The translations under genes were made by a program, and so were the position numbers. The notes below the pieces were generated by a model that was not told the DNA's origin, did no database searches, and saw only the letters and a program-made list of their open reading frames with translations. From the NCBI GenBank assembly GCA_004356805.1, contig SMXW01000045.1, positions 20,216 to 84,215 on the forward strand: a DNA stretch of 64,000 nucleotides. Reading direction: 5' to 3'. Positions 1 to 64,000 of this stretch are shown here, one piece after another. How positions within the stretch are numbered: the first letter of the stretch is position 1; each line of letters starts with the position of its first letter. This DNA comes from Acidobacteriota bacterium. GTDB lineage: Bacteria; Actinomycetota; Acidimicrobiia; Spongiisociales; ZC4RG35.

Positions 1-1
1 T

Positions 2-301
2 GTGCTCACCACCACCGGTCACCGCGGCTATGCCGAGACGGCCGTCGGCCGATTCAAGACCGACCTCAAAGGCCCGGTGGTCGTGGTGGTGCGTCCTGAA
101 GATGTTCAGTTGTCAATTGGAGAGACTCCAAACGCTGTCGTTGCCCGGACAGAGTTCTTCGGTCATGATCAATTAGTGACGGTTACCCTGAACGGGGGTA
201 GGAGGATCCGATCCCGGATCGGCCCAAGACCCAGCTTTCAGCTAGGAGACCGCGTCCGGGTAAAGGCGATCCACGCCAGGGTCTATCCGGGCCGCACCTA
301 A
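2..301 (+). CDS. ABC transporter ATP-binding subunit, C-terminal TOBE/MOP-like domain (5' partial; possibly a molybdate-type importer ATPase)
   Basis: The ORF runs off the window start. The C-terminal beta-rich segment (VVVVRPEDV..GDRVRV) looks like the TOBE domains of ModC/PotA-type ATPases. moaA lies nearby. Family assignment from a C-terminal fragment only. Confidence 0.4.
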   Translation: MLTTTGHRGYAETAVGRFKTDLKGPVVVVVRPEDVQLSIGETPNAVVARTEFFGHDQLVTVTLNGGRRIRSRIGPRPSFQLGDRVRVKAIHARVYPGRT

Positions 302-312
302 GGTCGGAGCCA

Positions 313-999
313 ATGGAGTCGGTCCTTTCGATTGTCGCGGCCGTCGCCGCAAGTCTTTTCGCATTTGATCTTTGGAAGGACTATCGCTTGCGTCCAAGGC
401 CGCACGTTGCGGCATATGGCACAGGCATGACCATGTTTGCCGTCGCCACATGGGCGTTGTTCATCGGTGTCACCTTCTCTTGGACAGGGCCCATCTACCG
501 CACCTTCTTCCTGTTTGGCGCCGTTCTCAACATCCCATTTCTGGCCCTCGGCTCGATGTTCCTGGTGGTCGGGAAGCGCTCCGGTCATGTGATGACAGTT
601 GCTCTTGGGGCATTCACCGCCTTCGCCACGACTCTCACCCTGACCGTGCCCTTCCAGCGCCCTCTGCCAGACGGCGGCATCCCGCACGCACGCGACATGT
701 TCGAGGGCGGATTCGGACCCCGACTGTTCGCCTTGATCGGCGGAGCGGTGGGAGTGACGATCCTGATCTTTCTAGCTCTGGTCAGTCTCGTTCGCTTCTG
801 GAATAAGGACCGGAGCATCGTCTGGGGGAACGCACTGATCCTGGCGGGGACACTGTCGGCGGCGTGGGGCGGCACGCGTCTGGCTCTTGGGGATACGAGT
901 GGATTCACCCTCTCCCTTCTCATCGCCGTGACACTCATATGGGCCGGTTACCGAGTCGCCGCTGGCCGTCTTCGTATGGGTCGCGATCTGCGAGCCTGA
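313..999 (+). CDS. hypothetical polytopic membrane protein (about 6 TM)
   Basis: 228-aa ORF with multiple hydrophobic helices and coding-like composition. No recognisable motif. Confidence 0.45.
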   Translation: MESVLSIVAAVAASLFAFDLWKDYRLRPRPHVAAYGTGMTMFAVATWALFIGVTFSWTGPIYRTFFLFGAVLNIPFLALGSMFLVVGKRSGHVMTVALGAFTAFATTLTLTVPFQRPLPDGGIPHARDMFEGGFGPRLFALIGGAVGVTILIFLALVSLVRFWNKDRSIVWGNALILAGTLSAAWGGTRLALGDTSGFTLSLLIAVTLIWAGYRVAAGRLRMGRDLRA

Positions 1000-1111
1000 G
1001 GTTGTTAGAACCGGATACGGGCCGTACAACCTGAGGTTCGCCCTTACCGGGTACGTGACCCACAGCCTGAGGTTGTTAGAACCGGATACGGGCCGTACAA
1101 CCTGAGGTTCG
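995..1111. repeat. tandem direct repeat (2 x 46 bp, period 71 bp), each unit an AGGTTGT-N20-ACAACCT stem-loop
   Basis: cctgaggttgttagaaccggatacgggccgtacaacctgaggttcg occurs at 995-1040 and 1066-1111, between convergent genes (the membrane CDS ends at 999; the moaA stop is at 1116). Confidence 0.6.
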
Positions 1112-1115
1112 GGGT

Positions 1116-2150
1116 TTAGCCGCCGATGTAGGACATTTCGACCGGTGTGCCGATGCGGGATGTCTGAGAGGAGCGAATTTCGGAGTAGCGGTCGTCGCGC
1201 TTGGCCCAGATCTCGTCGATGACCTCACCCACATCGACCCCGGACCGGAGAGCGTCGCGGAGACTGGTGCCGGACGATGCAAAAAGACATGTGTACAGCA
1301 TGCCCTCCGCCGACACCCGCGCCCTGGTGCACGCCCCGCAGAAGGGCTTGGTAACCGATGCGATCACCCCTACCTCGCCCTCGCCGTCGCGATAGCGGAA
1401 CCGTCTGGCGACTTCACCGGGGTAGTTGGCCGGAACTGGCTCCACCGGATAAGCCGAATTGATCGTATCGATGATTTCTGATGCCGGGACAACGTCGTCG
1501 AGACGCCACCCGTTGGTGTTTCCGACGTCCATGAATTCGATGAACCTGACAATATGGCCCGTCCCCCTGAAGTATTCGGCCATGTCGAGGACCGAATGCT
1601 CGTTGACGTCCCTTTGGACAACGCAGTTGACCTTCACCGGCCCGAGTCCGACTTCGACCGCGACGTCGATGGCCTCGAGGACAGTGGCAACAGGGAAACC
1701 CACATCGTTCATTCTCTGGAATGTGGGGTCGTCCATCGCGTCAAGACTCACCGTTACCCGGTCGAGCCCGGCCTCTGCCAGACCTGCCGCCTTTCGCGCC
1801 AACAGAGAGGCGTTGGTGGTAAGGGTCAGGTCGTCAACTCCACCGACCGCTGCGATGGCAGCCACCAGTTCCTCGATCCGCTTGCGTAACAACGGCTCAC
1901 CGCCGGTTATCCGAACCTTGGTGACGCCGCGGGAGACAAACGTGCGGACCAATGAGGTTATCTCCTCAAAGGTGAGCAACTGGTCCCGGGGCAGAAACAC
2001 GTGATCGGGTCCAAATACCTCTTTTGGCATGCAATAGGTGCACCGAAAATTGCAACGATCAGTGACCGAGATCCGAAGATCTCTGAGATGACGGTCAAAC
2101 TGATCGGTTACCCCTGTCATTGGATCAAGAATAAGCCGGAAGACAGACAA
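1116..2150 (-). CDS. moaA: GTP 3',8-cyclase MoaA (radical SAM)
   Basis: CNFRCTYCMP radical-SAM motif. C-terminal GG end and overall MoaA layout. 344 aa. Confidence 0.9.
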   Translation of the reverse strand: MSVFRLILDPMTGVTDQFDRHLRDLRISVTDRCNFRCTYCMPKEVFGPDHVFLPRDQLLTFEEITSLVRTFVSRGVTKVRITGGEPLLRKRIEELVAAIAAVGGVDDLTLTTNASLLARKAAGLAEAGLDRVTVSLDAMDDPTFQRMNDVGFPVATVLEAIDVAVEVGLGPVKVNCVVQRDVNEHSVLDMAEYFRGTGHIVRFIEFMDVGNTNGWRLDDVVPASEIIDTINSAYPVEPVPANYPGEVARRFRYRDGEGEVGVIASVTKPFCGACTRARVSAEGMLYTCLFASSGTSLRDALRSGVDVGEVIDEIWAKRDDRYSEIRSSQTSRIGTPVEMSYIGG

Positions 2151-2190
2151 TGGATTCGAGGTTCTCTATCACAACGCCGACAATACCGAT

Positions 2191-2553
2191 ATGGGGATCT
2201 TCAAGAAGCGCCACAAGGCCGCACAACTCAGCTCGTCCATCGAGTTCGAGCAACTGCTCACCGAGGGTAAGCCGGTTCTGGTCGACTTCATGAAATACGG
2301 CTGTCAGCCTTGTCAGATCATGGATGGCATCGTCAATGAGGTGGCCGACGAGTTCCAGGAAGAGGCCATTGTGGTCAAGGCCAACCTCGACAAGGTGCCG
2401 GACCTTTTCTCCAAGTTCAAGGTGCGATCCACACCGACCTTCGTGCTCCTGACCCCGCAAGGCAATGGTTTGCACCTGAGGTGGCGACAGTCGGGCCTGG
2501 TGAAGAAGGACGTCATGGTCACCAACGTTCAACGGGCGATAGAAAAGCTATAG
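2191..2553 (+). CDS. thioredoxin-like protein (CxxC)
   Basis: 120 aa. CQPC active-site motif in a thioredoxin-fold context (VLVDFMKYGCQPCQIM). Confidence 0.6.
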   Translation: MGIFKKRHKAAQLSSSIEFEQLLTEGKPVLVDFMKYGCQPCQIMDGIVNEVADEFQEEAIVVKANLDKVPDLFSKFKVRSTPTFVLLTPQGNGLHLRWRQSGLVKKDVMVTNVQRAIEKL

Positions 2554-2634
2554 ACCACAGGCCGGAGTCTGGCTCTCAAAACCCTCGGCAACTCGATTCG
2601 AGGCCCTGGTGAAGCAAATGAAGTTCGGTTCTGA

Positions 2635-3816
2635 TCAGGCCTGATTCGGCATTTCAGGTTTGACTTGCCAACTGAGGTACCACCCACCCAGCCCCAGTGG
2701 CAACACGATCAGCGGGATCAGCCATCCCACGATCGGCAGCATCCAGAGGATGCCCACCACCGCAGATCCGGCGAGAACAGCCCCAAAGATCTCGAGCTTC
2801 CTGAACAGCACTCCACCGACCCTGCCGACTGTGGGGATGCCTGCCACCAGCGACGCTGCAAAAACCACTCCGACAGCCGCCAGAACCACGGGTCCGAGGA
2901 TGATGAGCAAGGGAAAGCTCGCCGAAGGTGGAGCGAGAGTGAACAGCAGCGCTCCGATAGCCACCAGGAACAAGGGCGATGCCATGACCACAGCTCCGAG
3001 CAACCACGCCCTCATAGGTGACACTTTCACTTTTTCAATGGCCGCGACGGTCCGAGACGGCCATACCCACGCCGTGCTGAGAGCGGCAATCGTCAGCAAG
3101 AGAACCACAAAGAACCTTCCGAACAGAACGAGCGCCCTGACCCTGATATTGGGTGGCAGCGGTGTCTTGTGCACCACAACCCCGCCCACGTTGGCCATCT
3201 CCAGGCCCTGCGCCGCGGACTCGGACCGGTAGCCGAGATCTCCGGACACCGTCAGATCGTCGACGACGGTCAGCTGCCCGACCGAGACGTCGACATCATT
3301 CTCAACCGAACCGGCGATTGCCAGAGTTCGTTGACTGCCCTCCAGATCCTTTCCAATGTGACCAAGTGCCTCCATGTCGAGCACCCAGGCCAGCACGTCG
3401 CCACCAACTGAAGAGCTTTCTGCAAGCCGGACATCCAGGGCTGTCACCACGATGTCTCTGCCGACGCTCCCGTTCACGACAAGCGATCTCGCAATCACCC
3501 GGAGTGCTCCACCGACCGACCCGTTGATCGTCACCCTGGGAGCCACCGCTGTCACCGAGCCGGTGACCGTCCCCTCTAGGACGACCTCCTCCGCGGCAAC
3601 GGCGATCAAGTCCCCATCGATCTCGCCATCGATCGACACCTTGATCGCTCCCGCGTAGAGATCGTCCTCGAGAAGGTCGCCGGGCCGAATGATGACGAAC
3701 TCAGAGTTCGCGGTCTCTGCCGCCTGTACCGGTGTTGTCGCTCCGACAAGGACAACCCCCGCGGCCAAGCCGAAGAGGAGAGGCCTAAAGCGAAAAGGCA
3801 TCAGCCGCCAGGTCAA
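2635..3816 (-). CDS. bactofilin-like (polymer-forming beta-helix repeat) protein with signal peptide and C-terminal 5-TM domain
   Basis: N-terminal signal/TM segment. Repeated G-x-V-x-G/D-D beta-helix units (GSVGGALRV.. GSVGRDIVV.. GDVLAWVLD..), then hydrophobic helices. The start overlaps the nuoN stop by 32 nt. Confidence 0.5.
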   Translation of the reverse strand: MTWRLMPFRFRPLLFGLAAGVVLVGATTPVQAAETANSEFVIIRPGDLLEDDLYAGAIKVSIDGEIDGDLIAVAAEEVVLEGTVTGSVTAVAPRVTINGSVGGALRVIARSLVVNGSVGRDIVVTALDVRLAESSSVGGDVLAWVLDMEALGHIGKDLEGSQRTLAIAGSVENDVDVSVGQLTVVDDLTVSGDLGYRSESAAQGLEMANVGGVVVHKTPLPPNIRVRALVLFGRFFVVLLLTIAALSTAWVWPSRTVAAIEKVKVSPMRAWLLGAVVMASPLFLVAIGALLFTLAPPSASFPLLIILGPVVLAAVGVVFAASLVAGIPTVGRVGGVLFRKLEIFGAVLAGSAVVGILWMLPIVGWLIPLIVLPLGLGGWYLSWQVKPEMPNQA

Positions 3817-5251
3817 TGAGCGGCGCCGGCAGAATGCCGGCTAGAACCGTTCCGGCCACGGCGATCGTAAGCACCCAGCGGGCGGCCAACGAGACCACGA
3901 TCCCTTCTTCCTCCGTCTCGTCCATGTACATCGCGACGATGACACGCAGATAGAAGGCGAAGGAGATGACCGAGGCCAGAAGCGCAACTATCACCAACCA
4001 CCCGTAGCCATTCGCCCACGCTTCGCTGAAAACACCAAACTTGGCAACGAACCCCGACGTGAGCGGCAGACCGGCCATACCCAGCAAAAGAACAGCAAAC
4101 GCTGCCCCGAGAGCCGGGCTCCTACGGGCCAGTCCCCGGTACTCGTCGATTGAAGAGCCAGAGCTACTTGGGCCGCTCACCACCGCCACCACCGCGAACG
4201 CCCCGATCAGCTGGATCGCGTAGACGGTCACGTAGAAGAGCATCCCTGTGGTGGCTCCCCCAACGATCCCGGTCAGGATGAATCCGGCATGAGCGACACC
4301 CGAATAGGCCAACAGTCGGCGAACGTCACTTTGGACAAGAGCGATCGTCGAACCGACGAGCATCGAGAGGGCCGAGATTCCGGCGATCACCGGAAGCCAA
4401 CTGTCGTCGAGTTGGGGGACTGCTGTGAGCAGAATCCGGGCCATCGCCAGGAACCCGGCGATCTTGGCCATCGCTGCCATATACCCGACCACACCGGATG
4501 GGGCACCCTGATACACGTCGGGAGCCCAGCTGTGAAACGGCGCTGCGGACACCTTGAAGCCGAGCCCGACGATGATCAGAGCGAGTCCTATCAGGATCAC
4601 GGCCGGTCTGGTGACTATGAACTCCGTGAAGAACTGTCGTATCGCAAGTATCTCGAGTTGACCGGTTCCCGCGTACAGAAGGGCCACTCCGTATATGAAG
4701 ATTGCCGACGCAAAGGATCCAAGCAAGAAGTACTTCATCGCAGCCTCGTCGGCCTTGGTCTTCTCCTCGGTCAATCCGGCAAGGATATAGAGCGAGATCG
4801 AGCCGATCTCTAGACCAAGAAACATCATCACGAGGTTGTTGGAGGCGACCATGATCGAGAATCCGGTCGTGGCCAGGAGAACCAGGGCGATTGCCTCGGC
4901 ACCCCGTCGATTGAGGCGCTCGACAAGCCTCCACCCTGCGAGCAATCCAAGCCCCGCCATCACCAGCAACACGAAACGACCGAACACAGCGAACCCGTCC
5001 ATGACGATCATGCCGGAAAAGGCCACCAGTTCGTCAAGACCGCCGACCTCGAGAGCATCTCCCGCCTGAGCCCATTGCAGAAAAGTGAAAAAGATCGCGA
5101 TTACCAGAGTGATTGCAGAAATGGCACCCAGCACACGTGTGGCCGGCTTCCATTGAACCTCGACGAGGAGAACCCCAACGGCTCCGAGCGCAAGCACGAG
5201 TTCGGGAAGGATGGCGATCCAGCTGACCTCGGGCGTGGTGATCTCGATCAC
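3785..5251 (-). CDS. nuoN: NADH-quinone oxidoreductase subunit N
   Basis: 488-aa antiporter-like subunit. Last gene of the nuo run. Confidence 0.9.
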   Translation of the reverse strand: MIEITTPEVSWIAILPELVLALGAVGVLLVEVQWKPATRVLGAISAITLVIAIFFTFLQWAQAGDALEVGGLDELVAFSGMIVMDGFAVFGRFVLLVMAGLGLLAGWRLVERLNRRGAEAIALVLLATTGFSIMVASNNLVMMFLGLEIGSISLYILAGLTEEKTKADEAAMKYFLLGSFASAIFIYGVALLYAGTGQLEILAIRQFFTEFIVTRPAVILIGLALIIVGLGFKVSAAPFHSWAPDVYQGAPSGVVGYMAAMAKIAGFLAMARILLTAVPQLDDSWLPVIAGISALSMLVGSTIALVQSDVRRLLAYSGVAHAGFILTGIVGGATTGMLFYVTVYAIQLIGAFAVVAVVSGPSSSGSSIDEYRGLARRSPALGAAFAVLLLGMAGLPLTSGFVAKFGVFSEAWANGYGWLVIVALLASVISFAFYLRVIVAMYMDETEEEGIVVSLAARWVLTIAVAGTVLAGILPAPLIDLAADAFSL

Positions 5252-6780
5252 TCGTGATCACCACCAGCCACCAAAACATCGCCAAGTCTTCCCGGCTCCG
5301 GTATCACGAACTCGGTTTGTTCTTCGATGTGATCGAGGAGGGCCTCGGTTGATGGGGCGATCTTGTCGAGAAGGACGTTCGGGTAGAGACCGATCACGAG
5401 AACCAGGATGGCGAGTGGAGCGAGGAGCGAGATCTCTCGAATCGAGAGATCGGAAAGCGCGATGTTCTCCTCCTTGTCGGGAACCCCTGTGAACACTCGC
5501 TCATAGGCCCAGAGCATGTAGATCGCCGCGAGCACAACCCCAATGGCGGCGACGATGGCGAGGGCCGGAAGAGTCGAATAGCTGCCTACGAGAATCAGAA
5601 ACTCGCCAACGAAACCGTTGAGACCGGGAAGGCCGATCGAAGCGAAGATCATGAATAGGAAAAACCCTGCAAAGACGGGCATCACCTTTTGCAAGCCGCC
5701 GAACTCGGAAATCTGCTTCGTATGACGGCGCTCGTAGATCATCCCAACGAGAAGGAAGAGAGCCCCGGTAACTAGTCCGTGATTGACGTTCTGGATCACG
5801 GCCCCCTGAAGACTTCCCGAGGTGAGGGCGAACGTTCCGAGGACGATGAACCCGAGATGGCTAACCGATGAATAGGCGATGAGCCTTTTCAGGTCAGGCT
5901 GGACGATGGCCACGACAGCGCCATAGATAATGCCAATTACGGCGAGTGTCCCCATGATCCAGGCCGCATCAACAGAGGCCTCAGGGAACAGGGAGAGATT
6001 GAATCGCAGCAGCCCGTAGGTGCCCAGTTTCAACAGCACGGCTGCCAAGAGGACCGATCCAGCGGTAGGGGCCTCGGTGTGAGCGTCTGGTAGCCAGGTG
6101 TGGACCGGGAAAAGGGGAACCTTGATGGCAAAGGCCAGGGCGAACGCGACAAACAGCCACCGCTCCGCACTCGTTGACAACTGCACGTTCATCAGATCCG
6201 AAAGGGCGAAGGAGGCCGAACCGAACTGGTCGGCATACGTGACGGCAAGAGCGATGATTCCGGCAAGCAGCAGGGCCGAGCCGAATGCGGTGAAAATGAA
6301 GAACTTCATCGCCGCATAGATCCGCCGGTCGCTCCCCCAGATACCGATGATGAAGTACATCGGAATGAGAATCGCCTCGAAAAAGACGAAGAAGAGAAAG
6401 AGGTCGAGAGCCAGGAACACGCCGATCATGCCCGCCTCGAGAAGAAGCGTGTACACCACAAACTCCTTGGTTCGTCGGGTGATCGACGTCGAAGCGGCCA
6501 AGGCGATCGGCACCAGGATCGCAGTAAGGAGCACCATCGGCATCGAAACGCCGTCTATGCCAAGACTCCAGCTGATGCCCCACGGTTCATACCAAACGGC
6601 TTCCTGGACGAACTGATATTCGGCAATGGGCTCAAAGACCCAGAAGACGTATCCGGCGAGAGCCAGCGGGAGCACCGCGAGAGCGACGCCCAGCGGTAAG
6701 TGCAACTCCTTGAGACGCCCTGGCACGAGGGCGACGATCGCCGCGCCAATGACAGGCAGAGCGATGAGCCAGGTCAACAT
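5248..6780 (-). CDS. nuoM: NADH-quinone oxidoreductase subunit M
   Basis: Antiporter-like subunit. The true start is MLTWLIALPV at 6780, forming TGATG with the nuoL stop. The upstream 34 codons of the ORF call are Arg/Gly-rich run-in. Confidence 0.9.
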   Translation of the reverse strand: MLTWLIALPVIGAAIVALVPGRLKELHLPLGVALAVLPLALAGYVFWVFEPIAEYQFVQEAVWYEPWGISWSLGIDGVSMPMVLLTAILVPIALAASTSITRRTKEFVVYTLLLEAGMIGVFLALDLFLFFVFFEAILIPMYFIIGIWGSDRRIYAAMKFFIFTAFGSALLLAGIIALAVTYADQFGSASFALSDLMNVQLSTSAERWLFVAFALAFAIKVPLFPVHTWLPDAHTEAPTAGSVLLAAVLLKLGTYGLLRFNLSLFPEASVDAAWIMGTLAVIGIIYGAVVAIVQPDLKRLIAYSSVSHLGFIVLGTFALTSGSLQGAVIQNVNHGLVTGALFLLVGMIYERRHTKQISEFGGLQKVMPVFAGFFLFMIFASIGLPGLNGFVGEFLILVGSYSTLPALAIVAAIGVVLAAIYMLWAYERVFTGVPDKEENIALSDLSIREISLLAPLAILVLVIGLYPNVLLDKIAPSTEALLDHIEEQTEFVIPEPGRLGDVLVAGGDHE

Positions 6781-8666
6781 CAGACGCCCGCCACCACGAG
6801 CCAGATGACCACGACAACGGCCCCACCGAGAAACAGAGCGCCGTAGTTGCGGACGTATCCCGTCTGAAGAGGCCTCACCCATGCCCCAAAATCGCGCACC
6901 AGCCGGGCTACGCCATTGACGGCACCATCGATGATCGGGACGTCGAATCCGAAGGCAGTGGCATCCGCTGCCCTCTTACCTGGTGCCACGAGGACTCGCC
7001 CGTAGATGTCATCGACCCCATAAGCGTCTTCCCAGATACCCCAGATCGGTTGCAGCCCTTCCTCGAGCCGTTGCCAATCTTGCGGTGGCCGGCGGTAGGT
7101 GAGCCAGGCCGCAAGGATCCCGGCGGCTCCGGCAAGCACGGAAAGAAGGGAAACCACAACCAGGATCAATACGTTTTCCGGAGGCTGCCCGACACTTATC
7201 AACTCGAAGCTGGGCTCGAGGAAGCTCTCCAAAGTGAGACGGATCGGTGTGTTGGTCAGGCCACCGATAGTGGACAAGACCGCCAGGACAATCAGCGGCA
7301 CGGTCATCACCCGTGGTGACTCGTGGGGGTCAACACCCCCATCCCATCGGGGCTTGCCGAGGAAGATGAGCATGAACAATCTCGTCATGTAGAAGCCGGT
7401 TATCAGCGCGGTAACCAACCCGATCACCCAGAGGACGGAGAACCATCCGCCCCTCTCGAACACGGAGGCGAGAATCTCGTCCTTGGACCAGAAACCGCCA
7501 AGTGGTGGGATGCCGGCAATGGCCAACGTGGCGATCCCCATCGTGATCCCGGTGACCCTCATCTTCTTGAAGAGCCCACCCATCTTGGCCATGTCCTGCT
7601 CACCGTTCATGGCGTGGATAACGGACCCGGCACCCAGGAAGAGAAGCGCCTTGAAGAAGGCATGAGTCATCAGGTGGAAGAGTCCGGCGAAATATGCGGT
7701 GGTCCCCACGGCAAGAACCATGTAGCCAAGTTGGGAGATGGTCGAGTACGCCAACACCTTCTTGATGTCGCGTTGGGAGATGGCGATGGTCGCCGCCCAG
7801 AGAGCGGTGAGGGCGCCAACGGTGGCCACGATCGTCTGAGCAGCCGGTGACAACTCGAAGATGGCCGCGGAGCGGGCAATCAGGTAGATGCCGGCGGTCA
7901 CCATCGTGGCCGCATGGATGAGAGCCGAGACCGGAGCGGGGCCTTCCATGGCATCTGGCAGCCACACGTAGAGCGGTATCTGAGCAGACTTGCCTACGGC
8001 TCCGGCAAAAAGGAGCAGGGCAATGGCTGTCGCCATGCCTGTGGTCAGCTCAGCGCCGGCCCGCTCAAAGACTCCGGCGTAGGAGAGTGTTCCGAAAGCG
8101 GCAAAGATCAACATCAGAGCGATGAGAAAACCGAAGTCACCAATCCGGTTGACGATGAAGGCCTTCTTGGCCGCAGATGCAGCCGAAGGTCTCACGAACC
8201 AGAAGCCGATGAGCAGATAGGAGCAAAGACCCACCAACTCCCACCCGAGAAAGAGCATGGCGTAGTTACCGGCGAGGACGAGGGTCAGCATCGAAGCCGC
8301 AAACAGATTGAGGTAAGTGAAGAAGCGGGAGAACCGTTCGTCGCCGCGCATGTAGCCGATGGCGAACACGTGAATCAGGGCACCAACTCCAGTGACGACC
8401 ATCGCCATGAAGGCCGCCAGGGGATCCCAGAGCATCTCGAGGTTGGCTCCGATCGCCGGCATCCACTCCCAGAGCAGCACGGTGGATCCGTGCTCACCTC
8501 CCTGGAAGAACGGAATCGCGGCGACGAGTGCAACTACGAACGAGGAGGCGATCGCCCCCGACGCCAGCCAGCCACTCCAGGGCTCTTTGATGTAACGACC
8601 AAAGAAGTGAAGGAACACCGCGCCCAGGAGAGGCAGCGCAATGATGAGCCAGATGACCTCGATCAC
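6780..8666 (-). CDS. nuoL: NADH-quinone oxidoreductase subunit L
   Basis: 628-aa antiporter-like subunit with long C-terminal extension. Start MIEVIWLIIALPLLG. Confidence 0.9.
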   Translation of the reverse strand: MIEVIWLIIALPLLGAVFLHFFGRYIKEPWSGWLASGAIASSFVVALVAAIPFFQGGEHGSTVLLWEWMPAIGANLEMLWDPLAAFMAMVVTGVGALIHVFAIGYMRGDERFSRFFTYLNLFAASMLTLVLAGNYAMLFLGWELVGLCSYLLIGFWFVRPSAASAAKKAFIVNRIGDFGFLIALMLIFAAFGTLSYAGVFERAGAELTTGMATAIALLLFAGAVGKSAQIPLYVWLPDAMEGPAPVSALIHAATMVTAGIYLIARSAAIFELSPAAQTIVATVGALTALWAATIAISQRDIKKVLAYSTISQLGYMVLAVGTTAYFAGLFHLMTHAFFKALLFLGAGSVIHAMNGEQDMAKMGGLFKKMRVTGITMGIATLAIAGIPPLGGFWSKDEILASVFERGGWFSVLWVIGLVTALITGFYMTRLFMLIFLGKPRWDGGVDPHESPRVMTVPLIVLAVLSTIGGLTNTPIRLTLESFLEPSFELISVGQPPENVLILVVVSLLSVLAGAAGILAAWLTYRRPPQDWQRLEEGLQPIWGIWEDAYGVDDIYGRVLVAPGKRAADATAFGFDVPIIDGAVNGVARLVRDFGAWVRPLQTGYVRNYGALFLGGAVVVVIWLVVAGV

Positions 8667-8668
8667 AC

Positions 8669-8974
8669 CTAGCCCCTCAACTCGGAGAGCTCGTCGACAG
8701 AAGCGGTCGCCCTTCTCCGGAATACGGCCACGATGATCGCCAATCCGACAACGACCTCTGCAGCCGCGACCACCAAGACAAAGAACACCGCGACCTGGCC
8801 GTTGAGGTCATTCAGTGCCCGACCGGCCGAGACCAGGGTCAGATTCACGGCATTGAGCATGAGCTCGATGCACATGAACATCACGAGGGCGTTGCGCCGC
8901 AACAACAGACCAAGGGCACCGATGAGGAAGAGTGCTGCCGCCAAGGCCATGTACCAACCGGCGGCGACAATCAT
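8669..8974 (-). CDS. nuoK: NADH-quinone oxidoreductase subunit K
   Basis: 101 aa, 3 TM. Conserved ELMLNAVNL motif. Confidence 0.9.
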
Positions 8975-9492
8975 GCCTGCTCCCTGCGGTGGTGAGCCAG
9001 GCCGATCGCCCCCGCCGCGGCAATGGTCAAAAGCAACGCCGTCGCCTCGAACGCCAGCACCCAGTCGGTGAACAGCAGCTCAGCGATCGCCTGAATGGTT
9101 CCGTTGGTCGCTTCCGGGATCGTATTCGTCGCTGCCGGAACCCAATCGAAATTGCCGAAGACCGTCAAGGCCCCGGCAAAGAGAACGATCACACCCCCAA
9201 GCCCACCGACGAAGGCCCGTTGATAGGGCAGCTTCTCGTCCCAGTCCTCGGACTTGTCGACACCGATCAGCATGATCACAAAGAGGAAGAGGGTCAGGAC
9301 TGCTCCGGCGTAGACGATCACCTGGACGGCGGCTACCAGATGAGCCAATTGCAGCACATAGAGAACAGCCACCGAGAAAAGAGTTCCCAGGAGTCCCATC
9401 GCCGAATAGACCGGGTTGCGAGCAGCCACGATGGCTACCGCTCCGACAAGGGCGCCTATCGCCATGAGGACGAAAAGGATCGTCTCAGCCAT
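8971..9492 (-). CDS. nuoJ: NADH-quinone oxidoreductase subunit J
   Basis: 173-aa membrane subunit between nuoI and nuoK. Confidence 0.85.
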
Positions 9493-10141
9493 CGTCGTCC
9501 TCGGTGGGTGACCGTGCGTCGAGCTCGCTCTGGCCGGGCTCCGGGTCCCAGTCCCCCGGGCCAGGAGTCCCCTGCCACATCTTCACACCCTGGTAGGAGG
9601 CCATGCCGGAGGGGGCGGTGGCCTTGACCCAACCATCGGCGACTGCAAGCTCATCCATGTCGGCCAGCTCGTCATCGGGGAACATATGAGGCACTCCCCC
9701 TTTTTCGTCCATGAGAAGGGTCTCTCTGGTGTAGATCGCGTCCTCGCGGTTTGTGGTCGACATCTCAAAGAGGTGAGTCATCGTGATGGCCTCGGTCGGA
9801 CAAGCCTCCACGCAGAGCGCGCAGAAGATGCAGCGGAGCATGTTGATCTCATAGACGAAACCGAACCGCTCACCGGGTGACGTCGGGTTCTCGGGATCGT
9901 TGTCCATCCCACGCACAAAGATGCACTTGGCCGGGCACACTCCGGCACAGAGCTCACATCCGATGCACTTCTCCATGCCGTCGGGATACCGGTTGAGCAC
10001 ATGACGCCCGTGGAAGCGCGGCGGCTTCTGACGCATCTCTTTGGGGTACTCCGTTGTCACCAGTTCCTCGCCGGTGATGGTGCGGAGCATCGTCCCGCCG
10101 GTGACTCTGAGCCCTTTGATGAATTCTCTGATCACACCCAT
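9485..10141 (-). CDS. nuoI: NADH-quinone oxidoreductase subunit I (2x[4Fe-4S])
   Basis: CIGCELCAGVCP and CIFCALCVEACP ferredoxin motifs. Acidic C-terminal tail. Confidence 0.9.
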   Translation of the reverse strand: MGVIREFIKGLRVTGGTMLRTITGEELVTTEYPKEMRQKPPRFHGRHVLNRYPDGMEKCIGCELCAGVCPAKCIFVRGMDNDPENPTSPGERFGFVYEINMLRCIFCALCVEACPTEAITMTHLFEMSTTNREDAIYTRETLLMDEKGGVPHMFPDDELADMDELAVADGWVKATAPSGMASYQGVKMWQGTPGPGDWDPEPGQSELDARSPTEDDDG

Positions 10142-10143
10142 CG

Positions 10144-11238
10144 CTAACTCCAGGGGGCGCCGAATTGACGAAAACCGATGGCGACGGTGGAGATGACCAG
10201 CCAGGTGAGTGCTGCCGGAATCAGACGCTTCCAGCCCAGGGTCATGAGCTGGTCATATCGCAGCCGTGGCAACGTGGCCCGGAGCCAGAAGAAGATAAAG
10301 ACAATCGCATATGTCTTGATGAGGAAGTAAATCGTGGGAAGAGAGCCGGAAATGAGCCCCGGGAGGGATCCCTCGAATGTAGGACCGGCCCACCCACCGA
10401 GGAACAACGTGGCAGCAATGGCCGACATCGAGAAGATATTGACGTACTCGGCCAGAAAAAACATGGCGAAGCGCATACCGGAATATTCGGTGTGGAACCC
10501 GCCCACGAGCTCTTGCTCTGCCTCGACGAGATCGAACGGCGCCCGGTTGGTTTCCGCGACTATGGCCACCAGGAAGATCACAAACGCCACGAACTGAGGA
10601 AAGAGATTCCAGCGGGGAACGAATGACAGAACGGGCGAGATGTCTCCCCAGGTTCCGGTCTGGCGCTCCACAATCTCGGCCATCGACAGTGTGCCTCCCT
10701 CGCCTTGGGTGGCAGTGAAGACCACAACGGCAACCATGGCAAGACCCATTGCCGCCTCATAGGAGATGGCCTGAGCCGTGGCACGCACGGCACCAAGCAA
10801 GGGGTATTTCGAGCCCGAAGACCATCCTGCAAGAACCACCCCGTAGACGGCCATCGACGACATCGCCAGGATGAACAGCAATCCGATGTTGAGGTCGGCT
10901 CCCTGAAGCGCCACCTCGTGGTCGCCGATCATGAAGGGCTTGCCCCACGGCACCATCATGAAGATCAAGAACGCGGGGATGATCGCAAGGAACGGAGCCA
11001 GCAGGTACATGCCCAGCTCGACCTTTCGCGGAATCACCGACTCCTTGAAGAACAGCTTGAGACCGTCTGCCACCGTCTGGAGGATCCCCCATGGTCCGGC
11101 GCGGCTGGGACCGATGCGACTCTGCATATCGGCGAGGATCTTCCTCTCCGCCCAAACGTTGATCACCGTGACGACAAGCAGAAGCACAAAGGTCACCACC
11201 ACCCTGAAAGCAATGATCCCAAACTCAGGCCAACTCAT
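10144..11238 (-). CDS. nuoH: NADH-quinone oxidoreductase subunit H
   Basis: 364 aa. Conserved NuoH/ND1 N-terminus (ERKILADMQSRIGP). Confidence 0.9.
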   Translation of the reverse strand: MSWPEFGIIAFRVVVTFVLLLVVTVINVWAERKILADMQSRIGPSRAGPWGILQTVADGLKLFFKESVIPRKVELGMYLLAPFLAIIPAFLIFMMVPWGKPFMIGDHEVALQGADLNIGLLFILAMSSMAVYGVVLAGWSSGSKYPLLGAVRATAQAISYEAAMGLAMVAVVVFTATQGEGGTLSMAEIVERQTGTWGDISPVLSFVPRWNLFPQFVAFVIFLVAIVAETNRAPFDLVEAEQELVGGFHTEYSGMRFAMFFLAEYVNIFSMSAIAATLFLGGWAGPTFEGSLPGLISGSLPTIYFLIKTYAIVFIFFWLRATLPRLRYDQLMTLGWKRLIPAALTWLVISTVAIGFRQFGAPWS

Positions 11239-13661
11239 GAGGTCGTCACCCTGACCACCGGATCCGACCCTAGGGATGACGCACCCTGCTGGTTGAACGG
11301 GACGTAGACAACCCCGGTCGGAGTGCCCTCGTCGAGGACACAGGTGAATTCGCCCTCCCCGCGAGTCGTCACCACCTTGATGGTGTGTCCGTCCCGGGCG
11401 CCGATGCTCGGAGCGTCGCCCGGGTTGAGATGAGCAACAGCGCCCGGGCCGAGTTTGTGTAACGACGGAGAGTGCTGGAGTCGAACTCCGTTGTCGTACA
11501 TGACCCGCGCGACGTGCAGAGTCAACTTTGCCGTCGGAGCCTTGGACCCCTGAAGGGCCACCGGAATGTGGTTTATCGCCTGAGCGCCATGAATGGGGAC
11601 AACAATGCCATCACGGTGATCCCATTCGAGAGAGTCCCACGTCAGATCCTCATAGGCCGGAGAAACCGTGGCTATCTCTTTTGTGATCCCTTCCGCGGAA
11701 GCGAGACCGAGCGAGACCCCCATTCGGGTCGCGATGTCGTCGAGAATGGCCCAATCAGTGCGCGCTTGTCCCGGAGCAGGCCGAATCTGGTTGACCTTCT
11801 GCACCCGTCCTTCGACGTTGGTGACAGTTCCCTCTTTCTCCGAGAACCCCGATGCCGGGAGGATGACGTCTGCGTTCCGATTCGAATCGTTCAGAAACAG
11901 ATCGATGGCGATGACGTACTCGGCGGCGTCGAGAGCATCGACCGCTATGGACGGCTCAGGCAAGTCGTTGATCGGATCGGCGCCGACGAGCACCAGGCCT
12001 CTTACTTCTCCGGAGTCGAGTCCCTGGAGAATCTGACGTGTGTCTCTGCCTATGACGGCAGGAATGTCGCCCCAGGATGCTGCCAGGTTGGCGCATCCGA
12101 TCGTGTCGAGACCGACCCTTCCCGGCAACAGATCGGGGGCGAGGCCCATGTCAAGAGCGCCGTAGGTGTTGGCCCGACTGTTCAGTGGCATCAGCTTGGC
12201 GTGGACAGCCTTCCGCCGAACCAGGGCAGCGACCGACTCGGCTAGCTGCGGCCCGTCGGCATGACTTGCGATACCGACCAACGCCACCACCTTCTCGGCG
12301 GCAAACGCCTGGCTGACCTCGGGATGATCGCCATTCGCCAACTCGTCGAGTAGCTCGTACCCACCCCCGGGTCGGTAGGTGAGCTTGTGGCTGGCCCGGT
12401 CGTCGAGCCCTGTCGCCCTCGGATGGATGACCACCAGAGTGGCTCCCAACTCCTGTGCTGCACGTCGTACGCGCAGATACAGGGTGGGGTGCTCTTCCTT
12501 GAGGTCGGGTGCCCAGACGACGATGGTGTCGGCGTCATCGATGTCAGCGATTGTGGCGCGATCTACCGACGCAGAAAGGAAGTGAGACGCCAGCGCATCG
12601 TCCAGTCGGGCGTCGACATTGTTTGATCCCAGGGCCACCCGGGCGAATTTGGATATGGCGTATGCATCCTCGTTTGTCCCCTGCGCTCCACCGATGACGG
12701 CCAACGCCTCGCCCCCGTCTTCGCTCTTGATGAGGTCGAGACGGTTGGCGGCGGTGTCGATGGCCTCCGTCCAGCTGACTTCGACGAGCTCGCCACCCCT
12801 CCGAACCAGTGGCGAGGTCAAGCGCTGATCGGATCGCAGGTACTCGTACCCGAATCGAGCTTTGTCGGAGAGCCAACCGTGATTGGTGGCATCGTTGTCG
12901 ACGCCTGTGTAGCGAAGAATCTCGTTCTGGCTGGCGTGGATCTCAATCCGGGGGTGTGCGGTGTCCTGGAGAGACGAGCTCTCCACCTTCTGAAGATCCC
13001 ACGGCCGTGCCCTGAATCGATATGGCTTGGCGGTGAGGGCGCCGACCGGGCAGATCTGGACGGTGTTGCCCGAAAAGTAGGAGGAGAACGGCAGGTCCGG
13101 GAAAGTATTGACCTCGGTGGTGTTGCCTCGATGCTGGAACTCAATCAGCGGATCGCCGGAGATCTCCTCGGAGAAGCGTGTGCACAGGGCACAAAGGATG
13201 CAACGCTCCCGGTCGAGCAAAACGAGTTCGGAGATCGGGATTGGTTTCTCGAATGAGCGCTTGATCTCGACAAAGCGGCTCTCCCCTGGTCCGTAGGCAA
13301 GAGCCTGATCCTGCAACGGGCACTCGCCGCCCTTGTCGCACACGGGACAGTCCAGGGGATGATTGGCGAGAAGGAACTCGAGGATCGCCTCCTGAGCCTT
13401 CTTGACCTCTTCGCTCTCCGTGTCGACAACCATTCCGTCCGATACCGGACTGGTGCATGCCGTCACCATCATCGGTCCTCGGGGAGTCTCGATCTCAACA
13501 AGACACATACGGCACATCCCGACAGGGCTCATCCGCTGGTGCCAGCAGAACCGCGGGATGTAAGTGCCCTCGTCCTGAGCTGCCTTGATCAGGAGCTCGC
13601 CGGCGGGGACCTGGCTCTCCACACCGTTGATGGTGACGGTGACCAATTTCGCTTCGCTCAT
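11235..13661 (-). CDS. nuoG: NADH-quinone oxidoreductase subunit G (Fe-S, molybdopterin-like fold)
   Basis: 808 aa. N-terminal 2Fe-2S and 4Fe-4S Cys clusters (CWHQRMSPVGMCRMC; CPVCDKGGEC). Confidence 0.9.
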   Translation of the reverse strand: MSEAKLVTVTINGVESQVPAGELLIKAAQDEGTYIPRFCWHQRMSPVGMCRMCLVEIETPRGPMMVTACTSPVSDGMVVDTESEEVKKAQEAILEFLLANHPLDCPVCDKGGECPLQDQALAYGPGESRFVEIKRSFEKPIPISELVLLDRERCILCALCTRFSEEISGDPLIEFQHRGNTTEVNTFPDLPFSSYFSGNTVQICPVGALTAKPYRFRARPWDLQKVESSSLQDTAHPRIEIHASQNEILRYTGVDNDATNHGWLSDKARFGYEYLRSDQRLTSPLVRRGGELVEVSWTEAIDTAANRLDLIKSEDGGEALAVIGGAQGTNEDAYAISKFARVALGSNNVDARLDDALASHFLSASVDRATIADIDDADTIVVWAPDLKEEHPTLYLRVRRAAQELGATLVVIHPRATGLDDRASHKLTYRPGGGYELLDELANGDHPEVSQAFAAEKVVALVGIASHADGPQLAESVAALVRRKAVHAKLMPLNSRANTYGALDMGLAPDLLPGRVGLDTIGCANLAASWGDIPAVIGRDTRQILQGLDSGEVRGLVLVGADPINDLPEPSIAVDALDAAEYVIAIDLFLNDSNRNADVILPASGFSEKEGTVTNVEGRVQKVNQIRPAPGQARTDWAILDDIATRMGVSLGLASAEGITKEIATVSPAYEDLTWDSLEWDHRDGIVVPIHGAQAINHIPVALQGSKAPTAKLTLHVARVMYDNGVRLQHSPSLHKLGPGAVAHLNPGDAPSIGARDGHTIKVVTTRGEGEFTCVLDEGTPTGVVYVPFNQQGASSLGSDPVVRVTTS

Positions 13662-15037
13662 TCAGCCACTTCTGGGGGGCGACCCCCAGACCCCCGCTCG
13701 CTGCTCGGCATGAGGTCCTTATCGCTGGGGCGGTCAACTTCGCTGGTTTTCTCGGACGTCTCTCGCGTTTGAGTCTTGTATGGACATCCTCCGTTGCTGA
13801 CATGGGAGTCGACCTCGTCACGGAAGTAGTCCCTGAGGGCGATGATCGGAGAAACCGCCGATGGGCCAAGCGGGCAAATCGTCGTCATCTTGGGCGGCCA
13901 GACGAGACCGATGCTGATGCCATCTGACACGTCAACAAGGAGATCGAGGTCGACCGCTCGACCTTGACCCTCCTCAATGCGACGCAGAATCATCTCCAGC
14001 CACGTCGTCCCCTCGCGACAGGGTGTGCACTGACCACATGATTCGTGTGCGAAGAACCGGATAACCCTTTCGGCAGCCTTGACCATGCAGGTGTCCTCAT
14101 CCATCACGATGACTGCTCCAGAGCCCAACATCGATCCCGCGGCAGCTGTCGCGTCCTTGGTGATCTCGAGGTCTAAGTGCTCCTCTGGGACGAACCAGGG
14201 GGCGGAGGCCCCGCCGGGAATCCATGCCTTCAGTCCCTTGCCGTCGGGAATGCCGCCCCCGACGTCATAGATCAACTCACGCCAGGTGATCCCGTGCGCC
14301 AGTTCGTAGTTCCCGGGACGGTTGACGTGCCCCGACAGCGAGGTCATGAAGGTCCCGGTGTCGGCGTTGCCGGTGAGTCCTGAGAACTCTCCCGCTCCCA
14401 TAGCCAGTATGTGAGGGAGGTTGGACACAGTCTCGACGTTGCTGACGATGGTGGGCATCATGTAGAGGCCCTTTGCCGCCGGGAAGTAGGGGGGCTTCAG
14501 CCTCGGCTCACCTCGTTTGCCTTCGAGAGAGTTGATCATGGCTGTCTCCTCGCCACAGATGTATGCCCCACCGCCGAGATGAACGGTTACCTCTAGGACG
14601 TAGTCGGAGCCGAAGATTCCTTTGCCGAGATAGCCCTTGGCATACGCCTCGTCGACCGCAGCTTGGACCCTGCGCGCAGGCTTGGAGTACTCGCCCCTTA
14701 TGTAGACAAAGGCGTGGTGAACCTCGTTGGCGATCGAGGTGATGATGATCCCCTCGATCATCTGGTGGGGGTCACGCTCCAGAAGCTGGCGGTCTTTGAA
14801 CGTCCCGGGCTCCGACTCATCGGCGTTGACGACGAGGTAGGAGGGTCGGGCCGGAGCCAGGAGGCTCCACTTGAGGCCGGCGGGGAATGCTGCACCCCCG
14901 CGGCCGAGCAAACCGGACATCTTGATCTCTTCGATGAGCTCGTCGCGAGTCAGTCCCAGGGCCCGCTTGCCCTGCGTATAACCCCTTGTGGACTCGTACC
15001 TGGCGATGGTGTGCGAGTCGCTCGGATGGTCGACCAT
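13658..15037 (-). CDS. nuoF: NADH-quinone oxidoreductase subunit F (FMN, NADH-binding)
   Basis: GGAAFPAGLKW and the CGQCTPCREG Fe-S motif. Start set at MVDHPSD. A TTG at 15052 is an alternative. The upstream 38 codons of the ORF call are spurious. Confidence 0.85.
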   Translation of the reverse strand: MVDHPSDSHTIARYESTRGYTQGKRALGLTRDELIEEIKMSGLLGRGGAAFPAGLKWSLLAPARPSYLVVNADESEPGTFKDRQLLERDPHQMIEGIIITSIANEVHHAFVYIRGEYSKPARRVQAAVDEAYAKGYLGKGIFGSDYVLEVTVHLGGGAYICGEETAMINSLEGKRGEPRLKPPYFPAAKGLYMMPTIVSNVETVSNLPHILAMGAGEFSGLTGNADTGTFMTSLSGHVNRPGNYELAHGITWRELIYDVGGGIPDGKGLKAWIPGGASAPWFVPEEHLDLEITKDATAAAGSMLGSGAVIVMDEDTCMVKAAERVIRFFAHESCGQCTPCREGTTWLEMILRRIEEGQGRAVDLDLLVDVSDGISIGLVWPPKMTTICPLGPSAVSPIIALRDYFRDEVDSHVSNGGCPYKTQTRETSEKTSEVDRPSDKDLMPSSERGSGGRPPEVAE

Positions 15038-15063
15038 CCGCCTTGTAACCAAAAGCGGTGTTG

Positions 15064-15687
15064 TCAATCCGCTGCCTCGCTGCCAACGGTGCCAAGGGGC
15101 TGGAAGGCCGGGTAGGGGCCAATGGCGCCACTTTTCTCGCTGATGCCCCAATCGAAGCTGGTTCTGCCGCCGAACAGCGCTTGCATCTCGTCGGAGTTCA
15201 CCACGTCAGGGCGTGCTTTCTTGAGCCACCGAACCAACTGCCGCGCTTTCTCCGGTGAGACACCCTCGATCAGTTCGTAGTTGATCTGAACGGCGGGGGC
15301 GCCTCCGCAGGCACCGATGCATTCGACGTGTTCGACCGAGAGAAGGCCGTCATCGTCGGTCTCCCCGTGTGGAACACCGGACTCGTCCTCGACGGCATGA
15401 AGAACATCGTCACCACCGAGCAGCATGCACGTGATCGACGTGCAGCAGGAAACCAGATACTGCCCGGTTCGCTCTCGTTTGTACATCGTGTAGAAGCTGG
15501 CCACCGATAGAACCTGAGCCGGTGTGATTTCACACCATCGGCCCACTTCCTCCATCCCGTCACCCGTCAGATAACCCTCTTCGGACATCGCCAAGTACAG
15601 CAGAGGCATGACAGCCGACCGTTTCTCCGGGTATCGGGCGATAATCTGGCGAGCCCGCTCCTGAGTGCCTTCGGACCAGCGACTCAT
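15064..15687 (-). CDS. nuoE: NADH-quinone oxidoreductase subunit E (2Fe-2S)
   Basis: 207 aa. Cys motif CCTSITC...CIGACGGAP. Confidence 0.9.
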   Translation of the reverse strand: MSRWSEGTQERARQIIARYPEKRSAVMPLLYLAMSEEGYLTGDGMEEVGRWCEITPAQVLSVASFYTMYKRERTGQYLVSCCTSITCMLLGGDDVLHAVEDESGVPHGETDDDGLLSVEHVECIGACGGAPAVQINYELIEGVSPEKARQLVRWLKKARPDVVNSDEMQALFGGRTSFDWGISEKSGAIGPYPAFQPLGTVGSEAAD

Positions 15688-17039
15688 CGGTCGACGTCCC
15701 CCATGACCGGATCGATCGAGGCGATGGTGGCGACGGTGTCCGCCATGAGACTGTCGGCCATAGCGATCGGTAGCGATTGGAGGTTGTAGAAGGAGGGTCC
15801 TCTGGTGTGCATGCGGTAGGGAATGGCCTCCCCATCGGAGACCAGGTAACAGCCCAACTCGCCGCGGGGTGACTCCACTGCAACATAAGTCTCTCCAGGT
15901 GGAACCTTGAAGCCCTCCGTGAAGAGTTTGAAGTGGTGGATCAGCGCCTCCATCGACTCATCTATCCGGGCTCGCGGTGGTGGCGTGATCTTTCGATCTC
16001 CAACTCTGAAATCACCCTTTGGCATGCCATCCATGACCTGTTCAACGATCTTCAGTGACTCCCACATCTCGTCAATTCGCACCCGATACCGGTCGTAAAC
16101 GTCACCGTTCTCGCCTATCGGCACATCGAACTCGTAGTTCTCGATGCCGGAGTAGGGAAATACCTTGCGGAGATCCCAATCGACCCCTGCCGCCCGAAGT
16201 GCCGGACCTGTGATGCTGAAGGCGATGGCCTCCTCGGACGAGATGACACCCACTCCCTTGGTTCGCGACAGCCAGATCGGATTCTCTTTGAGCAGGTCGT
16301 CGTACTGATCAAACCGCCGTGGAAAATCCTTCAGAATCCCGGCGACATCGTCCTTCCATCCCGGTGGCAGATCGGCGGCGACACCTCCGGGTCGGATGTA
16401 GTTGTGATTCATCCGAAGTCCGGTGGTCTTCTCGAAAAAGTCGAGGATGGACTCCCGCTCCCGGAACCCGTAGATGAATATCGACAGGGCGCCCATATCC
16501 AAGCCGTTGGTAGCCAGAGCAACGAGGTGCGACGAAACGCGATTGAGCTCGGTCATCAGTACCCGAATTGCTGCCGCCCTTGGCGGCACTTCTATGTCGA
16601 GAAGAGTCTCCACGGCAAGCGAAAAAGCGAGTTCCTCGTGAAAGGGGGCCAGATAGTCCATCCGAGTGACGTTGGTGGGACCCTGGCCAAAGGTGAGCTG
16701 CTCCGCAGTCTTCTCCATTCCCGTGTGGAGATATCCGATGATCAACTTCGTCCTACGAATGACCTCACCCTCGAGCTCGATCTGAAGTCGGAGCACGCCG
16801 TGCGTAGATGGGTGCTGCGGGCCCATGTTTATGATCATCCGCTCGTCGTCGGTCGCCTCGTCGTCGAACAGATAATCGTCGTCGACGACTCTGCCGAACT
16901 GGCTGTCGAGTCGGTCAGGCGTCTCGTCGGCAGAGATCTCTTGAGCACCTTCGTCAGTAGGCTGAATCTGCGGCTCCTCGGAACCGGCAACCCACACATC
17001 CACGATCTCGGTCGGCTCCTTCTTGGTTTCGTCTGTCAT
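15684..17039 (-). CDS. nuoD: NADH-quinone oxidoreductase subunit D
   Basis: NMGPQHPSTHGVLRL signature. Acidic N-terminal extension of about 60 aa. The ATG at 17039 follows the nuoC stop. Confidence 0.9.
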   Translation of the reverse strand: MTDETKKEPTEIVDVWVAGSEEPQIQPTDEGAQEISADETPDRLDSQFGRVVDDDYLFDDEATDDERMIINMGPQHPSTHGVLRLQIELEGEVIRRTKLIIGYLHTGMEKTAEQLTFGQGPTNVTRMDYLAPFHEELAFSLAVETLLDIEVPPRAAAIRVLMTELNRVSSHLVALATNGLDMGALSIFIYGFRERESILDFFEKTTGLRMNHNYIRPGGVAADLPPGWKDDVAGILKDFPRRFDQYDDLLKENPIWLSRTKGVGVISSEEAIAFSITGPALRAAGVDWDLRKVFPYSGIENYEFDVPIGENGDVYDRYRVRIDEMWESLKIVEQVMDGMPKGDFRVGDRKITPPPRARIDESMEALIHHFKLFTEGFKVPPGETYVAVESPRGELGCYLVSDGEAIPYRMHTRGPSFYNLQSLPIAMADSLMADTVATIASIDPVMGDVDR

Positions 17040-17040
17040 C

Positions 17041-17514
17041 TCAGTCCACCTGATGGGAGTCTTTGAATTGGACGGGAACCGAGCCGACGCCGAAGTCCTT
17101 ACGGAGAGGATGCCCCTCCCAGTCATCGGGCATCAGGATTCGGGTGAGGTCGGGGTGACCAACGAAGATGATTCCGAACATGTCATACACCTCGCGTTCG
17201 GCGAATCCGGCTCCGGGCCACAGCGGGGTCAGCGAGGCAACGGTCGGCTCATCCCGGCCCATTGACGTGATAATCCGCAGCCGAACGCCGAGACTCATCG
17301 AGAGCAAATTGGCGATGACCTCGAAACGATCGGGCCGCTGCCGCATCCAGTCGACTGCCGTCACGTCGGCGCACACTTCGAAGCCATGGTCCTTGGCGGC
17401 CTCCCCGAACGCATACCAATCGTCTACCGGCACGCGAGCAACGTCCTGACCGTGAGACTTCTCCCAAATGACCTGCTCGAACTGACCTGAAAGCGTGTCG
17501 AGGACTGGAATCAT
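17041..17514 (-). CDS. nuoC: NADH-quinone oxidoreductase subunit C
   Basis: 157-aa core ([10 protein letters not shown]... [18 protein letters not shown]). ATG overlaps the nuoB TGA. The ORF-track N-terminus is run-in through nuoB in another frame. Confidence 0.85.
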
Positions 17515-17978
17515 CGCTTGATCTCCCCGGCCATGATCTTGTCGTGAAGAGTGAGAATGCCGTGCATCAGGCTTTGCGGGCCCGGCGGGCATCCGGGAAC
17601 GTAGATATCGACAGGGACGATCTGGTCCACTCCCTGAACCAGGGCATAGTTGTTGAACATTCCACCGGTCGATGCACAAGCCCCCATGGATATGACCCAT
17701 TTGGGATCGGGCATCTGGTCGTAAACCTGCCGAAGAACCGGAGCCATCTTCTGGCTGACCCGGCCGGCGACGATCATCAGGTCTGCCTGTCTCGGTGAGG
17801 CTCTGAACACCTCCATGCCAAAGCGGGCCAGGTCGTGGTGGGCGGCACCCGTGGCCATCATCTCGATGGCGCAACACGCCAGACCAAAGGTGGCCGGCCA
17901 CATCGACCGGGTTCGAGACCAGTTGGCAGCCTTCTCCACCGTGGTCATGAGAAGGTTCCCCAGTGGGGTTGTCGCCAC
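17511..17978 (-). CDS. nuoB: NADH-quinone oxidoreductase subunit B (4Fe-4S N2)
   Basis: CCAIEMM...[10 protein letters not shown]...CPP motifs. GTG start overlapping the nuoA TAG (cTAGTGg). Start moderately uncertain. Confidence 0.85.
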
Positions 17979-18385
17979 TAGGCAGCCTCGCTGGTCTCTT
18001 GCGAGACATAGCGGGCTCGACGCTTGACATTCCAGTCGAGGGCACCGCGCTTCCAGACGTACATCAGCGTCTCCATTACGAAAAACGTGAAGATGAGCAT
18101 CGCCGCCACGCCGTACCAACCCAGTGCGGTCCAGATGGACGCCCACGCAAAGAGGAAGATGATCTCCACATCGAAAATGACGAACAGCATTGCAACGAGA
18201 TAGAACTTCACGGGAAACCGCTGGATCGCTTCGACCTCAGGGACGATGCCGCACTCGTAAGGGTCGAGCTTTTCCGGAGTAGGGCGATCCGGACTCACCA
18301 TCTTCGACATGACGAGAGACACGAATACGAATAGGCCGGCCAACAGGAGCATTAGGCCGATGGGGAGATAGTCCGCCAAGGTCAC
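17978..18385 (-). CDS. nuoA: NADH-quinone oxidoreductase subunit A
   Basis: 135 aa, 3 TM. First gene of the operon. Confidence 0.85.
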
Positions 18386-18411
18386 GATTCGGAGCTTAGA
18401 ACGGCCTCAAC

Positions 18412-18429
18412 TTGTGAAGTAATTCGCAG
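18412..18429. promoter_or_regulatory. candidate Rex operator (ROP-like) in the nuoA / desulfurase divergent promoter region
   Basis: TTGTGAA-gtaa-TTCGCAG. The left half is a perfect Rex half-site. The right half matches TTCACAA at 5 of 7 positions. It lies 27 bp upstream of the nuoA start. rex is encoded at 21770. Confidence 0.35.
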
Positions 18430-18462
18430 AGACGACCTCATCACCCGAGGAATTAGAGTCCC

Positions 18463-19701
18463 GTGATGACCAGCCCATCACCAACACTCCCAATCGAGGA
18501 GGTCCGCTCCCGGTTTCCTGCTCTTCACCGACGCGAAGACGGACGGGAGGTCGCATATCTCGACGGGCCCGGCGGAACCCAGATGCCGCAGATCGTCATC
18601 GAAGCGATGACGTCGATTCTTGAAAACGGCATCAGCAACCTCGGTGGCGGATACGGCCCCTCAATCGCTGCGGACGAGATCACCGCATCCGGACGGAAGG
18701 CAATGGCCGACTTCCTCAATGCCGACCCCGACGAAATCGTTTTCGGCCAGAACATGACCAGCCTCACCTTCGCCCTGAGCCGTGCCTTAGCCGGCACTTG
18801 GAACGCGGGCGATGCCATCGTCGTGACCAGCCTTGATCACGATGCCAACTACACACCGTGGGTTCGAGCCGCCGGGGAGCATGGAGTAGAGGTCCGCCTG
18901 GCCGAGTTCGATTCGACCACAGGCGTGCTCGACCCTGAGACGATCATCGATCTGCTCGACGATCGAGTTCGACTTGTCGCAGTCTGTCTTGCATCCAACT
19001 CGCTGGGGACTCTGGTCGATATCGCTCCGATCAGCGCAGCCGCCCATGAAGCGGGCGCCGTGGTGTTTGTTGATGCCGTTCACGCCAGCCCGCACCGGTC
19101 AATTGATGTTGAGAGGCTTGGTTGCGACTTCATCGCCGTTTCGGGCTACAAGTTCTTCGGACCACATATCGGGGTTCTGTACGGGCGGATCGATCATCTG
19201 GCTGCGCTCGACGCCTACAAGGTTCGGCCGGCACCGTCGGATCCGCCGGGGAAGTGGGAGACCGGGACACAGAGCTTCGAGGCGATTGCCGCCGTCACGG
19301 CGGCTGTCGACTACATAGCCGGACTGGGCGGAAGTGGAGACACGAGACGAGCCTCCCTTCTGCGTGCCTACGAGAACATCTCGGTCTACGAAACAGGCCT
19401 TTCACGGCAATTCCTGGCGGGGATAGACGAACTCAGCAAAGTACGGCTCTACGGCGTGCCGGAAGCTGGTGATCGCCGGGTCTCCACATTTGCCATCGGC
19501 ATCGACGGATACCATCCGGACGATGCCGCCCAGCGACTGTTGGCCAATGGCCTCTATGTGTGGTCAGGCCACTACTACGCCGTGAACGCGATGGCCGAGT
19601 TGGGCGTTCTCGAAGAGGGAGGCTTGGTCCGCATTGGCTTTGTCCACTACAACACCAGTCAAGAGGTGGACCGGGTACTGGAGACCCTCGCAGAGTTGTA
19701 G
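18463..19701 (+). CDS. aminotransferase class V (cysteine desulfurase / selenocysteine lyase family)
   Basis: 412 aa. PLP-fold pattern with conserved motifs (SGYKFFGPHIGVLYG lysine region; HYNTSQEVD C-terminus). Confidence 0.75.
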   Translation: MMTSPSPTLPIEEVRSRFPALHRREDGREVAYLDGPGGTQMPQIVIEAMTSILENGISNLGGGYGPSIAADEITASGRKAMADFLNADPDEIVFGQNMTSLTFALSRALAGTWNAGDAIVVTSLDHDANYTPWVRAAGEHGVEVRLAEFDSTTGVLDPETIIDLLDDRVRLVAVCLASNSLGTLVDIAPISAAAHEAGAVVFVDAVHASPHRSIDVERLGCDFIAVSGYKFFGPHIGVLYGRIDHLAALDAYKVRPAPSDPPGKWETGTQSFEAIAAVTAAVDYIAGLGGSGDTRRASLLRAYENISVYETGLSRQFLAGIDELSKVRLYGVPEAGDRRVSTFAIGIDGYHPDDAAQRLLANGLYVWSGHYYAVNAMAELGVLEEGGLVRIGFVHYNTSQEVDRVLETLAEL

Positions 19702-19713
19702 TCACTTAGCTTT

Positions 19714-19756
19714 CTGTGTCGGAAAACCCGGCCTGAAGCCGGGTTTTCCGACACAG
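19714..19756. terminator. perfect 19-bp inverted repeat hairpin between convergent genes (bidirectional terminator-like)
   Basis: ctgtgtcggaaaacccggc-ctgaa-gccgggttttccgacacag. No clear U-tract on either side. Confidence 0.45.
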
Positions 19757-19785
19757 AAGGGCGCGACTACCGGGAAGGCAACGGG

Positions 19786-20454
19786 TCAGTCGATCAGAGC
19801 GTCTGCCAGACCAGCGATGTCATCGACGACCAGCTCCGGCGGCTCACCGGGGAGACTCCACACCACATCTGACCGTTGCACGAAGGCCGACCGTGCTCCG
19901 GCTGCAACCGCCCCGGCACAGTCCCAATCGTGGGCGGCGACCAGCATCATGTCGGCGATCTCGACACCCATCACATCCGCGGCGTGCTGATAGGGCTCGG
20001 GCGCCGGCTTGAAGCGGCGCACCTCCTCCACCGAGATGACTCTCCGAAGAAACGTGCGTAACCCGGCGTTTTCCATCTGGTCGTTCGCCGCGCTGGTCGA
20101 GCCATTGGTCAGAGCAACCATCGCAAAGTCGGCGTCGAACAGTCGCTGCAGCGCGTCATGGACCTCAGGGTGAGGAGGAAGGCTCGTCATGGTCGACACG
20201 ATTGACCCGGCGTCCTCACCGCGCATGGCCAGACCTCGCTTCTTGGAGACGGTGAGCAGCGACTCGATCCCGATCTCGGCGAACGACCGATAGTCCCCAA
20301 CATGGTTGGCGACGAGCGAACCGTGAAGCATGCGGGAAAACCACTCACCGACGGGCGCATCGATCCCAAAGGCCTCTTCGAATCTGGCCTTGATGGGGGC
20401 GAGGCTCAGCAGGGTTTCGTTGACATCGAAGGCGAGGAGCGCGGGTCGACTCAT
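19786..20454 (-). CDS. HAD-superfamily hydrolase (haloacid dehalogenase-like, subfamily IA)
   Basis: FDVNETL motif I with catalytic Asp. HAD core motifs downstream. Confidence 0.7.
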   Translation of the reverse strand: MSRPALLAFDVNETLLSLAPIKARFEEAFGIDAPVGEWFSRMLHGSLVANHVGDYRSFAEIGIESLLTVSKKRGLAMRGEDAGSIVSTMTSLPPHPEVHDALQRLFDADFAMVALTNGSTSAANDQMENAGLRTFLRRVISVEEVRRFKPAPEPYQHAADVMGVEIADMMLVAAHDWDCAGAVAAGARSAFVQRSDVVWSLPGEPPELVVDDIAGLADALID

Positions 20455-20486
20455 GGACGGCCATGTTAAAGGTCAGAGGTCGTGCT

Positions 20487-21725
20487 TCAGGGCGTCGGGA
20501 TGGTCCTGACGATGGCGGCGAGGGAGTCGTAAGCCCTTTCGCCTATCGCCTTCTCATCTTCGTCCAGGAGATTGGCCATGATTTTCAATGTCCACTCCAT
20601 GAGTGGACGGTTCTGGAGACCGGCATGCGCCAGGGTCCGCATGACGGACGGGTGTCCGATGAGCTTCACGAAGATGCGGGCCATCTTGTAATAGAGCCCG
20701 TACTCGTCGTCGAGCCGTTGCGGATACCGCTGGAGGGCCCACTTCTCGTCGTTGCCGGCGGCCTGCCCGACGTACTCGGCGGCTATACGACCCGTCTCGT
20801 AGGCGTAGGAAATGCCCTCACCATTCCAGGGGTTGATGGCGCCGGCCGCGTCACCGATCGTGATCCAGTTCGACCCGACAAGCGGGCCCTTGGAGAAAGA
20901 CATCGTCAGCTTGCCACCGACCGGCTTGGTCAGCCGTGACTCCTCAGTCAACCCCCAATACTCGGGCGCCGTGGCCACGTAGTCATTCATCATGTGGGTC
21001 GTGTTGACGTGCTTCCACCGCTTGAAGGTGGATAGAAGCCCCACGCCGACGTTTACCGTTCCGTCTCCAAGGGGAAACACCCATCCATAGCCAGGCATCG
21101 TTGCACCGGTCGAGTCCCGAAGATCCAACTGAGACTCCAGGAAGGGATCGTCCGACTTGGGCGACGAGTAGTAACCGCGGGCAGCCAGGCCCATCGGATA
21201 ATCCTTCCGTCTGGCCGTGCCCAGCTCGCGGCCAAAGCGATTCATCGACCCGTCGGCGATAATCGTCACGTCTGGCGTCAAAGTCTCTTCGTCGCCACTG
21301 TTTGCCAGGGCGACAGAAGTCAAAGTGCCCTCCTCGATGACAGGGGTGGCCGTCGTATTCTCCCGGATCAGCACGCCCTCTTTCTCGGCAAGACGAGCCA
21401 CCTGAAGGTCGAGATCCCGCCGACGCATCATCCCGCCCCAGTTGGGGAACCTGCTGTGATCGGGCCACGGCATCTCCATCATGAGGTCGTCACCGGCGTA
21501 CGAGCGGAGTCCGGCGATCTTGTGAAAGTCAGACAGGTCGAAGTCGAACCCCATCTCCTGAAGCTGCAGAATCGCACGAGGGGTCAACGCGTCACCACAG
21601 GTCTTGTCGCGGGGGTATTCCTTCTTCTCGACCAGCATGACCTCGTGGCCCGCGCGAGCCAGCCAGAAGGCAGCCGAGGAACCGGCAGGACCGCCACCGA
21701 CTATGAGAACGGAAGGGGAAGGCAT
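20487..21725 (-). CDS. geranylgeranyl reductase family FAD-dependent oxidoreductase (possibly a MenJ-like menaquinone side-chain reductase)
   Basis: VLIVGGGPAGSSAAFWLARAG dinucleotide-binding motif. CGDALTP region. The MenJ function is inferred from family and respiratory context only. Confidence 0.75.
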   Translation of the reverse strand: MPSPSVLIVGGGPAGSSAAFWLARAGHEVMLVEKKEYPRDKTCGDALTPRAILQLQEMGFDFDLSDFHKIAGLRSYAGDDLMMEMPWPDHSRFPNWGGMMRRRDLDLQVARLAEKEGVLIRENTTATPVIEEGTLTSVALANSGDEETLTPDVTIIADGSMNRFGRELGTARRKDYPMGLAARGYYSSPKSDDPFLESQLDLRDSTGATMPGYGWVFPLGDGTVNVGVGLLSTFKRWKHVNTTHMMNDYVATAPEYWGLTEESRLTKPVGGKLTMSFSKGPLVGSNWITIGDAAGAINPWNGEGISYAYETGRIAAEYVGQAAGNDEKWALQRYPQRLDDEYGLYYKMARIFVKLIGHPSVMRTLAHAGLQNRPLMEWTLKIMANLLDEDEKAIGERAYDSLAAIVRTIPTP

Positions 21726-21769
21726 TGACGACCAGAGCGTAGAAGCAAGCCAGATGTATCGTCGCTCCG

Positions 21770-22378
21770 ATGAGCGGGATCTCCCACGCCACAGTCTCCA
21801 GACTTCCTCGCTACCTTCGGCTCCTCGAGGAACTGGAGGGCGCTCACGAGACGGTGAGCTCTGATGACCTGGCAGTTGCTGCGGGGGTCAATGCCGCCAA
21901 CGTTCGGCGTGACCTTTCCGATCTCGAATTTCAGGGCACGAGAGGAGTGGGGTATTCGGTTCCCTCTTTGGGTGATCGAATAAGGAGGGAACTCGGAATC
22001 GAGAGCCGGCGACTGGTTGCCATCATCGGGGCCGGCAACCTGGGCACGGCGCTGGCACGCTACGACGGACTAGCCAAACGGGGATTCGACGTGACCGCCA
22101 TCTATGACACCGATCCCAACAGAGTCGGACAGAGCATCGGAGATGTGCAGATCCAGCGAATGGAAGACATGCCAATGGACTGCAAGGTCGGGTGTTTCGA
22201 CATGGCGATCCTGGCCGTCCCCGCCAACGCGGCCCAGAGCGTGACCGATCTCTTGGTCAAGGAAGGTGTTCACTCGATCCTCAATTTCGCACCTGTCCGA
22301 GTGAGTGTTCCCGAAGGCGTGGCAGTGCGTCAGGTCGACCTGTCGACCGAATTGCAGATTCTCAGCTACTACGGCTGA
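21770..22378 (+). CDS. rex: redox-sensing transcriptional repressor Rex
   Basis: N-terminal winged helix (TVSRLPRYLRLLEEL). Rossmann NADH-binding domain (IIGAGNLGTALA). Confidence 0.85.
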   Translation: MSGISHATVSRLPRYLRLLEELEGAHETVSSDDLAVAAGVNAANVRRDLSDLEFQGTRGVGYSVPSLGDRIRRELGIESRRLVAIIGAGNLGTALARYDGLAKRGFDVTAIYDTDPNRVGQSIGDVQIQRMEDMPMDCKVGCFDMAILAVPANAAQSVTDLLVKEGVHSILNFAPVRVSVPEGVAVRQVDLSTELQILSYYG

Positions 22379-22416
22379 AGTGAAGCCTTGGCTTGGCAAC
22401 ACACATCAAGTACCGG

Positions 22417-22779
22417 TTATGAGTCGCCCTGCCGGGCTTCCTCGTATTGGTGGAGAGCAACAAGAAACACGAAGAAGATGACCAGAGCGACGGCCAAGAA
22501 GGTGATCGGGATCACTCGGATCTCAATGGCGTTGAGCCCTTCGATGTTGTCCGGCTTTGGCCCTCTCGGGGCGTAGATGACAAACAGCAGGGATGTGAGG
22601 CTCAGCCACCCGAACATGGCAGCCCCGGAGACCAGAAATCCGAGCTTCTTGCCCAGGTTGGTGTAGTTGAACAGATACATCGCGCCGTAAAAGAGGACAA
22701 CGGCGCCGATCGTCAGCAGGACTCCCGTAACGAAGAGGTTGGCCGAGAACAGCGATCTGAAGAGCTCACGGAAGAACAT
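22417..22779 (-). CDS. small membrane protein (3 TM), last gene of the Rieske/cyt b/cyt c operon
   Basis: 120 aa, hydrophobic. Stop-start spacing to the cytochrome c gene is 4 nt. Confidence 0.45.
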   Translation of the reverse strand: MFFRELFRSLFSANLFVTGVLLTIGAVVLFYGAMYLFNYTNLGKKLGFLVSGAAMFGWLSLTSLLFVIYAPRGPKPDNIEGLNAIEIRVIPITFLAVALVIFFVFLVALHQYEEARQGDS

Positions 22780-22782
22780 CTC

Positions 22783-24477
22783 CTACTCCTTCCCGTCCAT
22801 GTTCCCGCTACGCAGATACATCGCCAGCAGACTGAGATCCTCGGCCGAGAGAGTGGCGCCAAAAGCGGGCATCCGTCCCGACCCAAAGCCGTTCAGCCCA
22901 TAGGGCTTCTGCGACTCCGACCCTTTTATGAGGAGCTCGATCAAAAGGTCTGGCTCACTTGGGTCTTCGGGAGCCTCCCCGAACTGCACCAACTCGCGAC
23001 CGTCCCACAGCGCCGGCCCGAAACCGCCAGAACCGGCCTCCAGCGTGTAGGGAATGCCCGCACTGAAGCCTGCCGTATGACAGCGTGCGCAGTTGGCGTT
23101 GAACAGGGCGACCGCCCTGGCTGCCTCATCCACACCCGTCTCCATCGATGCGGCCACTCCCGGAATTTCGATCTCCCATTGCCCAGCGCCTTGTGCCGAG
23201 AGCAGAAACTCGAGGCCATCCTCTTCTTGGGTCCTCAGTTTGTCCTGGTTCTCGGCGGTCACCGTCGTCGTGGTGGCCACCGACTCTTGGGCGCCCACCA
23301 TCGAGCTGGCCGTCCTCTGGTCCGGCAGGCCACCGACCGATTCGGGGTTGGTTGGATTGAGTTCGATCTCCACGATTCCGGCGGGGATCGTCTTGCTACT
23401 GGCCTCCGCCATCTGACCGGTGATCGCTGCCTCTGCTTCGTCGGAGATGCCGTCGCCGTCGGTGTCGTCACCCTCACCGGCAGTCTCGAGGATGTCCTCA
23501 ATCGCAACCAGGTGAACCGCCAGAATCGGATCGCTCGGGATGGCGGCCTCCAATTGAGCCACGGCATCCTCGGCCTTCTCCGCGTCCGGGGTCGCCGGGT
23601 CGAGCGTTATCGCATCGACCACCCGGAAGTAGTCCACTGCCTGCGAAGAGATGGCCGAAAGCTCGACCTCGGCTACATCGGACAGCCCATCATCGTCTGT
23701 ATCTATCCCCACGTCGGCATTGTCGAGAACCTCACGAGCCTGGTCGGAGAGTTGGGTGATGAATGTCGAGTCCGCCGGTGCCTGTTCTATCTCGGCGAGA
23801 ACCTGGCGCTGAGAAAGGATTGCTGCGTCCACGATCTGGTCGGCATTCTCGAGACGGGCGACCTGGGTGGTCATGGCTCCTGGTGTTTTGTCGACCGCTT
23901 CCTGTTGTTTGATCTGGATCGTGCCCAGGTAGTTGACGACGTCACTGACCTGCTGCTCGTTCATCGGCCCGCCCCCGGGCAGGCCCCAGGCAGGCATGGG
24001 CGTGTTCCCACGGCCAAAGGTGATCCAGAAATTGAGCTCGGCGTCGTCATACCGGTACAGCACGTCGTTGAGGGAGGGCACCGCCCATGAGACGGTGACA
24101 CCGGAGCGCTTCTCGACATAGAAGGCAGACCCACCGACACCGAGTGGACCGTGACAGCTGAAGCAAGCGAACTCTTCGACCAGATGCTCACCACGCAACT
24201 CGGATTCGGTAGCGAAGTCCTCGACGAAGCCCTCTTGGCGGTTGGTCTCACCAAGAAAGTAGAGGGGGAGGGAAATAGCAAGGAAGGCAGAACCAACAAT
24301 GGCCGCCTTCTGGCTCTTCTCGAGTCGTCTGGTCTCCAGATGCTGGTCGTCGATTCCGGGCTGAAGGTTGTGAGCGATTTCTTCGCCGCCGCGATTGCGT
24401 AGAGCCGAGACCACCATCAGCCCTAGCCAGGCGACACCGGCGACGATCGCAAGGACGGTGATGACGTCGGCGGTCAC
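22783..24477 (-). CDS. membrane-anchored diheme c-type cytochrome (QcrC-like)
   Basis: Two CxxCH motifs (CFSCHG, CARCHT). N-terminal TM anchor. Acidic low-complexity insert. Confidence 0.75.
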   Translation of the reverse strand: MTADVITVLAIVAGVAWLGLMVVSALRNRGGEEIAHNLQPGIDDQHLETRRLEKSQKAAIVGSAFLAISLPLYFLGETNRQEGFVEDFATESELRGEHLVEEFACFSCHGPLGVGGSAFYVEKRSGVTVSWAVPSLNDVLYRYDDAELNFWITFGRGNTPMPAWGLPGGGPMNEQQVSDVVNYLGTIQIKQQEAVDKTPGAMTTQVARLENADQIVDAAILSQRQVLAEIEQAPADSTFITQLSDQAREVLDNADVGIDTDDDGLSDVAEVELSAISSQAVDYFRVVDAITLDPATPDAEKAEDAVAQLEAAIPSDPILAVHLVAIEDILETAGEGDDTDGDGISDEAEAAITGQMAEASSKTIPAGIVEIELNPTNPESVGGLPDQRTASSMVGAQESVATTTTVTAENQDKLRTQEEDGLEFLLSAQGAGQWEIEIPGVAASMETGVDEAARAVALFNANCARCHTAGFSAGIPYTLEAGSGGFGPALWDGRELVQFGEAPEDPSEPDLLIELLIKGSESQKPYGLNGFGSGRMPAFGATLSAEDLSLLAMYLRSGNMDGKE

Positions 24478-25392
24478 CTAGGCCTCTTCGTCGCCGCTGG
24501 TGGCGCCGATGCAGCTCGGACCTTGGGGGTAGTTGACGGAGAGTGCAGGGGCACGCGAGGTCTGGATGACACTGCCCGTCTTGATGATGAATCGGCCGTC
24601 TCGGACTTCTACGACAAATCGGTCGAGATTTCGCGGCGCCGGACCGGCGAAGTACTCGCCGACCGAGTTGTACTTCGATCCGTGGCAGGGGCATTCAAAG
24701 CCTTGCGAAGGCGCGCACCAGGGAACCCGACATCCAAGGTGGACGCAACGCTGAAACAGCGCCATGAGCCCGTCGGTCTCGACCTGCTTTCCTGCGTACT
24801 GATCGGAGAGAGAGGTTGGTGCCGGCACCACGTAAGCCTTGGCCTCCGGTATGAAAAGGGGGAGAATCGAACCGGTCGGTGTGAAAACCGCACTCTTCAC
24901 CTCGGCCAGGGAGCCTGCATCGATATCGGACCCGAAGCCGCCGCTCAGTCTTGGCCAGAAGAACGCAAGGGAGTTGATTCCCATTATTCCCAGGAATGAG
25001 AAGAAGGTTACGTTCAGCGCCCGGTTGAAGAACTGACGACGGGTGACACCCGCCTCCTCTGGCGAAACCTCCACAACCCTTTGTGTCTCGACAACCTGGA
25101 TCGCCACCGGGGACGGCTCCGGCTCCGCGACCCCTACCTCGACCTCGACCTCGACCTCATCACCGGTCTCTTCACCGGTCTCTTCTATCACCGGAACGGG
25201 TATCGGTTCGACCCGCACCCCGACCATCGACTTGTCGGCCTTGAGGGTCTCCGATGACACGCCTGCGGTTGGATCGACCACGTCGGCCGACTCGTCCGAC
25301 TGCGAACGTCGGAAAGCGATGGTGAATGCTCCGACTGCGCCCAGAATGGCGAAAAGAGCCACACCAACCAGAACCAGGTTGCCAAAGCTCAC
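24478..25392 (-). CDS. Rieske [2Fe-2S] iron-sulfur protein of a cytochrome bc/b6f-type complex
   Basis: CVHLGC...CPCHGS Rieske boxes. N-terminal TM, then an acidic EV/EETG repeat linker, then an internal twin-arginine-like TRRQFF segment. Confidence 0.85.
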
Positions 25393-26354
25393 TCGAAGTC
25401 CACCCAGTCCTTGAGGTCATCGAAGAAGATCCCGTCCTTCCACGGGTAAGAGAAGTTGAAACCCCTTCCCCTGAACAGGACCCCGAGGATGGTGAGGGTC
25501 GCTGCACCCGAGATGAAAATCGAATAGAGAAGGATGGCGAACTTGCGGTCGCTGGGCCGTGTCGACGGGTTGCGGTCGACAAAGGGCACCATCATGAACC
25601 CGATGATTCCGACAATGGTGGGCACGGTCACTCCAGCGATCTGCGGGTCGAAATAGCTGAGAAGCTCCTGAAGCCCGAGGAAGTACCAGGGGGCCTTTGA
25701 CGGGTTTGGTGTTGCGTTGAAGTTGGCCGGATCGAGCAGAGGCGAGTGGATTACCACCGCCATTATCACCAGAAGCGCCGTAATGGCCAGGAGGGCACCG
25801 AATTCGACGAGCATCAGGTGCGGCCACGTGTTGACCTTGTCTTGGGGCTCCGGCTTCACGTCCTGAATCGCTCGGGCCTTGACGACAGTGAGAAGACGCT
25901 GAGTCCGGACACCGTCGGGGAGACCGGTGGGCGGGACCGACGGGCGGGGACTCACCAGGCCGGCAACCTTGGCGTTATCCGTGCCGTGGTCTTCGGCGGT
26001 TGGGGAATCCTCAGGTTTGTCTTCAACAGCTACTGGACCCCGTTCTTCAACCTCCGCCGCCGCAGATGGAAAGGCCTCGTCGTCCGACGACGGGGATGCA
26101 GCCACAACCTCTTCCACAACCTCCTCTGTCGACGGCGGTGCCTCTTCCACCGGATCGTCAACCTGCTCCGCGGGGGGCTCCGACCTGCTTTGCTCGTCCG
26201 GGAAGGGTGCTTCTTCGACGATCTCTGCCTGAGGAACCTCTACCGCCGGGCCCTCGCCCTTCATCTCAGCCAACACCTGTTCCACCGGCACCCCAAGTGC
26301 CTTGGCCTTCGCCTCCGCAGATCTCCTCAGGAGACTCTCTGGGATATCAACCAC
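25389..26354 (-). CDS. cytochrome b C-terminal half (b6f subunit IV-like) with long cytoplasmic N-terminal extension
   Basis: [12 protein letters not shown] (PEWY-type motif) and 3 TM. N-terminal 190 aa are acidic/Pro-rich and begin with the shared [14 protein letters not shown] module. Confidence 0.75.
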
Positions 26355-26363
26355 AAGAACTCC

Positions 26364-27140
26364 TCATAGGGGACCCGAAATGCCGCCGTCCTTGCGGACT
26401 CGCCAGAAGTGGATGGACATGAAAATGACGATGATGAACGGAAAGAAAAGAACGTGGAGGACGTAGAAGCGAAGCAGACCCGCCGCGCTCACCTCCACGT
26501 CGGCGAGGAGAACGAACTTGACCTGATCACCAACGACCGGAACGAATCCGGCCATGTTGGTTCCGACGGTGACCGCCCAAAGTGCCAGCTGATCCCACGG
26601 CAGGAGATAGCCCGAGAAGGAGAGCAACAGTGTCAGAAACAGGAGGACCACTCCGATCACCCAGTTGAACTCGCGTGGCGGCTTGTAGGCGCCGTGATAG
26701 AAGACACGACTCATGTGAAGAAACACCGAAAGGACCATGAGGTGCGCTCCCCATCGGTGCATGTTTCGCACCAGCGACCCGAACGCAATGTCAGTGGATA
26801 GCTCCTGGATGTTGACATACGCCAGCTCGGCGGTGGGCGTGTAATAGAACATCAGAAAGATGCCGGTGATTGTCAGGTGGATGAAAAGGAAGAAGCTGAG
26901 CCCACCGAGACAGAGCGTGTAGGACAGCTTGACCGCGTGCCTCTTCACCTTCACCGGGTGGAGGTGATAGAGAACGTTGTTCATCACGACATAGGAGCGG
27001 TTTCTCGGACTATCCGAGTAGCCCTGTTTGAAGGGCGAACCGGGACGAAGAATCGCACCGACCACCTGTGAGCTCCACAGCTTGTCGTTTGTCTCTTTGA
27101 TCCGGTCCCTGAGTCCGGTTTTGCCGTTGCGGTTAGCCAA
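26364..27140 (-). CDS. cytochrome b6-like (N-terminal half of cytochrome b, bis-heme)
   Basis: Conserved heme-ligand His pairs in helices B and D (RNMHRWGAHLM...LHMSRVFYHG; FYVLHVLFFPF). 258 aa, 4 TM. Confidence 0.85.
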   Translation of the reverse strand: MANRNGKTGLRDRIKETNDKLWSSQVVGAILRPGSPFKQGYSDSPRNRSYVVMNNVLYHLHPVKVKRHAVKLSYTLCLGGLSFFLFIHLTITGIFLMFYYTPTAELAYVNIQELSTDIAFGSLVRNMHRWGAHLMVLSVFLHMSRVFYHGAYKPPREFNWVIGVVLLFLTLLLSFSGYLLPWDQLALWAVTVGTNMAGFVPVVGDQVKFVLLADVEVSAAGLLRFYVLHVLFFPFIIVIFMSIHFWRVRKDGGISGPL

Positions 27141-27157
27141 TTAGTGCGCTCCCCTCG

Positions 27158-27607
27158 CTACCAACGCATACCGTACGAGTATCCGTTCTTGAAATCACGC
27201 TGACCGGTGTCGAAGTCCCACGGGCGGCGGTCGAGGCCCAACTCGGTCGCCTGGTCTGCAAGCGAGCCTTCGAACTTGCCCAAAGAGATGACGTTGGTCG
27301 GACACCGGTCGATGCACAACGCGCATCGGGTGCACTCATCCTCATCGACGATGAAAAAGCCGAAGTTCTGGTCATCCTCGGCCGGATGGTCGACGTTGAC
27401 TCCTTCGGTGATTGCATCCAGAGACAGGTAGTGAATGCACTTCCAGGGACAGATATCGACGCAGCCTTCGCAAAGGATGCATTCCACCTGGTCGATGTGG
27501 AGGAACTGCTTGGAACGCAGCTTGTCCTTGAAATAGTCACCTTCGACCAGAGCAAGCTGATAGTCATCCCTGATCGGCGGGATCTCGTCGATGACTCCAC
27601 GGGGCAT
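27158..27607 (-). CDS. 2x[4Fe-4S] ferredoxin-type protein co-operonic with the Rieske/cyt b genes
   Basis: CILCEGCVDICP and CTRCALCIDRCP. Start MPRGVIDE overlaps the stop of the upstream membrane gene (ATGA). The upstream 123 codons of the ORF call overlap that gene out of frame. Confidence 0.7.
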   Translation of the reverse strand: MPRGVIDEIPPIRDDYQLALVEGDYFKDKLRSKQFLHIDQVECILCEGCVDICPWKCIHYLSLDAITEGVNVDHPAEDDQNFGFFIVDEDECTRCALCIDRCPTNVISLGKFEGSLADQATELGLDRRPWDFDTGQRDFKNGYSYGMRW

Positions 27608-28239
27608 CAGGCGTCTCCCTTGACCAAAGGACGCCCATATGGCGACTTCCGCTCGGACGGTTGGGCACCTGGTGGACGACCTTCCTTGATCTTCTGAATC
27701 TGAATCCCCAGAACCGCCCCGAACCCAAGCAGCACGATGTGATAACCCATCGAGATCGAGTCCTTGAGGACCGCGTAACTGATCTCGATGGTGTTGCCGA
27801 GGACGAGGGCCGGTGGGATGACGAGCGCCACTCTTTGCGACGACCAATCGAGTTCGGTCTGGGCGAAGGTGAGCCACTCTGAGGGGGCTATCCCAAAGAA
27901 GAAGAGGAGAGCGAGCCAGGTGATCATTGCCGCGACCGTGGCGCGAGCCCAGGTCATCCTCTGATTCAGAACCCAAAGAAAAGTAGCTCCGACGAGAGCG
28001 AATGTAGTGGCACCCAGAATGATCAGATAGCCGATTCCCAGCCAGACGGTGCCTCGCGGAAACCAGTTGAGGTAATCGACGGTCACCACAACATCAACGC
28101 CATCGATGAGCTCCGTCTCCGGAAAGCTCGACCAGTGGATCCAGACGACCCCGACCACCAGTCCAAGGACACCGAGAAGAAGCAATCCAGATCCGATTGC
28201 TTGGCGGCGTCTGTCGCTTAATTCTCCGAGGCGATACAT
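27607..28239 (-). CDS. membrane protein (about 5 TM), first gene of the Rieske/cyt b operon
   Basis: 210 aa, hydrophobic, no motif. Translationally coupled to the ferredoxin gene. Confidence 0.5.
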   Translation of the reverse strand: MYRLGELSDRRRQAIGSGLLLLGVLGLVVGVVWIHWSSFPETELIDGVDVVVTVDYLNWFPRGTVWLGIGYLIILGATTFALVGATFLWVLNQRMTWARATVAAMITWLALLFFFGIAPSEWLTFAQTELDWSSQRVALVIPPALVLGNTIEISYAVLKDSISMGYHIVLLGFGAVLGIQIQKIKEGRPPGAQPSERKSPYGRPLVKGDA

Positions 28240-28408
28240 GGTCAGGTGCAGTCCGGACGTGTGTAGCTGGTTGTTGGGGCGTTTCTACCACAAGCAGGGC
28301 CCTCTTAGATAACCCAACCTGTGGCACTAACTGGGGTCAATGTAGCGGCGTCGTGATTTGTGGAAGTAGTTATGCTCCCGCCCGTCTCATTTCCGACGAG
28401 GAAGACGC

Positions 28409-29845
28409 TTGGCTGATACCCCAAACTCGGACAATCGAACACTTCACGTTGTGGGAGAAGACGACAGTCGCGTCGCCGCAAATCATCTCGTAACCGGTGC
28501 CTTCTTTCTCGTGCTCGGTGGGGGTCTCCAGTTGCTCTCCCTGATGTCACTCCGTTTCGCCGACATTTTTCCCATTACTTACGGGCGTCTCGAGCCCATG
28601 GCCAACCTCACCCTGATGATCGGGTTCGTCTCCATTTCGCTGATCGGAGGCATCTACTACGTCCTTCCTCGGCTCACCGGGGCAAGGTTGAGTGTCAGCA
28701 GCCTCGCCAGGTTTGAATTGTTCGGAATCGCCGGTCTGGTGCTGGTTGGTTTGCTGGCGATCGGATTCGGGTTCGGCACAGGTGGTCAGCCGTTCGGTCT
28801 TCCGTGGTGGATCAATCTGCCGATGACCCTTCTGCTCGCCGTTCCGGCGCTGGTCACCATTGGAACCATCTCGGACCGCAGCGAGAACCGAAGCTACGTG
28901 ACTCTTTGGTTTGTCCTCGGTGGAGTAATTTGGCTGCCCCTCCTCTACCTGGCCTTCTCCTCGGGCGACCTCCCATATCTCTCATCAACTGCTGTCGCCT
29001 ACACCGACGTGTTCTTCTCCGCCGGCTTCGTCACGATGTTTCTCTTTACGGTCGGAACGGGGCTCTTCTATTACACGATGGTCAGGGAGCTCGATGTCTC
29101 CCTCGCTAGTCGCCAACTTGCCCTCGTCGGGTTTTGGTCGCTGGGATTCGCCGCGGTCTGGTGGGGAACTGCCCAACTCATGTTCGGGCCCGGACCTTCG
29201 TATCTTTCCGGTGTAGGGGCTGCCCTCGGTCTCGCGTTCCCAATCGGAGCACTGGCAAACGCAGCAAACGCATCGCTGACCCTCGAGGGCGCCTGGGACA
29301 AGGTCCGAGACAGGCCCGACCTGAGAGCCGGTGTCCTCGGTCTCTATCTCGGGGTTGGGGTGGCAGTGATGGCAGCACTTGCCGGTTTCCGGTCGATCGC
29401 ATCGGTAGCGGCGTTGACAGGCTTCTGGCAGGCCATCGAATATGCCGCCATCTCAGGGGTTGGCACTCTGCTCATCGCCAGCGTGAGCTTCTCAGCCGTC
29501 CCTCGTCTGTTTGGCAGGGAGCTTTACACGAGGAGAACGAAGACCTTCTTGACCCTGACACTCACCGGATCAGTCGGGGTTCTCGTCTTCATGGCCGCCT
29601 CCGGTCTTGTCTCGGGCTACTCATGGATCGGCGGCTCCAATTCTGGTGCCTATGTCGACGTCGGAGAAGGTTGGGGCGCCGGTTTGGGAGGGAGCGTCGA
29701 AACAATGATGTTGATCGCTGTCGGGTTCGCCATCGTCACCTTCTTCGGCCAGCTCGCCTACGCGGCCACCATCATCGGAACCGTCACGCAGGGAAAGGCC
29801 GCCACACAGGAGGTTCTTGTAGCAAAGGCCACTGTCGATGAGTGA
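28409..29845 (+). CDS. 12-TM membrane protein with heme-copper-oxidase subunit-I-like helix pattern but lacking the canonical His ligands
   Basis: 478 aa and 12 predicted helices. N-terminal ANHLVTGAFFLVLGGGLQLL and YYVLPRLTG segments resemble COX1 helices I-II and PRLN loop. Only 2 His in the whole protein. Homology is an inference. Confidence 0.5.
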   Translation: MADTPNSDNRTLHVVGEDDSRVAANHLVTGAFFLVLGGGLQLLSLMSLRFADIFPITYGRLEPMANLTLMIGFVSISLIGGIYYVLPRLTGARLSVSSLARFELFGIAGLVLVGLLAIGFGFGTGGQPFGLPWWINLPMTLLLAVPALVTIGTISDRSENRSYVTLWFVLGGVIWLPLLYLAFSSGDLPYLSSTAVAYTDVFFSAGFVTMFLFTVGTGLFYYTMVRELDVSLASRQLALVGFWSLGFAAVWWGTAQLMFGPGPSYLSGVGAALGLAFPIGALANAANASLTLEGAWDKVRDRPDLRAGVLGLYLGVGVAVMAALAGFRSIASVAALTGFWQAIEYAAISGVGTLLIASVSFSAVPRLFGRELYTRRTKTFLTLTLTGSVGVLVFMAASGLVSGYSWIGGSNSGAYVDVGEGWGAGLGGSVETMMLIAVGFAIVTFFGQLAYAATIIGTVTQGKAATQEVLVAKATVDE

Positions 29846-30590
29846 CCTTCTGGCTGCAACCTCCACCACACTCGGGGTGCCGGAGGACCTGGTGCGTCGT
29901 TCGGCCGAGGCTCGCGCCGCCGAGGCCGGCTCGAATGTCGATGAAATTCTGACCGCGTGGGGTGGAGGCGAGGCCATAGTCGTCACATCCTCTGCCGCAC
30001 CGGAACCACCTCCCTCTGTCGAAGTGAGCTCCGAGCCACCGGCTCAGCAAGAAGATGTCGCCCCTGACATCGTGATTGAGACTCCGCCGGCTCAAACCGC
30101 CCCCATGGCCACTGCTCCCCCAGGCACTTACCAGCCACCTGTCCTTGTTGGGGCGCCGGACAAACCTGGAATGATCATCCTCGGTGCGATCGGGCTGTTT
30201 CTGGTCGTCCTCATGATGGGGCTGATTGGCCCTTCGGTTGCCACAGACGAGCCTGGTTCCCGCACCAGCGAGATCCCGTACTCACAGACAGCAGTCAATG
30301 GTCAACGTGTCTATGCGTCTCTCGGATGTGCCGCCTGTCATACCCAGATGGTGCGCCCGGTCGTCGCGGATGTCGGGCTTGGGGCCGTGACCTTGAATGA
30401 CACCAATCAAGTGGTGGGAGATCGACGATTCGGGCCGGACCTCTCTGATGTGGGGACACGGATGACATCGAGTCAGTTGGAGGCGACGGTCACTGGGGAT
30501 ACCACGAAGCACCCGCCGCACAACCTGGCTCCAAAAGATATGACCGCCCTGGTTGCGTACCTTTTGGAATCAAGGAATTCGGAAGGATAG
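29838..30590 (+). CDS. membrane-anchored monoheme c-type cytochrome
   Basis: CAACH heme motif. Central TM anchor. N-terminal module LGVPEDLVRRSAEARAAEAG shared with two other proteins. Confidence 0.7.
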   Translation: MSDLLAATSTTLGVPEDLVRRSAEARAAEAGSNVDEILTAWGGGEAIVVTSSAAPEPPPSVEVSSEPPAQQEDVAPDIVIETPPAQTAPMATAPPGTYQPPVLVGAPDKPGMIILGAIGLFLVVLMMGLIGPSVATDEPGSRTSEIPYSQTAVNGQRVYASLGCAACHTQMVRPVVADVGLGAVTLNDTNQVVGDRRFGPDLSDVGTRMTSSQLEATVTGDTTKHPPHNLAPKDMTALVAYLLESRNSEG

Positions 30591-30592
30591 GG

Positions 30593-31621
30593 ATGAGCGA
30601 ATTCATCGCGACTGCCGCGGCCGCCCTGGGAATACCTGAGGATCTGGTGCAACGCTCAGCTGAGGCGAGGGCGGCCGAGACTGGAGGGTCGGTCGATGAT
30701 GTTCTGGCGGCGTGGGCCGGAGGGGGCGTGGTGGCGGCAACAACGCCCGCATCCGAACCGGCGGAAGTGACCGTTCCCGAAGAAGAGGATTCCCAGCCGG
30801 AGCCGGTTGCAGCGGCCCCGGCTGCTGTCGTGGTCGAGACTCCGACTGCGATGCCTCAGCCCACAACGAGAGCCCCGGTGCCCACCGAAGTGACACCGGG
30901 TGAGGCAGCGCACCTCCCGGAGGTGATAACCGTGCCAACCGCCGGCATCAGGGAGCAGACGAGCTTCGTCATTCCCAAGTGGCTGACGGCTGTGTTTCTC
31001 ATCGTCCCGCTGTTCGCCTTGTTTGCGCTCGGTGGTGCCTCCACCGGTGAGTGCGGCGAGGCGACCGAGTTGATGACGGACGTTGTGACCGGGAACATCG
31101 TCAATTGTGATGGGTCCGAATTCACCGGTCAGTCTGTCGGCGGGGGCGGAATCGACTACATCGCTCTGGGTGGGAGCATCTATGCGGGGGGCGCAGTAAC
31201 GGGTGTCAATTGCGCCGGGTGCCATGGGGTCAACGGTCAGGGGTCAGCCACCTTCCCGGCACTAAGCGGAGCGCTCACCACATTTGGGGCCTGCGTCGAC
31301 CACATCGTGTGGGTGGGACTTGGGTCCTCGGGATTCCAGTCAGCAGGGGAGAGCAGCTACGGCGACACCTCAAAGCCGATCGCCGGCGGTATGCCCTCAT
31401 TCAGCAGCAATCTGACCGAGGAACAGATCACGGCGGTTTCCGCTTTCGAGCGTGTCCGATTTGGCGGTGGCGACCCGGACGAGGTTCTGATCGACTGCGG
31501 TCTCGCCGAGTCCCCGGACGACGGGGAACAGGGCACGGGAGACGGTGGAGATGACTCCACGGAGAGTGACTCCACGGAGAGTGACGAAGAGACCGAGGCC
31601 TCGGTCCGTCACCTCGGCTAA
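30593..31621 (+). CDS. membrane-anchored monoheme c-type cytochrome (tandem paralog)
   Basis: CAGCHG heme motif. TM anchor. N-terminal LGIPEDLVQRSAEARAAETG module. Acidic C-terminal tail. Confidence 0.7.
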   Translation: MSEFIATAAAALGIPEDLVQRSAEARAAETGGSVDDVLAAWAGGGVVAATTPASEPAEVTVPEEEDSQPEPVAAAPAAVVVETPTAMPQPTTRAPVPTEVTPGEAAHLPEVITVPTAGIREQTSFVIPKWLTAVFLIVPLFALFALGGASTGECGEATELMTDVVTGNIVNCDGSEFTGQSVGGGGIDYIALGGSIYAGGAVTGVNCAGCHGVNGQGSATFPALSGALTTFGACVDHIVWVGLGSSGFQSAGESSYGDTSKPIAGGMPSFSSNLTEEQITAVSAFERVRFGGGDPDEVLIDCGLAESPDDGEQGTGDGGDDSTESDSTESDEETEASVRHLG

Positions 31622-31878
31622 CCCCACTCCAAACCCAGGAACGCCTTCTCGAGCGCCTTGCGATCCCCGATGACCCCCTCGGCAAGCACCTCGTCACCAG
31701 GACCCAGAACCACGGGAATTCTCACTCCATAGAGAGACAGGAGGGTGTCATCACCGTCGACATCGATCTCCTCGATGACTACGCCCACCTTCATCGCCGC
31801 CCACTCGACCAGCGGTCGGGCGTCATTGCACAAGTGACATCCGGGACGGGTGAGGAACCGAATGGAAAAATTACTCAA
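31618..31878 (-). CDS. glutaredoxin-like protein (DUF836-type, CxxC)
   Basis: 86 aa. CHLC motif near the N-terminus. Thioredoxin-fold pattern. Confidence 0.6.
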   Translation of the reverse strand: MSNFSIRFLTRPGCHLCNDARPLVEWAAMKVGVVIEEIDVDGDDTLLSLYGVRIPVVLGPGDEVLAEGVIGDRKALEKAFLGLEWG

Positions 31879-32168
31879 GAAATCACTCTTCGTGGTCGAT
31901 AGCGCGGTGCATGCAGGAAGGAGGGGACTCCGTTTCCCTCATACCTAGGGCACGTTCGTCCGAGGTGTGAACGGATAGCCTCCCAGCCCGCCCCACGGTG
32001 ACGGAACCCTTCTTCATGTAGTCGGGGCCCCTGTTTACGGGGGCCTCGACAAGTTTGAAGCCCCTGAGCCACGGGTTCGCCCGATGCCGGCATACGATCC
32101 GCGGCGCGTGAGACCGGCCACCGCGATCATCATCTTGATTCTTCTCGTTCTCATCGCAGTGGCAGGAC

Positions 32169-32993
32169 TCATTCAGCTTTGGGTGCTCTTCTCCCCGCCA
32201 GGGTGACTGACATGCCTTCGGCAAGGTTGAGGGCCTCGACCGCACGACCACCCCGAACGGCCAACGCGACCAAACCCGAGGAGTCGACGTGGAGCATTGG
32301 CTCACCGTCCTCAACATCGGAGTAGGACGTAACCCATTTGACCGAGTGCAGGGTTGACCCGATTTTCACGGTGACGGCTTCACCCGGGCTGATCCCGACA
32401 GCATCGAGGTCTTCGGGAGAAACATTCGTCTGCACGTTGCCATAACCGTCGATCCACCAAGCTTCTCCGGCGACTGTCGAATTGACGATTTCTGTGAGAG
32501 GAAGGAGCATCGGCGTGATCTCATCGCCGGCCAACGTGGGTCCAAGATCCTCGAGGGCGGCGTTTCCTGAAGCCAGAAGTGCCGCAGCCGGTGCAAACAC
32601 ATCTCTCCCGTGGAATGTCTCTCCGGGTGAGGGGATCATCGCCTCTGGGCTCTCAATCGAAACGATCTGAGAGGCGCCCCCGACCATGGCAACACCCGGC
32701 GAGAGAAGTCCGTTGTCGGGGCCCACGAAGAAGCCCCAGGGTGTTTTGGCCGCGATCGCCCTGCGATCGGAGCCGACACCGGGATCGACCACAGCTAGAC
32801 ATACCCCCTCCGGCAGATATTGAATGGCTCGGGTCAGAGAAAGCGCACCAGCTCTTACGTTTCCTCTGGGGATCTCGTGTGCGATATCGATGACCGATGA
32901 CTCCGGGGCAAGCTTTGCCAGCACACCGTGAACCACTCCCACGAACTCGTCGTGATAGCCAAAGTCGGAGAGAAAACTGATCGGAAGGGACAT
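32169..32993 (-). CDS. SAM hydroxide adenosyltransferase family protein (DUF62; fluorinase/chlorinase-like fold)
   Basis: ISFLSDFGYHDEFVGVVHGV N-terminal signature. Start set at MSLPISF. The upstream 52 codons of the ORF call are Arg-rich run-in. Confidence 0.7.
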   Translation of the reverse strand: MSLPISFLSDFGYHDEFVGVVHGVLAKLAPESSVIDIAHEIPRGNVRAGALSLTRAIQYLPEGVCLAVVDPGVGSDRRAIAAKTPWGFFVGPDNGLLSPGVAMVGGASQIVSIESPEAMIPSPGETFHGRDVFAPAAALLASGNAALEDLGPTLAGDEITPMLLPLTEIVNSTVAGEAWWIDGYGNVQTNVSPEDLDAVGISPGEAVTVKIGSTLHSVKWVTSYSDVEDGEPMLHVDSSGLVALAVRGGRAVEALNLAEGMSVTLAGRRAPKAE

Positions 32994-33187
32994 CGCTGGC
33001 GACGGTAGTGGCCTGTAGCACAAATGGTGTGAGTGTGTCTCCGAGACATCGACGTTCGATTCGCAAGGAGGCACAACCAAGCTGCATCCGCTCGTGCGGC
33101 AAGGCAGAGGACGCCGCAGGCGACGTCGAGGGCCGGAGAGACGCCGCAATCACTCGTAAGTGGGACCAAACCTGGTGTGTCGTGGAA

Positions 33188-34102
33188 ATGACGTCCGCGT
33201 ACCGGCCCTATATTGCCGGAATGACCGAATTCTCATATGACGACCTGGCCCAGGACGTCGCAACAAGCAACGTCTCGATGCTGATCGGAGGCCTGGACAC
33301 CGGCAAGACGACCCTCGCTCTCCAGGCCGTGCGTCTAGCGCTTGCTTCCGGGCGGACACCCGTCATCGTCGATGCCGACGTTGGGAACTCGACCATCGGT
33401 CCACCAGCGTGTGTAGGGATGAAAGTATTCAACTCGCTGGATGACCTCGAAAAACTCGACCAGCCCGACGGACTCCACTTCGTCGGCACCGTGACGCCGT
33501 CACGGTTGGTCCTCCAGCACGTCGTCGCCACGGCTGTGATGGTCGAAAGGGCAAAGCAGGTCGGAGATGTCGTGATCATCGATACGACGGCGGTGGCGTC
33601 AGGTGTGTCCGGTGAGACTCTCAAGTACCACAAGTCGGAGCTCTGTCGACCCGAAAAAATCATCGCCCTTCAGCATGGGGAGGAGATGGAGCCCGTTGTC
33701 GGCATGCTGCGACGGTTTCTCGGCATAGAAGTGATCACCGCACCTACCGACCCGGCTCTCCTTCCGATGACACCCGACGGACGAGCTCGCAAACGCGCGG
33801 ACGGCTTCGCGGCAGCACTCCAGCCGCCTCTGGACCGATGGAAAGTGCGCCCAACCGTTTTCGCTCCGACCGTCCCGGTCGGCCTCAATCTTGGGAGGCT
33901 CGAGGGTGTCCTCGTGGGTGTCCAGGGCTCGGGAGGCGGTTGTCTGGGGCTTGGTGTCCTGGACCATGACGACGGCATACTGCGGGTGATGACCAATGTC
34001 GGTGAAGGCATGACCGGGCTCCGGCTCGGTTCTATGCGCCTCGACACCAGCACATACGCATCGACGATGGTCAGCCTTCGCGAGGTCATGTTCGGCGTGT
34101 AG
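33188..34102 (+). CDS. Clp1/Grc3-like P-loop polynucleotide kinase domain protein
   Basis: Walker A GGLDTGKTTL followed by the VIVDADVGNSTIGPP (DxDxGQ-like) clasp typical of the Clp1_P family. Start uncertain (33188 or 33221). Confidence 0.5.
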   Translation: MTSAYRPYIAGMTEFSYDDLAQDVATSNVSMLIGGLDTGKTTLALQAVRLALASGRTPVIVDADVGNSTIGPPACVGMKVFNSLDDLEKLDQPDGLHFVGTVTPSRLVLQHVVATAVMVERAKQVGDVVIIDTTAVASGVSGETLKYHKSELCRPEKIIALQHGEEMEPVVGMLRRFLGIEVITAPTDPALLPMTPDGRARKRADGFAAALQPPLDRWKVRPTVFAPTVPVGLNLGRLEGVLVGVQGSGGGCLGLGVLDHDDGILRVMTNVGEGMTGLRLGSMRLDTSTYASTMVSLREVMFGV

Positions 34103-34238
34103 CGTCCCCCCAGTCCGCTCCCTTTTCCCTTTCCGCCCTGGACGGTTGGCGTTGCTGAGGTTGTGCTTGGTCGAGCTGCCACCACGGATTGGTTCGCCCG
34201 AAGGTCTTCATCGCTCATAGCCCCAACTCGGGGGCGAT

Positions 34239-34670
34239 TCAAACGACCATCGACCCCAGCGCAACGATCCACAGAAGGCTCTCGAGTGCCAACGCTCGCG
34301 TGAATGGCTTGACGCCGGCAGCCGCCCGGGGTGCATCACCGGTCTCGATCCCCCCTTTGATCTCATTCCAGGCCGGACGGGCCACAAGAGCTCCGATGAT
34401 GAGTATCCCAATCGCAGCGGCAAGTCCGAAATAGATCCACACGGAGGTTTCAGCAAACCCAGTCGTCAGCGCGATCAGACCGATACCGCTGAGCACGGTG
34501 CCCGAACCCGACAGGATTCCAAGCCGTTCAGCCCGATGCATCCGTCGGATCAAGCCTTCACCATCAGTCATCACGTGAACAGATTGTCTGACATCCCGAG
34601 GAATGAGGAGCTTATGACCAAACCAGGCGGCCGCGAACAGGATGTGAATGACCTTGGTGGCGACCAGCAT
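34239..34670 (-). CDS. hypothetical membrane protein (4 TM)
   Basis: 143 aa, hydrophobic, coding-like. Confidence 0.4.
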   Translation of the reverse strand: MLVATKVIHILFAAAWFGHKLLIPRDVRQSVHVMTDGEGLIRRMHRAERLGILSGSGTVLSGIGLIALTTGFAETSVWIYFGLAAAIGILIIGALVARPAWNEIKGGIETGDAPRAAAGVKPFTRALALESLLWIVALGSMVV

Positions 34671-34971
34671 CCAGCCAACGCTACCGCGTGGCAGGAACCG
34701 GTCCCGGGTCGTCGCCTGCTTCGACCCGTCTTGATCTTGTGACAGGAGCGAGGAGGCTTGCCGGTCCGGTTACTCCAACCCGGTTCCGATTGACACGATA
34801 TCGATGGCATCGAGGTCCGACGATGCTGAACAACATCGGTTTCTGGCCATTACCGGAGCATGCGTCTATTGAGCTGTCGTGTTGCGTAGCCGTGATTAGA
34901 CCCCTGTCAATGAATGGTGAGACCCAGCTCCAAACTTCAAGGAAAAAGCGCATCTCGCCGATAACCCCTCC

Positions 34972-35631
34972 ATGCTGGGGAAACGAAAATGGCTACCGAT
35001 TGTTCTGCTTGCCTCATTGGCAACAGTCAGTCTCGGTCTGTCGGCCGTCGCCGATTCGGCGTCTGAGGCCGGCTTTCTCGCGAAGATCAACGCCTCCCGC
35101 GCCGCCAATGGTCTCGCCGCGCTGAGTGTCGACGGTGGTCTGCGTAATCACGCTCGTAATCACACCCAGGACATGATCGACGCCGACGAGATCTACCACT
35201 CGTCCAGCGATGAGCTGAAGGCGGCGGCAGGCAGTGGCTGGTCGAAGCTCGGGGAGAATGTCGGGCGGGGGGGAACGGTGGATTCGCTTCACAAAGCATT
35301 CATGGACTCGGCCGGACACAAGGCCAACATCCTCGGTGACTACAACTACGCGGGGATCGGCACGGCGAGCAGCGATGGCGTTCTCTATGTGACAGTCGTA
35401 TTCATGAAGAAGGGCGGCGGGTCGACAACCACCACCACAGCACCGGCCGCGACCACCACGACCAAGGCGGAGTCGACCAACACCACAAAGCCCAAGACCA
35501 CCACCACCACCACCACCACGATTCCGCCGACCACTACCACGACAACACTGATAGTGGGTCCCGACAAGCCGGTGACTCCCGGGGAGTCCTGCCTGGTCGC
35601 AACGCGCTTCTGGTGGATGTGTCACGACTGA
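34972..35631 (+). CDS. secreted CAP/SCP/PR1-like domain protein with Thr-rich linker
   Basis: Signal peptide. CAP-domain motifs (HTQDMIDADEIYHS; GHKANILGDYNYAGIG). Poly-Thr/Pro low-complexity region. C-terminal Cys pair. Confidence 0.75.
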   Translation: MLGKRKWLPIVLLASLATVSLGLSAVADSASEAGFLAKINASRAANGLAALSVDGGLRNHARNHTQDMIDADEIYHSSSDELKAAAGSGWSKLGENVGRGGTVDSLHKAFMDSAGHKANILGDYNYAGIGTASSDGVLYVTVVFMKKGGGSTTTTTAPAATTTTKAESTNTTKPKTTTTTTTTIPPTTTTTTLIVGPDKPVTPGESCLVATRFWWMCHD

Positions 35632-35918
35632 GTACCTGAGGCGGGCCTGTCCTCAGACGGCAAAACGCCCCAGTGACCTTCCGGAGCATCCTCCGCACTT
35701 CCCCGAACGGACGCTTCTCCCGATTGCCTCTAGGGCGTTCGCAGGACCAAATCTACGACAAACCGGAACTCGGTTCAATGACCTCGAATGTGATCTAACA
35801 CAGCGCCAAGCAACGTAGCCAAACGCCGTTGGTTGATATTGTGGAGCGCAAACCCTAGTTACCAACAGGATTCGGGGTTATCAACAGGCCTTGTCCACAG
35901 GGGTGTGTTCACAAGTTT

Positions 35919-36338
35919 CTAACCCGAATTTTCGCGATTAGGGAAGCCTGCCCTGATCATCGCTCGAAAGGCCACCTCCACCATCTCGTAGACCTCTCCC
36001 AGCACGAGATCGAGTTCTTCGAGCGTCACCTGACCGGAGGCGAGCCGGCCACGCACGACAACGGCACCCTCCTTGTCGACGGCAAAGAACGCTCGCCATG
36101 ACCTCGCGTTCCGGACCAGCGCCTGACGATGAACATCAGCGGGGGCGAGCGGTGCCGGCATGATGTAAGCCTCGAACTGAAGGCTGCGGTCGCCAACATC
36201 AAACCAAACCGTCGTGGCGTCGCGCACTTCTTGCCTCATCCGAACAGCCCACCTGCCCTCCACGTCTTCGGCGTACTCGACGTGGGACTCGGAGTCTTCG
36301 AGCCAGAGTTGTATGCGACGTTCGAGGATGCGCCTCAA
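35919..36338 (-). CDS. YbjN-like domain protein (putative sensory/chaperone-like)
   Basis: 139 aa with a YbjN/DUF-type alpha-beta pattern. Weak assignment. Confidence 0.4.
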   Translation of the reverse strand: MRRILERRIQLWLEDSESHVEYAEDVEGRWAVRMRQEVRDATTVWFDVGDRSLQFEAYIMPAPLAPADVHRQALVRNARSWRAFFAVDKEGAVVVRGRLASGQVTLEELDLVLGEVYEMVEVAFRAMIRAGFPNRENSG

Positions 36339-37282
36339 ACGAACTCCAACTCCAACCGGGACTCGGTCGACCCCACGACCTCTCCTCCCCCGACCACATC
36401 GGGGCGACCGACCTTCTCGAGGTACATGGCTGCCGGTCTTGACAACTCATCCACCGCATCGAGAGCGGCGACTGCGGCCACCTCAGCAACGTCCATCAAC
36501 CCATCCCAGCTCTTGGCCGCTACTCCCAAGCGACTGCCGACAGAAACGCCGATGCAGCCTTGGGCACCTCCCTTGGCCACTGCGTTGATAGCCGTGGCGA
36601 TCAGGGAGTCACCTTCGCCATTGCTCGCGATGAGGGCCGGATAACGGTGCATCACGGCTCGAACCTCATCGAAAGCAGGTTCTGCTGCGAATCGTGCGAA
36701 TAGGAGTGACATGGCGCGGGCGGTCGTTCTCAGAACCGGAGCGCCACATCCATCGACCCCCAATGGTTCGACCGGGTGCTCTCCAAGCTCCGAGACAACC
36801 GCGACGATCCGCCTTTGCAGCGGGTGTTCAGGTGTGAGATAGGTGTCGGTGGGCCATCCCTGAGCGACGCAAGCACGGAGAAACCCTGCGTGCTTTCCCG
36901 AACAGTTGTGCCAGATCCTGCGAGGAGACCTCTCTCCGGTACGCACCCGATGGCGAGCAGCTTCACCCGATATTGGCCAATCTGGAGGTGTCCGCAGATC
37001 CCTAGCGCTGAGTCCGGCCCTGGCCAGCACCGAGTCGACAATCGCCACGTGAACAGGCAGGCCACGATGTGAGGCCGCCGCCATCGCGAGTTGGATGGGC
37101 TCTAGCCCGGCTCCTGACATCTGCGAGACATATGCCTGAAAGGGTTTGGCCGACGAACGTAGATAGAAGGGTCGATCGATGTCGCCGGACCAGGCGACCA
37201 GTGAGCCGTCCGGACGGGAAATGGCCACGACACCGTCGTGGGTTGTCTCGACAAGACCTGATCTGACCCGGGCGGCGAGCAA
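36335..37282 (-). CDS. L-asparaginase II family protein
   Basis: 315 aa. Asparaginase_II-type motifs (RSSAKPFQAY, GVAAKSWDG). Confidence 0.7.
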   Translation of the reverse strand: MLAARVRSGLVETTHDGVVAISRPDGSLVAWSGDIDRPFYLRSSAKPFQAYVSQMSGAGLEPIQLAMAAASHRGLPVHVAIVDSVLARAGLSARDLRTPPDWPISGEAARHRVRTGERSPRRIWHNCSGKHAGFLRACVAQGWPTDTYLTPEHPLQRRIVAVVSELGEHPVEPLGVDGCGAPVLRTTARAMSLLFARFAAEPAFDEVRAVMHRYPALIASNGEGDSLIATAINAVAKGGAQGCIGVSVGSRLGVAAKSWDGLMDVAEVAAVAALDAVDELSRPAAMYLEKVGRPDVVGGGEVVGSTESRLELEFV

Positions 37283-37284
37283 GG

Positions 37285-37815
37285 TCAGCCGGGGACCGTC
37301 GCCTCGCCCTGCTCGCTCCGGTAGCGGTCGACTATCTCATTCTGGAGGGTGTCGATCGCCGAGTGGAGTTGCTTACGCTGGTTGGACATCTCGGTCTCAA
37401 CCTCATGAAGCCGATCCAGGGCCTCCCTGATCTCGTCGTCAGACAAGTCCGGAAGTTGGGTGAGAACACCGTCGTCCATGATCTTGTCGATCAGTCGGCG
37501 CCCGGTCTTCGAGGGAATCGGCGGCATGATCTCGATGCGTTTCAGGTTGGGTTCCTCGCCGAAGACCATTCCACTGGCGAGGATCTCGGGCAATGCCTCG
37601 AGCAGGGTCCGCTCCTCTTCCCCGCCACGACGACGCAACTCGAAATTGAGAAGATCCATCCGCCCGTGGAGCAGACGGCGGTAGTACGAAATTTGAGACT
37701 CGACGTCCTCAGCGGTGTGGCGTCTTTGTCTCAGTTCCTTCAACTCGAGCCCGGACAGGTTGCCCGCGTACTCATCCTCGAGGACGATGTCGATGCGGCG
37801 ACGCTTGTCGTTCAC
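37285..37815 (-). CDS. coiled-coil regulatory-type protein (hypothetical)
   Basis: 176 aa with two long charged helices. No enzymatic motif. Confidence 0.4.
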   Translation of the reverse strand: MNDKRRRIDIVLEDEYAGNLSGLELKELRQRRHTAEDVESQISYYRRLLHGRMDLLNFELRRRGGEEERTLLEALPEILASGMVFGEEPNLKRIEIMPPIPSKTGRRLIDKIMDDGVLTQLPDLSDDEIREALDRLHEVETEMSNQRKQLHSAIDTLQNEIVDRYRSEQGEATVPG

Positions 37816-37824
37816 GCCGCCAGG

Positions 37825-38916
37825 TTACTTGCAGGCTCCGGCCAGGGTGGGATAGGGGTTCACCGCTGCTCCGCCCCTTCCGCCGGGATGGAGCTCGAAG
37901 TGGACGTGAGGGCTGCTGCCCGTGGCATTGCCACTAGCGCCGTTGAAGGCAATTGTTTGTCCTTGACTCACGCTTTGGCCGCTGGAGACATTCCATCCGG
38001 CTAAGTGGGCGTAATAGTAGGCGACACCGTTGTTGGCTGTCAGCCAGACCGTCTTTCCCCCCAGACCCCGGTTGCCCACCCAGACAGTTCCTGATGCAAC
38101 CGCATAAACCGGCTCATTGAATGCAGCAAACAAGTCGGTCCCCTTGTGTGACCTGCCACCTGAGCGTGGCGCGCCCCACGTGTCTCGGAAAGACGTCCGG
38201 CCCGGGGTCATGGGGCAGATGAACGGCCCGACCTGAACCGAACCGGCAGCACGCTGGCGAACCGCCTGACGGGCCGCCGCCTGCTCGATCTCGTATTGCT
38301 TTTGCAGCTCTTTGCATCGTCCGCTCAGCTTTGCATAGGAAGCCTGCTCACGCTCCATCGCCCCTTCCTGGATGCCCCTGAACTCGAAGGCTTGGTCTTC
38401 TGCGATCTTGAGGGCATCGTGGTTCTCATCCAGCTCCTCCTGGAAACGGCCAAGCTCACCTTTGGCAGCGATCAGGTCGTTGATCGATTCTTTTCCACCA
38501 ACAGTTGCGGTACTGAGGAACTCTGACGTCGTCAGGAACTCGTCTACCGAGGAGGCGCTGAGAATGATGCCTGGGTTAGAGAAGCCCCCCAACATGTAGA
38601 GCTGGACCGCCTGCTCTTCGATCCTCTCTTGGTTAGCGACGAGATCCTCAGAATGGCTGTCGACCGATCCCTGGATCCGACGTTGCTTGCCCTCGAGAGT
38701 GTCGACCTCAACCAGAACACCCTCATATTTGAGTGCGGCATCATCGAAGTCGGCACGGGCCAGCCTGTACTCGGTGAGTTGCTCGCGGGAGTCCTCACAG
38801 GCCGCATCGACCTGTGACCTTGTGACCGCATAGATGGGCAGCGGGAATAGAGAAGCCACCAGCGCGACCAGGGTGATGAGCAGAAGAGCGCGATAATGCG
38901 CCTTCAGGGCAATCAT
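37825..38916 (-). CDS. M23 family metallopeptidase with N-terminal coiled coil (secreted)
   Basis: Signal peptide [23 protein letters not shown]. Long coiled coil. C-terminal LytM/M23 domain with HxxxD and HVHFE motifs. Confidence 0.75.
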
Positions 38917-39259
38917 TGGGGCCAAATGGTAACCAGGGGTTGAAGCTTGCAGTAGTTGGTGCCCCCTCAACCTCCCTCAACCACGACAACCGCAATATGG
39001 GTCGGAAGAGGAGACATCATTGGCCGATACGGCCTCGCCGGAGCGGTCGACTTCTCGGGTTATCCGCAGGGCACCGTAACGATTGACCTCATCGGCGGCC
39101 TCATCCTGGGCGTCCTCATCGGTCCCTGGGGATTCCGTGTCGACAACAGCACTGGTATCGGGACTGTGTTTGGTGGATTCACGACATTCTCGAGCTCTAC
39201 GACCGTTGTGGTCGACCTCGGTGCCGTCTTTGCCAGGGTCATGACCGAGCGAGACGCCA

Positions 39260-40255
39260 CTAGAGAATCACTTGGATCAACGGGTAGTAGATCGCAGCCG
39301 CAAGAACGACACCATCCAGAGCCGTCAGGACGCCGGGAGAGCGCTCGGTGAGCGTCACTCGTCCCGTCCGCAGCATCGAGGACAAACCGTGCCCAGCGAC
39401 CAACGCCACGGCAACACCGAGACCCACCAAGAGATAACCAGCGACATCAAGGTCCCAGAAGGCCGCGGCACCTACGGCCGCCAAAACTGCTGTGATGGCC
39501 GTCGTGGAAAACGGATCGAGGAATGGGATAGCCGGCATCCGGACCACCAGGGCACCAAGCAAGACGCCAACAACCACTGCAACAAGGAATACATCCACTG
39601 CACTGTCGTCAGGCGAGAAGCTTGATCGGGACAGGACCATCGACCCGGTCGCCAGACCTGCAAGCAGGCTGACAAGCAGTGTTGGGGCGTAGACATCGAC
39701 GGTGCGATAGTCGGCAAATACCACTGACCAGCCAAGCACAACCGCCACGGCAAACGCCACCGTGAGGCCATACCCGGCACCGCCAAGGATATGAGCCGAG
39801 AGAGCGCCCGCAGCCGCGGTGGTCGTAATGGCCAGAGGGGACAGCAGGCGACCTCGCGCGGCAAACGCTGCAGATAGATCGAGCGCCCATGCGGCGGCGA
39901 TCGCCACCAGCGCCGCCGCCCAGATCTCCTGGCTTTGGGTGTTGGCGAAAACGCCCACGATCAGAACGCTGAGCGGCAGATATACCAGCAGGTCGACGAG
40001 GGCGAGTGTTGCCGGTTGGCTGCCTCCAGAGACGGGAGGCAGTAGAACTACTTCGTCGGACTCGATCACGGAGTCCTCCAATGCTGCCTCCTCACCATTG
40101 AGCCACACCCGAGATGTCTCAACAACGCTCTCGAAATCGGGCCCGAACTTCTCATTGGCCCTGTCTATGACACCGCCAACGGTCGCCGCGGGGATGTCGA
40201 CCCGGGCGGTCCCGGCGATCTCGCGAAGGCTTGCGAACAGTCGAAGCTTGGCCAT
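39260..40255 (-). CDS. MoaD/ThiS-like beta-grasp domain (ending VSGG) fused in frame to an Ala/Leu-rich membrane domain of about 8 TM
   Basis: MAKLRLFASLREIAGTARVDIP...WLNGEEAALEDSVIESDEVVLLPPVSGG matches the MoaD pattern, including the terminal GG. The reading frame continues without a stop into SQPATLALVDLLVYLPLSV... The upstream 88 codons of the ORF call are Arg-rich and not coding. Confidence 0.55.
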   Translation of the reverse strand: MAKLRLFASLREIAGTARVDIPAATVGGVIDRANEKFGPDFESVVETSRVWLNGEEAALEDSVIESDEVVLLPPVSGGSQPATLALVDLLVYLPLSVLIVGVFANTQSQEIWAAALVAIAAAWALDLSAAFAARGRLLSPLAITTTAAAGALSAHILGGAGYGLTVAFAVAVVLGWSVVFADYRTVDVYAPTLLVSLLAGLATGSMVLSRSSFSPDDSAVDVFLVAVVVGVLLGALVVRMPAIPFLDPFSTTAITAVLAAVGAAAFWDLDVAGYLLVGLGVAVALVAGHGLSSMLRTGRVTLTERSPGVLTALDGVVLAAAIYYPLIQVIL

Positions 40256-40314
40256 ACGGGTCGAGCGTAAAGACTCGAGGGCCGTCCTTGCAGGGATTTG
40301 CCTACCCTCGCCCA

Positions 40315-40734
40315 ATGGACGAAGCACCATTTGTCGCCGTTGACGTCCCGCTTCTCGGCCACGAGCGTCACAAGAACTGGGCGAAAGTGGTTGACTCTGT
40401 CGACACCAACAAGTCTTCCGGGTGGGCCTACGACGGCGCATTCGTAAGTGTTGGAGGCATCCAGGATGTACCGGTCGGATCGGTCCTCCTCGTCTACGGG
40501 GAGAAGGGATCCAGGGCAAACCCTCAGATTCTCGCCCGTGTCTACACCGTCAACGCCGACTCCACCCTCACCCATGAAGCCGAGGCCAAGGGAAAGGCCT
40601 GGGCCAGGACCTTGCGCGACCCGATCGAGCGGTGCCTCGGAATGGAGCGCGACACGCCCGACTTGTCCTATTTGTCAGATGAGATGCTCGCGGACGAGAT
40701 GCGTGCCAGAGGATGGAAGGTGGAGCGGCCGTGA
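40315..40734 (+). CDS. hypothetical protein
   Basis: About 139 aa. Coding-like composition. No motif recognised. Start uncertain. Confidence 0.35.
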   Translation: MDEAPFVAVDVPLLGHERHKNWAKVVDSVDTNKSSGWAYDGAFVSVGGIQDVPVGSVLLVYGEKGSRANPQILARVYTVNADSTLTHEAEAKGKAWARTLRDPIERCLGMERDTPDLSYLSDEMLADEMRARGWKVERP

Positions 40735-41699
40735 AGGCGATCGTTGTAGATAGAGGCGGAGGCCCCGAGAAGTTGGTCCTCACCGATGTCCCGGACCCAA
40801 ATCCCGGAGTGGGAGAACTGGTTGTCGAAGTGGCCGCAGCCGGCCTCAACTTCATCGACACATACCACCGCGGTGGGCTCTACCCCATGGACTTCCCCTT
40901 CACTCCCGGTCTCGAAGGAGCGGGGGTGGTCGTCGAAGTCGGTGAATCGGCTGGTGGTTTCTCCATAGGCGATCGCGTCGGGTGGACCAATGTCATCGGC
41001 AGCTATGCGGAGAAAGTCGCGCTGCCCATGGACAAAGCCATTCCCATCCCGGAAGATGTCGACGAATCCACAACAGCGGCCATTCTTCTTCAAGGGATCA
41101 CCGCTCATTACCTGGCCACCGACACCTACCCACTCACCCCAGGTGATCGTTGTCTGATCCACGCCGGCGCAGGTGGTGTCGGTCTGCTCCTGACCCAAAT
41201 CGCCAAGTTGTATGGCGCCGAGGTGATCACGACGGTGGGGACTGACCAAAAGGCTCAGCTCAGCAAGGATGCGGGGGCCGACCATGTCGTGGTGTACACC
41301 CGCGAGAACTTCAAGGATGCGATAGAAACGGCTTACGGGCCCCACCCGCTCCACGTGGTCTACGACGGTGTCGGAGCGACCACCTTCGACGCCAGTCTCG
41401 ATCTCCTCCGTCCCAGGGGAATGATGATCACGTACGGCAATGCCTCCGGACCCGTGCCGGAAATATCGCCCCTGACCCTGGCGCAAAAGGGCTCACTGTT
41501 TCTCACCCGACCCACGATGACGAACCACCTACAGACGAGGGAAGAGTTGCTGAGCCGGGCAAACGCGCTCTTTGAGTGGATCGCCGGAAGGCAACTCGAG
41601 GTGCGGATCGGTGCTGAGTATCCACTCCGGCAGGCGTCTGAGGCCCATCGGGCCCTGGAGGGTCGTGAAACCACCGGCAAGGTGTTGATCAGGCCCTAG
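40713..41699 (+). CDS. qor: NADPH:quinone oxidoreductase (zinc-free MDR family)
   Basis: MDR fold with GAGGVGLLLTQIAK NAD(P)-binding motif. Possible GTG start at 40731 overlapping the upstream stop. Confidence 0.8.
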   Translation: MEGGAAVKAIVVDRGGGPEKLVLTDVPDPNPGVGELVVEVAAAGLNFIDTYHRGGLYPMDFPFTPGLEGAGVVVEVGESAGGFSIGDRVGWTNVIGSYAEKVALPMDKAIPIPEDVDESTTAAILLQGITAHYLATDTYPLTPGDRCLIHAGAGGVGLLLTQIAKLYGAEVITTVGTDQKAQLSKDAGADHVVVYTRENFKDAIETAYGPHPLHVVYDGVGATTFDASLDLLRPRGMMITYGNASGPVPEISPLTLAQKGSLFLTRPTMTNHLQTREELLSRANALFEWIAGRQLEVRIGAEYPLRQASEAHRALEGRETTGKVLIRP

Positions 41700-41971
41700 G
41701 TTCGAGAGAGTCGAACACACCGCGAATGATCCCACCATGGTTGGCAACATCGGACACCCCATTGAGGCCCACTCGAAAAGGCTGAGCACGCCCGGCTCAG
41801 CCCAGCTTTGGCTCGACCTCTCGGAGAGAGCAGACAGGACGGCCGCACAGCTGAGATCGGACGCCAGATAGGTCCCGGCCCTCACCCCAACCGTTGCTCA
41901 GCCGGCCAAACCGCACCCGCTCCTCCAAGTTGTCTCTTATGCTCGCCTGGTCGGCGAGTAGGGGCCCGGTA

Positions 41972-43372
41972 ATGGATGGTCGTCGGATAGTCATGACGTT
42001 GGCGTTTTATCCACGGGGTGGATCGGCGCAGGTGGTGCGTTATCTGGGCGGAGCTCTGGAGACACTGGGGCGGACGGTAACGGTGTGTTGTGGGTCGCTG
42101 GGGCCACCGGGATCTTCCGCTCATGCGGCGACGTTCTTCGCGGGCCTCGACGTGCAGGCACTTGACTTCACCGAAGCGGCGGCATGGTTCGATCAGGGAC
42201 GGGACCCGATGGCCGCACCGGTGCCCTTCCCCCCGTCGTTTGAGGATCGACCCGACGTGCCCGACCGGGTGTTCGCCTCCTTGGACGATGACGTCTACCG
42301 GCGTCAGGTAGCGGTATGGCAGTCCCTGCTCGAACGGGTGGGGTTACCGGACCTGTATCACATAAATCATCTGACTCACGTCAACGATGCGGTGTCGGCT
42401 GTTGGTGCTCGGCCCACTGTTGTCCACCTGCATGGCACTGAGCTGAAGATGCTCGCCAAGATCCGTCTCGGCGGTGGGGAGCGATGGAAGCATGCGGCCG
42501 AGTGGGATCAGCGTCTGGTGAGGGCCGGCCGTCGGGCCGATCGTCTCGTTGTCATCTCACCGACAGACCGGCAGCTGACAATCGACCTGTTGGGGGTGGC
42601 CCCTTCGCTCATCGAAGTGGTGCCGAACGGGGTTGATGTCACCAGGTTCGCACCCGTCCACTTGACGAGAAGCGAACGGTTGGTCCAGTGGCGTCAGTGG
42701 CTGGTGGACGAGCCGCGAGGGTGGGATGAAAACGGCCAGCCGGGCACGATCCGCTACTCGGACAACGAATTAGAGCGTCACTTCTTGGACCCGAAGACGG
42801 GCGAGCTGCTCCCGGTGCTGCTGTTCGTCGGCCGCTTCCTGAATTTCAAACGGGTCCCATTGCTCGTCCGCGCCTACGCCGCAGTGCGGGAGGCGCTGGG
42901 ACCTTGCCCGCCTCCGTTGGTGATCTGGGGAGGCTATCCCGGCGAGTGGGAAGGCGAACATCCCCACACGGTGGCTACCACGATGGGAGTCGACGGTGTC
43001 TTCTTCGTCGGCTGGCGGGGACATGAGGATCTCGCTGTCGGGTTCAACTGTGCCGACATATTCGTGGCACCTTCGGTCGATGAGCCGTTTGGCCAGGTCT
43101 ACCTGGAGGCCATGGCATGTGAGCTCCCGGTAATCGCCACCGACTCGGGAGGTCCCCAATCGTTCGTCAACACCGACCCGGCTCGGCCGAACGGCTGGCG
43201 GGTCTCACCAGACAACGAAACCGAACTTGCCGACGCCATCGTCGAGGCGGCGTCCAGCGAGTCCACTCGACTTGAGCGAGGGCGCAACGCCCGACAGCTG
43301 ATCGAAAGCCAATACGACTGGCGGCACATCGCCCGGCAAATCGACCGAATCCATGACGACCTACTCACCTAG
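41972..43372 (+). CDS. glycosyltransferase family 4 (GT-B fold, retaining)
   Basis: C-terminal FVAPSVDEPFGQVYLEAMACELPVIATDSGG E-x7-E motif. Start set at MDGRRIVMTLAFYP. Confidence 0.7.
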   Translation: MDGRRIVMTLAFYPRGGSAQVVRYLGGALETLGRTVTVCCGSLGPPGSSAHAATFFAGLDVQALDFTEAAAWFDQGRDPMAAPVPFPPSFEDRPDVPDRVFASLDDDVYRRQVAVWQSLLERVGLPDLYHINHLTHVNDAVSAVGARPTVVHLHGTELKMLAKIRLGGGERWKHAAEWDQRLVRAGRRADRLVVISPTDRQLTIDLLGVAPSLIEVVPNGVDVTRFAPVHLTRSERLVQWRQWLVDEPRGWDENGQPGTIRYSDNELERHFLDPKTGELLPVLLFVGRFLNFKRVPLLVRAYAAVREALGPCPPPLVIWGGYPGEWEGEHPHTVATTMGVDGVFFVGWRGHEDLAVGFNCADIFVAPSVDEPFGQVYLEAMACELPVIATDSGGPQSFVNTDPARPNGWRVSPDNETELADAIVEAASSESTRLERGRNARQLIESQYDWRHIARQIDRIHDDLLT

Positions 43373-43473
43373 TCCTTTCCATGGCGGGCCGGTCCGATGC
43401 GTCCGCTGACGTTCTGGGCTGCTGCTGATTGTGCCGATCCTGGGGTTGCGGTGCTGGAGACCTCGTCCCCCAA

Positions 43474-44493
43474 CTACCCGAGTCCGGGGGCACCGGCATA
43501 CGCGGAAAGGACGGGTTGGCCTCCGAGGTGGACATAGAGGACCCTGGACCCGGGCGGGATCTCGCCGGACCGAATCATGCCGATGAGTCCGGCCATCGAT
43601 TTCCCTTCATAGACGGGGTCAGTGAGCATGCCCTCAGTTCGGGCTGCCAGGTGGATGGCGTCGATGGTTTGCTGGTCCGGTACTCCGTAGGCGGGGCCTT
43701 GGTACCCCGCTACCACAATGATCTCGTCATCTCGAAGCTCCCGGTCGACACTGATCATCTTGGCGGTGTTGTTGGCGATACGGGTGACCTGATCGGTGGT
43801 CTGGCTCAGTGTCGCTGAGGCGTCGATGCCGATGACTCGGCGATCGTTGCGATCCTCGAGCGCGAAGCCGGCGATCATGCCGGCGTGAGTCGACCCGGTC
43901 ACGGTGCACACGATGATGTGATCGAAGAAGACGTCGTGTTCGATTTCCTGAGCGGCAACCTCGAGTGTCCAGTTGGCGAAGCCGAGACCACCAAGTGGGT
44001 GATCGGATGCTCCGGCAGGTATCGAGTAAGGCGTGCCCCCGGCGGCTTCGACCGACTCGATGGCGCTTTTCCAGCTGTCGCGGATGCCGATATCGAAGCC
44101 TGCGGGGTCTATGCGGATGTCGCCACCCATGATGCGGGTGAGTTGGATGTTGCCGACTTTGCCGTAGGCCATGTCGGGCCAGTCGACCCAGCCTTCCTGC
44201 ACCGTGACGGCCTTCATGCCGAGGTGGCAGGCGACTCCGGTCACCTGTCGGGTGTGGTTCGACTGGATTCCGCCTATCGACACCAGTGTGTCGCAGCCCT
44301 GGGCAAGGGCTTCTGCGACGAGGTATTCGAGCTTTCGGACCTTGTTCCCACCGAAGGCGATGCCGGAATTGCAGTCCTCGCGTTTGGCCCAGATCTCGAC
44401 CTTTCCACCGAGGGCTTCACTCAGACGTGGGAGAGGGTGTGTGGGCGAGGGCCCGAAAAGAAGGGGAATGCGTGGAAAATCGTCGAGGCTCAT
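43474..44493 (-). CDS. acdS: 1-aminocyclopropane-1-carboxylate deaminase
   Basis: Near-collinear similarity to Pseudomonas ACC deaminase, including the PLP lysine region ([21 protein letters not shown]). The diagnostic Glu in YEGKS and the Leu in LYVHLGG distinguish ACC deaminase from D-cysteine desulfhydrase. Confidence 0.85.
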
Positions 44494-44616
44494 TTTGGAT
44501 CCCGTCGCAGAATCGGTGGTTATCCGAATCCAATCACCCGACGCCGACCCTAGGCCACTGATCCATGGAGCGCCAGCCGGGCATCGCCGGCGTACCCCTC
44601 CCCCTGTCGGTCACCA

Positions 44617-45477
44617 TTACGGGTTGCGAGCCGAGGTTTCCGTGATGAACTCCACTATTTCTCGCGCTGACTGCCTGATCTCCTCGCCAAAGAGGAAGGT
44701 GAGGTGGTTGCCATCGATCTCGACCAGTCTTCCATCACTGAGACCAGCAATCATCCTCCGAGCCTGATCGGCCGCGAGAAGCGGCGGGGATCCCGGGGGC
44801 CCAAAGGGGCGAGTTGCTCGAATCACAAGCACCGGAACCTCGATGCGCTCCAGGTACTCGATCCAGGGGACACCGATTATCCCTGTGACGGCTTCCTCGA
44901 TGTGATTGGGATTGGATCTGGACTGGACCGTCCCGTCGTCGTTCTCTCTCACGTCCGCCCGGTAGTAACTCTCAATCTCCGGATTCCACCAATCCTCGAA
45001 GTAAGGCTGTTGTTTTACGGTATCGATGTAGTCCTCCCACGATGGGAGGACCCGACCGAGTCTCTCCATCGATGGCCTGATCTGTTCCAGGATCGCCTCG
45101 TCGACTTCGATCGGCGCATCCATGATGACGCAACGCCTGACTCGCTCAGGATGATGAGCGGCGATGTGATAGGTGAGAAGCCCTCCAAAAGAGTGGCCAC
45201 CGATGAACGCCCGGTCGAGCCCGAGATGATCGAGAAGTCCGAGAATGTCGGCGGCGTGGTCTTCCATTGCGTAACCAGTATCCGGCTTGTCACTCAACCC
45301 ACGTCCTCGCAAATCCACCGCGATGAGCCGGACCTCCAAACCGAGTGCCTTCGCCAGACCATCGAAGCTGTGGGCGTTGGCGGTCAACCCGTGGGTCATG
45401 ACGAGAATCGGGCCGTTGCCGCCATGATCGATGTAGTGCAGCCTGATTCCGTTGGTGTCGATGAATTCACTAATCAT
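44617..45477 (-). CDS. alpha/beta-fold hydrolase
   Basis: GHSFGG nucleophile elbow. HGLTAN oxyanion region. 286 aa. Confidence 0.75.
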   Translation of the reverse strand: MISEFIDTNGIRLHYIDHGGNGPILVMTHGLTANAHSFDGLAKALGLEVRLIAVDLRGRGLSDKPDTGYAMEDHAADILGLLDHLGLDRAFIGGHSFGGLLTYHIAAHHPERVRRCVIMDAPIEVDEAILEQIRPSMERLGRVLPSWEDYIDTVKQQPYFEDWWNPEIESYYRADVRENDDGTVQSRSNPNHIEEAVTGIIGVPWIEYLERIEVPVLVIRATRPFGPPGSPPLLAADQARRMIAGLSDGRLVEIDGNHLTFLFGEEIRQSAREIVEFITETSARNP

Positions 45478-45591
45478 GTCTGCTCCTCGGGTGACAACCT
45501 AAGACATATCGACCTCCCAGAGCCTGGGGCACCCCGGGCTCTCTTGAAGGACTCGAGAGAAAAACTCAATCCCATCTCGCCAGCCTGACCC

Positions 45592-46026
45592 TCAACGACC
45601 CACCAGATCTACGGCATCAGCCACCACTCCCGGTGACTGGAGATGGGCCTTCCAGACATCGACCTCCGAAACCGTGATGTCCGGTAGCTGTTGTCTCACT
45701 CTTTCCACCGAGTCGAAGGGCACATTGCCATCTCGACTCCAGACGCAAACCACGGGCACGCTCATACCCGACAGATCTGACGGCACCAACGAGGAGGGCT
45801 GCGTGCGCAGGAACGATCTGATCGAATCAGTCGACCCCCTGATGGCTATCTCACGCGCTGTGATTTGATTCTGATTGGGGCACCAGCCACCGTCGGCGCA
45901 GTTCGGCGTCCAGATGTCCGTTGCGAACCTGCCACCAGTCTCGAACGTAAGGGTCCACCGCCCGACCCACCCAGGCCAAGCGTTCGATCGTCGGGCGACT
46001 TCGAGTCGAGGGTTCTTGAAGACCGC
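45592..46026 (-). pseudogene. 3' fragment of an alpha/beta hydrolase gene lacking a start and the nucleophile elbow
   Basis: A continuous frame directly follows the lutC TGA and encodes ...SMSVPVVCVWSRDGNVPFDSVERVRQQLPDITVSEVDVWKAHLQSP (hydrolase C-terminal region). No ATG/GTG/TTG until the last 65 codons. Confidence 0.3.
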
Positions 46027-46680
46027 TCATTTGATCAACACGATGTGAACATGTTTGGGTCCGTGAACTCCAAGGGTGAGTTGCTGCTCTATGTCGCCGG
46101 TGCGACTGGGCCCGGTAATCACCACCAGATTTGCGGTGTTTGCAACGCTTTCCGGGAATTTGTGGGCCCAATGGACCAGGGTTCGCTCCATCAAAATCAG
46201 ATCCAGGAGGGCCACATGGACCTCGGGCACGAGGCTGGCCATTCTCGGTCTTCCCGGTCGATGTTCGAGCACGACACTGCCACTCTCGGCGAGACCGGCT
46301 GTGGCTCCGGTGACGCCCAGATCCAGGTCGCGATACCCCAACTGATGCTCCATCCTGGTCTCGACAGGCACCTCCCCTTCCACCCTTGTCAGACCCGCCG
46401 CGGTGAGAGCCGAAGCCACACCGGAGGCAGGAAGATCCTCCCATGCCATGAAGGATCTGCATTGATGCCCTGCGGCGATCCCGGCCACAGCTCTAGGCAC
46501 CCCGTGTCGTCCGACCGGCCCATGAACCACGGCGTCCACGTCCTGGGCCCGTTCCCGGAACAGTGTCTGAAGATCTTCATCTTCCAAGTCGGGCAAGCGG
46601 TCGGGGATACCCAACACCTCCGGCAGGACGGCGGTCATAGCCGACCGTCCGACTCTGGCGAGAAAGACATCACGATCCAC
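46027..46680 (-). CDS. lutC: lactate utilization protein C (LUD domain, YkgG-like)
   Basis: LUD-domain pattern. Follows lutB. Start approximate (GTG 46680 or ATG 46638). Confidence 0.65.
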   Translation of the reverse strand: MDRDVFLARVGRSAMTAVLPEVLGIPDRLPDLEDEDLQTLFRERAQDVDAVVHGPVGRHGVPRAVAGIAAGHQCRSFMAWEDLPASGVASALTAAGLTRVEGEVPVETRMEHQLGYRDLDLGVTGATAGLAESGSVVLEHRPGRPRMASLVPEVHVALLDLILMERTLVHWAHKFPESVANTANLVVITGPSRTGDIEQQLTLGVHGPKHVHIVLIK

Positions 46681-48070
46681 GGTTGGTCCTCCACCATTCA
46701 GCGAACGACTCCGAGGCGGGACGTGGCAAGTCACGAAATTTCGTCCACCCTCTCCCCGGACCTGGGATCCGGCGCAGCCAGCCACCTGACGCCAAGGGGG
46801 CGCTCAGACGCGAAGCCCACTTCGTCGCCCTCCGCCATTTCTGAGGGTCCGTCGTCGTTCGGGCGTATCGGCTCATGCCTTTGTTGAGCCAACCCGGCAG
46901 TCTGCCCTCAGAAGCGGCACGTTCCCTCAGCTGGAGAAGCATCGAAGGGATTTGGATACGTATCGGGCACACTTCCTCACAGGCTCCGCACATGGTTGAT
47001 GCGTAAGGCAACTCCCACCAGGGTTCCATTCCGTGCAAGCCGGGAGTGACAATCGAACCGACTGGTCCCGAGTACACGGTGCCGTAGGCGTGACCTCCGA
47101 CGGTCTGAAAGATGGGGCAGACATTGAGACAGGCGCCACATCGGATACAGGCCAGGATCTCCGCGGTGGGACCGCCCAAGATCTCTGAGCGACCGTTGTC
47201 TATGACGACGACGTGTGACTCTTCGGGGCCGTCGGGATCGCCCTCCCTCCTCGGGCCGGTGATGACGCTGGTGTAAACGGAAAGCCTCTGCCCGGTGGCA
47301 GAGCGGGCTAGAACCTCCAGCACAACGGTGGCGTCCTCCCAGCTCGAGACGATCCTCTCCATGCCCATCAGAGCGATGTGAACTCTCGGAGCCGTCGTGG
47401 TCAGCCGGCCGTTTCCCTCGTTGGTGACCAGGACGACCGACCCTGTCTCGGCGATGGCCATGTTCACGCCGGAGATACCCGCGTCCGCACTGAGAAAGAT
47501 CTCCCTGAGATGGGCTCTGGCGATCTCGTTGAGCTCTGTCGGATCGTCGGTGTACTCGACACTCAGCTTCTCGGAGAACAGTTCACCGATGTCCTGGCGG
47601 GTCATGTGGAGTACGGGAGCGATGATGTGACTGGGCGTGTCGCCGGCAAGTTGCACGATGAACTCCCCGAGATCGGTCTCGACCACCTCCAGACCGACGC
47701 CTTCGAGGTGGTGGTTGAGCTCGATCTCCTCGGAGACCATCGACTTCGACTTCACCACGAGACTGGAGTCCGACTGTTGGAGGATTTCGGCCACGATCCG
47801 ATTCGCCTCGTCGGCATCGGCTGCGAAGTGCACTGTGCCGCCAAGAGCGGTGACCTGATCTGCGAATTGACCTAGAAGCCGGTCGAGATGACTGAGGGAG
47901 TGAAGACGGATCGCCCGCGCCCTATCGCGCAATTCCTCCATGATGGGGAACTCGGCCACGACGCGATCTCTTGCGTCATTGAAGTGCCGTATCCCCTTGA
48001 CGACCGCAGCGGCCTCTTTACTGCCGAGGAGGGCGTCGGCGCGAGTGACGAAGCTGACCGGCTGGCTCAT
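46670..48070 (-). CDS. lutB: lactate utilization protein B (4Fe-4S ferredoxin-type, YkgF-like)
   Basis: CIRCGACLNVCP and CGACEEVCP motifs plus the DUF3390-like C-terminus. Confidence 0.85.
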   Translation of the reverse strand: MSQPVSFVTRADALLGSKEAAAVVKGIRHFNDARDRVVAEFPIMEELRDRARAIRLHSLSHLDRLLGQFADQVTALGGTVHFAADADEANRIVAEILQQSDSSLVVKSKSMVSEEIELNHHLEGVGLEVVETDLGEFIVQLAGDTPSHIIAPVLHMTRQDIGELFSEKLSVEYTDDPTELNEIARAHLREIFLSADAGISGVNMAIAETGSVVLVTNEGNGRLTTTAPRVHIALMGMERIVSSWEDATVVLEVLARSATGQRLSVYTSVITGPRREGDPDGPEESHVVVIDNGRSEILGGPTAEILACIRCGACLNVCPIFQTVGGHAYGTVYSGPVGSIVTPGLHGMEPWWELPYASTMCGACEEVCPIRIQIPSMLLQLRERAASEGRLPGWLNKGMSRYARTTTDPQKWRRATKWASRLSAPLASGGWLRRIPGPGRGWTKFRDLPRPASESFAEWWRTNRGS

Positions 48071-48792
48071 ATGTCACTGCCTGCCAATAGCTCAGCAATA
48101 TGCTTGACCACCACTTTGGATCCTCTACGTCGAAGACCTCCCTCCAGGTGCATCAGACATGAGACATCGCCCGCCACGAGTGTGTCGGCGCCGGACGCCT
48201 CAACCCGATCGAGCTTCTCATCCATGATTGCAGCGGAGATGGCCGGCATCTCGATCGAGAAGAGACCCCCAAAACCACAGCATTCCTTGTCACCGTCGAG
48301 GTTCACACGGTCGACCCCCTCCAGCAATCGGTCAGCCTGGGCTTCCAACCCGAGCCCTCGCAGACCATGACATGAGTAGTGATAGGCGACCGAACATCCG
48401 TCACATGAGGCGGATGCGTCAACACCGAGATCGTCAATGAGAAACTGAGTGAGTTCGCGGGTCCGACCCGCCACCCGGTCTGCCTGATCGGCTCGATCGG
48501 TTCCTTCGAAAAGCTCGATGTAGTGGTGGGCAATCATCTGGGTACACGATCCGGACGGGACCACGATCGGACCCTCCGTGACGTCGAGGACATCAAGGGT
48601 GTGAGCAGCCATTTCTCGCGCCTGATCGGTGAGACCGACATTGAAAGCAGGCTGTCCGCAGCAGGTTTGACCCTCGGGAAAGTCCACCCGGCAACCCGAA
48701 TTCTCGAGAACCGCCAGGGTGGCACGACCCACCTGGGGTGCTAATACATCAACCAGGCAGGTGACAACAAGCTGGACTTGCGGCCATTCCAT
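48067..48792 (-). CDS. lutA: lactate utilization protein A (CCG-domain Fe-S oxidoreductase, YkgE-like)
   Basis: Two cysteine-rich CCG domains (CCGQPAF...; CCGFGG). Confidence 0.8.
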   Translation of the reverse strand: MEWPQVQLVVTCLVDVLAPQVGRATLAVLENSGCRVDFPEGQTCCGQPAFNVGLTDQAREMAAHTLDVLDVTEGPIVVPSGSCTQMIAHHYIELFEGTDRADQADRVAGRTRELTQFLIDDLGVDASASCDGCSVAYHYSCHGLRGLGLEAQADRLLEGVDRVNLDGDKECCGFGGLFSIEMPAISAAIMDEKLDRVEASGADTLVAGDVSCLMHLEGGLRRRGSKVVVKHIAELLAGSDI

Positions 48793-48804
48793 AGGGCATG
48801 CACG

Positions 48805-49479
48805 TTACGCCTTGCGCTCGTTCACGGCCTTCAATGCCTCCAGATACCGCTCCACCATCGCCACATAGGCCTTGGTCCCATCCTTGAAGTCGTCACTGAT
48901 GTCCCGATATCGGCGCCGCAATGCGAGGGCGGCGAACTTGGCCCCGCTGAGGTAGTACTCGAGGCCCGCGCCCGGGATCGCCGTCTTCCCCGGCTCGACC
49001 GGGCCATGCTCAACCGCCAGCTGCGAGGTCGGATCGAGACCCAAGGCCCCGAGCTCTTCGAGAACCAGATCCTCATCGGGTCTGTCGGCGTAGTCCTTGC
49101 CGACAAACCGGAACACAATCTCCCCGTCGGGCGAGATGATCACGACACCCGGCCGCGATATCAGTCTCGGATCGTTCTCGTCGGCGAACCTCAGCGGAGT
49201 TATTGCCTGATCCCTTTCAACATCGGAAAGGATCGGGAAAGGGAGGGCCAGCTTTTCCATCACAGCAGCGTTCTGACCGGGCGAGTCGGCGCTCAGTCCG
49301 AACACTCTGGCGCCTCGCTCCAGAAATTCACCCTGTCGCTGGGCCATGACGGCCAACTGGCCGTGGCAGTACGTTCAGAAGTCGCCCCGGTGAAAGGTGA
49401 TCACGGCCGCGGCGTCGAGATGATCGGACAGCGTCCACGGTTTGCCGGCGGCGTCCAAGACTGTGAAGTCGATTGCCAA
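48805..49479 (-). CDS. candidate selenoprotein: redoxin-like thioredoxin-fold protein (AhpC/TSA_2 / PRXL2-SelU-like) with in-frame UGA in a UxxC motif
   Basis: The 183-aa annotated ORF (GEFLERGARVFGLSADSP...) lacks the redox-active N-terminus. Reading through the in-frame TGA at 49377..49375 gives ...TLSDHLDAAAVITFHRGDF-U-TYCHGQLAVMAQRQGEF..., placing the TGA at the first Cys of the FxRxxGCxxC redox motif. A stem-loop (ACGGCC-AGUU-GGCCGU, extendable) starts 3 nt after the UGA, at the SECIS position. The start codon (TTG 49479) is tentative. Confidence 0.5.
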
Positions 49480-49668
49480 CTTGCTTCCCTCCTCGGGTAT
49501 GAGTCCCCATTGTTAGCGTGCTCGGACTCATGTTCATTCCCGCCGTCGAAGGATCGCCATGACCGAACTTCTGCTTCCCAACCTGAGGCCCTGGCCAAGT
49601 GTGGACCGATCGGCGAGATCCATGGTGATCCGCAGAGGGAGAGGCGTGGCTCGAGAAGGTGCCCTCGT

Positions 49669-50319
49669 TTGACCGCCTCCCGCTGGTTCATCCCGTTTGG
49701 CGGCCGTGAACTTCCCAGACGTCTGGTGAACCTTGTTGTCGGCCTCGTCATCTTCGGGGCGGGCATCGGATTGATGCTCCAGTCCGGTCTTGGTGTCCCG
49801 CCCTGGGATGTACTTCATCAGGGGCTCGCTGTTCGATTCGGCCTCACCGTTGGGGTCTGGTCGATCATCATCTCGTTCGTAGTCCTCCTGTTCTGGATTC
49901 CGCTGAGGGAGCCCTACGGGATTGGAACCGTTCTCAATGCATTGATCATCGGGGTGATGATCGATGTGACAGCCGTTGTGGTGCCCGAAGCCGGAAACAC
50001 CGTGGTGGCGATTCTCATGCTCGGGTCCGGGATTCTGTCGATCGGCTTCGCGTCCGGCCTCTACATCGGGGCCAATCTCGGGCCCGGCCCCCGTGACGGG
50101 CTGATGACCGGAATCGCCCGGAAGGGCCCGTCGATCCGTTTGACCAGGTCGATACTCGAGATCGTGGTGCTGATCGCTGGATGGCTGCTCGGTGGCACAT
50201 TCGGGATCGGAACCATCGCCTTTGCCCTGCTGATCGGACCGTTGGTTCAGTTTTTTCTGCCTCGCTGGACTATCGACGCGGGTCGTCGGGTCGACGGTTG
50301 GGAACACCCTGCTCGCTGA
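49669..50319 (+). CDS. YczE/YitT-like membrane protein
   Basis: GLGVPPWDVLHQG motif and 5-6 TM. TTG start at 49669 (a GTG at 49726 is the alternative). The ORF-track 513-aa call is a chimera with antisense sequence. Confidence 0.55.
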   Translation: MTASRWFIPFGGRELPRRLVNLVVGLVIFGAGIGLMLQSGLGVPPWDVLHQGLAVRFGLTVGVWSIIISFVVLLFWIPLREPYGIGTVLNALIIGVMIDVTAVVVPEAGNTVVAILMLGSGILSIGFASGLYIGANLGPGPRDGLMTGIARKGPSIRLTRSILEIVVLIAGWLLGGTFGIGTIAFALLIGPLVQFFLPRWTIDAGRRVDGWEHPAR

Positions 50320-50785
50320 GCCTAGGTTCCCCGGACATCGACTTTCGGCCTGGAGACAAGGTTGGCTAAAAGGGAGTCCCGGACTGACGATGAGCAACCG
50401 GAGAGGGGCCCTCGGGCTTCGCCGTCAGGTTTGTCCCATGGAACGACCCGATTGGTTCGTCGAGGACCCGATGTTGCACGGACCGGAGAAGAGGAAGTGG
50501 GGAGCATTCTCACCTACCGCCGCACCTACATCCTCCGTCACGCCGGTCATTCCTGGCAGGGACGATGTCGGCCGGAGGCGTCGTTCATGATCCGCTACTG
50601 GTGGGACAACTTGGTTTGAGGACGAAACCCGCGAAAACTGATCAGCCACCCGACTAGCTGAACCCGTGGCACCCATATATGGTGCCGTCACTTCCCCAGA
50701 GCACCCGTTTCGGCGTCCGCTTCCCCGCCTGGATGGCCGTTTTGGCTGTCTGAGCACGCACTACGGGCTGTGGATAACTCGGTTC

Positions 50786-50874
50786 TTGACGAGTTGCAGG
50801 CTTGTAATTACAGTGTTGGAGTCCATACCAGATGTAGGTGGACACTTCCCCGCACACCACAACATCTAGTGGTG
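50786..50874 (+). promoter_or_regulatory. candidate nrdJ promoter with NrdR-box-like palindromes
   Basis: TTGACG (50786-50791), an 18-nt spacer, then TACAGT (50810-50815). The perfect palindrome TGTAATTACA (50803-50812) overlaps the -10. An inverted repeat CACCAC-N8-GTGGTG sits at 50855-50874, and the palindrome GCACCCATATATGGTGC at 50669-50685. Confidence 0.3.
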
Positions 50875-50943
50875 GGAGCTATAGATGGACGTGTTCTCGG
50901 TCTTCGGTGCCGAAACAAGAGAAGTGCGGAGGAGGCACAACAG

Positions 50944-53900
50944 ATGAGCGAAGGCCTACGGATAACCCGTCGCTTTACCGAGGCCGGTAACGACCCATAC
51001 GACCGACTGGAGTGGTCGACTCGTGACTCCAGAATCACCAACCCCGACGGCTCTGTTGTCTTTGAGATGACCGACGCCGAGATCCCGTCTCAGTGGAGCC
51101 AGGTCGCCTTGGACATCATGGTGTCCAAGTACTTTCGCAAGGCCGGAGTCCCCCAGTACGACGAGGACGGAACCCAACTCTTCGACGACGAAGGCCGACC
51201 GCTGACCGGTCCGGAGCACTCCGCCAAACAGGTCTTCAATCGTCTCGTCGGCACATGGCGGCACTGGGGGGAGAAGGGGGGCTACTTCGCCACCGCTGAT
51301 GATGCCGAGGCCTTCGAGGACGAGCTTCGCTACATGCTCGCCAACCAGATGGCCGCTCCCAACTCACCACAATGGTTCAACACCGGACTCAACTGGGCCT
51401 ACGGGCTCACCGGCCCACCCCAAGGACTGTGGTACGTCGATGACGAGACCGAGGAACTCATATCTTCCCCTGACTCCTACAGCAGACCCACTCCTCATGC
51501 CTGCTACATACTCAGCGTCAGCGATGACCTGGTCAACCCGGGTGGAATCATGGACCTGTGGGTGCGGGAGGCTCGCATCTTCAAGTTCGGTTCCGGCGCC
51601 GGATCCAACTTCTCCTCCATCCGAGGCGAGAACGAACTGCTCTCTGGTGGTGGCAAATCCTCCGGGGTCATGTCCTTCCTCAAGATCGGGGACCGCGCCG
51701 CCGGCGCGATCAAGTCGGGTGGCACCACCCGTCGCGCAGCCAAGATGGTCATTCTCGATGTCGACCATCCCGACATCGAGAAGTTCATCGACTGGAAGAA
51801 GGTCGAGGAAGAGAAGGCCAAGCTGCTCATCGACCACGGTGGCTTCCCGGCCGATTTCAATGGTGAGGCTTATGCCACTGTCTCGGGGCAGAACTCCAAC
51901 AACTCGGTCCGCATCAGCAACGACTTCGTCAAGGCCGTGGAGCAAGACGATAACTGGGACCTGATCAATCGAACCGACGGTTCGGTCCGCAAGACGATCA
52001 AGGCACGCGATCTCTGGTCTCGCATAGCCGACGCTGCCTGGGCCTGTGCGGACCCTGGTCTCCAGTTCGACTCCACGATCAACGAGTGGCACACCAGTCC
52101 TGCCGGTGGTCGCATACGGGCTTCTAACCCATGCGCGGAATATCTCTTTCTGGACGACACCGCCTGCAACCTGGCGTCGCTCAATCTCGTCAGGTTCTAC
52201 GACGACGAGAGCGGCGAGTTCGACATCGAGGCCTACAAACACACTATCCGCATCTGGACCATCGTCCTGGAGATCTCCGTGGCGATGGCTCACTTCCCGT
52301 CAAAGGAAATTGCACAAGGCTCCTACGACTATCGGACTCTTGGGCTTGGCTACGCCAACCTCGGGTCGCTGCTGATGCGTCAGGGCATCGCTTATGACTC
52401 CGATGAGGGCCGGGCCATCGCCGGCGCAATGACCGCCATCCTCACCGGGCACTCCTACGCAACATCGGCCGAGATGGCGGGGGTTGTGGGACCGTTCCCG
52501 CGCTTTGAGGAGAATCGGGAGGCGATGCTCCGGGTCATCCGTAACCATCGTGCGGCTGCCTATGACGGCGACGACTTCGACGGTGTCACCACCAGGGTGA
52601 TGGGCATCGATGCAGAACTGTGCCCGGACGATCTGGTGACCGCCGCCCGCGAGTCATGGGATCTCGCTCTCGAGCGTGGTGAGGAAACCGGCTATCGCAA
52701 CGCACAGTCCAGTTGCCTCGCGCCTACCGGAACAATCGGGCTTCTAATGGATTGTGACACCACCGGTGTCGAGCCCGACTTTGCCCTGGTCAAGTTTAAG
52801 AAGTTGGCCGGTGGCGGTTACTTCAAGATCGTCAACCAGTCCGTGGCGCCGGCACTGGCCAGCCTCGGCTACAACCTCGACCAGATCAACGATGTGGTGC
52901 AGTACATCGCTGGGACCAACTCCATGGAGGGTGCCCCACACATCAACGAACTGACGTTGGCCGAGAAAGGCTTCGACAGCGACGACCTTGCCAAGCTCGA
53001 GGAAACCCTTCCCAGAGTCTTTGATTTGAAGCACGCGTTCAACGTCTTCACCTTTGGCGAAGCAACCTTGCAGCGGCTCGGGTTCGGTGTCGACGAATAC
53101 ACCTCGTGGAACTTCGACCTACTTCAGGCGCTCGGATTCACCAAAGAGCAGATCGCAGGAGCCAACGACCATATCTGTGGTCGCCAGACCATAGAAGACG
53201 CTCCCTACATCCGGGACGAGCATCTCAAGGTGTTTGACACTGCCAACAAGAACGGGAAATACGGACGGCGGTTCATTCACCACAACGGCCACATCAAGAT
53301 GATGGCGGCGGCTCAGCCGTTCATCTCGGGTGCGATCTCGAAGACGATCAACATGCCCAACGAGGTCGACACCGAAACCATCGAGGAGGCATACCACCTC
53401 TCGTGGGAGTGGGGTCTCAAGGCCATGGCTCTCTACCGGGACGGATCAAAGGCGGTGCAGCCCCTCAACTCCACCGCCGACGAAGGTGAGAAAAGCGAAG
53501 AGGAGGCCGTCGGGATCACTGCTGCCGTCGAGCAGGAGAAGGCGATCCACTGGGGGAATCTCCCAGCTGGGACTTCGCCAAGCCAGGCATACGCCCAGGG
53601 AATGCCGCCGCCTCGGTTCCTGCTCCCGGCCCGTCGTCCCGGGTATCTCCAAGAAGCCCGAGTGGGAGGCCACAAGGTCTATCTGCGTACCGGTGAGTAC
53701 AACGACGGAACCCTGGGGGAGATCTTCATCGATCTGGCCAAAGAAGGCGCAACGCTGAAAGGCATCCTCAGTTGTTTCGCCATCGCAGTTTCCAAGGGTC
53801 TCCAGTACGGAGTGCCGTTGGAGGAGTTCGTCGACACTTTCACGTTCCAAACCTTCGAGCCCCGGGGAATCGTCGAAGGTCACGAGAACATCAAGATGGC

Positions 53901-54312
53901 CAACTCGATCATCGACTACGTATTCCGGGCCCTTGGCGTTGAGTACCTGAAGCGCGACGAACTCGCCCAGGTGCCACCCGATCGTGGGGGCGACCTGGCC
54001 GCACCGCCGAAGGGTCTGGCAGTCGAAGCGGGACTTCAGCTGGACCTGAGCGACGCTGTGGCCGAAGGTGATGTTGACGTGCTGCAACGGGCAGCCGAGT
54101 TCGTCGACTCTCCCGACGGATCGGTGCCGGAGCCAGTGGTGGAGAAGGTTGTCGCCACGGTGGCCGTCGGCGACCACGCTGCAAATACCGACATGATGTT
54201 GTCAGAGAACATGGGTGATGCACCTGTGTGCTCCAACTGCGGGCATATGACCATTCGCAACGGGAATTGCTACGTCTGCCTCACCTGTGGAGACACCACC
54301 GGCTGTAGCTGA
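50944..54312 (+). CDS. nrdJ: adenosylcobalamin-dependent ribonucleoside-diphosphate reductase (class II) with C-terminal zinc ribbon
   Basis: SNPCAEY active-site Cys region. C-terminal CSNCGH...CYVCLTCG ribbon. 1122 aa from MSEGLRITRRF. Contiguous catalytic motifs, so no intein. Confidence 0.9.
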   Translation: MSEGLRITRRFTEAGNDPYDRLEWSTRDSRITNPDGSVVFEMTDAEIPSQWSQVALDIMVSKYFRKAGVPQYDEDGTQLFDDEGRPLTGPEHSAKQVFNRLVGTWRHWGEKGGYFATADDAEAFEDELRYMLANQMAAPNSPQWFNTGLNWAYGLTGPPQGLWYVDDETEELISSPDSYSRPTPHACYILSVSDDLVNPGGIMDLWVREARIFKFGSGAGSNFSSIRGENELLSGGGKSSGVMSFLKIGDRAAGAIKSGGTTRRAAKMVILDVDHPDIEKFIDWKKVEEEKAKLLIDHGGFPADFNGEAYATVSGQNSNNSVRISNDFVKAVEQDDNWDLINRTDGSVRKTIKARDLWSRIADAAWACADPGLQFDSTINEWHTSPAGGRIRASNPCAEYLFLDDTACNLASLNLVRFYDDESGEFDIEAYKHTIRIWTIVLEISVAMAHFPSKEIAQGSYDYRTLGLGYANLGSLLMRQGIAYDSDEGRAIAGAMTAILTGHSYATSAEMAGVVGPFPRFEENREAMLRVIRNHRAAAYDGDDFDGVTTRVMGIDAELCPDDLVTAARESWDLALERGEETGYRNAQSSCLAPTGTIGLLMDCDTTGVEPDFALVKFKKLAGGGYFKIVNQSVAPALASLGYNLDQINDVVQYIAGTNSMEGAPHINELTLAEKGFDSDDLAKLEETLPRVFDLKHAFNVFTFGEATLQRLGFGVDEYTSWNFDLLQALGFTKEQIAGANDHICGRQTIEDAPYIRDEHLKVFDTANKNGKYGRRFIHHNGHIKMMAAAQPFISGAISKTINMPNEVDTETIEEAYHLSWEWGLKAMALYRDGSKAVQPLNSTADEGEKSEEEAVGITAAVEQEKAIHWGNLPAGTSPSQAYAQGMPPPRFLLPARRPGYLQEARVGGHKVYLRTGEYNDGTLGEIFIDLAKEGATLKGILSCFAIAVSKGLQYGVPLEEFVDTFTFQTFEPRGIVEGHENIKMANSIIDYVFRALGVEYLKRDELAQVPPDRGGDLAAPPKGLAVEAGLQLDLSDAVAEGDVDVLQRAAEFVDSPDGSVPEPVVEKVVATVAVGDHAANTDMMLSENMGDAPVCSNCGHMTIRNGNCYVCLTCGDTTGCS

Positions 54313-54790
54313 CCTGATCCGCCTGGAGACGATCGCTTTTGGGCGGACCGCGCGCTCCCGCATTGCGAAGGGCCCCGCTGAAGCGGGGCCCTTCCACTAC
54401 ATGGTCCGTTTCATCAAGCTGATATGGCGGCTCCTCATGTCCGAAGTAGATCAGGAATGCGATGGCGACCACCCACATGAGCGGGTGCACTTCGCCAACC
54501 TTTCCCTTGACCACCTTGATCAGCGTGTACATGACGAAAACGGCGCCGATGCCGACTGTGATTCTGAATGTCAGAGGCATCAGGATGAACGTCAACAGCG
54601 CAGGGAATCCCTCCTCGAAGTCGTCAAAGGTCGATCCCTTTGATGAGACCCATCATCAGGAATCCCACGAGGATCAGAACCGGAGCAGCTGCCTCCGGCG
54701 GAACCATTCCGGCCAGGGGCTACAGGAAGATGGCAAAGAGGAACAGGACTCCGACGACGACTGATGTCAAGCCGGTACGTCCCCCCTCTG
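54281..54790 (-). pseudogene. AzgA/NCS2-family purine permease, 3' remnant with in-frame TAG
   Basis: NTSYIERSAGMAEGGRTGLTSVVVGVLFLFAIFL*PLAGMVPPEAAAPVLILVGFLMMGLIKGIDLDDFEEGIPALLTFILMPLTF..VMYTLIKVV matches the C-terminal third of guanine/hypoxanthine permeases. Upstream sequence is frame-shifted and unrecognisable. The 3' end overlaps nrdJ by 32 nt. Confidence 0.5.
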
Positions 54791-54992
54791 CCATACCCGC
54801 CGACCTCTCGATATAGCTGGTGTTCGAGTGTGGAACCCTCCGAAGGCGGGGCCTTGGGACATTCAGTCGTGTCTGTCATGTTGCTCCTCCCAACTCGACG
54901 CCTGGGCAGGCGCCGACGACGTTTTCAAACTGGCCAGGAGATCTGGGGCCGTGTCGGACAGATCGAGGGGTTTCGTACAGTTTTCAGACCGA

Positions 54993-55301
54993 TCACATCA
55001 GAGCCCGAACCAACCAGAAGACCCCCATCCCTGCGATCAGAGTGAAGATGTGGCTCCGGGTCCTGTAGGCAACAGCGCCGCCAACCAAAAATGCTGAGAC
55101 TTCGGGAATTCCGATGGCAACGTTTCCGCCACTGTCGATCAAGAGAGCAACGATCAACGCACCAAGCACCGCCGGTGCCACGAACTGAAGCGAAACCAGG
55201 ACAGGATCGGGAATCTTCTTGTTGGCGAGGGCAAGGATGAATATCCCCCGACTCAGATAAGTTCCGATACCGACGGCGACTATGGCCAGAAAGTCGGTCA
55301 T
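54993..55301 (-). CDS. azlD: branched-chain amino acid exporter small subunit AzlD
   Basis: 102 aa and 3-4 TM. Follows azlC with a 4-nt overlap. Confidence 0.7.
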   Translation of the reverse strand: MTDFLAIVAVGIGTYLSRGIFILALANKKIPDPVLVSLQFVAPAVLGALIVALLIDSGGNVAIGIPEVSAFLVGGAVAYRTRSHIFTLIAGMGVFWLVRALM

Positions 55302-55978
55302 TCTCGGAGCCTTTCGGCGATGGTGCCCGCCAGAATCCCGACGAAGGCTCCGACCAGAAGACCGGCACGATTGGGCAAACCTGCTGTCAGGTAGGTGACA
55401 CCTGCCCCCACCAACGCAGCAATCAACTTCGGATACCTATCGATACCCAGAACGATCAATCCAAGGAACAGGATGGAAACGGCAAACTCGAGGTTCCAAG
55501 CTTCTGGTACTACGGGTCCAACCACCAGACCCAGCGCCGACGTGATTAGCCACAACGCCCAGAAGAGCAGGCCGGATGATAGGTAGTAGGTCCGAAACGT
55601 CTTTGGATCGTCGTCGGCGCGGAGCATCGACAGGGCAAACTGCTGGTCGATGAGGAGATAGGGACCGAACCATCTCATCCAGTGAGGTTGTTGCTGGAAG
55701 ACCGGGGCCAGGGCGGCCGAATACATCAGATGCCTTGCGTTCACCACGAGACCGGCGGTGATCGCCGCCGCCACGGCAGCGCCCGAGCCGAGCAACGAGA
55801 TGAGGGTCAGTTGGGCTGCTCCGCCGAAGATGATCCAAGAACTGCTCCAACCGACGAAGGGGCTGATTCCCGATTCGACAATCACCAAGCCAATCACGAA
55901 AGCAAAGGGGACCGCGGGCACAAAAAGTGGCAAGGCGTCGACGATGCCCTGCCTGACAATGGAGCGGTCCAGCGACAT
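55298..55978 (-). CDS. azlC: branched-chain amino acid exporter AzlC
   Basis: AzlC-family membrane pattern. Start set at MSLDRSIVRQG. The upstream 69 codons of the ORF call are low-complexity run-in. Confidence 0.7.
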   Translation of the reverse strand: MSLDRSIVRQGIVDALPLFVPAVPFAFVIGLVIVESGISPFVGWSSSWIIFGGAAQLTLISLLGSGAAVAAAITAGLVVNARHLMYSAALAPVFQQQPHWMRWFGPYLLIDQQFALSMLRADDDPKTFRTYYLSSGLLFWALWLITSALGLVVGPVVPEAWNLEFAVSILFLGLIVLGIDRYPKLIAALVGAGVTYLTAGLPNRAGLLVGAFVGILAGTIAERLRE

Positions 55979-56177
55979 GAGCGGAACAGGATAAGGCGCC
56001 CGTCCGGTTGACCAAGTGCTCTCCAATAGAAATGCAGCCGCCCACTTCGGCGAGGCCGGGGCGTCGCTCGCCAGAAGGCAGGACGAAGGCGCATCCGCAT
56101 GTTTTGGCGAGGCAAGGCCGTTCGCGGCGTTACCATCCGTTGAAAGGTCAGCGTATTTCTTGTTGGGGGCACCAGGC

Positions 56178-56480
56178 ATGAGCACTTTCCGTCACACACT
56201 GATGCTGCGATTCACTGCCGATGCCACCGAACAGCAGAAGCAGGCCGTCTACGACGGACTGGCCCGTATGCCCGGAGTAATGGACTTCATCCGCAGATAC
56301 GAGTTCGGGACCGACCTTGCCATCAGCGAGGGCAACCCGGACTTGGCCCTGGTTGCCGACTTCGATTCAGAGGAAGACTGGAGGGCGTACCAGAGTCACC
56401 CGGACCATCTTGTTCTGGTCAACGACCTCGTCAAGCCAATCGTCAGAGAGGCCATTCGGGTTCAGTACCTGGTCGACTAG
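56178..56480 (+). CDS. Dabb (stress-responsive dimeric alpha/beta barrel) protein
   Basis: About 100 aa. HTLMLRF...DFDSEEDWRAYQSHPDH Dabb pattern. Confidence 0.6.
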   Translation: MSTFRHTLMLRFTADATEQQKQAVYDGLARMPGVMDFIRRYEFGTDLAISEGNPDLALVADFDSEEDWRAYQSHPDHLVLVNDLVKPIVREAIRVQYLVD

Positions 56481-56509
56481 GTCGCGGCGGCCAACTCGAT
56501 GTCGTTCTC

Positions 56510-57229
56510 TTACCGTTCGACATCGATCTTCACCGTCTCCAAGGCGATCTCCACCATCTCGTCGAAGGTCTCCTGACGCTCGTCGGCACTGGTGGCCTCA
56601 CCGGTTCGGATGTGATCGGAGACCGTTGCAATCGTCAACGCCCGTCCACCCTTCTCGGCAGCAACGCCATAGAGACCCGCGGCCTCCATCTCCACTGCAA
56701 GAACACCCATCGCCTCCATACGATCGAAGGCTTCGCCATCGGGGTTGTAGAAGAGGTCGGCGGTGTGGACGTTTCCGACCTTCACGTCGATGCCCATCGC
56801 TGCCGCTGCAGTAGCCGCGGCCTGAAGCAGCCAGAAATCGGCGGTGGCAGCAAAATCATCGCCGCCGTAACGAATCCGATTGACCCCAGAGTCGGTGCAT
56901 GCGCCAATGGCGAGCACGACATCGCGGATCTTGACCGAAGGCAGTATTCCGCCACAGGACCCGACCCTTATCAGTCGCTCCACTCCGAACTCGGTGATGA
57001 GTTCGGTCGCGTATATGGAAGCCGAGGGGATGCCCATCCCGGTCCCCATCACCGAGACCGGGATCCCTGAGTAGGTCCCCGTGTAGCCGAGCATGTTGCG
57101 GACGGCGTTCACCTGCTTGACGTCATCAAGGAAGTTGTCGGCGATGTGTTTGGCACGCAGTGGATCACCGGGTAGAAGAATCGAAGGTGCAAAATCACCC
57201 TTCTCGGCAGAGATGTGCGGCGTGGGCAT
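56510..57229 (-). CDS. deoD: purine nucleoside phosphorylase DeoD-type
   Basis: [30 protein letters not shown]... conserved hexameric PNP motifs ([14 protein letters not shown]). Confidence 0.8.
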
Positions 57230-57342
57230 GGCGAAGGCGACTCCTCGGGCTCTCGGTCGGCCACAACCTATCGGATCCGCGGAGGAGAACGGCAGCCCAC
57301 GCGGCGGATTCCCACCGGTCCACACCCGCGTAGTCTTCGCCC

Positions 57343-57837
57343 ATGTCCGACATCTACGATTTCATCATCAGGTTGCGGGCAATCCGCGACTACACCGCCG
57401 ACCCGCTCTCCACAGAGGATCTCGAGGCGATTCTCGAAGCGGCGCGATGGACCGGCAGTTCCAAGAACCGCCAGGACTGGTCGTTCGTGGTCATCACAGA
57501 CCCCGACCGCCTCCAGGGTCTCGCCGAGCATGGGGACTTCACCCAGCCGATTCGAGACTCCAAGACAACCGTGGTGCTCGTCCAGGAAGAGGGCGGCAAC
57601 ATGTTCGACATCGGCCGAGCCGCCCAGAACATCATGCTCGCAGCCAAGGCGATCGGTGTGGCCTCGTGTCCGATCACTCTTCATCGCGACCACGACGCTC
57701 GCGAGTTTCTCGGCGCACCCAACGAAACGATCGTCAGATACGCCGTCGCTCTCGGCTACCCGACCGAGGATGCCCGGCCTGCCATGTTTGGTGGCCGAAA
57801 AGGCGCCCAATCCGTGATCAAACAGGATCGCTACTAG
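57343..57837 (+). CDS. nitroreductase family protein
   Basis: 164 aa. RAIRDY and DWSFVVI nitroreductase signature. Confidence 0.75.
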
Positions 57838-57874
57838 TGGTCCGTCACTGGCTCAAGCTACCGTCACTCGACTC

Positions 57875-58801
57875 ATGACTGACACCCTCGTGGAGGCCCG
57901 TGGCCTCACCAAGAGATTCGACGACTTGACGGCGGTCGACGGGATCGACTTCGACATCCACCAGGGCGAAGCCTTTGGTTTCCTTGGCCCCAACGGAGCG
58001 GGGAAGACCTCGACGATGAAGATGATCACAACCGTCAGCCCCATTACCGAGGGAAAACTGACGGTGTTCGGACTCGACCCGACCACACAGGGTCGATCGA
58101 TCCGTCAGCGCATCGGCGTGGTCCCACAGGAAGACAATCTCGATCTCGAGCTGACGGTTTCCGAGAACCTGTACATCTACGGCCGCTATCACGACATGAG
58201 TCGGGCCGAGATCAATCCGCGGATCACGGAGCTGCTCGAGTTCGCTCAGTTGTCCGACCGTCGAGATTCAACAGTGGAGCCATTGTCGGGTGGCATGAAG
58301 CGTCGACTCACCATCGCCCGCGCCCTGATCAACGATCCCGACCTCATAATCCTCGACGAGCCGACGACCGGCCTCGACCCGCAGGCTCGGCACCTTCTTT
58401 GGGACCGGCTCTACCGACTCAAACGTGATGGGGCGACCCTCATCATCACAACTCACTACATGGACGAGGCCGAGCAGCTCTGCGATCGACTCGTGGTGAT
58501 GGACCAGGGGAAGATCGTCGCTGAAGGATCACCCCGCGAGCTCATAGAACAGTATGCGCCTCGGGAGGTCCTCGAGCTGAGATTCGACGACGAGCAGAGG
58601 GACGACGCTGTCATCAAGATGGACGGTGTCGCGGCCCGGTCTGAGGTCCTGGCAGATCGAGTCCTCCTCTACACCGACGACGCCGACGACACACAGCGCG
58701 CGCTTCACGACCGCGGGGTCCACCCCGAGCAGGTGCTTGTTCGCAGATCAACACTCGAAGACGTCTTCCTCCGTCTGACCGGTCGGAGACTGATCGACTG
58801 A
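57875..58801 (+). CDS. ABC transporter ATP-binding protein (ABC-2/DrrA-NodI type)
   Basis: Walker A GPNGAGKTST. ABC signature LSGGMKRRL. Walker B LIILDEPTTGLD. Confidence 0.85.
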   Translation: MTDTLVEARGLTKRFDDLTAVDGIDFDIHQGEAFGFLGPNGAGKTSTMKMITTVSPITEGKLTVFGLDPTTQGRSIRQRIGVVPQEDNLDLELTVSENLYIYGRYHDMSRAEINPRITELLEFAQLSDRRDSTVEPLSGGMKRRLTIARALINDPDLIILDEPTTGLDPQARHLLWDRLYRLKRDGATLIITTHYMDEAEQLCDRLVVMDQGKIVAEGSPRELIEQYAPREVLELRFDDEQRDDAVIKMDGVAARSEVLADRVLLYTDDADDTQRALHDRGVHPEQVLVRRSTLEDVFLRLTGRRLID

Positions 58802-59589
58802 TGACCGTCCTCAGCAGGTCTCTCCGGGTCGCCGAATCGGAGGCCATCGCGTATCGACGCACATGGCGAGGAACAGTGATCAGCTCCTTCATCAACCCGA
58901 TACTCTTTCTTGCGGCCATGGGCGCGGGTCTCGGCTCTCTGGTCGACAGTGGCAGCGGTGAGCTGGCAGTCCCCTATCTCGCCTTCGTGGCCACCGGGTT
59001 GATGGCGGCTTCCGGCATGCAGAACGGAGCGACCGACGGATCGTTTCCGGTGATGGCGGGAATCCTCTGGCGCAAGAACTTCATCGGTGCGATCAGCACA
59101 CCGATCAGCCCCTCCGACATCATCTACGGACGATTCCTATGGGCCATGCTGCGACTCACGTTTGTGCTTGTCGTGTTTGCGGTGATCGCCGTGCTGTTCG
59201 GCGCAATGGAAATTGGACCGGCTTTGCTGGCCGTCCCACCTGCAGTCCTGACGGGTCTCGGCTTCCTGACGGTCATCACCTCCTGGACCGTGACTCAGAA
59301 GGACGGGCTATCTCTCTCGACACTCTTCAGGTTCGCCATCGTGCCCTTGTTTCTCTTCTCCGGCACGTTTTTTCCAATCAGCCAGCTACCCGGCTTCCTC
59401 CAGCCTGTCGCATATGTGACACCTCTTTTTCACGGTGTCGAGCTTGTCCGCAAGATCGCCCTGCCCGGAGTCGACGCATCAGTGGTCACATCCATCCCGA
59501 TGTGGATCCACTTCGCCTACCTGTTGACCATGGTCGCAGTCGGCCTGTATCTCTCGACCAGGCTCCTCGACAAGAGACTCCGGCCATGA
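58801..59589 (+). CDS. ABC-2 family transporter permease
   Basis: 262 aa and 6 TM. Translationally coupled to the ATPase gene. Confidence 0.75.
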   Translation: MTVLSRSLRVAESEAIAYRRTWRGTVISSFINPILFLAAMGAGLGSLVDSGSGELAVPYLAFVATGLMAASGMQNGATDGSFPVMAGILWRKNFIGAISTPISPSDIIYGRFLWAMLRLTFVLVVFAVIAVLFGAMEIGPALLAVPPAVLTGLGFLTVITSWTVTQKDGLSLSTLFRFAIVPLFLFSGTFFPISQLPGFLQPVAYVTPLFHGVELVRKIALPGVDASVVTSIPMWIHFAYLLTMVAVGLYLSTRLLDKRLRP

Positions 59590-60395
59590 GCGTCTCCGCC
59601 CCTTCCCGAATCTCGGGGATCGGTCGATTGACTCCGTTCCGCGCTCAGCGGATCTGGGAGCACAACTACATCGCCTACCGGCGGCTCTGGAAGGTTGTGT
59701 TCAGCGGGTTTTTCGAACCGGTCTTCTATCTGTTCTCGGTCGGCGTAGGGATCGGAGCACTTGTCGGCGACGTGTCAGGTCCCGGCGGTGTGCCAGTTTC
59801 TTACGCCGCCTTCGTGGCACCCGCCTTGATGGCGGCGTCGGCGATGAATGGCGCAGTAATCGAGACGACCTTCAACATTTTCTTCAAGCTCCGATTCCAG
59901 AACGTCTACGAGGGAATCCTGACCACGCCGATGCAACCGGCGGACATTGCGATCGGGGAGATCGGTTGGGCCCTGCTGCGAGGAGTCCTCTACTCGTCGA
60001 CCTTCATCATCGTGATGGTTGTGATGGGTTTGACGACATCGTGGCTGGCGATCCTCGCCATCCCAGGCTCGGTCCTCGTCGGGTTCGCCTTCGGCGCCGT
60101 CGGCCTGGCCGCCACCACCTACATGAGGTCGTGGCAGGACTTCGATCTGGTCACTCTTGCCACCATGCCCATGTTCCTCTTCTCGGGAACCTTTTATCCG
60201 CTCGACGTCTACCCGCCGGCTATCCAATTGGTCGCCAAGATCTCACCGCTTTATCACGGAACCGAGCTGCTCAGGGGTTTCACGCTTGGAGTGTTGGACT
60301 GGACGATGCTCGTTCACGCCCTGTTCCTGCTGGTCATGGGTCTGATCGGGGCAGCCATCGCCAACCGTAGGCTCGACGCAATGCTGCGCAAGTAG
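59586..60395 (+). CDS. ABC-2 family transporter permease (second subunit)
   Basis: Start MSVSAPS overlaps the upstream stop (ATGA). 6 TM. Paralogous to the preceding permease. Confidence 0.75.
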   Translation: MSVSAPSRISGIGRLTPFRAQRIWEHNYIAYRRLWKVVFSGFFEPVFYLFSVGVGIGALVGDVSGPGGVPVSYAAFVAPALMAASAMNGAVIETTFNIFFKLRFQNVYEGILTTPMQPADIAIGEIGWALLRGVLYSSTFIIVMVVMGLTTSWLAILAIPGSVLVGFAFGAVGLAATTYMRSWQDFDLVTLATMPMFLFSGTFYPLDVYPPAIQLVAKISPLYHGTELLRGFTLGVLDWTMLVHALFLLVMGLIGAAIANRRLDAMLRK

Positions 60396-60413
60396 TCGAG
60401 AGCCCTCACACCG

Positions 60414-60761
60414 CTAGGTGGTTCCGTCGGAAGGTAGGCCCGGGTCGATGCGGTCCCACAACTCGTGGTCGACCAACGACTCATACTCCGGGTGTTTGTC
60501 GACAAACGCTCTTATAAAGGGGCAAATGGGGATGATCATCCCGCCTTTTGCCTTGACGTCGTCGAGCGCATAGCGAGCGAGCACTGATCCGACACCCTGA
60601 CCGCCAAATCCCAGCTTGATCTCTGTGTGAACGAAGAAATGTCGCCCACCACGGATGTGATATACGGTGTAGCCGGCGACCTTCCCGTCGACTTCGACCA
60701 CGTACCGATCATGTTCGCCATCGTCGTGGACGGTTATCTCGGCGCTGTCGGTCTCGCTCAT
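60414..60761 (-). CDS. GNAT-family N-acetyltransferase (small, YjdJ-like)
   Basis: LGFGGQGVGSVLARYALDDVKAKGGMIIPICPF acetyl-CoA binding region. Confidence 0.6.
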   Translation of the reverse strand: MSETDSAEITVHDDGEHDRYVVEVDGKVAGYTVYHIRGGRHFFVHTEIKLGFGGQGVGSVLARYALDDVKAKGGMIIPICPFIRAFVDKHPEYESLVDHELWDRIDPGLPSDGTT

Positions 60762-60836
60762 GAGTGTAGGCAGCGAACATACAACGAATACGGCTGAGCA
60801 CGCGTCGCCAGCCAAGCTTTAGGCTTCCTACATCTC

Positions 60837-62504
60837 ATGCTTGACCTGACCTTTCCACTCCACGCCCCGCGTGGAAGCAACCTGAACACAAACGGTTGGC
60901 TTCAAGAAGCTGTCCTCCGCTGTCTCCTCAACAATCTTGATCCCGATGTCGCGGAGGACCCGGAGAATCTGATCGTCTACGGCGGGCGGGGCAAGGCAGC
61001 CCGCAACATCGATGCCCTCCATGCCATCGTCGCAACGCTGCAGAGACTCAAGAACGATGAGACGCTTCTAGTGCAATCAGGCAAGCCGGTAGGCGTGTTT
61101 CGGACTCACGACATGGCGCCTCGGGTCCTCATCGCCAACAGCATCCTCGTTCCCCGATGGGCCACTCTCGAACACTTCTGGAAGCTCGAAGCCGAAGGTC
61201 TGATCATGTATGGGCAGATGACCGCAGGCTCCTGGATCTACATCGGAACTCAGGGGATTCTCCAGGGCACGTATCAAACGTTCGTGGCAATCGCAGAGAA
61301 GAGCTTTGGTGGAAGCCTGGCCGGCACACTCACTTTGACAGGTGGCCTCGGCGGCATGGGTGGCGCTCAGCCTCTGGCGATAACCATGAACGGTGGTGTC
61401 GCTTTATGCATCGACGTCGACCCCGGCAGAATCCAACGTCGCCTCGAGACCGAGTATCTCGACGTACTGGCAGACTCGATCGAAGACGCAGTCGACCTTG
61501 CCCTGGTCGCCAAGCGCGACCGCAAGCCACTATCGATTGGCCTTCTGGGGAACGCCGCAGACCTGTTCCCGGAGTTGCTGAGGATCGGCCTAGATGTCGA
61601 CATCGTCACTGATCAGACCTCGGCTCACGACCCACTCCACGGATACATCCCTACCGGCTACAGCCTCGACGAAGCTACCCGGTTGAGGGACGACGACCCT
61701 GACACCTACATCAAGGCTGCCCGGGAGTCGATGGCTACGCAGTGTGAAGCCATGGTGGGCTTCCAAACAGCGGGAGCAGAGGTGTTCGACTACGGCAACA
61801 ATCTCCGCGGGGAAGCGCAGACAGCCGGGTATGACGACGCCTTTTCCTATCCGGGCTTCGTACCCGCTTACATCCGCGATCTCTTTTGCGAAGGTTCGGG
61901 GCCTTTCCGGTGGGTGGCGCTGAGCGGTGACCCGGCCGATATCGCAGCTACCGACGATGCACTGCTGGATCTGTTCCCCGAAAACGATGCCCTGGCACGC
62001 TGGATCCAATTGGCCCACGAAAAGGTTCACTACCAGGGGCTTCCCGCCCGCATCTGCTGGCTTTCCTACGGCGAGCGCCACCTCGCCGGTCTACGTTTCA
62101 ATGACCTCGTCGCCTCCGGTGAGGTCTCGGCGCCGATTGTCATCGGCCGCGACCATCTCGACTCGGGCTCGGTCGCATCCCCATATCGGGAAACCGAGGC
62201 GATGGCCGACGGGTCGGATGCGATTGCGGACTGGCCCATCCTCAATGCCATGCTCAACGTCTCCTCGGGAGCCGCCTGGGTTGCCGTTCACCATGGCGGT
62301 GGGGTCGGAATCGGGAACTCGATCCACTCCGGGGCCCAGGTAGTGGCCGATGGCACAAAACAGGGGGCGTTCCGGGTGGAGCGGGTTCTGACCAACGACC
62401 CGGGAACCGGCGTGATGCGACACGCCGACGCAGGCTACGAGAAGGCCCGGCAGGTCGCCCGAGATCGCGGCGTCGACATTCCCATGCTCGATGCCGATAC
62501 TTGA
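60837..62504 (+). CDS. hutU: urocanate hydratase
   Basis: Collinear with characterised HutU ([49 protein letters not shown]). Confidence 0.9.
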
Positions 62505-63390
62505 TCCGGGTTGGCCTCGCGCCGACGTCTGGCTGGCACAGGAGCATCCGGATCCGGACGTCCTGGTCGTCGGGGTGCCCTCCGCCAAGGCATCGCTGAC
62601 TCCGTCGCGAGCCGACCTGACCCCCTTTGCCCTTCGTGACCGTCTGACTCGGTTCTCCACCTTCCACAGCGAGTGGGGGGCAAACCTCGCTGATGTGACC
62701 GTGCGAGACGTCGGCAACTGGCCGATCTCCGAACTGGACATGCACACGATGCCCGAGGCTGTGACCGAGTTGGCGACCAAACTCCCCAACGTCCCCCTGA
62801 CCCTCTACATCGGCGGTGACAACGCCATCACCCGTCCTCTGGTCGCGGCCATGGCTGGCGATCTGTCTCGAATTGGTGTCATTACCTTTGATGCCCATCA
62901 CGACGTGCGCTCGCTCGACAACGGGCCGACCAACGGGACCCCCATACGTGGTCTGATCGAGGAGAACGGGATTCCGGGGGTCAACGTCGTCCAGATCGGC
63001 ATCCACTCCTTCGCCAATTCGGCGGAGTACAGGGCCTACTGCGACGAAGCAGGGATACAGGTGGTCATCGTCGAGCAGGTGGAGCGCGACGGTATCCGTA
63101 GCGTCGTCGAGAATGTCCTTGCCATCCTGGCCGAGCGATGTGACTCCATCTATGTCGACGTTGACCTCGACGTGCTCGATCGCGTCTTCGCCCCTGCGTG
63201 TCCGGGTGCCAGCCCAGGTGGCTTGACCATCCGCCAGCTAGCCGAGGGCGTTCGCCGGTGTGCCGGTCACCCGAAGGTGCGAGCGATGGATTTTGTCGAA
63301 GTTGATGCCGAAGCGGACACCCATGGCATCACACTCGATTCCACCGCCCACGTTTTACTTTCAGCCGTGGCAGGTTATAGCGAACGCTGA
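62491..63390 (+). CDS. hutG: formimidoylglutamase (arginase/ureohydrolase family)
   Basis: Arginase-fold metal-binding motifs ([20 protein letters not shown]). Follows hutU with overlap. Confidence 0.75.
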
Positions 63391-63410
63391 TGCAACCAGA
63401 CGACCGAGCA

Positions 63411-64000
63411 TGGGGTTCTACACACCGATGAACCAGACATTGGCCAACGTCGCTGTTGTGGCCGCCACCGTGGGCACGATCGCCTTTCTCGTTCCACAGA
63501 TCTCGAAGCTGATCCGAACCGGGGACTCAGCCGGTGTCTCGACCACCTGGGCGGCCTTGGGACTGGTCACCAATGTCGGGTGGTTTGCCTACATGATCAA
63601 CCAGAGCCTTTGGGCGGCGATCCTTGCACCGTTTGTCACCATCCTTGCGTACGCGTTGACCATGTGGGCGCTGGTGCGGACCGGGCGCGATCCGAGGAAA
63701 AGCTATCTGGTGGCCGTCGTGTGGGGAGTGCTGTTGATGGCTACGGCTCTTCTCGCGGGCTGGACGACACTCGGCGTCGTTCTCGGCTTGTCCTACGGGG
63801 TGATGCTCACCCCCTCGGTTTGGACCGCATTTCGCACCGCCGACCCGTCCGGAATCTCATCGGGGACCTGGTGGATCGGGATTGCAGAAGCCTTTCTCTG
63901 GGGCTACTACGGATGGTTCCACGCCGACGTCGGGATTCTCACCTTCTCCGTGGTCGGTCTCGTCGGATCCGTGCTGATCCTGGCCCGATACCACTCGACC
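63411..64000 (+). CDS. PQ-loop-like (SemiSWEET/LAB_N-type) membrane protein, 3' partial at window end
   Basis: Not in the ORF track because there is no stop before the window end. ATG at 63411. Hydrophobic helices with VPQISKL PQ-motif. The ORF continues to position 64000. Confidence 0.4.

Follow-up and report, generated by a model that had tools for sequence, protein, structure and literature searches.

A 64-kb stretch of DNA, referred to here as the window, carries seven closely packed open reading frames on the minus strand at positions 22417-28239, all of which were recovered in an ORF check at the coordinates given below and in the order proposed in a preliminary description of this DNA. 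In the direction of transcription they encode a membrane protein, a 2x[4Fe-4S] ferredoxin, cytochrome b6, a subunit IV-like protein, a Rieske protein, a dihaem cytochrome c and a protein with three transmembrane (TM) helices. The junctions, in the same order, are -1, 17, 9, -4, 0 and 3 nt; the tight packing noted in the preliminary description is therefore real, but the 17-nt gap between the ferredoxin and b6 genes exceeds the overlaps or gaps of 1-10 nt that it had allowed.

Gene order and strand are identical in all 81 related Acidimicrobiia loci whose contig reaches far enough, with ferredoxin identities of 68-92%, and since the same order and strand recur in 81 loci, the arrangement is not due to chance. 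The ferredoxin is encoded in about 598 stretches of species-representative genomes. The same operon context is found in three of four distant Actinomycetota lineages (L082, L083/84 and L087/88), where ferredoxin orthologs share about 35-40% identity; the fourth (L085/86) is compatible with it on contigs too short to judge. The preliminary description had staked its reading on synteny of the ferredoxin and the flanking membrane genes with the b genes, and such synteny is seen in the 81 relatives as well as in L082, L083 and L087. In the window and in locus L001 the operon adjoins nuo genes and a Rex-like gene (21770..22378, plus strand; convergent with the operon end). The window copy of the latter, an ORF, was assigned by synteny, and the gene at the equivalent position in L001 and L087 carries a Put_DNA-bind_N and CoA_binding domain pair, which we take to indicate the redox-sensing repressor Rex. 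The neighbourhood of the Rex-like gene is conserved, and the nuo and Rex-like neighbours fit a housekeeping respiratory role.

Cytochrome b6 (26364..27140, minus strand; 258 aa, four TM helices; Pfam Cytochrome_B, 2e-46) has its haem-ligand histidines at residues 128, 142, 229 and 244. The b6f-like architecture recognized in the preliminary description is real, since b6 matches its cyanobacterial and plant counterparts at E 1e-45 versus 1e-21 for actinobacterial QcrB, and Cys77, within the haem-ci motif CLGG, aligns with haem-ci Cys35 of b6 chains in the PDB. CLGG is present in 78 of 81 b6 orthologs, the remaining three ORFs giving no match to the search pattern. The protein also scores 296.7 bits against the NCBIfam ExtP profile (cut-off 290), with the match running from residue 52 onward; the Geobacter ExtP gene cluster differs in lacking a ferredoxin, and its profile begins only at that residue. 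Ahead of it lies a basic, highly conserved N-terminal extension of about 50 aa, predicted to face the n side. The first 72 residues hold 14 basic versus 4 acidic residues, with invariance of at least 95% over residues 31-68. The subunit IV-like protein (25389..26354, minus strand; 321 aa) is composed of an N-terminal motif of about 40 aa, an acidic linker, and three TM helices with the Qo motif APWY. Cytochrom_B_C (PF00032) covers residues 209-292, and matches to the ExtQ and SUIV profiles fall below cut-off. APWY occurs in 70 of 73 orthologs; the search pattern did not match the other three. The acidic N-terminal extension described earlier is present at a length of about 175 aa rather than 190. 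Kao & Hunte (2014, PMC4122944) reported that cytochrome b is split in an Acidimicrobidae species (Ilumatobacter) and placed it in an uncharacterised 'APWY clade'. The split b6 has thus been known since 2014, and the ferredoxin subunit is previously unreported.

The Rieske [2Fe-2S] protein (24478..25392, minus strand; 304 aa; CVHLGC and CPCHGSKY) begins with a TM helix that was absent from the preliminary description, followed by an acidic repeat linker, a Tat-like TRRQFF at residues 117-122, a second TM helix and the cluster domain; the linker and the internal Tat-like sequence had both been described correctly. The S-Y signature is found in 67 of 67 orthologs and, by a rule quoted in PMC4122944, denotes a high potential (>260 mV). 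A high-potential Rieske protein acting on menaquinol has been argued to imply very low b-haem potentials (PMC12954380). The dihaem class-I cytochrome c (22783..24477, minus strand; 564 aa; CFSCH and CARCH) starts with a TM hairpin and owes its size to an acidic linker of about 260 aa, with a TSP3-type Ca-binding repeat, between its two haem domains (residues ~95-186 and 451-555). Two CxxCH motifs are present in 58 of the 60 complete orthologs; the counterparts at distant loci are 304-327 aa long and have no linker.

The ferredoxin (27158..27607, minus strand; 149 aa) was assigned from Pfam Fer4 families, cluster motifs and its start codon, an ATG that shares 1 nt with the upstream TGA. Two CxxCxxCxxxCP motifs are present, both conserved in 81/81 orthologs, whereas a signal peptide, Tat motif and TM helix are absent. 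The protein is acidic (15 K/R versus 29 D/E, net charge about -14), its N- and C-terminal non-ferredoxin extensions are conserved, and conservation along its whole length equals that of cytochrome b6. Among 1.8 billion representatives it forms one isolated full-length cluster at 50% identity. Beyond its own family, it is most closely related to the C-terminal dicluster domains found in proteins with a Fer4_20, Pyr_redox_2 and Fer4 architecture. With one of these flavo-FeS proteins, P0334, it shares 42% identity over 88 aa; the P0334 gene is directly upstream of genes for a Rieske protein, an APWY cytochrome b and an octahaem cytochrome c, and the gene of another flavo-FeS relative is upstream of a Rieske gene. 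P0283 (locus L093), a protein distantly related to the ferredoxin, has no neighbouring cytochrome b gene, which counts against the reading proposed below. The absence of a signal peptide and the homology to the dicluster domain of flavo-FeS proteins from Rieske/cytochrome b operons fit the cytoplasmic-side electron module envisaged in the preliminary description, and we propose from these sequence features that the ferredoxin is a genuine cytoplasmic-side Fe-S subunit of a b6c complex. NAD(P)-oxidoreductase subunits have been described for planctomycete and anammox complexes and modelled on the n side beside haems bN/cN (PMC5600118, PMC12954380). In those subunits the dicluster domain is joined to a flavin part and links cytochrome b to an FAD/NAD(P) module, whereas the Acidimicrobiia ferredoxin lacks the flavin part and is a stand-alone counterpart. 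It is thereby akin to an iron-sulfur 'wire' that has been proposed for the anammox complexes.

The two small membrane proteins are ORFs of unknown family. The gene for the 210-aa protein (27607..28239, minus strand), first in the operon, is always directly upstream of the ferredoxin gene. Its product, earlier thought to have five TM helices, is modelled by AlphaFold2 (pLDDT 70.8) with four long TM helices and two p-side beta-hairpins. Conservation across 76 orthologs extends to a basic cytoplasmic tail (SPYGRPLV) but to no His or Cys, and no Pfam or NCBIfam family matches the protein above cut-off. By eye, a motif D.ISMGY is common to this protein and the product of the upstream gene in the distant locus L087. 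The last operon gene (22417..22779, minus strand), found in all loci of sufficient extent, encodes the 120-aa 3-TM protein with three hydrophobic segments and conserved motifs NYTNLGKKLG and YAPRGPKP; similar motifs can be seen by eye in longer downstream genes of L082 and L087.

A divergently transcribed cbb3-like operon, overlooked in the preliminary description, is always linked to the b6c operon. It encodes a CcoN-like homolog of cbb3 oxidase subunit I (28409..29845, plus strand; 478 aa; PF00115, 1e-19), a CcoO/FixO-like monohaem cytochrome c (29838..30590, plus strand; 250 aa; CAACH; PF02433, 7e-11) and a membrane-anchored, weakly CcoP-like monohaem cytochrome c (30593..31621, plus strand; 342 aa; CAGCH). 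The CcoN-like protein scores 110 bits against the ccoN profile (cut-off 583). Aligned with Pseudomonas stutzeri CcoN (3MK7_A), it has none of the six histidines that ligate haem b, haem b3 and CuB; the whole protein contains only two His. Histidine is likewise absent from the ligand columns in 74 orthologs and in the distant L082 and L087, and conservation falls mainly on Gly, Pro and Trp. Genes for cytochrome c maturation lie between the COX1-like genes and the b6c operon in L082 and L087. The CcoO-like protein (CxxCH in 63 of 64 orthologs) has the N-terminal motif, an acidic linker and then a single TM helix; the 342-aa cytochrome c starts with the same motif and has an acidic C-terminal tail. 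This motif of about 40 aa (consensus G.PE.L..RSAEARAKA.G..VE.VLA.W) matched no Pfam family. Regex and HMM searches in all six frames of both the window and the 81 loci found it only in three gene families, represented in the window by copies in the subunit IV-like protein (26247..26354, minus strand), the CcoO-like protein (29862..29975, plus strand) and the 342-aa cytochrome c (30617..30730, plus strand). Neither the haem-less cbb3-like operon nor the common motif has been reported before.

We consider it somewhat probable that the seven genes encode one membrane-bound b6c-type menaquinol:cytochrome c oxidoreductase of the 'APWY clade' equipped with a ferredoxin wire subunit on the n side. 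In Acidimicrobiia and related Actinomycetota this complex probably serves as the main complex III. The ferredoxin would be held on the n side by the basic stretch at the N terminus of b6 and by the tails of the small membrane subunits, and its two [4Fe-4S] clusters could provide a short wire linking haems bH/ci to the cytoplasm. Acidimicrobiia probably use menaquinone, and a high-potential-type Rieske protein working on this low-potential quinol may set the b-haem chain low enough to reduce [4Fe-4S] clusters; a share of the bifurcated electron flow would then reduce a low-potential cytoplasmic carrier. Provided that the subunit assignment is right, a wire serving as an outlet is slightly favoured, as a tentative choice, and flow in the opposite direction, from ferredoxin through haem ci to menaquinone, has almost the same likelihood. 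Against the assignment as a wire stands the lack of an encoded cytoplasmic end, as no flavoprotein or other obvious cytoplasmic partner was found within 10 kb of any locus or in the 64-kb window. To our knowledge, the b6c complexes of Firmicutes and heliobacteria function with no ferredoxin subunit of this kind.

As an inlet, the wire of the same complex would pass electrons from reduced soluble ferredoxin, or from a different low-potential donor in the cytoplasm, to haem ci/bH and on to menaquinone at the Qn site. Ferredoxin:quinone reductase activity would then be built into the complex, as has long been suggested for b6f in cyclic electron flow. This reading, already suggested in the preliminary description, is rather unlikely as a whole. 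It agrees with the conserved haem-ci cysteine and with proposals that haem cn accepts electrons from ferredoxins (PMC5600118), and the reaction would be downhill and need no special tuning. However, the S-Y signature in all 67 Rieske proteins suggests a very low-potential b chain, which favours outflow and makes inflow from an NAD(P)H-level donor less favourable, and no donor enzyme was found nearby. Less probable still is a reading in which the ferredoxin, alone or together with the two small membrane proteins, is not a stoichiometric subunit but a redox sensor or a co-transcribed factor for maturation or assembly (in haem ci attachment or Rieske cluster handling, for example). Operon membership alone is no proof of complex membership, and co-transcription is compatible with an assembly factor too; the small membrane proteins lack cofactor ligands, the AlphaFold2 model of the ferredoxin has a pLDDT of 38.6, and the 210-aa membrane protein has no Foldseek match in the PDB. 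Yet full-length conservation equal to that of b6 would be unusual for such factors, the ferredoxin shares homology with part of a catalytic flavo-FeS subunit in other Rieske/cytochrome b operons, and at E<0.01 the membrane proteins match no assembly family, whether CCB-type or other. Firmicutes, as far as we know, attach haem ci without such a ferredoxin.

Many organisms have several Rieske/cytochrome b complexes, and Kao & Hunte proposed APWY as a mark of complexes that run in reverse (PMC4122944), which would conflict with a forward housekeeping role. The complex described here might then be an accessory, reverse-running or specialised APWY-type complex, with a canonical actinobacterial QcrCAB elsewhere as the real complex III. 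That seems quite improbable given that about 600 species representatives carry the locus, beside nuo and a Rex-like gene, and that the 64-kb window contains no qcr or cta genes; furthermore, full-length cytochrome b is characteristic of the subclass Actinobacteridae, and an Acidimicrobidae strain is listed with the split form only (PMC4122944). Least credible, and disfavoured, is the view that the membrane protein and the ferredoxin together make up a split CcoG/FixG-like cupric reductase serving the cbb3-like operon instead of the b6c complex. CcoG, which is needed for cbb3 biogenesis, combines multiple TM segments with two [4Fe-4S] clusters, some orthologs carry a precomputed Fer4_18 match, and the gene pair is located between the b genes and the cbb3-like genes. 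The CcoN-like protein, however, lacks CuB ligands and therefore needs no copper, the FixG family matches neither protein, and the nearest homologs are linked to Rieske/cytochrome b. In L082 and L087, moreover, the pair stays with b6, apart from the COX1-like genes.

If the b6c complex with its ferredoxin wire is part of a supercomplex, the CcoN-like protein and the two anchored cytochromes c are probably a cofactor-poor scaffold or electron relay on it. The N-terminal motif may tether the two modules to each other, or to a common partner, on the cytoplasmic side; some lineages have two to four copies of it in tandem.

The b6c operon consists of seven consecutive minus-strand open reading frames (ORFs) at 22417-28239 of the window, all of which are present as the preliminary description had claimed, with families that agree in Pfam and NCBIfam; that reading of the locus was broadly right, and the finding is judged to be real. 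The first gene (27607-28239) encodes a membrane protein of 210 amino acids and is followed by genes for a 149-aa ferredoxin (27158-27607), a 258-aa cytochrome b6 (26364-27140), a 321-aa subunit-IV-like protein (25389-26354), a Rieske protein (24478-25392), a dihaem cytochrome c of 564 amino acids (22783-24477) and a 120-aa protein with three hydrophobic segments (22417-22779). The two outermost genes were identified as ORFs and the five between them from ORFs together with Pfam and NCBIfam matches. The junctions, previously put at 1-10 nt, measure -1, 17, 9, -4, 0 and 3 nt, the exception being the 17-nt gap between the ferredoxin and b6 genes; the ATG of the ferredoxin gene shares one base with the upstream stop codon. 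A promoter and terminator scan of 21.7-31.9 kb gave nothing exceeding the shuffled expectation, and an Rfam scan of the window gave no RNA family. The first membrane protein had been described as having five transmembrane (TM) helices, but its AlphaFold2 model (pLDDT 70.8) has four long helices and two beta-hairpins instead. A Foldseek search of the PDB with this model, which is of moderate confidence, returned no match (best E 0.06, TM 0.3). Two candidate identities for the small membrane proteins, a CCB-type haem-ci assembly factor and cytochrome oxidase subunit III, were rejected, as neither family appeared in the scans.

The cytochrome b is split as in b6f complexes, which had also been proposed from the sequence. 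The 258-aa ORF matches PF00033 and the 321-aa ORF matches PF00032, and hydropathy fits four TM helices in b6 and three in subunit IV. The best PDB sequence matches of the b6 protein are b6 chains of cyanobacteria and plants (E 1e-45), followed by bc1 cytochromes b (~1e-34) and actinobacterial QcrB (~1e-21). The predicted haem ligands H128, H142, H229 and H244 align with the histidines of the PDB b6 chains, and Cys77 (in YTLCLGG) aligns with Cys35 of those chains, the covalent ligand of haem ci. By the CxGG motif, haem ci is predicted to be attached to this protein as well. Counted as matches to a search pattern, with the few remaining ORFs lacking one, CLGG occurs in 78 of 81 b6 orthologs and the Qo motif APWY of the subunit-IV-like protein in 70 of 73. 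The b6 protein scores 296.7 against the NCBIfam ExtP model, just above the cut-off of 290, and the match begins at residue 52, leaving the first 51 residues outside the profile. Residues 31-68 run from the stretch ahead of the core into its beginning and show at least 95% invariance among 72 Acidimicrobiia orthologs; this segment is also conserved in the distant actinomycetotal loci and partly in the cytochrome b of L089, a further relative's locus. The first 72 residues are basic, with 14 K/R and 4 D/E.

Judged by its Qo motif, the cytochrome b of the operon belongs to the "APWY clade" defined by Kao & Hunte 2014 (PMC4122944), which spans several phyla. That survey counts Ilumatobacter (Acidimicrobidae) among five actinobacterial split cytochromes b, which fall in either the APWY or the PEWY-cyt c clade, and a split b6 of the Acidimicrobiia lineage is therefore already on record. 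It was the only publication found in a literature search on Acidimicrobiia with b6, Rieske or split cytochrome b, and neither it nor the other literature searched mentions the extra subunits of the b6c operon. The ferredoxin and its kinship described below, the two small membrane subunits, the haem-less cbb3-like module and the shared N-terminal domain appear to be undescribed.

The Rieske protein has the cluster and disulfide motifs CVHLGC and CPCHGS (Box I in 68 of 68 orthologs) and an internal TRRQFF in addition to an N-terminal TM helix. The cytochrome c carries two CxxCH motifs separated by an acidic linker of ~260 amino acids with a TSP3-type repeat, and both haem motifs occur in 58 of 60 orthologs. 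The linker is a thrombospondin type-3 (Ca-binding) repeat insertion at 23350-24190 (-) that could tether the second haem domain and leave it mobile; the orthologs in the distant loci L082 and L087 (304-327 aa) do not have the acidic insertion. A dihaem cytochrome c is the heliobacterial as well as the actinobacterial solution, and the operon resembles both in this respect.

Comparison with the actinobacterial QcrCAB (bcc) complex of the CIII2CIV2 supercomplex reveals several likenesses: a cytochrome c subunit with two haem motifs, no soluble cytochrome c, menaquinol as the presumed substrate and a Rieske protein with an internal Tat-like motif after one or more extra TM helices. In other respects the b6c operon departs from QcrCAB. 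Its cytochrome b is split and b6-like and scores 109 bits against the QcrB_actino model (cut-off 500), whereas QcrB is an unsplit protein of ~540 aa with a C-terminal extension; the gene order is b6-subunit IV-Rieske-c rather than qcrC-A-B; and the operon has a haem-ci motif, a ferredoxin and different small subunits. The cytochrome c has two CxxCH motifs and matches the QcrC_actino model weakly (E 1e-3, 18 bits, cut-off 200). The b6f complex and the b6c complexes of Firmicutes and Heliobacteria share with the operon the 4-TM b6, four histidines, the haem-ci cysteine, the 3-TM subunit IV and a disulfide-type Rieske protein. The operon differs in that it has APWY rather than PEWY or PDWY as the Qo motif, lacks cytochrome f and the small subunits PetG/L/M/N, and has long cytoplasmic extensions on b6 and subunit IV as well as a ferredoxin gene; the interaction of b6f with ferredoxin/FNR is transient and debated (PMC5600118). 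The Geobacter ExtO/ExtP/ExtQ (Cbc6) system, whose b6 profile is the closest, likewise has a split b6, a subunit-IV-like protein with APWY and a CxGG haem-ci motif. Its ext cluster includes multihaem cytochromes together with a porin and a rhodanese but lacks a ferredoxin, whereas the partners in the b6c operon are a class-I cytochrome c with two haems, the ferredoxin and the two small membrane proteins.

The ferredoxin contains two CxxCxxCxxxCP motifs and an invariant ninth cysteine, is acidic (15 K/R, 29 D/E) and consists only of Fer4 domains, with no Fer4_20 or FAD/NAD(P)-binding domain. Its AlphaFold2 model, built from a 17-sequence alignment, is of low confidence (pLDDT 38.6). More than 120 database clusters match it at 73-91% identity, those with names coming from Acidimicrobiia, and ferredoxin relatives are encoded in at least 598 stretches when one genome is scanned per species; the best 80 of these are almost all labelled Acidimicrobiia. 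Among these 80 loci and L001, a related acidimicrobial locus, the seven-gene order and strand are kept wherever the contig reaches. Identity to the window across the 81 loci is 68-92% for the ferredoxin, 72-89% for b6 and lower for the other genes, and both cluster motifs are present in all 81 ferredoxin orthologs. A profile search of 1.8 billion representatives returned a single full-length 50%-identity cluster (E 2.5e-81) and a few distant full-length relatives of 122-139 aa, the named ones labelled "Actinomycetota bacterium". In the distant loci L082, L083/84 and L087/88, the context is a small membrane protein, the ferredoxin, b6 (CLGG), subunit IV (APWY), Rieske, dihaem c and a membrane protein; L085/86 lie on short contigs, with a context compatible with the b6c operon. 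The ferredoxin and its flanking membrane genes are thus syntenic with the cytochrome b genes in the 81 loci and in L082, L083/84 and L087/88, a point on which the preliminary description had made its reading depend. One distant relative, P0283 (locus L093, 672-1085 (+)), is not adjacent to any cytochrome b gene. Its first cluster motif is disturbed (CIQCGAGYGCVDICPW), and it may be a diverged paralog.

Outside its own family, the ferredoxin next best matches the dicluster domains at the C-termini of 550-700-aa proteins with the architecture Fer4_20 + Pyr_redox_2 (FAD/NAD(P)) + Fer4. One of these flavo-FeS proteins, P0334, aligns with ferredoxin residues 30-115 at 42% identity over 88 aa, the ~37-aa spacer between the cluster motifs included, and its gene lies in L089 directly upstream of genes for a Rieske protein, a 529-aa APWY cytochrome b and an octahaem cytochrome c. 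The gene for a second, P0353, is directly upstream of a Rieske gene. Based on these sequence relationships, the ferredoxin is a predicted stand-alone version of the cytochrome-b-proximal part of the flavo-FeS module. Searched with tblastn, the flavoprotein part gave no homolog either in the window or within 10 kb in 88 loci. L089 itself, a metagenome contig of 62% GC, has two tandem flavo-FeS genes (Fer4_20 + Pyr_redox_2 + dicluster Fer4) at 2-2444 (+). Its fused cytochrome b has WGLGG in place of CLGG, without the haem-ci cysteine, and shares part of the N-terminal segment on the cytoplasmic (n) side.

Modules of this kind have been described in planctomycete and anammox bacteria, in which NAD(P)-oxidoreductase subunits are encoded in Rieske/cytochrome b operons (Dibrova et al. 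2017, PMC5600118); AlphaFold3 models place these subunits on the negative side, with their clusters forming a path from haems bN/cN to FAD (PMC12954380). The b6c operon resembles these complexes (Kuenenia Kuste4569-4574 and Kustd1480-1485) in that the Rieske/cytochrome b core carries an Fe-S module on its n side, a likeness that concerns domain architecture and operon context rather than Kuenenia sequences. Both also combine a Rieske protein of the high-potential type with menaquinol. In contrast to the anammox type, the b6c operon has no FAD/NAD(P) or Fer4_20 domain and no multihaem or HAO-like subunit, its ferredoxin stands alone with no flavoprotein nearby, and its hosts are presumably aerobic Actinomycetota.

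The best-supported reading of the locus is a b6c-type menaquinol:cytochrome c reductase in which the low-potential chain of haems bL, bH and ci would be prolonged into the cytoplasm by two [4Fe-4S] clusters. An n-side location is inferred for the ferredoxin, which lacks a signal peptide, a Tat motif and any TM helix, and whose homologs are domains found in the cytoplasm. A periplasmic ferredoxin, exported by Tat hitch-hiking with the Rieske protein, is unlikely because these homologs are n-side domains of cytoplasmic flavoproteins. The basic N-terminus of b6 and the acidic ferredoxin hint at a docking surface. A different assignment, in which the first membrane protein and the ferredoxin would form a split CcoG/FixG cupric reductase, was rejected since neither Fer4_18, Fer4_5 nor FixG_C was found in either protein at E<0.01. 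A less likely rival is an assembly or sensor role for the ferredoxin.

For the reductase with a cytoplasmic extension, the ferredoxin wire could be an outlet or an inlet. Actinobacteria use menaquinone, and the Rieske protein has the S-Y signature in 67 of 67 orthologs. By the rule given in PMC4122944, this signature corresponds to a potential above 260 mV. In the anammox complexes, a high-potential Rieske protein acting on a low-potential quinol has been argued to push haem bP very low, and the very low bP to allow reduction of a low-potential acceptor (PMC12954380). The outlet is slightly favoured by analogy, because an S-Y Rieske protein on menaquinol parallels the anammox situation; quinol-based bifurcation would then send an electron via the ferredoxin to reduce a cytoplasmic carrier. 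Alternatively, electrons could enter from the ferredoxin through haem ci to menaquinone, which would resemble the debated FQR activity of b6f. A further, less likely rival is that the operon encodes an accessory complex running in reverse alongside a canonical QcrCAB. Reverse operation has been proposed for the APWY clade, no member of which has been characterised biochemically (Kao & Hunte 2014, PMC4122944). No qcr or cta genes were found at 32-64 kb of the window, where housekeeping genes are located.

Divergently transcribed from the b6c operon, and separated from it by 169 bp, is a cbb3-like operon on the opposite strand whose three genes were identified by Pfam and NCBIfam: a 478-aa CcoN-like protein (28409-29845, +), a FixO/CcoO-like monohaem cytochrome c (29838-30590, +) and an anchored monohaem cytochrome c of 342 aa (30593-31621, +). 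The trio accompanies the b6c operon in all loci with sufficient flank; in the distant loci, cbb3-like genes lie within 8 kb of the b6c operon with cytochrome c maturation genes between them. Only 2 of the 478 residues of the CcoN-like protein are histidines, and in alignment with P. stutzeri CcoN (3MK7) all six ligand positions for haem b, haem b3 and CuB are occupied by other residues (A, G/A, A, Q, E/I and A/Y). The loss of ligands extends to 74 complete orthologs and to distant COX1-like genes in L082 (1193-2740, -) and L087 (565-1953, -), for a total of 76 relatives. Gly, Pro and Trp dominate among its conserved residues, many of which are also found in true CcoN. As predicted from its sequence, the protein would keep the fold but cannot be an oxidase because all six of these histidines are absent. 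The CcoO-like protein matches PF02433 (7e-11) and has the haem motif CAACH, with CxxCH in 63 of 64 orthologs. The operon thus resembles CcoNOP in its 12-TM CcoN-fold protein, FixO/CcoO-like monohaem cytochrome c and further anchored cytochrome c, but differs in that the third subunit is monohaem and both cytochromes carry a cytoplasmic N-terminal motif. A complex III beside a cbb3 module recalls the CIII2CIV arrangement of the Rhodobacter bc1-cbb3 supercomplex (6XKW).

The N-terminal motif, of ~40 aa with the consensus G.PE.L..RSAEARAKA.G..VE.VLA.W, links the two operons. Copies are located in subunit IV (26247-26354, -), the CcoO-like protein (29862-29975, +) and the 342-aa cytochrome c (30617-30730, +), and in six-frame translations of the window and 81 loci the motif was confined to these three gene families. 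Each copy precedes an acidic or Pro-rich linker that leads to a TM helix, and some lineages (e.g., L058, L070, L066 and L078) have 2-4 tandem copies. No Pfam family matches the motif at E<=10, and a protein search with a 44-aa motif alignment returned only short fragments of 77 aa or less, which are uninformative on other architectures. One may speculate that a supercomplex is formed in which the haem-less shell anchors the cytochromes c and the motif tethers the modules to one another or to a shared partner. In the fullest version of this scheme, a high-potential Rieske protein on menaquinol would drive bifurcation, and the low-potential electron could leave through a permanently bound two-cluster ferredoxin. 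The complex III of Acidimicrobiia and related Actinomycetota would do more than run a Q cycle. It would form a supercomplex with the cbb3 shell, which would have lost its cofactors and now serve as a scaffold holding the anchored cytochromes c, and the shared cytoplasmic 40-aa domain would tether the b6c and cbb3-like modules. That all of this holds together, with a bifurcating complex III whose bound ferredoxin outlet makes cytoplasmic low-potential reductant in an aerobe, a cofactor-less scaffold and a 40-aa tether, seems rather improbable.

Photosynthesis research has long asked whether ferredoxin and the haem ci of b6-type complexes can exchange electrons, the 'FQR' route of cyclic electron flow. 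A natural complex of this type that brings its own ferredoxin gene, in aerobes that can be cultured such as Ilumatobacter, would open this question to biochemistry and cryo-EM. The b6c ferredoxin is, in addition, a minimal relative, lacking the flavin part, of the module proposed to lie on the n side of anammox Rieske/cytochrome b complexes. The data suggest that the APWY clade includes a complex III with a housekeeping role in a class that is large and abundant in the environment; this, if true, conflicts with a clade made up of 'reverse' enzymes only. One survey has reported cbb3 in Acidimicrobiia MAGs (PMC8357290). Neither haem nor copper can be bound by the linked CcoN homolog. Metagenome surveys in which Acidimicrobiia are given a cbb3 oxidase, and with it high-affinity oxygen respiration, may be miscounting the haem-less CcoN-like gene.

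At 2.6-18 kb of the window (-), upstream of the b6c operon, successive ORFs have sizes compatible with a nuo operon, and the equivalents in L001 carry NuoA-D Pfam domains. Between the presumed nuo genes and the b6c operon, both the window and L001 have a gene for a geranylgeranyl-reductase-like flavoprotein and a Rex-like gene. A search for Rex operators gave no site in the divergent intergenic region (28240-28408). The sequence TTGTGAAGTAATTCGCAG at 18412-18429 (+), in the gap near the presumed nuo start, matches the Rex operator consensus with two mismatches; the location is suggestive, and the match is at chance level, 34 of 100 shuffles giving at least 2 matches. The flavoprotein gene (20487-21725, -) encodes a putative 412-aa member of the geranylgeranyl-reductase family, perhaps a menaquinone saturase resembling MenJ. 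Ferredoxin can be the required donor for enzymes of this kind, which makes the protein a candidate client of the b6c-bound ferredoxin. Farther away, at 46670-48792 (-), a 466-aa LutB-like gene (LUD domain + 4Fe-4S) and an adjacent 241-aa ORF suggest a lactate-utilisation cluster of the LutABC type that is unrelated to the b6c operon.

Follow-up and report, generated by a model that had tools for sequence, protein, structure and literature searches.

The PSBD (Pfam E3_binding) is a tethered docking site in the E2 chains of 2-oxo-acid dehydrogenases, and the number of E2 modules varies between species. Dockerin, SLH, and LysM modules are extracellular and have known ligands; they are attached through Pro/Thr- or Pro/Ala-rich linkers, and all carriers bind one scaffold. 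In the Rhodobacter CIII2CIV supercomplex, tethered cytochrome domains (the membrane-anchored cytochrome c_y and CcoP) link bc1 and cbb3 (PMC7876108).

We analysed a 64-kb stretch of DNA from an Acidimicrobiia-type genome (the window), in which a sequence-only reading had noticed the motif [IV]PE[DS]L[LV][RQ]RSAEA[RK]A..G..V[DE].[VI]L at the start of three respiratory proteins encoded by two divergently transcribed operons. Genes, motifs, and divergent transcription were all found as described (Table 1). The motif belongs to a module at the N-terminus of three membrane subunits, namely a PetD-like subunit IV, a CcoO/FixO-like cytochrome c, and a second mono-haem cytochrome c. The span that had been assigned to the three copies (26250-30700) begins correctly but ends too early, copy 3 extending about 27 nt further, to 30727.

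Module copies and host genes of the two divergent clusters

An HMM of the three copies, run over all six reading frames along the full window, recovered nothing besides the copies themselves (E 1e-21 to 4e-20, with the next match at E = 1.4), and the module was absent from the other ORFs of the 64 kb, membrane proteins included. In leave-one-out searches, the subunit IV copy was retrieved at E = 7e-6 by an HMM made from the two cytochrome copies (next match at 3.9), and the subunit IV copy alone found both cytochrome c copies at ~3e-4 (next best 1.1). The three copies have 16 invariant columns in common, and the 33-residue core follows the consensus a.G[MIV]PE.L[VL].RSAEA[RK]AKA.G.[SP]V[ED].[VI]LAE[WM].G. 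In both window cytochromes the core begins at residue 11-12 and is preceded by a short extra helix, which is part of the domain. Copies 2 and 3 use the same codon at just 12 of their 24 identical residues, so their similarity is maintained at the protein level, and recent gene conversion is ruled out as its source in the window. HMM, alignment, and locus survey agree on what had been claimed, a discrete module at a conserved position, shared by subunits of two divergent respiratory operons.

Table 1 Module copies and neighbouring genes in the 64-kb window
Feature	Position	Strand	Remarks
Rex-type redox-sensing repressor	21770..22378	(+)	Put_DNA-bind_N + CoA_binding
Small membrane protein, 120 aa	22417..22779	(-)	last gene of bc operon; no module here
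Di-haem cytochrome c	22783..24477	(-)	bc operon; no module; Pfam Cytochrome_CBB3 56.9 bits, two stretches
Rieske protein	24478..25392	(-)	bc operon; no module; Pfam Rieske 30 bits
PetD/subunit-IV-like protein, 321 aa	25389..26354	(-)	Pfam Cytochrom_B_C 29.8 bits, cut-off 20.7
Acidic Pro/Ala/Glu/Val-rich tether of subunit IV	25845..26249	(-)	about aa 36-170
Module copy 1, subunit-IV type	26250..26354	(-)	aa 1-35; without optional first helix
Cytochrome b6-type protein	26364..27140	(-)	directly upstream of subunit IV; Pfam Cytochrome_B 158.5 bits
2x[4Fe-4S] ferredoxin-like protein, 149 aa	27158..27607	(-)	two CxxCxxCxxxC motifs
Four-helix membrane protein of unknown function	27607..28239	(-)	first gene of bc operon
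CcoN/COX1-like 12-helix protein	28409..29845	(+)	first gene of operon bearing copies 2 and 3
CcoO/FixO-like mono-haem cytochrome c, 250 aa	29838..30590	(+)	Pfam FixO 42.4 bits, cut-off 29.6
Module copy 2, cytochrome c type with first helix: MSDLLAATSTTLGVPEDLVRRSAEARAAEAGSNVDEILTAWGGG	29838..29969	(+)	aa 1-44
Second mono-haem cytochrome c, 342 aa, CcoP-like domain	30593..31621	(+)	Pfam Cytochrom_C 36 bits, Cytochrome_CBB3 27.2 bits
Module copy 3, cytochrome c type with first helix: MSEFIATAAAALGIPEDLVQRSAEARAAETGGSVDDVLAAWAGGG	30593..30727	(+)	aa 1-45; AlphaFold pLDDT 86.9

All three hosts begin with the module and a tether. In subunit IV these are followed by three membrane helices (185, 241, 272) and an APWY (PEWY-type) loop at residue 221; the adjacent b6 and subunit IV domains, this loop, and the Rieske gene in the operon identify a split cytochrome b (b6 + subunit IV) Rieske complex. 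The CcoO/FixO-like cytochrome has one membrane helix (112-130) and CAACH at 164. It matches the FixO profile and carries an N-terminal anchor and one CxxCH; with only 39 bits against the ccoO equivalog of NCBIfam (cut-off 200), it is a divergent CcoO/FixO member. The second cytochrome c likewise has one membrane helix (131-149), with CAGCH at 207.

The ferredoxin-like gene is present in all 68 loci that cover its interval and encodes the sole soluble protein within the cluster (an identical gene in locus L001 has a Fer4_7 match), and its product is a candidate partner of the module. Homologues of the 120-aa small membrane protein carry seven (P0047) and three (P0051) module copies (tblastn 8e-25). 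The Rex gene adjoins the cluster in both cluster types.

A separate observation concerns the CcoN-like protein, in which all six haem/CuB histidine ligands are missing, here and in 63 orthologues. Alignment with 3mk7_A gave the replacements H60->A, H207->A, H257->A, H258->Q, H345->Y, H347->A, and Y251->V, and identical ligand replacements predominate among the 63 orthologues. The protein scores 110 bits against the NCBIfam ccoN equivalog (cut-off 583). Assignment of the operon of copies 2 and 3 to the cbb3-type (C-family) haem-copper oxidases was rejected, the six histidine ligands and the cross-linked tyrosine being replaced.

Predicted fold, tether, and topology

Across 185 unique copies the module aligned without any indel, and positions P5, R11, S12, A13, A15 (100 %), A17, G21, and L28 were near-invariant. 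AlphaFold placed helices at 3-7, 11-25, and 29-36 in window copy 3; a copy with a full first helix was modelled as a three-helix bundle (pLDDT 94.2, pTM 0.74; helices 4-15, 19-33, and 37-45). According to these models, the module is a small, autonomously folding helical domain with a 33-residue helix-turn-helix-shaped core, predicted to reach about 45 residues and three helices in copies that have the optional first helix. The module is a genuine domain and not low complexity, and the ubiquitous low-complexity linker without positional conservation that the sequence-only reading had named as its refutation is clearly not what was found.

The impression that this is not a described domain was upheld by every search. 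Pfam gave no significant single-domain match for the three window copies, 32 diverse cores, or 21 extended copies, and none of HeH, SAP, Rho_N, or LEM was among the Pfam matches at E<=10 for the 32 + 21 copies. NCBIfam revealed no known domain for the module in the hosts and multi-copy proteins. A PDB profile search gave a best E of 0.23 for the core and 0 hits for the extended domain, and Foldseek against the PDB with both models returned mainly designed helical repeats (best E = 4.2 and 0.94). The motif strings were absent in a full-text literature search, and a keyword search of the literature on Acidimicrobiia respiration yielded nothing on this domain or on a ligand-less CcoN.

A Pro/Ala/Glu-rich linker followed by a membrane helix had been noted in each protein and was present in all three hosts. 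The window tethers contain 14-24 % P, 12-17 % A, and 9-14 % E and carry a net charge of -8 to -23, compared with -1 to -3 for the module itself. The first hydrophobic helix starts at residue 185 in subunit IV, 112 in the CcoO-like protein, and 131 in the second cytochrome c. The subunit IV tether (net charge -23 for aa 35-190) terminates in a conserved 15-residue pre-helix segment; the window tethers of the CcoO-like protein and the second cytochrome c measure 66 aa (-8) and 80 aa (-10). Length varies between orthologues, and the tether is acidic in every one (median net charge -9, -9, and -24, the last for subunit IV, with a median linker length of 163 aa).

The topology of CcoO and subunit IV is established, and the N-terminus of PetD lies on the n-side. 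By these topology rules the module should be cytoplasmic, as had been proposed: in the cytochrome hosts because a single membrane helix stands between it and the CxxCH haem domain, which has to be exported, and in subunit IV because, by homology, the N-terminus is that of PetD. Predicted helices, the exported CxxCH domain, and PetD homology all support this placement.

Distribution and conservation across genomes

The module matched 398 cluster representatives at E<=1e-3 among 1.84 billion, and 438 copies were confirmed within the stretches matched in species-representative genomes. Nearly all of the 80 retrieved loci were labelled Acidimicrobiia or Actinomycetota, and 59 of 82 loci contained exactly three tagged ORFs. 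The loci have one divergent cluster in common, in which the three subunits tagged in the window are again the tagged ones; gene order is as in the window in most loci long enough to span it whole.

In each of the three hosts the module showed higher identity than the host core (0.90 vs 0.83, 0.66 vs 0.54, and 0.74 vs 0.58), a comparison biased by the retrieval of the loci through the module itself; copy 1 reached 90 % mean pairwise identity over 55 orthologues. Strong purifying selection on the module is shown at the level of such sequence comparisons. Modules of CcoO and cytochrome c2 were 0.79 identical within one genome and 0.69 across genomes, with codon identities of 0.9-1.0 between the two in some genomes; this indicates that they are probably functionally equivalent and that gene conversion is apparently tolerated in some genomes.

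The sequence-only reading had overlooked tandem repeats (1-7 copies), further host families, and the metal-ligand-less subunit I. All 53 classifiable representatives fell into five membrane families: subunit IV, the CcoO-like protein, the second cytochrome c, the small bc-operon protein, and a multi-helix family whose gene is convergent with a caa3 operon in L082 and lies beside the CtaG gene of such an operon in L061. In relatives with tandem copies, Pro/Ala linkers separate the modules, which always stand ahead of the first membrane helix.

Candidate functions and comparison with known systems

At about even confidence, we favour by analogy a reading in which the module is a tethered, multivalent protein-protein docking handle in the cytoplasm. 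Membrane subunits of the Acidimicrobiia respiratory chain would display it at the free end of a 50-210-residue acidic flexible tether, and all copies would bind a single common partner, either cytoplasmic or peripheral to the membrane, or would bind one another. Several different complexes (Rieske/cytochrome b6, the CcoN-like/cytochrome c module, and the membrane protein encoded beside the caa3 oxidase) would thereby be held at, or assembled around, one common site, with the tandem copy number setting the avidity. Docking function and co-localisation are both proposed by analogy only, and the domain being so small, most of its invariant residues could be purely structural. In a multivalent cytoplasmic 'Velcro', which we rate as rather doubtful, self-association or one scaffold would gather Rieske/b6, the cofactor-less CcoN with its two c-type cytochromes, and the caa3-associated membrane protein into respiratory patches, and copy number (1-7) would tune the clustering.

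In a special case of docking, which corresponds to the supercomplex formation suggested by the sequence-only reading, the modules would glue a supercomplex directly, subunit-IV-type and cytochrome-c-type copies binding each other in helical bundles and so leashing the bc complex to the CcoN-like/cytochrome c module; we regard this as unlikely. Subunits of both divergent operons are tagged in almost every locus, each of the two sequence types is conserved across species, and the small invariant A13, A15, and A17, on more than one helix face, would suit helix-helix packing. However, the two types are about 41 % identical and show no within-genome co-variation (0.406 in the same genome vs 0.416 across genomes), so the sequences give no sign that subunit IV and cytochrome c form a specific pair, and some subunit-IV-like hosts (P0049, P0091) bear cytochrome-c-type modules. 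Copy numbers are also unmatched: in L085 the second cytochrome c has five copies, subunit IV has one, and CcoO, fused to CcoN, has none, the copy number shifting between subunits. In a syntenic reduced locus (L087, L086, L084), subunit IV retains 3-5 copies and its gene has none for a cytochrome c, CcoN, a Rieske protein, or a ferredoxin alongside, a gene content that argues against obligatory pairing; if docking occurs there, it would be homotypic or to a partner encoded elsewhere. A device for biogenesis or topology is less probable still. Here the folded N-terminal domain would retain the long acidic N-tail in the cytoplasm or recruit targeting or insertion machinery, which would be needed because 110-190 residues are made before the first membrane helix appears. 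In these N-in proteins the module does always lie ahead of the first membrane helix, and the proton-motive force is able to drive acidic tails, such as these strongly acidic ones, across the membrane. A single copy would suffice for this purpose, though, and tandem arrays of 2-7 copies, complete with linkers, are not readily explained; the existence of the tether is left unexplained, conservation of the module exceeds that of the catalytic cores, and no other window ORF, including those for membrane proteins, has it.

That the module is a degenerate helix-turn-helix, binding nucleic acid or a DNA-binding regulator such as Rex and tethering or sequestering that partner at the respiratory membrane, seems very improbable. 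Its first helix, turn, and second helix fit the pattern A-x3-L-G-[IVM]-x4-[LV], Rex neighbours both cluster types, and multi-copy proteins gave weak Pfam matches (Xre-like-HTH, HTH_23, Sigma70_r4_2, HTH_31, AbiEi_4, and HTH_3). Xre-like-HTH (PF20432) even exceeded its cut-off on P0048, with 39.5 bits summed over 4-5 repeats, but no single stretch passed this or any other HTH model; the best single-copy match among 21 extended copies had E = 0.008-0.2, and the window copies yielded no HTH match in Pfam. Foldseek superposition on 434 repressor, SinR, Cro, and Xre was poor (TMq 0.27-0.35, rmsd about 6 A, E 3-10), and membership was rejected on the single-domain scores and this superposition. The subunit IV copy, the most conserved, also lacks the first helix, and the negative charge of the module, acidic residues in the would-be recognition helix, and the strongly acidic tether speak against such binding. 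Chance similarity, or Ala/Arg-rich low-complexity sequence with no function of its own, has a negligible probability: the module is Ala-rich and flanked by low-complexity linkers, but this reading is already refuted by the leave-one-out search within the window (E = 7e-6), the alignment of 185 copies, which is free of indels and near-invariant at eight positions, the confident structure prediction, and conservation throughout the class at one fixed position in three host families.

Acidimicrobiia are abundant marine and soil bacteria whose respiratory chain is, to our knowledge, almost uncharacterised at the protein level. The module is present across the class, is carried by five or more kinds of membrane protein linked to respiratory gene clusters, and is better conserved than the catalytic cores of its hosts; such a domain points to something indispensable to these cells, and it merits its own family model in domain databases. 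Given the module and the ligand-less CcoN, the usual annotation of the locus as 'bc complex + cbb3 oxidase' is misleading, which matters for metabolic inference from metagenomes, for example where high-affinity oxidase capacity is scored from ccoN/ccoO hits. A docking handle, if true, would offer a direct experimental route into the organisation of the Acidimicrobiia respiratory chain and could reveal co-localisation of membrane complexes from the cytoplasmic side. The patch-forming variant, if true, would mean an electron-transport chain organised by flexible cytoplasmic tethers and not by membrane or periplasmic contacts, for which no described precedent is known to us and none was found by search.

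The Rhodobacter CIII2CIV supercomplex is similar in that its bc complex is joined to the cbb3-type module through flexible tethers on membrane-anchored subunits; its tethered domains, however, are periplasmic haem carriers that move electrons (PMC7876108). The present module is placed in the cytoplasm and has no cofactor motif, and its CcoN homologue is without metal ligands. Tri-helical HTH domains (Xre-like, sigma-70 region 4) share the three short helices and the A-x3-L-G-hydrophobic turn signature, whereas the module has no single-domain profile match, superposes poorly, and is acidic, with the first helix missing from the subunit IV copy. UBA-like bundles resemble it in size (about 40-45 residues) and three-helix topology; the OTUD7A UBA-like domain 2l2d appeared in the Foldseek list at a non-significant E = 2.5 (TMq 0.45), and there was no Pfam UBA match. 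Like dockerin, SLH, and LysM, one small module occurs singly or in tandem and is linker-appended to non-homologous proteins of related function, but it is predicted to be cytoplasmic and has no sequence relation to them. Homology to PSBD/E3_binding (PF02817) was rejected: hhalign gave a probability of 0.7 % over 7 aligned columns against six PSBD sequences entered by hand, Pfam gave no PSBD match at E<=10, and the GTG..GR loop is absent from the module consensus. The PSBD is nevertheless the best working analogy, a likeness in design only. Both are helical domains of 35-45 residues flanked by flexible Ala/Pro-rich linkers (17-21 % A, 16-24 % P, and 14-17 % E for the module), and by analogy with the PSBD the module may serve as a tethered docking site; the hosts of the present module differ in being membrane respiratory subunits, and its arrays reach up to seven copies.

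Two divergent operons and their shared N-terminal domain

ORF mapping and Pfam matches resolved two divergent respiratory operons in the window, as the sequence-only reading had proposed. The motif it had placed at the start of the subunit IV-like protein and of both cytochromes c is present in all three, with 16 columns invariant across the copies; the third copy extends to about 30727, a little past the end given in that reading. An HMM built from the three copies and run against the six-frame translation of the 64 kb recovered these three only (E about 1e-21; next 1.4). When one copy was left out, an HMM of the two cytochrome copies matched the subunit IV copy (E = 7e-6; next best 3.9), and the subunit IV copy alone as query recovered both cytochromes at about 3e-4. 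The predicted linker and transmembrane helix also follow the motif in each protein. The linkers are rich in Pro, Ala, Glu, and Val, with net charges of -8 to -23, and the first hydrophobic helix lies at residue 185 (subunit IV), 112 (CcoO-like cytochrome c), or 131 (cytochrome c2, the second mono-haem cytochrome c).

Coordinates of the genes and module copies in the window and in retrieved loci carrying the module (L082, L085, L087)
Feature	Sequence	Coordinates	Strand	Basis or position
Rex-type redox-sensing repressor	window	21770-22378	+	beyond minus-strand operon
Small membrane protein, untagged	window	22417-22779	-	ORF map + Pfam; homologue of the small bc-operon host family (tblastn 8e-25)
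Di-haem cytochrome c, 564 aa	window	22783-24477	-	ORF map + Pfam
Rieske protein	window	24478-25392	-	ORF map + Pfam
PetD/subunit IV-like protein, module-tagged	window	25389-26354	-	ORF map + Pfam
Cytochrome b6	window	26364-27140	-	ORF map + Pfam
2x[4Fe-4S] ferredoxin-like protein, 149 aa	window	27158-27607	-	between first membrane-protein gene and cytochrome b6
4-helix membrane protein	window	27607-28239	-	ORF map + Pfam
COX1/CcoN-like protein	window	28409-29845	+	ORF map + Pfam
FixO/CcoO-like mono-haem cytochrome c, module-tagged	window	29838-30590	+	ORF map + Pfam
Module copy of CcoO-like cytochrome c	window	29871-29969
Second mono-haem cytochrome c (cytochrome c2), module-tagged	window	30593-31621	+	ORF map + Pfam
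Module copy of cytochrome c2	window	30626-30727
Small glutaredoxin-like ORF (CxxC)	window	31618-31878	-	downstream of cytochrome c2
SAM hydroxide adenosyltransferase-like gene	window	32169-33149	-	downstream of cytochrome c2; syntenic with L087
CLP1_P-like P-loop gene	window	33008-34102	+	downstream of cytochrome c2; syntenic with L087
Multi-helix family gene	L082	9839-11134	+	caa3 operon opposite, 11437-16476 (-)
Variant locus with fused CcoN and CcoO	L085	5015-8793
Reduced cluster	L087	8873-12173

Searched with a profile, 1.84 billion cluster representatives yielded 398 proteins at E<=1e-3, 121 of them at E<=1e-10. The 185 unique module copies taken from the best 137 of these 398 proteins align over 37 columns essentially without gaps, with the consensus a.G[MIV]PE.L[VL].RSAEA[RK]AKA.G.[SP]V[ED].[VI]LAE[WM].G and near-invariant P5 (97 %), R11 (97 %), S12 (98 %), A13 (93 %), A15 (100 %), A17 (98 %), G21 (92 %), and L28 (92 %). 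AlphaFold2 predicted helices at residues 3-7, 11-25, and 29-36 in the cytochrome c2 copy of the window (pLDDT 86.9), and at 4-15, 19-33, and 37-45 in a copy whose first helix is complete (pLDDT 94.2, pTM 0.74), so the whole domain, of about 45 residues, is predicted to be a bundle of three helices. Of these, the last two form the conserved core, and the first is optional: the N-terminal copy on subunit IV lacks it.

In many relatives the domain occurs in tandem, with Pro/Ala-rich linkers between copies. Among 140 sequences (the 137 matches and the three window proteins), 86 carry one copy, 26 two, 16 three, eight four, three five, and one seven; one four-copy match, P0154, was rejected as a repeat-rich false positive. 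Wherever a sequence extends to a membrane helix, all its copies precede the first such helix, and the one apparent exception, P0128, was rejected as a CcoN-CcoO read-through gene call. The possibility that the motif is a low-complexity linker lacking positional conservation is contradicted by the 37-column alignment and the constant N-terminal position; the module is a domain, not a linker. Pfam, NCBIfam, and PDB contained no sequence match to it, Foldseek found no significant fold match in the PDB, and full-text literature searches returned no description of the motif or domain. It therefore appears undescribed, as the sequence-only reading had supposed, and the original observation has been both confirmed and substantially broadened.

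The cytoplasmic location suggested earlier is supported by established topology and computed features. In each cytochrome a single hydrophobic helix separates the module from the CxxCH domain, and since haem attachment needs export, the N-terminus of both should be cytoplasmic. In subunit IV the PEWY-type loop reads APWY (residue 221); its place on the positive side and the homology to PetD would put the N-terminus on the negative, cytoplasmic side. We infer from these topology rules that the module is cytoplasmic. Its tethers are 48-211 residues long among orthologues and acidic in every one, with a median net charge of -9 in CcoO, -9 in cytochrome c2, and -24 in subunit IV.

Host proteins and genomic loci

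All 53 classifiable representatives fall in five membrane-protein families: subunit IV, the CcoO-like cytochrome c, cytochrome c2, a small bc-operon protein, and an unannotated multi-helix family (P0119, P0149, P0176, and P0183) with no member in the window. The other representatives are fragments, either truncated or frameshifted. The multi-helix family gene is convergent with a caa3 operon (COX2-COX1-COX3-CtaG, the COX2 with a fused cytochrome c) in L082 and adjoins CtaG in L061. P0149 and P0183 carry one cytochrome-type module each (L082, L061, and L081), and two conserved genes precede the family gene, one encoding a small secreted protein and the other a membrane protein of 440 aa.

Scanning one genome per species with a degenerate pattern confirmed at least 438 module copies among at least 598 matched stretches. 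Of the 80 loci retrieved, nearly all carry Acidimicrobiia or Actinomycetota MAG labels, Candidatus Actinomarina included. Labels of Acidobacteriota, Boseongicola, or Gammaproteobacteria on L012, L016, L017, L024, L030, L033, L036, L047, L051, L060, L063, and L066 probably reflect errors of binning or naming, not true occurrences outside Actinomycetota. In the set of 82 loci (the 80 plus two window-identical contigs), 59 have exactly three tagged ORFs, and tagged CcoO was counted 71 times, cytochrome c2 66 times, and subunit IV 60 times. The association with Rieske/cytochrome b6 operons that the sequence-only reading had proposed to look for in other genomes was found: most loci long enough to span the cluster share the window's order, with Rex beside the operon of small protein, di-haem cytochrome c, Rieske, tagged subunit IV, cytochrome b6, ferredoxin, and membrane protein, divergent from CcoN, tagged CcoO, and tagged cytochrome c2.

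Several neighbours have features of their own. The Rieske protein has an additional N-terminal membrane helix (residues 7-25), then about 100 acidic residues ([17 protein letters not shown]...), a Tat-like RRQFF, and the usual anchor; the acidic stretch is a further long acidic cytoplasmic segment of the same complex, without the module. The two haem domains of the di-haem cytochrome c are separated by an insert of about 250 residues with bacterial thrombospondin type-3 (calcium-binding) repeats, DTDDDGLSD and DTDGDGISD (Pfam TSP3_bac, 25.2 bits). A 272-aa ORF (27158-27976) at the ferredoxin-like gene runs into the upstream gene; the real start is therefore the shorter one, which has a 1-nt overlap with the stop of the preceding gene. 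For a Rieske/b6 complex, an iron-sulfur subunit on the cytoplasmic face is unusual.

Over 412 residues the CcoN-like protein could be aligned with CcoN of Pseudomonas stutzeri (E = 9e-21), and in place of the six histidines that ligate haem b, haem b3, and CuB it has A65, A205, A255, Q256, Y345, and A347; Val replaces the cross-linked Tyr, and the whole protein holds only two His. The same ligand replacements predominate in 63 orthologues (L003-L082), with Gln invariant at the H258 position. With all six ligands and the Tyr replaced, the 'cbb3' operon, which automatic annotation would name a cbb3 oxidase, is predicted to be unable to encode a haem-copper oxidase. The complex would contain c-type haem but neither haem b nor Cu, and is predicted to have no oxidase or NO-reductase activity. 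The protein, a 'pseudo-CcoN' predicted to lack cofactors, still shares its operon with the CcoO-like and second cytochromes c, and from its sequence it looks like a 12-helix scaffold for these two membrane-anchored proteins. Two tagged proteins would sit on this non-catalytic scaffold and another is encoded beside a real caa3 oxidase, a placement that would fit an organising role for the tag.

The variant locus L085 encodes a single 641-aa fusion of CcoN with CcoO; CcoO, having no free N-terminus because of the fusion, lacks the module, while cytochrome c2 carries five and subunit IV one. In the reduced loci L084, L086, and L087 the cluster consists only of the membrane protein, cytochrome b, Rex, and a subunit IV that carries 3-5 copies; Rieske, cytochrome c, ferredoxin, and CcoN-like genes are absent from the locus. 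Both flanks of L087 are syntenic with the window (FAD oxidoreductase, Rex, SAM hydroxide adenosyltransferase-like, CLP1_P-like, asparaginase, RsiG, and M23). Rex is the neighbour of the subunit IV operon in the window's full cluster and in the three reduced ones alike.

Conservation and exchange between copies

Orthologue identity of the module exceeded that of the host's membrane or haem core in subunit IV (0.90 vs 0.83), CcoO (0.66 vs 0.54), and cytochrome c2 (0.74 vs 0.58), and in 82-98 % of orthologue pairs, a comparison biased, most for cytochrome c2, by retrieval of the loci through the module itself. Copies of the subunit IV type ([31 protein letters not shown]) are 90 % identical across species; they share about 41 % identity with the cytochrome type (ALG.PE.LV.RSAEARA.ETG..VDEVLAAWAGG), and comparison of orthologues revealed no same-genome effect between the two types.

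Between CcoO and cytochrome c2 copies (L003-L082), amino-acid identity was 0.79 within and 0.69 between genomes, and codon identity at identical residues was 0.52 within vs 0.385 across genomes (permutation p = 2e-4), with near-identical DNA (0.9-1.0) in a few genomes. These sequence comparisons indicate that the two modules evolve in concert within genomes, with occasional gene conversion between the adjacent genes. Tolerance of such conversion implies that the two cytochrome copies are functionally interchangeable. In the window only 12 of 24 identical residues use the same codon; recent conversion there was rejected, and the similarity is therefore kept by selection on the protein.

Proposed function and comparison with known domains

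Small, rigid, and strongly conserved, the module would sit on a flexible acidic tether that is long and poorly conserved. It occurs on non-homologous subunits of functionally linked complexes, in variable number and with exchangeable copies. From this anatomy we infer its function: the favoured reading, which we hold at about even odds, is a cytoplasmic protein-protein interaction domain acting as a tethered docking handle, which would draw the respiratory complexes together or to a partner they share. Candidate partners encoded nearby would be Rex and the ferredoxin-like protein, whose gene was found in all 68 loci spanning its interval.

In one specific version of this reading, which is possible but weakened by several observations, subunit IV-type and cytochrome-type copies would pair and so leash the two complexes: co-variation between the types is absent, their numbers are unmatched in L085, and the reduced loci keep a multiply tagged subunit IV where there is no cytochrome c gene. 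A role in biogenesis or topology is a minor alternative, as is an HTH-type role in binding nucleic acid or a regulator. The stretch made up of the first two helices and the turn between them does match the classical helix-turn-helix pattern, and multi-copy proteins drew weak hits from several HTH models, which passed only when summed over repeats; no single copy passed, solved HTH domains superposed poorly on the model (TMq about 0.3), and HTH membership was rejected on these two grounds. The acidic tether and the neutral to slightly acidic module also argue against binding of DNA or anionic lipid.

Overall, we regard the module as a tethered interaction domain specific to this lineage, carried by respiratory subunits that are otherwise recognisable; it seems unlikely that the module represents a novel way to organise a respiratory chain. 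A profile-profile probability of 0.7 % rejected membership in the peripheral-subunit-binding domains of E2 chains, and the likeness to them, a tiny helical domain between Ala/Pro linkers, is one of analogy.

Follow-up and report, generated by a model that had tools for sequence, protein, structure and literature searches.

What a subunit of a heme-copper oxidase (HCO) might do once every residue that held its cofactors has been replaced is the question raised by a locus of the Acidimicrobiia, studied here within a 64-kb stretch of DNA (the window). In subunit I of the HCO superfamily, six conserved His bind the two hemes (low-spin and high-spin) and CuB/FeB, and the superfamily is defined by its heme and copper ligands. 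The original prediction described a 478-aa membrane protein that resembles COX1 and lacks these ligands, encoded with two cytochromes c; a non-catalytic scaffold, a quinol-site subunit or an unrelated 12-TM family were offered as explanations.

Homology to HCO subunit I is supported by both profile and fold. The Pfam COX1 family (PF00115) matches residues 22-406 of the 478-aa protein with 71.1 bits (E=1e-19; cutoff 34.8). The best-scoring family is NCBIfam ccoN (TIGR00780; E=1e-31), although the score of 110.3 bits does not reach the equivalog cutoff of 583.15, and CcoN in the PDB (3mk7_A) is matched at E=9e-21. The AF2 model (pLDDT 83.5, pTM 0.88) contains twelve long helices, the number foreseen, and matches CcoN structures in Foldseek with TM-scores of 0.84-0.86 and E-values near 1e-17; NorB structures follow at about 1e-8. 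NrfD/PsrC, the other fold proposed for comparison, yielded no Pfam or NCBIfam match at E<=1 and is not among the top Foldseek matches. The suggested kinship with COX1 is thereby borne out, and by profile and modelled fold the protein is truly homologous to HCO subunit I, within the C (cbb3) family. That it instead belongs to an unrelated family, transporter or NrfD/PsrC-like, and only looks like COX1 is refuted: Pfam gives COX1 alone, profile matches are limited to COX1/ccoN, each of the top 50 Foldseek matches is an HCO subunit I, and CcoO-like and CcoP-like partners are encoded alongside.

The protein contains only two His (H13 and H26), no Cys and no HPEVY, as originally counted. Alignments by HMMER and MAFFT agree on the ligand positions (P. 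stutzeri CcoN numbering) and confirm that all six heme and CuB His ligands are gone: H60 is replaced by A65, H207 by A205, H257 by A255, H258 by Q256, H345 by I343 and H347 by Y345, and the cross-link Tyr, Y251, by A249. Neither the query nor any of its close homologs (119/119) keeps one of the six His or the Tyr; among the homologs, Gln at H258 is invariant and Tyr at H347 occurs in 115; E344 is conserved in at least 90% of the family. The His207-Tyr251 cofactor has given way to A/S/T and A/S/G, respectively. Y223 (119/119) is the sole survivor among the channel and catalytic residues checked; S240 has become A, H243 G, Y317 A/G/T, E323 L/V/M, R57 E and E122 Q, the last two being residues that hold heme propionates and Ca in CcoN. 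The cNOR/qNOR ligand set (three His and a Glu for FeB, plus the heme His) is likewise missing, with His at no ligand position. As the alignments read, the ligands for heme b, heme b3 and CuB are lost, together with the His-Tyr cofactor and nearly the whole C-family proton path. Because the cofactor ligands and nearly all of the proton path are lost, O2 or NO reduction by the CcoN-like protein would be ruled out, and because the His ligands are absent, heme in its pockets is very unlikely. A redox enzyme that holds heme or metal through unconventional ligands (Tyr345, Glu344, Gln256) could draw on the conservation of E344 and of Y345, which in 115/119 members stands in place of the heme b ligand H347. 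This is nevertheless very improbable, given that six His are gone, that Ala occupies four ligand positions (three His and the cross-link Tyr), that R57 and E122 are lost and that the wider ligand-less clade does not conserve Y345. The query itself has no Cys, and across homologs, in which the Met count ranges from 2 to 14, no Met, Cys or Lys is conserved.

An exhaustive profile search uncovered a large and diverse clade of ligand-less CcoN proteins. A neighbor-joining tree of ligand-less and canonical sequences is rough, and its main split misplaces two of the canonical ones. Fusions to a FixO (CcoO) domain occur within the clade. Another example is locus L087: there, ligand-less CcoN is fused to a cupredoxin and flanked by a Fer4/cytochrome b cluster on one side and by COX2 (CuA and heme c) plus COX1, a caa3 operon, on the other. 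Residues conserved across the clade are of the fold type only (G, P, W, YY, GR) and are common to true CcoN; neither a new clade-wide conserved polar residue nor conserved quinone-binding residues were found in it. Among 71 representatives of the wider clade, Arg occurs at position 257/258 in 36 and an acid at position 346 in 32. A further 16 representatives of the C-family branch carry a partial ligand set. Apparent second copies in one MAG were rejected as paralogs, being strain variants 97-99% identical. Matches to a GMPRR regular expression in other loci were mostly noise; L082 16469-18055 has no Pfam domain.

The empty shell may have acquired a membrane function of its own, for instance as a proton- or cation-conducting or conformationally coupled module. 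Such a function would fit the low dN/dS (0.12-0.18), which shows the TM core to be strongly constrained, the position of invariant Q256 and conserved E344/Y345 right at the old ligand sites, and, in different subfamilies, the repeated appearance of Arg/Gln/Asp at 257/258 and of Glu/Asp at 346. These polar replacements are not universal in the clade, however, no new polar residue is conserved throughout it, and the C-family proton-path residues are now apolar, leaving this explanation distinctly doubtful. The same dN/dS value indicates that the CcoN-like gene is not decaying. A decaying remnant, or an assembly factor without a role in the mature complex, would account for the loss of all catalytic residues but is exceedingly improbable: more than 140 species-level loci have intact full-length reading frames, translational coupling with the CcoO-like gene is conserved, and the clade is deep and diverse and includes domain fusions. 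The remnant half of this proposal is essentially refuted.

The two downstream genes encode membrane-anchored monoheme cytochromes c, as predicted, each with one CXXCH and one TM helix. The first exceeds the FixO cutoff of PF02433 (42.4 bits against 29.6) and matches ccoO (TIGR00781) at E=6e-10. It consists of an N-terminal 34-aa motif, a Pro/Ala-rich linker, the TM helix and a CAACH heme domain; its single CXXCH is encoded at 30327, and the segment C..CH.Q.VRP...GPDL is conserved in 80 orthologs. The second matches ccoP (TIGR00782) at E=2e-7, below the cutoff, and has a single CXXCH where CcoP is a diheme protein. It carries the 34-aa motif, a linker, the TM helix, a Cys-containing insert and a CAGCH heme domain with a GGMP that is conserved (71 orthologs examined). 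Start/stop overlaps had been proposed throughout; the CcoN-like and CcoO-like genes do overlap, by 8 nt (ATGAGTGA), whereas a 2-nt gap separates the CcoO-like stop from the CcoP-like ATG. Since the downstream genes are CcoO-like and CcoP-like, the three genes read as an operon that derives from ccoNOP but lacks a catalytic centre. Among the neighbors of the CcoN-like gene there were no ccoGHIS-type genes, and the window holds no canonical ctaD or ccoN and no terminal oxidase.

Features of the CcoN-like locus, in coordinates of the window
Feature	Position	Strand	Basis
CcoN-like protein, 478 aa, TTG start	28409..29845	+	cbb3-type HCO subunit I fold, 12-TM
CcoO/FixO-like monoheme cytochrome c, 250 aa	29838..30590	+	PF02433, TIGR00781
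CcoP-like monoheme cytochrome c, 342 aa	30593..31621	+	PF00034, PF13442, TIGR00782
Divergent intergenic region, 169 bp	28240..28408	.	two conserved blocks
TM210, conserved 4-TM membrane protein, first gene of divergent operon	27607..28239	-	
2x[4Fe-4S] ferredoxin-type subunit, 149 aa	27158..27607	-	Fer4 families
Cytochrome b6-type subunit, 258 aa	26364..27140	-	PF00033, 158 bits; NCBIfam ExtP, 296.7 (cutoff 290)
PetD/subunit IV-like protein, 321 aa	25389..26354	-	PF00032, 29.8 bits, above cutoff
Rieske [2Fe-2S] subunit, 304 aa	24478..25392	-	PF00355, 30 bits, above cutoff; PetC-like NCBIfam matches
Membrane-anchored diheme cytochrome c, 564 aa	22783..24477	-	two CXXCH; PF13442, PF00034, PF18884
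Small 3-TM protein, 120 aa, last gene of divergent operon	22417..22779	-	ORF

The neighboring operon encodes a cytochrome b6, subunit IV and Rieske set, all above Pfam cutoffs. Its first gene product, TM210, has no Pfam, NCBIfam or PDB sequence match and no Foldseek match at E<0.001 (AF2 pLDDT 78.6), and its 938 homologs are all annotated as hypothetical. The start of the ferredoxin-type gene overlaps the TM210 stop (TGATG), and the encoded subunit is 84-98% identical across loci. The diheme cytochrome c has Asp-rich TSP3-type repeats between its two heme domains, and genes occupy the position equivalent to that of the small 3-TM protein in L001, L083 and L088. A MenJ/GGR-like gene lies near the CcoN-like cluster; no Rfam family or tRNA was found within the window. 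The intergenic region is divergent, as described, and contains two blocks invariant across 12 aligned species, CGTTTCTACCACAAG (28280-28294) and GAAGTAGTTATGCTCCCGCCCGTCTCA (28363-28389), which are candidate promoters. It is 169 rather than 170 bp long, and a promoter scan of 28240-28408 revealed no sigma-70 consensus. A GAGGAAG Shine-Dalgarno sequence precedes the TTG start of the CcoN-like gene. The divergent region contains no Rex operator; one Rex site with 2 mismatches lies upstream of nuo and is not significant.

The CcoN-like module is strictly linked to the Rieske/cytochrome b6/ferredoxin/diheme-c operon. The nine-gene divergent arrangement is identical in 80 Acidimicrobiia species loci (GTDB), as far as contigs reach, and also occurs in relatives with 28-41% identity (P0126, P0138, P0146, P0156 and P0170). 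Loss of the CcoN-like gene from relatives that keep the cytochrome operon would have argued against the original prediction; in a reverse search from TM210 the gene was adjacent in 60/62 informative loci, and the two misses have short flanks, with an HNH-endonuclease insertion present in sister loci. The 34-aa N-terminal motif provides a second connection between the operons. It occurs only on the PetD-like, CcoO-like and CcoP-like subunits, with three copies per locus in 59 loci, and in a fused type the downstream cytochrome bears two copies. The PetD-like copy (26250-26351), which is followed by an acidic linker, is nearly invariant in 64 orthologs. The motif has no Pfam or NCBIfam match, and its PDB matches, all at E>=0.016, are unrelated.

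The neighboring operon also bears on the quinol-site explanation first offered, in which menaquinol or some other lipid-soluble molecule would occupy the emptied heme pockets and the module would be a quinol:cytochrome c oxidoreductase of a new type or supply one more Q-site subunit. Ala at four old ligand positions may leave space, the CcoO heme of true cbb3 adjoins its heme b site (3MK7), and the MenJ/GGR-like gene is nearby. With no conserved quinone-binding residues found and a Rieske/b quinol oxidase already encoded next door, this possibility is improbable.

The best reading, offered with modest confidence, is that of a redox-inert, CcoN-derived scaffold that would dock c-hemes at the Rieske/b complex, where they relay electrons, and the evidence thus favours the non-catalytic scaffold with dedicated cytochromes among the explanations first offered. 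The CcoN-like protein would act as a membrane platform placing two tethered c-hemes on the outer face beside the Rieske/b complex, and the 34-aa motifs of the PetD-like, CcoO-like and CcoP-like subunits would probably join both modules on the cytoplasmic side. Electrons would pass from menaquinol to the Rieske centre, the diheme cytochrome c, the CcoP-like and CcoO-like hemes and finally a distinct terminal acceptor, for which an aa3/caa3 oxidase is the likeliest candidate. The module may thus take the role of cytochrome c in a monoderm actinomycete without a soluble one. Natural ligand-less CcoN-FixO fusions support a physical association of the N and O subunits, and relay to a real oxidase is supported by L087, where the CcoN-cupredoxin fusion adjoins COX2 and COX1. 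Gene order and the shared motif point to association of the CcoN-like module with the Rieske/b complex. Several points stand against the scaffold: a constrained 12-TM protein is a costly anchor for cytochromes that both have a TM helix of their own; the conserved polar residues Q256, E344 and Y345, like Arg at 257/258 and the acid at 346 in the wider clade, could represent a retained site, beyond mere packing; and the window encodes no terminal oxidase to receive the electrons. Doubtful, yet of some weight, is a related reading in which the nine- to ten-gene cluster encodes an unrecognised supercomplex of Rieske/b6, 2x[4Fe-4S] and a cofactor-free shell that would conduct ions or protons or bind quinone, using an element built on the Gln/Arg-Glu/Asp-Tyr residues that replace the metal ligands.

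Marine sediment, soil and sludge harbor abundant Acidimicrobiia, and metabolic reconstructions infer high-affinity, microaerobic respiration from cbb3 calls. NCBI and JGI automatically annotate the ligand-less proteins as 'cbb3-type cytochrome c oxidase subunit I', which is wrong for the CcoN-like protein because the heme- and copper-holding residues are lost. 'caa3- and cbb3-type' oxidases have been reported in several MAGs (PMC8357290). The inference of microaerobic respiration in Acidimicrobiia may fail wherever the ccoN gene is of the ligand-less type. No description of a ligand-less CcoN was found in the searchable full-text literature, outside which most subscription papers lie. The 2024 HCO census treats the active-site His as completely conserved apart from a single replacement in gNOR (PMC11214002). 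This superfamily rule is broken by the large and diverse clade of ligand-less proteins under selection, which would represent a second, non-catalytic life of the HCO fold. That the module is so strictly tied to an unusual Rieske/b6-ferredoxin operon points to an undescribed complex, in which monoderm bacteria would connect complex III with terminal acceptors by a new architecture that includes an orphan motif and an orphan membrane protein.

Partial loss of cofactors has precedents in HCO relatives: gNOR, the first family found to replace even one active-site His according to the census, qNOR, which has lost the heme c motif, and bo3, whose subunit II is without CuA (PMC11214002). These are losses or changes of single cofactor sites in enzymes that keep a working heme/metal active site, whereas here every subunit I site is gone. 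The CcoNOP oxidase of P. stutzeri (3MK7) shares with the present module the 12-TM subunit I fold, the gene order N-O-P and a CcoO-like partner with CXXCH and Q.VRP...GPDL, and N-O fusions are known in both. The module differs in its missing six His, Tyr251, proton-path and Ca/propionate residues, in a CcoP-like protein with one heme instead of two, and in the extra cytoplasmic N-terminal motif on both cytochromes. The bc1-cbb3 supercomplexes of P. aeruginosa (8SMR) and R. capsulatus (6XKW) similarly set a Rieske/b complex beside a CcoN-type complex with c-hemes passing electrons between them, a layout proposed here as well. In those supercomplexes, however, cbb3 itself is the terminal oxidase that performs catalysis, and its operon need not adjoin that of bc1, while the CcoN partner here would be inert and is accompanied by a b6-type complex to which a 2x[4Fe-4S] subunit and an orphan TM protein are added. 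In the bcc-aa3 supercomplex of Mycobacterium and Corynebacterium, the diheme QcrC replaces soluble cytochrome c. Membrane-tethered c-hemes there wire complex III to the oxidase of a monoderm cell with no soluble carrier, as is proposed here; QcrC bridges to CuA by itself, without an HCO-derived scaffold.

The 478-aa protein heading the plus-strand operon (CcoN-like) is, by sequence and predicted fold, a homolog of subunit I of the C-family heme-copper oxidases (HCOs); the original prediction had proposed a likeness to HCO subunit I. Its sole Pfam match is COX1 (71 bits against a gathering score of 34.8; residues 22-406). The top NCBIfam models are those for cbb3 subunit I (ccoN, E=1e-31), where its 110 bits lie far under the 583-bit equivalog cutoff, and the solved structures matching its sequence are cbb3 CcoN chains only (3mk7_A, E=9e-21; 9g6b, 9g83, 6xkw, 8smr). 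An AF2 model using 38 homologs (pLDDT 83.5, pTM 0.88) has twelve long helices, as predicted; in Foldseek it superposes on CcoN (TM 0.84-0.86, rmsd about 3 Å, E~1e-17), with A-/B-type oxidases and NorB next (E~1e-8). The alternative of an unrelated 12-TM family is ruled out by these matches. The other two ORFs are also present as described: the 250-aa protein is CcoO/FixO-like (PF02433, 42 bits against a cutoff of 29.6) and the 342-aa protein is CcoP-like in NCBIfam and Pfam searches. The operon is a ccoNOP derivative. Of the two predicted start/stop overlaps, the first exists (8 nt, ATGAGTGA), whereas the second junction is a 2-nt gap.

HMMER and MAFFT map the protein identically onto Pseudomonas stutzeri CcoN, whose ligand roles we take to be those established from the cbb3 structure 3MK7. 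H60 (heme b) corresponds to A65, H207 (CuB) to A205, the cross-linking Y251 to A249, H257 and H258 (both CuB) to A255 and Q256, H345 (heme b3) to I343 and H347 (heme b) to Y345. The whole protein contains two His (H13 and H26), the number counted earlier, and zero Cys. The predicted lack of His ligands extends to its relatives: no mapped ligand or cross-link column holds a His in any of 119 homologs (60-94% identity), among which Q256 is invariant and Y345 is found in 115. The C-family proton path and heme-propionate/Ca site are mostly lost (R57E, E122Q, S240A, H243G, Y317A/G/T, E323L/V/M), Y223 being the only residue kept among those compared. The protein is unable to ligate hemes or copper canonically.

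Similar proteins form a broad group. A family profile scored against 1.84 billion representatives gave 959 matches at E<1e-3 and 80 at E<1e-30. A tree set of 110 full-length sequences combined the full-length members of the 150 best matches with five references (the query, three close homologs and P. stutzeri CcoN). None of the six His is present in 71 of them, one to five in 16, and all six in 23, which are true CcoN and first appear at about 145 bits. In a rough neighbor-joining tree, the 71 lie on one side of a split and 21 of the 23 canonical sequences on the other. The ligand-less side includes unfused 460-490-aa forms of the window protein's type, ~640-aa fusions to a FixO/heme c domain (P0156, P0160, P0170) and a cupredoxin fusion (P0166). 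Conserved throughout are Gly, Pro, Trp, YY and GR fold residues common to true CcoN. The consensus is lost at every catalytic position, with the caveat that a polar pair is often kept at the former CuB/heme site (position 257/258: Arg 36/71, Gln 11/71, Asp 8/71; acid at position 346: 32/71). No new polar residue is conserved across the ligand-less clade. The main rivals of the platform reading given below rank lower: a re-purposed ion or proton site is unlikely, a quinone or ligand pocket slightly more so, and unconventional cofactor binding very improbable. Three other HCO relatives of 680-930 aa have lost the Tyr and most or all CuB ligands: P0210 keeps H60 and H347, P0218 H60, H345 and H347, and P0253 H345, H347 and one CuB His, H257. 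They may represent intermediate stages or further families not yet described.

The CcoN-like gene is under selection. Compared with three orthologs, it has a dN/dS of 0.12-0.18, which is intermediate: cytochrome b gives 0.07-0.08 and the two cytochromes c give 0.17-0.39. Two peptide patterns retrieved full-length, intact copies from 147 species-level GTDB genomes, nearly all labelled Acidimicrobiia or Actinomycetota MAGs, and the protein collection holds 470 clusters at 90% identity. A dying gene is excluded by the dN/dS and the intact copies. Cluster-bearing contigs labelled Boseongicola, Acidobacteriota or Gammaproteobacteria (L003, L010, L029, L055 and others) probably reflect mis-binning or mislabelling of MAG records; seeming duplicates inside one MAG are strain variants, 97-99% identical.

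Features of the window around the CcoN-like operon
Feature	Position	Strand	Remarks
nuo operon	about 3.8-18 kb	-
Rex-operator-like site TTGTGAAGTAATTCGCAG	18412-18429		upstream of nuo; 2 mismatches
GGR/MenJ-like flavoprotein	20487-21725	-	geranylgeranyl-reductase/MenJ-like FAD protein
Rex-like regulator	21770-22378	+
3-TM protein	22417-22779	-	120 aa
Diheme cytochrome c	22783-24477	-	564 aa
34-aa motif	26250-26351	-	PetD-like N-terminus
Cytochrome b	26364-27140	-
Ferredoxin	27158-27607	-	2x[4Fe-4S]
TM210	27607-28239	-	4-TM
Intergenic block CGTTTCTACCACAAG	28280-28294
Intergenic block GAAGTAGTTATGCTCCCGCCCGTCTCA	28363-28389		includes TATGCT, -10-like hexamer
CcoN-like ORF	28409-29845	+	478 aa; TTG start, GAGGAAG ahead
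CcoO/FixO-like ORF	29838-30590	+	250 aa; one CXXCH, one TM helix
34-aa motif	29871-29972	+
CcoP-like ORF	30593-31621	+	342 aa; one CXXCH, one TM helix
34-aa motif	30626-30727	+
SAM hydroxide adenosyltransferase, Clp1-like P-loop protein, class II ribonucleotide reductase	further along window

The CcoN-like gene is inseparable from the two c-cytochromes and the Rieske/b6-ferredoxin operon. Leftward from the divergent region run TM210, the 2x[4Fe-4S] ferredoxin, cytochrome b6, PetD-like, Rieske and diheme c genes, and rightward the CcoN-, CcoO- and CcoP-like genes. This nine-gene arrangement is found in 80/80 retrieved species loci, as far as each contig reaches, and persists with CcoN-like proteins just 28-41% identical (P0126, P0138, P0146, P0156, P0170). 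For the reverse test, which the original prediction had called for, 80 metagenome loci were retrieved with TM210 as bait (42-100% identity). Relatives having the operon keep the gene: it lies divergently in 60 of the 62 loci whose upstream sequence spans 700 nt or more. The two exceptions have short flanks, and in their sister loci an HNH-endonuclease or ABC-transporter insertion separates the two genes. The endonuclease, actinobacterial 13E12/DUF222-like, marks one sublineage (L157, 4351-5583; L148, 1798-3039). The operons are separated by a 169-bp spacer. Two blocks in it do not vary among 12 species, although the proteins of these species share just 60-94% identity, and the blocks may serve as divergent promoters or operators.

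Several neighbors are distinctive. TM210 is an orphan with two small beta hairpins that always faces the CcoN-like gene; it has no PDB fold match, and each of its 938 homologs is 'hypothetical'. The cytochrome b passes NCBIfam's cutoff for ExtP, a b-type cytochrome from a selenite/tellurite-reduction operon; taken with the ferredoxin subunit, this suggests that the Rieske/b complex has an Fe-S outlet on the cytoplasmic side. In the diheme cytochrome c, Asp-rich TSP3-type (calcium-binding) repeats fill a ~250-residue spacer separating the heme domains. The 3-TM protein directly after it, whose position is also occupied in L001, L083 and L088, is probably a further subunit. A Rex-type redox regulator gene adjoins the cluster, as it does in the distant loci L083 and L088; the Rex-operator-like site upstream of nuo is not significant by shuffling, and none was found in the divergent intergenic region. 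The GGR/MenJ-like gene recurs beside the cluster in distant relatives L083, L088 and L089, which may point to a connection with saturation of the menaquinone tail.

A 34-aa helical motif, LG[VI]PE.L[VL].RSAEA[RK]A...V[DE].[VI]L, with low-complexity linkers behind it, is confined within the window to three N-termini, those of the PetD-like, CcoO-like and CcoP-like proteins; 59 related loci likewise have three copies each. Where N and O are fused, PetD retains one copy and the cytochrome downstream bears two in tandem. Searches of Pfam, NCBIfam and the PDB gave no match to the motif. From the topology known for CcoO and subunit IV, every copy is cytoplasmic, on a long flexible linker. That both operons share the motif is the strongest sign obtained that the two would form one assembly. 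Because natural N-O fusions exist, the inert shell still packs against a c-heme domain. In locus L087 (5020-9022), the cupredoxin-fused ligand-less CcoN directly precedes COX2 (CuA and heme c) and a canonical A-type COX1, and is preceded by ResA/ResB/CcsA (cytochrome c maturation) and a divergent 98-aa/Fer4/cytochrome b cluster; this layout is consistent with a b-type complex delivering electrons to a real A-type oxidase. The window itself holds no further HCO subunit I gene in its 64 kb. A distant CcoN-like/FixO pair (P0161, L089) lacks the motif and adjoins nuo and multiheme cytochromes; therefore the module can be re-deployed.

We somewhat favor a structural platform and c-heme relay. The CcoN-like protein would place tethered c-hemes beside the Rieske/b complex, and these would accept electrons from diheme c and pass them to a distinct terminal acceptor. 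In a monoderm cell, the module would so take the place of soluble cytochrome c. The original suggestion of a non-catalytic scaffold with dedicated cytochromes is supported and sharpened.

The 2024 HCO census counts twelve families and calls gNOR the first in which so much as a single active-site His is replaced (PMC11214002). No description of a ligand-less CcoN was found in the searchable literature, where subscription-journal coverage is incomplete. Source databases label the CcoN-like proteins cbb3 oxidase subunit I, and MAG studies infer oxidases from such calls (PMC8357290). The protein belongs to the HCO superfamily by its sequence and modelled fold, but it fails the ligand, cross-link and proton-path features that define C-family oxidases and therefore ought not to be classed among the cbb3 oxidases. 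The module would work like the non-catalytic periphery of cbb3 and like the c-heme bridge of bc-oxidase supercomplexes, including bcc-aa3, where diheme QcrC replaces soluble cytochrome c.

Follow-up and report, generated by a model that had tools for sequence, protein, structure and literature searches.

MoaD/ThiS-type ubiquitin-like proteins of prokaryotes are familiar as soluble carriers of sulfur and, in archaea, also as modifiers of other proteins. The locus analysed here raises the question of what such a protein is doing when its Gly-Gly is not terminal and a membrane protein follows it. In the window, by which we mean the whole 64,000-nucleotide stretch of DNA that was analysed, one gene encodes a primary translation product in which the Gly-Gly lies internally, at residues 77–78 of 331, and 253 further residues follow in frame without a stop. 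A first-pass annotation had described a MoaD pattern ending in VLLPPVSGG that continued past the Gly-Gly, with no stop, into a polytopic membrane domain, and translation of the 331-aa ORF agrees with that description. The gene and its parts are as follows.

39260–40255, minus strand: whole fusion ORF, 331 aa plus stop (39260–39262), with its ATG at 40255.
40022–40255, minus strand: MoaD/ThiS/SAMP1-type beta-grasp domain, residues 1–78, ending VLLPPVSGG (Pfam ThiS, NCBIfam, Foldseek).
40022–40027, minus strand: codons of Gly77-Gly78, a putative processing or activation site (PPV[S/A]GG in 167/167 full-length family members).
40001–40021, minus strand: linker, residues 79–85 (SQPATLA), varying in sequence and length across family alignments A2 and A4.
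39263–40000, minus strand: predicted nine-helix membrane domain, residues 86–331 (AF2 models; hhalign to the L26 family described below).
39878–39889, minus strand: W123-x-x-D126 motif in TM2, invariant in the family alignments.
39308–39397, minus strand: C-terminal signature AG(R/H)xxGSxxRxGxVxLxxxxPGxLxxLDG, residues 287–316 (concordant hhalign registers).

A mechanical ORF call reaches further upstream, to a TTG at 40519; we set the start at the ATG at 40255 because the homologues are 331 aa long and begin MAKLRLF. The MoaD pattern is supported by the Pfam match, but its proposed span to about residue 85 is too long, the Gly-Gly occupying residues 77–78. Similarly, the polytopic nature of the remainder stands, with nine helices predicted by AF2 in place of the roughly eight TM segments first counted.

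The fusion is not peculiar to one assembly. The identical 331-aa protein is encoded on contigs in 105 assembly-collection blocks, from NCBI and from several independent ENA samples. The complete chromosomes OZ243930.1 and OZ244856.1 also carry the fusion. A word-index search returned 489 relatives, the best 120 of which are 326–365 aa long, 66–99% identical and derived from Acidimicrobiia/Actinomycetota MAGs. Used alone as the query of an exhaustive search, the membrane domain retrieved only 92 clusters at 50% identity; their full-length members are nearly all 310–345 aa long, and the match begins near residue 90–100. Looking for MoaD-TM fusions in related genomes, as had been suggested, yielded 167 full-length members, in which the motif reads PPVSGG (165) or PPVAGG (2) and is always followed by the membrane domain. 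The beta-grasp domain of these proteins has diverged to 38% identity, and the fusion with its Gly-Gly persists where identity of the membrane part has fallen to about 28%; Gly-Gly is invariant in both family alignments (A1 and A4). Conservation of both halves indicates purifying selection on both, and the fusion gene is genuine, conserved and clade-wide in the Acidimicrobiia lineage. For an assembly or sequencing artefact, or a recent pseudogenising stop loss, nothing speaks beyond the a priori oddity of the arrangement; the gene is split in one relative (L090), and one database ‘fusion’ (P0414) looks frameshifted. We give this reading a negligible probability, since the same ORF recurs in 105 blocks of independent assemblies, full-length homologues of 325–345 aa are spread across 92 clusters at 50% identity, and both halves are conserved. 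The lost stop codon or sequencing error considered in the first-pass annotation is thus refuted by the identical ORFs and by the 167 of 167 relatives that keep a fused PPV[S/A]GG.

Judged by its sequence, the N-terminal domain is a member of the ThiS/MoaD family that falls short of MoaD or SAMP1 at the equivalog level. Pfam ThiS (PF02597) matches residues 5–78 (E 3e-7; 31.3 bits against a cut-off of 22.5) and also matches 44 of 51 diverse members of the fusion family. The NCBIfam models moaD, moaD_arch and SAMP1 all match the beta-grasp, each under its own cut-off. The MoaD equivalogs TIGR01682 and NF008347 are not reached (41.5 bits against 66.15, and 14.8 against 94), nor is the SAMP1 equivalog NF041918 (35.9 bits against 60). 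In Foldseek searches of the PDB, the best match was Haloferax volcanii SAMP1 (3po0; 40% identity, TMt 0.70), and Escherichia coli MoaD (1fm0_D, TMt 0.77) and other MoaD and sulfur-carrier chains were found as well; across the SAMP1/MoaD chains, the AF2 model gave TMt values of 0.70–0.78 with a Foldseek probability of 1.00, consistent with a beta-grasp fold. The database name of the fusion protein is ‘MoaD/ThiS family protein’.

Compared with MoaD and SAMP1 (ThiS, PF02597), the domain is alike in fold and in the signature FAxLRE..G, WxNG, DE and PPVSGG. It differs in that the Gly-Gly of the fusion protein is internal, with 253 residues after it, and in that the gene is linked to a membrane protein, an M23 peptidase and rsiG rather than to moaE, moeB or moaA. 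Fused domains and their free-standing orthologues (see below) share F7, A8, R11, E12, G15, G38, F41, W51, N53, G54, D67, E68 and PPVSGG, and differ consistently only at positions 10 and 44. Because the sequences for this comparison were picked by a regular expression that demanded GG, the conservation of the GG itself is to be read from the 167/167 count.

Modelled alone, the membrane half forms nine helices with high confidence (AF2, pLDDT 94, pTM 0.91). The full-length model reaches pLDDT 85 and pTM 0.71, the five models spanning pLDDT 55 to 85, and residues 75–84 are modelled with pLDDT <50. The loops on one side of the membrane carry seven K/R residues and those on the other side one; the N-terminal beta-grasp and the even-numbered loops are therefore predicted to be cytoplasmic and the C-terminus outside. 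The residues that are invariant in the family, W123-x-x-D126, R184, D247, G288, R296, G308 and D314, all lie on the predicted cytoplasmic face.

Direct searches placed this domain in no family: comparison with Pfam and NCBIfam, and of its profile with PDB sequences, gave nothing at threshold. Pfam CTP_transf_1 (PF01148) had no match in the window protein and weak matches in 3 of 51 relatives (best E 0.42). When both the full-length and the TM-only model were compared with the PDB in Foldseek, no credible TM fold match emerged (best E 0.69, rmsd >14 Å), and no CdsA-like structure was among the PDB matches of the pLDDT-94 TM-only model. Rhomboid, site-2 protease (suggested by the LDG motif) and presenilin-type (two Asp) identities were rejected from the alignments, which contain no conserved HExxH, no rightly ordered Ser/His pair and no GxGD.

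A remote relationship is suggested by a neighbouring family. At 17 loci with a free-standing MoaD-like gene, the next gene encodes a polytopic protein of about 290 aa, which we call the L26 family (for example, L026:10280-11212). The window's TM family aligned with the L26 family in hhalign at 95.4% probability (E 1.8e-8, 254 columns), and a second comparison gave 93.9% (E 1.6e-7, 216 columns), against 0.2–3.2% for reversed and block-shuffled controls. Four of ten L26 members match Pfam CTP_transf_1 over nearly the whole profile (E 4.5e-5 to 7e-3), the best scoring 23.8 bits against a cut-off of 24. About half of the 120 L26 database relatives listed carry precomputed PF01148 matches, and some sources name L26 relatives cytidylyltransferase or CDP-diglyceride synthetase. 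Aligned directly with E. coli-type CdsA, the window family reached a probability of 0.2% (0.2–15% across comparisons), the CdsA profile being too shallow: the homologue search behind it gave only relatives of at least 77% identity. For this reason, the CdsA link is routed through the L26 family. We consider that the membrane domain probably belongs, though very divergent, to the CdsA (CTP_transf_1) superfamily, to which it is linked transitively via L26, which would assign a superfamily to a domain that databases leave unannotated. The earlier statement that the C-terminal domain has no recognisable family is, therefore, true only of direct Pfam and NCBIfam searches; hhalign points to a remote CdsA-like family.

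The structure of TmCdsA has nine TM helices, a periplasmic C-terminus and an Asp219-Asp249 metal-binding dyad, with Lys167, Lys226, Asp144 and Asp246 as accessory residues (PMC4083444). In hhalign, the C-terminal signature of the window family aligns with the CdsA signature GDLTESMFKR...PGHGGILDRIDS and with the L26 motif LGQxxAS...APALRRLDS. In this register, D314 corresponds to Asp249, G315 to Gly250 and R296 to Lys226, and these three are counted as kept. Asp219 is replaced by H/R289 and is lost, the position of Asp246 is non-acidic, and the Asp144 and Lys167 regions have no conserved counterpart. CdsA and the membrane domain would be alike in having nine TM helices, an external C-terminus and a conserved polar site facing the cytoplasm, all three features being predicted for the window protein, and are different in the changed Asp219 position of the dyad and in the want of a direct Pfam match at threshold. 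As catalytic positions have been lost, synthesis of CDP-diacylglycerol by the membrane domain is unlikely.

The fusion lies in a conserved genomic setting. Scanning genomes with alignment A4, at one genome per GTDB species, gave 80 loci, and the order that recurs in these 80 genomes is MoaD-like, then optionally a CdsA-like membrane protein, then optionally an M23 peptidase, then RsiG and a GT4 gene. In the window, the fusion is flanked by the following genes.

37825–38916, minus strand: downstream gene for a secreted or anchored coiled-coil M23 metallopeptidase (Pfam Peptidase_M23 E 7e-23; HxxxD and HxH present).
37285–37815, minus strand: RsiG-like anti-sigma factor gene, the end of the conserved locus (Pfam RsiG E 6e-25).
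40315–40734, plus strand: divergent, conserved 139-aa ORF with no family match, adjacent only in closer relatives.

Three arrangements of the locus were distinguished.

34 loci: MoaD directly followed by rsiG and then GT4 (with three MoaD::RsiG fusions and L031).
10 loci and 6 partial ones: an L26-type membrane gene between MoaD and rsiG.
12 loci: window-type fusion, with M23 next in the 11 that are long enough to show it.

The MoaD stop codon overlaps the rsiG ATG in about 25 of the MoaD-rsiG loci, and MoaD adjoins either rsiG or the membrane protein in about 75 of the 80 species. With the window's M23 protein as a tblastn query, M23 was found directly downstream of the fusion at 13 of 13 loci with enough flank, and its identity declines in step with that of the fusion. 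A whole bacterial class thus keeps one MoaD-like protein beside, or fused to, a probably CdsA-derived membrane protein and an anti-sigma factor, and the fusion provides a testable entry into the conserved locus of MoaD-like, CdsA-like, M23 and RsiG proteins. The RsiG literature that we searched mentions no MoaD neighbour, and looking up the exact proteins of other window genes in databases returned no record.

The moaA gene reported at 1116–2150 is what it was said to be (Radical_SAM and Mob_synth_C), and the fusion is indeed not linked to it, belonging instead to the MoaD-like/membrane protein/M23/RsiG locus. A moaD gene was sought after the window's moaA, and only a 35-bp tandem repeat was found there; no second MoaD is present within the 64-kb window. 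The first-pass annotation had also seen no moaE, moeB or JAMM gene nearby, in agreement with our family calls for the ±10 kb around the fusion, which include no ThiF/MoeB, MoaE or JAB. A tblastn search of the window with E. coli MoaE and MoeB gave no match. Across the loci examined, none had a JAMM/MPN+, E1 (ThiF/MoeB), MoaE or rhodanese gene within ±10 kb. Two Acidimicrobiales genomes (L071 and L082) carry a canonical moaE-moeA-moaA-moaD cluster; a separate, molybdopterin-type MoaD lineage therefore exists in the class.

Free-standing orthologues of the beta-grasp domain reveal how the fusion could have arisen. The 80-locus scan contained 12 full fusions and, at 64 loci, free-standing MoaD-like proteins (≤100 aa, mostly 78–81 aa), which occupy the corresponding locus and share 50–60% identity with the domain in the window. 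Their C-terminus is exactly PPVSGG in 28 of the 64; the other 36 carry 1–21 extra, non-conserved residues. In L090, an 80-aa MoaD ending GGDR is followed by two stops and, 4 nt later, by the TM ORF, which may be a real split or a frameshift. Three MAGs (L037, L060 and L061) encode in-frame MoaD::RsiG fusions of 241 aa that keep PPVSGG; we had considered MoaD-MoaE fusions for these and rejected that identity, the partner being RsiG. The candidate MoaD::L26 fusion P0414 was likewise rejected as a probable frameshifted gene call. In a small subclade (P0168/L089 and P0194), the TM protein lacks the MoaD part and a MaoC dehydratase gene abuts it, with M23 and RsiG still after it, so a TM protein lacking the beta-grasp can still function. 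Orthologues with separate moaD and membrane genes had been named in the first-pass annotation as evidence against the fusion, and they do occur, in sister lineages and in L090. They explain the origin of the fusion without refuting it, because the fused form is fixed clade-wide. On this comparison of sequences, the window gene is a lineage-specific fusion of two neighbouring genes of the conserved locus.

We consider the best explanation of these data to be that the fusion is a precursor cleaved after Gly78, and hold it at a little short of an even chance. The product would insert into the membrane such that the beta-grasp is cytoplasmic, separated from the membrane surface by no more than about 7 residues and near the conserved, cytoplasm-facing site of the membrane domain. 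A peptidase encoded elsewhere, of the JAMM/Mec+ type by analogy, would cut after Gly78 and release the MoaD-like part, whose Gly-Gly carboxylate, now exposed, could be activated by an E1 of the MoeB/MoeZ type, also encoded elsewhere; the CdsA-like protein would stay in the membrane after the cut. We infer the cleavage, the identities of the protease and the E1, and any joint role of the freed and membrane proteins. M. tuberculosis MoaX is a MoaD-MoaE fusion that is cut after GG, QbsD, a JAMM protein, trims QbsE-GGCF, and fusion precursors of ubiquitin are a known precedent for cleavage after a ubiquitin part. In other actinobacteria, MoeZ and Mec+ are encoded away from their partner genes. The window protein resembles MoaX and the QbsE/QbsD pair in being a MoaD-type protein with a C-terminal extension or fusion that needs removal to expose the GG; it differs from MoaX in that its partner is a predicted nine-TM membrane protein, not MoaE, and in that its processing is putative and no JAMM gene is adjacent.

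Several observations argue for this precursor. Despite deep divergence, the fused forms retain the GG together with the complete MoaD signature, and the linker that follows varies and is disordered in the AF2 model. In the free orthologues the chain stops at the GG or shortly beyond it, which points to chemistry at the carboxylate; if the GG is used chemically, then the tails after it in 36 of the 64 imply that C-terminal trimming already occurs in the class. The GG also survives in fusions to two unrelated partners, which is what post-translational removal of the ubiquitin-like part would lead one to expect. Against cleavage are the lack of a JAMM, E1, MoaE or rhodanese gene nearby and the MoaD-less TM forms that keep M23 and RsiG. 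The M23 protein encoded downstream, whose family includes Gly-Gly endopeptidases, was considered as the processing enzyme and rejected on topology, because it has a signal or anchor and is extracytoplasmic, whereas Gly77-Gly78 is predicted to be cytoplasmic. If cleaved, the fusion would be a bacterial counterpart of ubiquitin-fusion precursors, pointing to a processing peptidase.

That the fused partners come from one operon can just as well be taken as a Rosetta-stone indication that they associate stably and physically. The main rival of cleavage is a permanent tether, comparable to EccD, which combines a YukD-like ubiquitin fold with an 11–12-TM domain: the protein would remain uncleaved, its MoaD-like domain acting as a cytoplasmic adaptor or regulatory domain of the CdsA-like membrane protein and perhaps bringing RsiG or some other partner to the membrane, and its Gly-Gly serving only as a hinge. 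The MoaD-less forms and the lack of nearby protease, E1 or other processing genes favour it, and so does the relation of the MoaD-like gene to rsiG, with translational coupling in more than 30 species and fusion in three, which fits a stable complex. The invariant GG argues against it, since a hinge leaves unexplained the retention of PPV[S/A]GG by all 167 of the 167 members, which have diverged to 38% identity in this domain, and EccD/YukD-type domains are not known to keep a GG; that free orthologues end exactly at GG in 28 of 64 points to carboxylate chemistry instead, and AF2 gave no confident docking of the two domains (pTM 0.71 for the full length, 0.91 for the TM part alone). We regard a permanent tether as somewhat less likely than cleavage; an uncleaved protein would mean that a MoaD fold with an intact Gly-Gly has been reused as a membrane-proximal adaptor. 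The architecture has a precedent in EccD of the ESX/type VII system, likewise actinobacterial, in which a cytoplasmic beta-grasp at the N-terminus precedes a polytopic membrane domain in one protein (Iyer et al. 2006, PMC1779556); among membrane fusions, that survey of prokaryotic beta-grasp architectures lists only YukD-TM (PMC1779556). ESX-3 EccD was also the only full-length architectural match in Foldseek (rmsd of about 15 Å). However, EccD shows no homology to either half beyond the beta-grasp fold (6sgx_B, Foldseek rmsd 14.6 Å, TM 0.2), and the ESX context is absent here, the neighbours of the fusion being M23, RsiG and asparaginase II. We therefore liken the architecture to EccD and the concept to MoaX; the fusion is homologous to neither partner.

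Two further readings were considered. The protein could be the organism's working molybdopterin MoaD, the fusion being neutral, tolerated via processing and implying no function shared with the membrane domain. The window's moaA without a moaD after it, the lack of a second MoaD in 64 kb, a molybdopterin oxidoreductase near the gene in one relative (L001) and the full MoaD signature of the domain speak for this. We nevertheless think it unlikely, given the separate moaE-moeA-moaA-moaD cluster in L071 and L082, a score of 41.5 bits where the NCBIfam moaD equivalog requires 66, and a position beside the membrane-protein gene or rsiG that is kept in about 75 of 80 species, with about 25 overlaps of the rsiG start, which is hard to see as an accident. 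More speculative still, and quite improbable in our estimation, is a previously unknown membrane-associated ubiquitin-like system formed by the MoaD-like and CdsA-like proteins and tied to the RsiG/sigma-WhiG switch, in which the CdsA-like protein, as the descendant of a lipid nucleotidyltransferase, would act on the Gly-Gly carboxylate at the membrane surface and the output would go to wall remodelling by M23 and to anti-sigma control. In such a system, the CdsA-like protein might nucleotidylate the carboxylate, replacing an E1 or working beside it; it might attach the carboxylate to an envelope precursor or a lipid, much as happens in Atg8-type lipidation; or it might draw on a MoaD thiocarboxylate to thiolate a membrane-bound intermediate.

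Two other neighbours of the fusion deserve mention. Because the divergent 139-aa ORF is adjacent only in closer relatives, its membership of the system is doubtful. An asparaginase II gene is also among the neighbours in the window.

In 17 loci of related bacteria, the free-standing MoaD (the 78-80 aa orthologue found in sister Acidimicrobiia) is followed directly at its 3′ side by a gene of the L26 family, membrane proteins of approximately 290 aa that are remote homologues of the membrane domain of the fusion protein:

L026:10280-11212, L26-family gene, with members in 16 more loci, including L017, L022, L024, L035, L043 and L079

The motifs YExGD, EGP and ALRRLDS are invariant in these proteins, most of which are unnamed or labelled ‘hypothetical protein’ in the source databases. 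The L26 family is a divergent CTP_transf_1/CdsA-like family (PF01148), which differs from CdsA in lacking an equivalent of the metal-dyad residue Asp219 (TmCdsA numbering).

The membrane protein of the fusion also occurs without its MoaD domain, as a product of 247-266 aa encoded at L089:390-1190 and on the contig of the database relative P0194. In both cases, the 5′ end of the membrane gene borders on or overlaps a gene for a MaoC-type dehydratase, and the M23 metallopeptidase gene is retained 3′ of the membrane gene, as is the anti-sigma factor gene rsiG in the P0194 contig. A split form, known from a single Logan contig (L090:152-1163), encodes an 80 aa MoaD ending in PPVSGGDR, followed by two stop codons; the membrane ORF begins 4 nt further on with a GTG start in the +1 frame. 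This arrangement could represent either a true split gene or a frameshift.

The stop codon of the MoaD-like gene overlaps the rsiG start in L020, L021, L038, L051 and approximately 25 other Acidimicrobiia loci, with a junction of the pattern ...GG-X-X-TGA overlapping ATGA. In three MAGs, the two genes are fused in frame and encode a MoaD::RsiG protein of 241 aa, with PPVSGG retained:

L037:4252-4977, in-frame MoaD::RsiG fusion
L060:6361-7086, in-frame MoaD::RsiG fusion
L061:1924-2649, in-frame MoaD::RsiG fusion

The RsiG literature that we searched made no mention of a link between RsiG and a ubiquitin-like protein. At L031:10001-11692, 563 codons stay open in the MoaD frame across an L26-type membrane gene (in a different frame) and into rsiG; the likely cause is a frameshift, or else GC-rich sequence that happens to leave this frame open.

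Divergent from the fusion gene lies a conserved ORF without a Pfam match:

window 40315-40734, + strand, conserved ORF of 139-148 aa

This ORF adjoins the fusion gene in relatives down to approximately 40% identity (L001-L007), lies approximately 3 kb away in L008 and is not adjacent in more distant relatives. In some relatives, the fluoride channel gene crcB sits between the fusion and M23 genes:

L001:10993-11355, opposite strand, crcB
L002:2832-3194, opposite strand, crcB
L088:788-973, opposite strand, crcB

Within the window, moaA is not followed by moaD, whereas moaD does follow in the relatives' loci L071 and L082. The gap immediately downstream of moaA contains a 35 bp tandem repeat (995-1109; 3.3 copies, 70% match). 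A 393 aa ORF with a bactofilin domain (2635-3816, - strand; E 1.4e-6) lies near moaA and an Mrp/Nuo-type antiporter subunit gene. Elsewhere among the relatives, precomputed Pfam matches place an intein with a LAGLIDADG endonuclease inside a ribonucleotide reductase gene (L085:1-2301).
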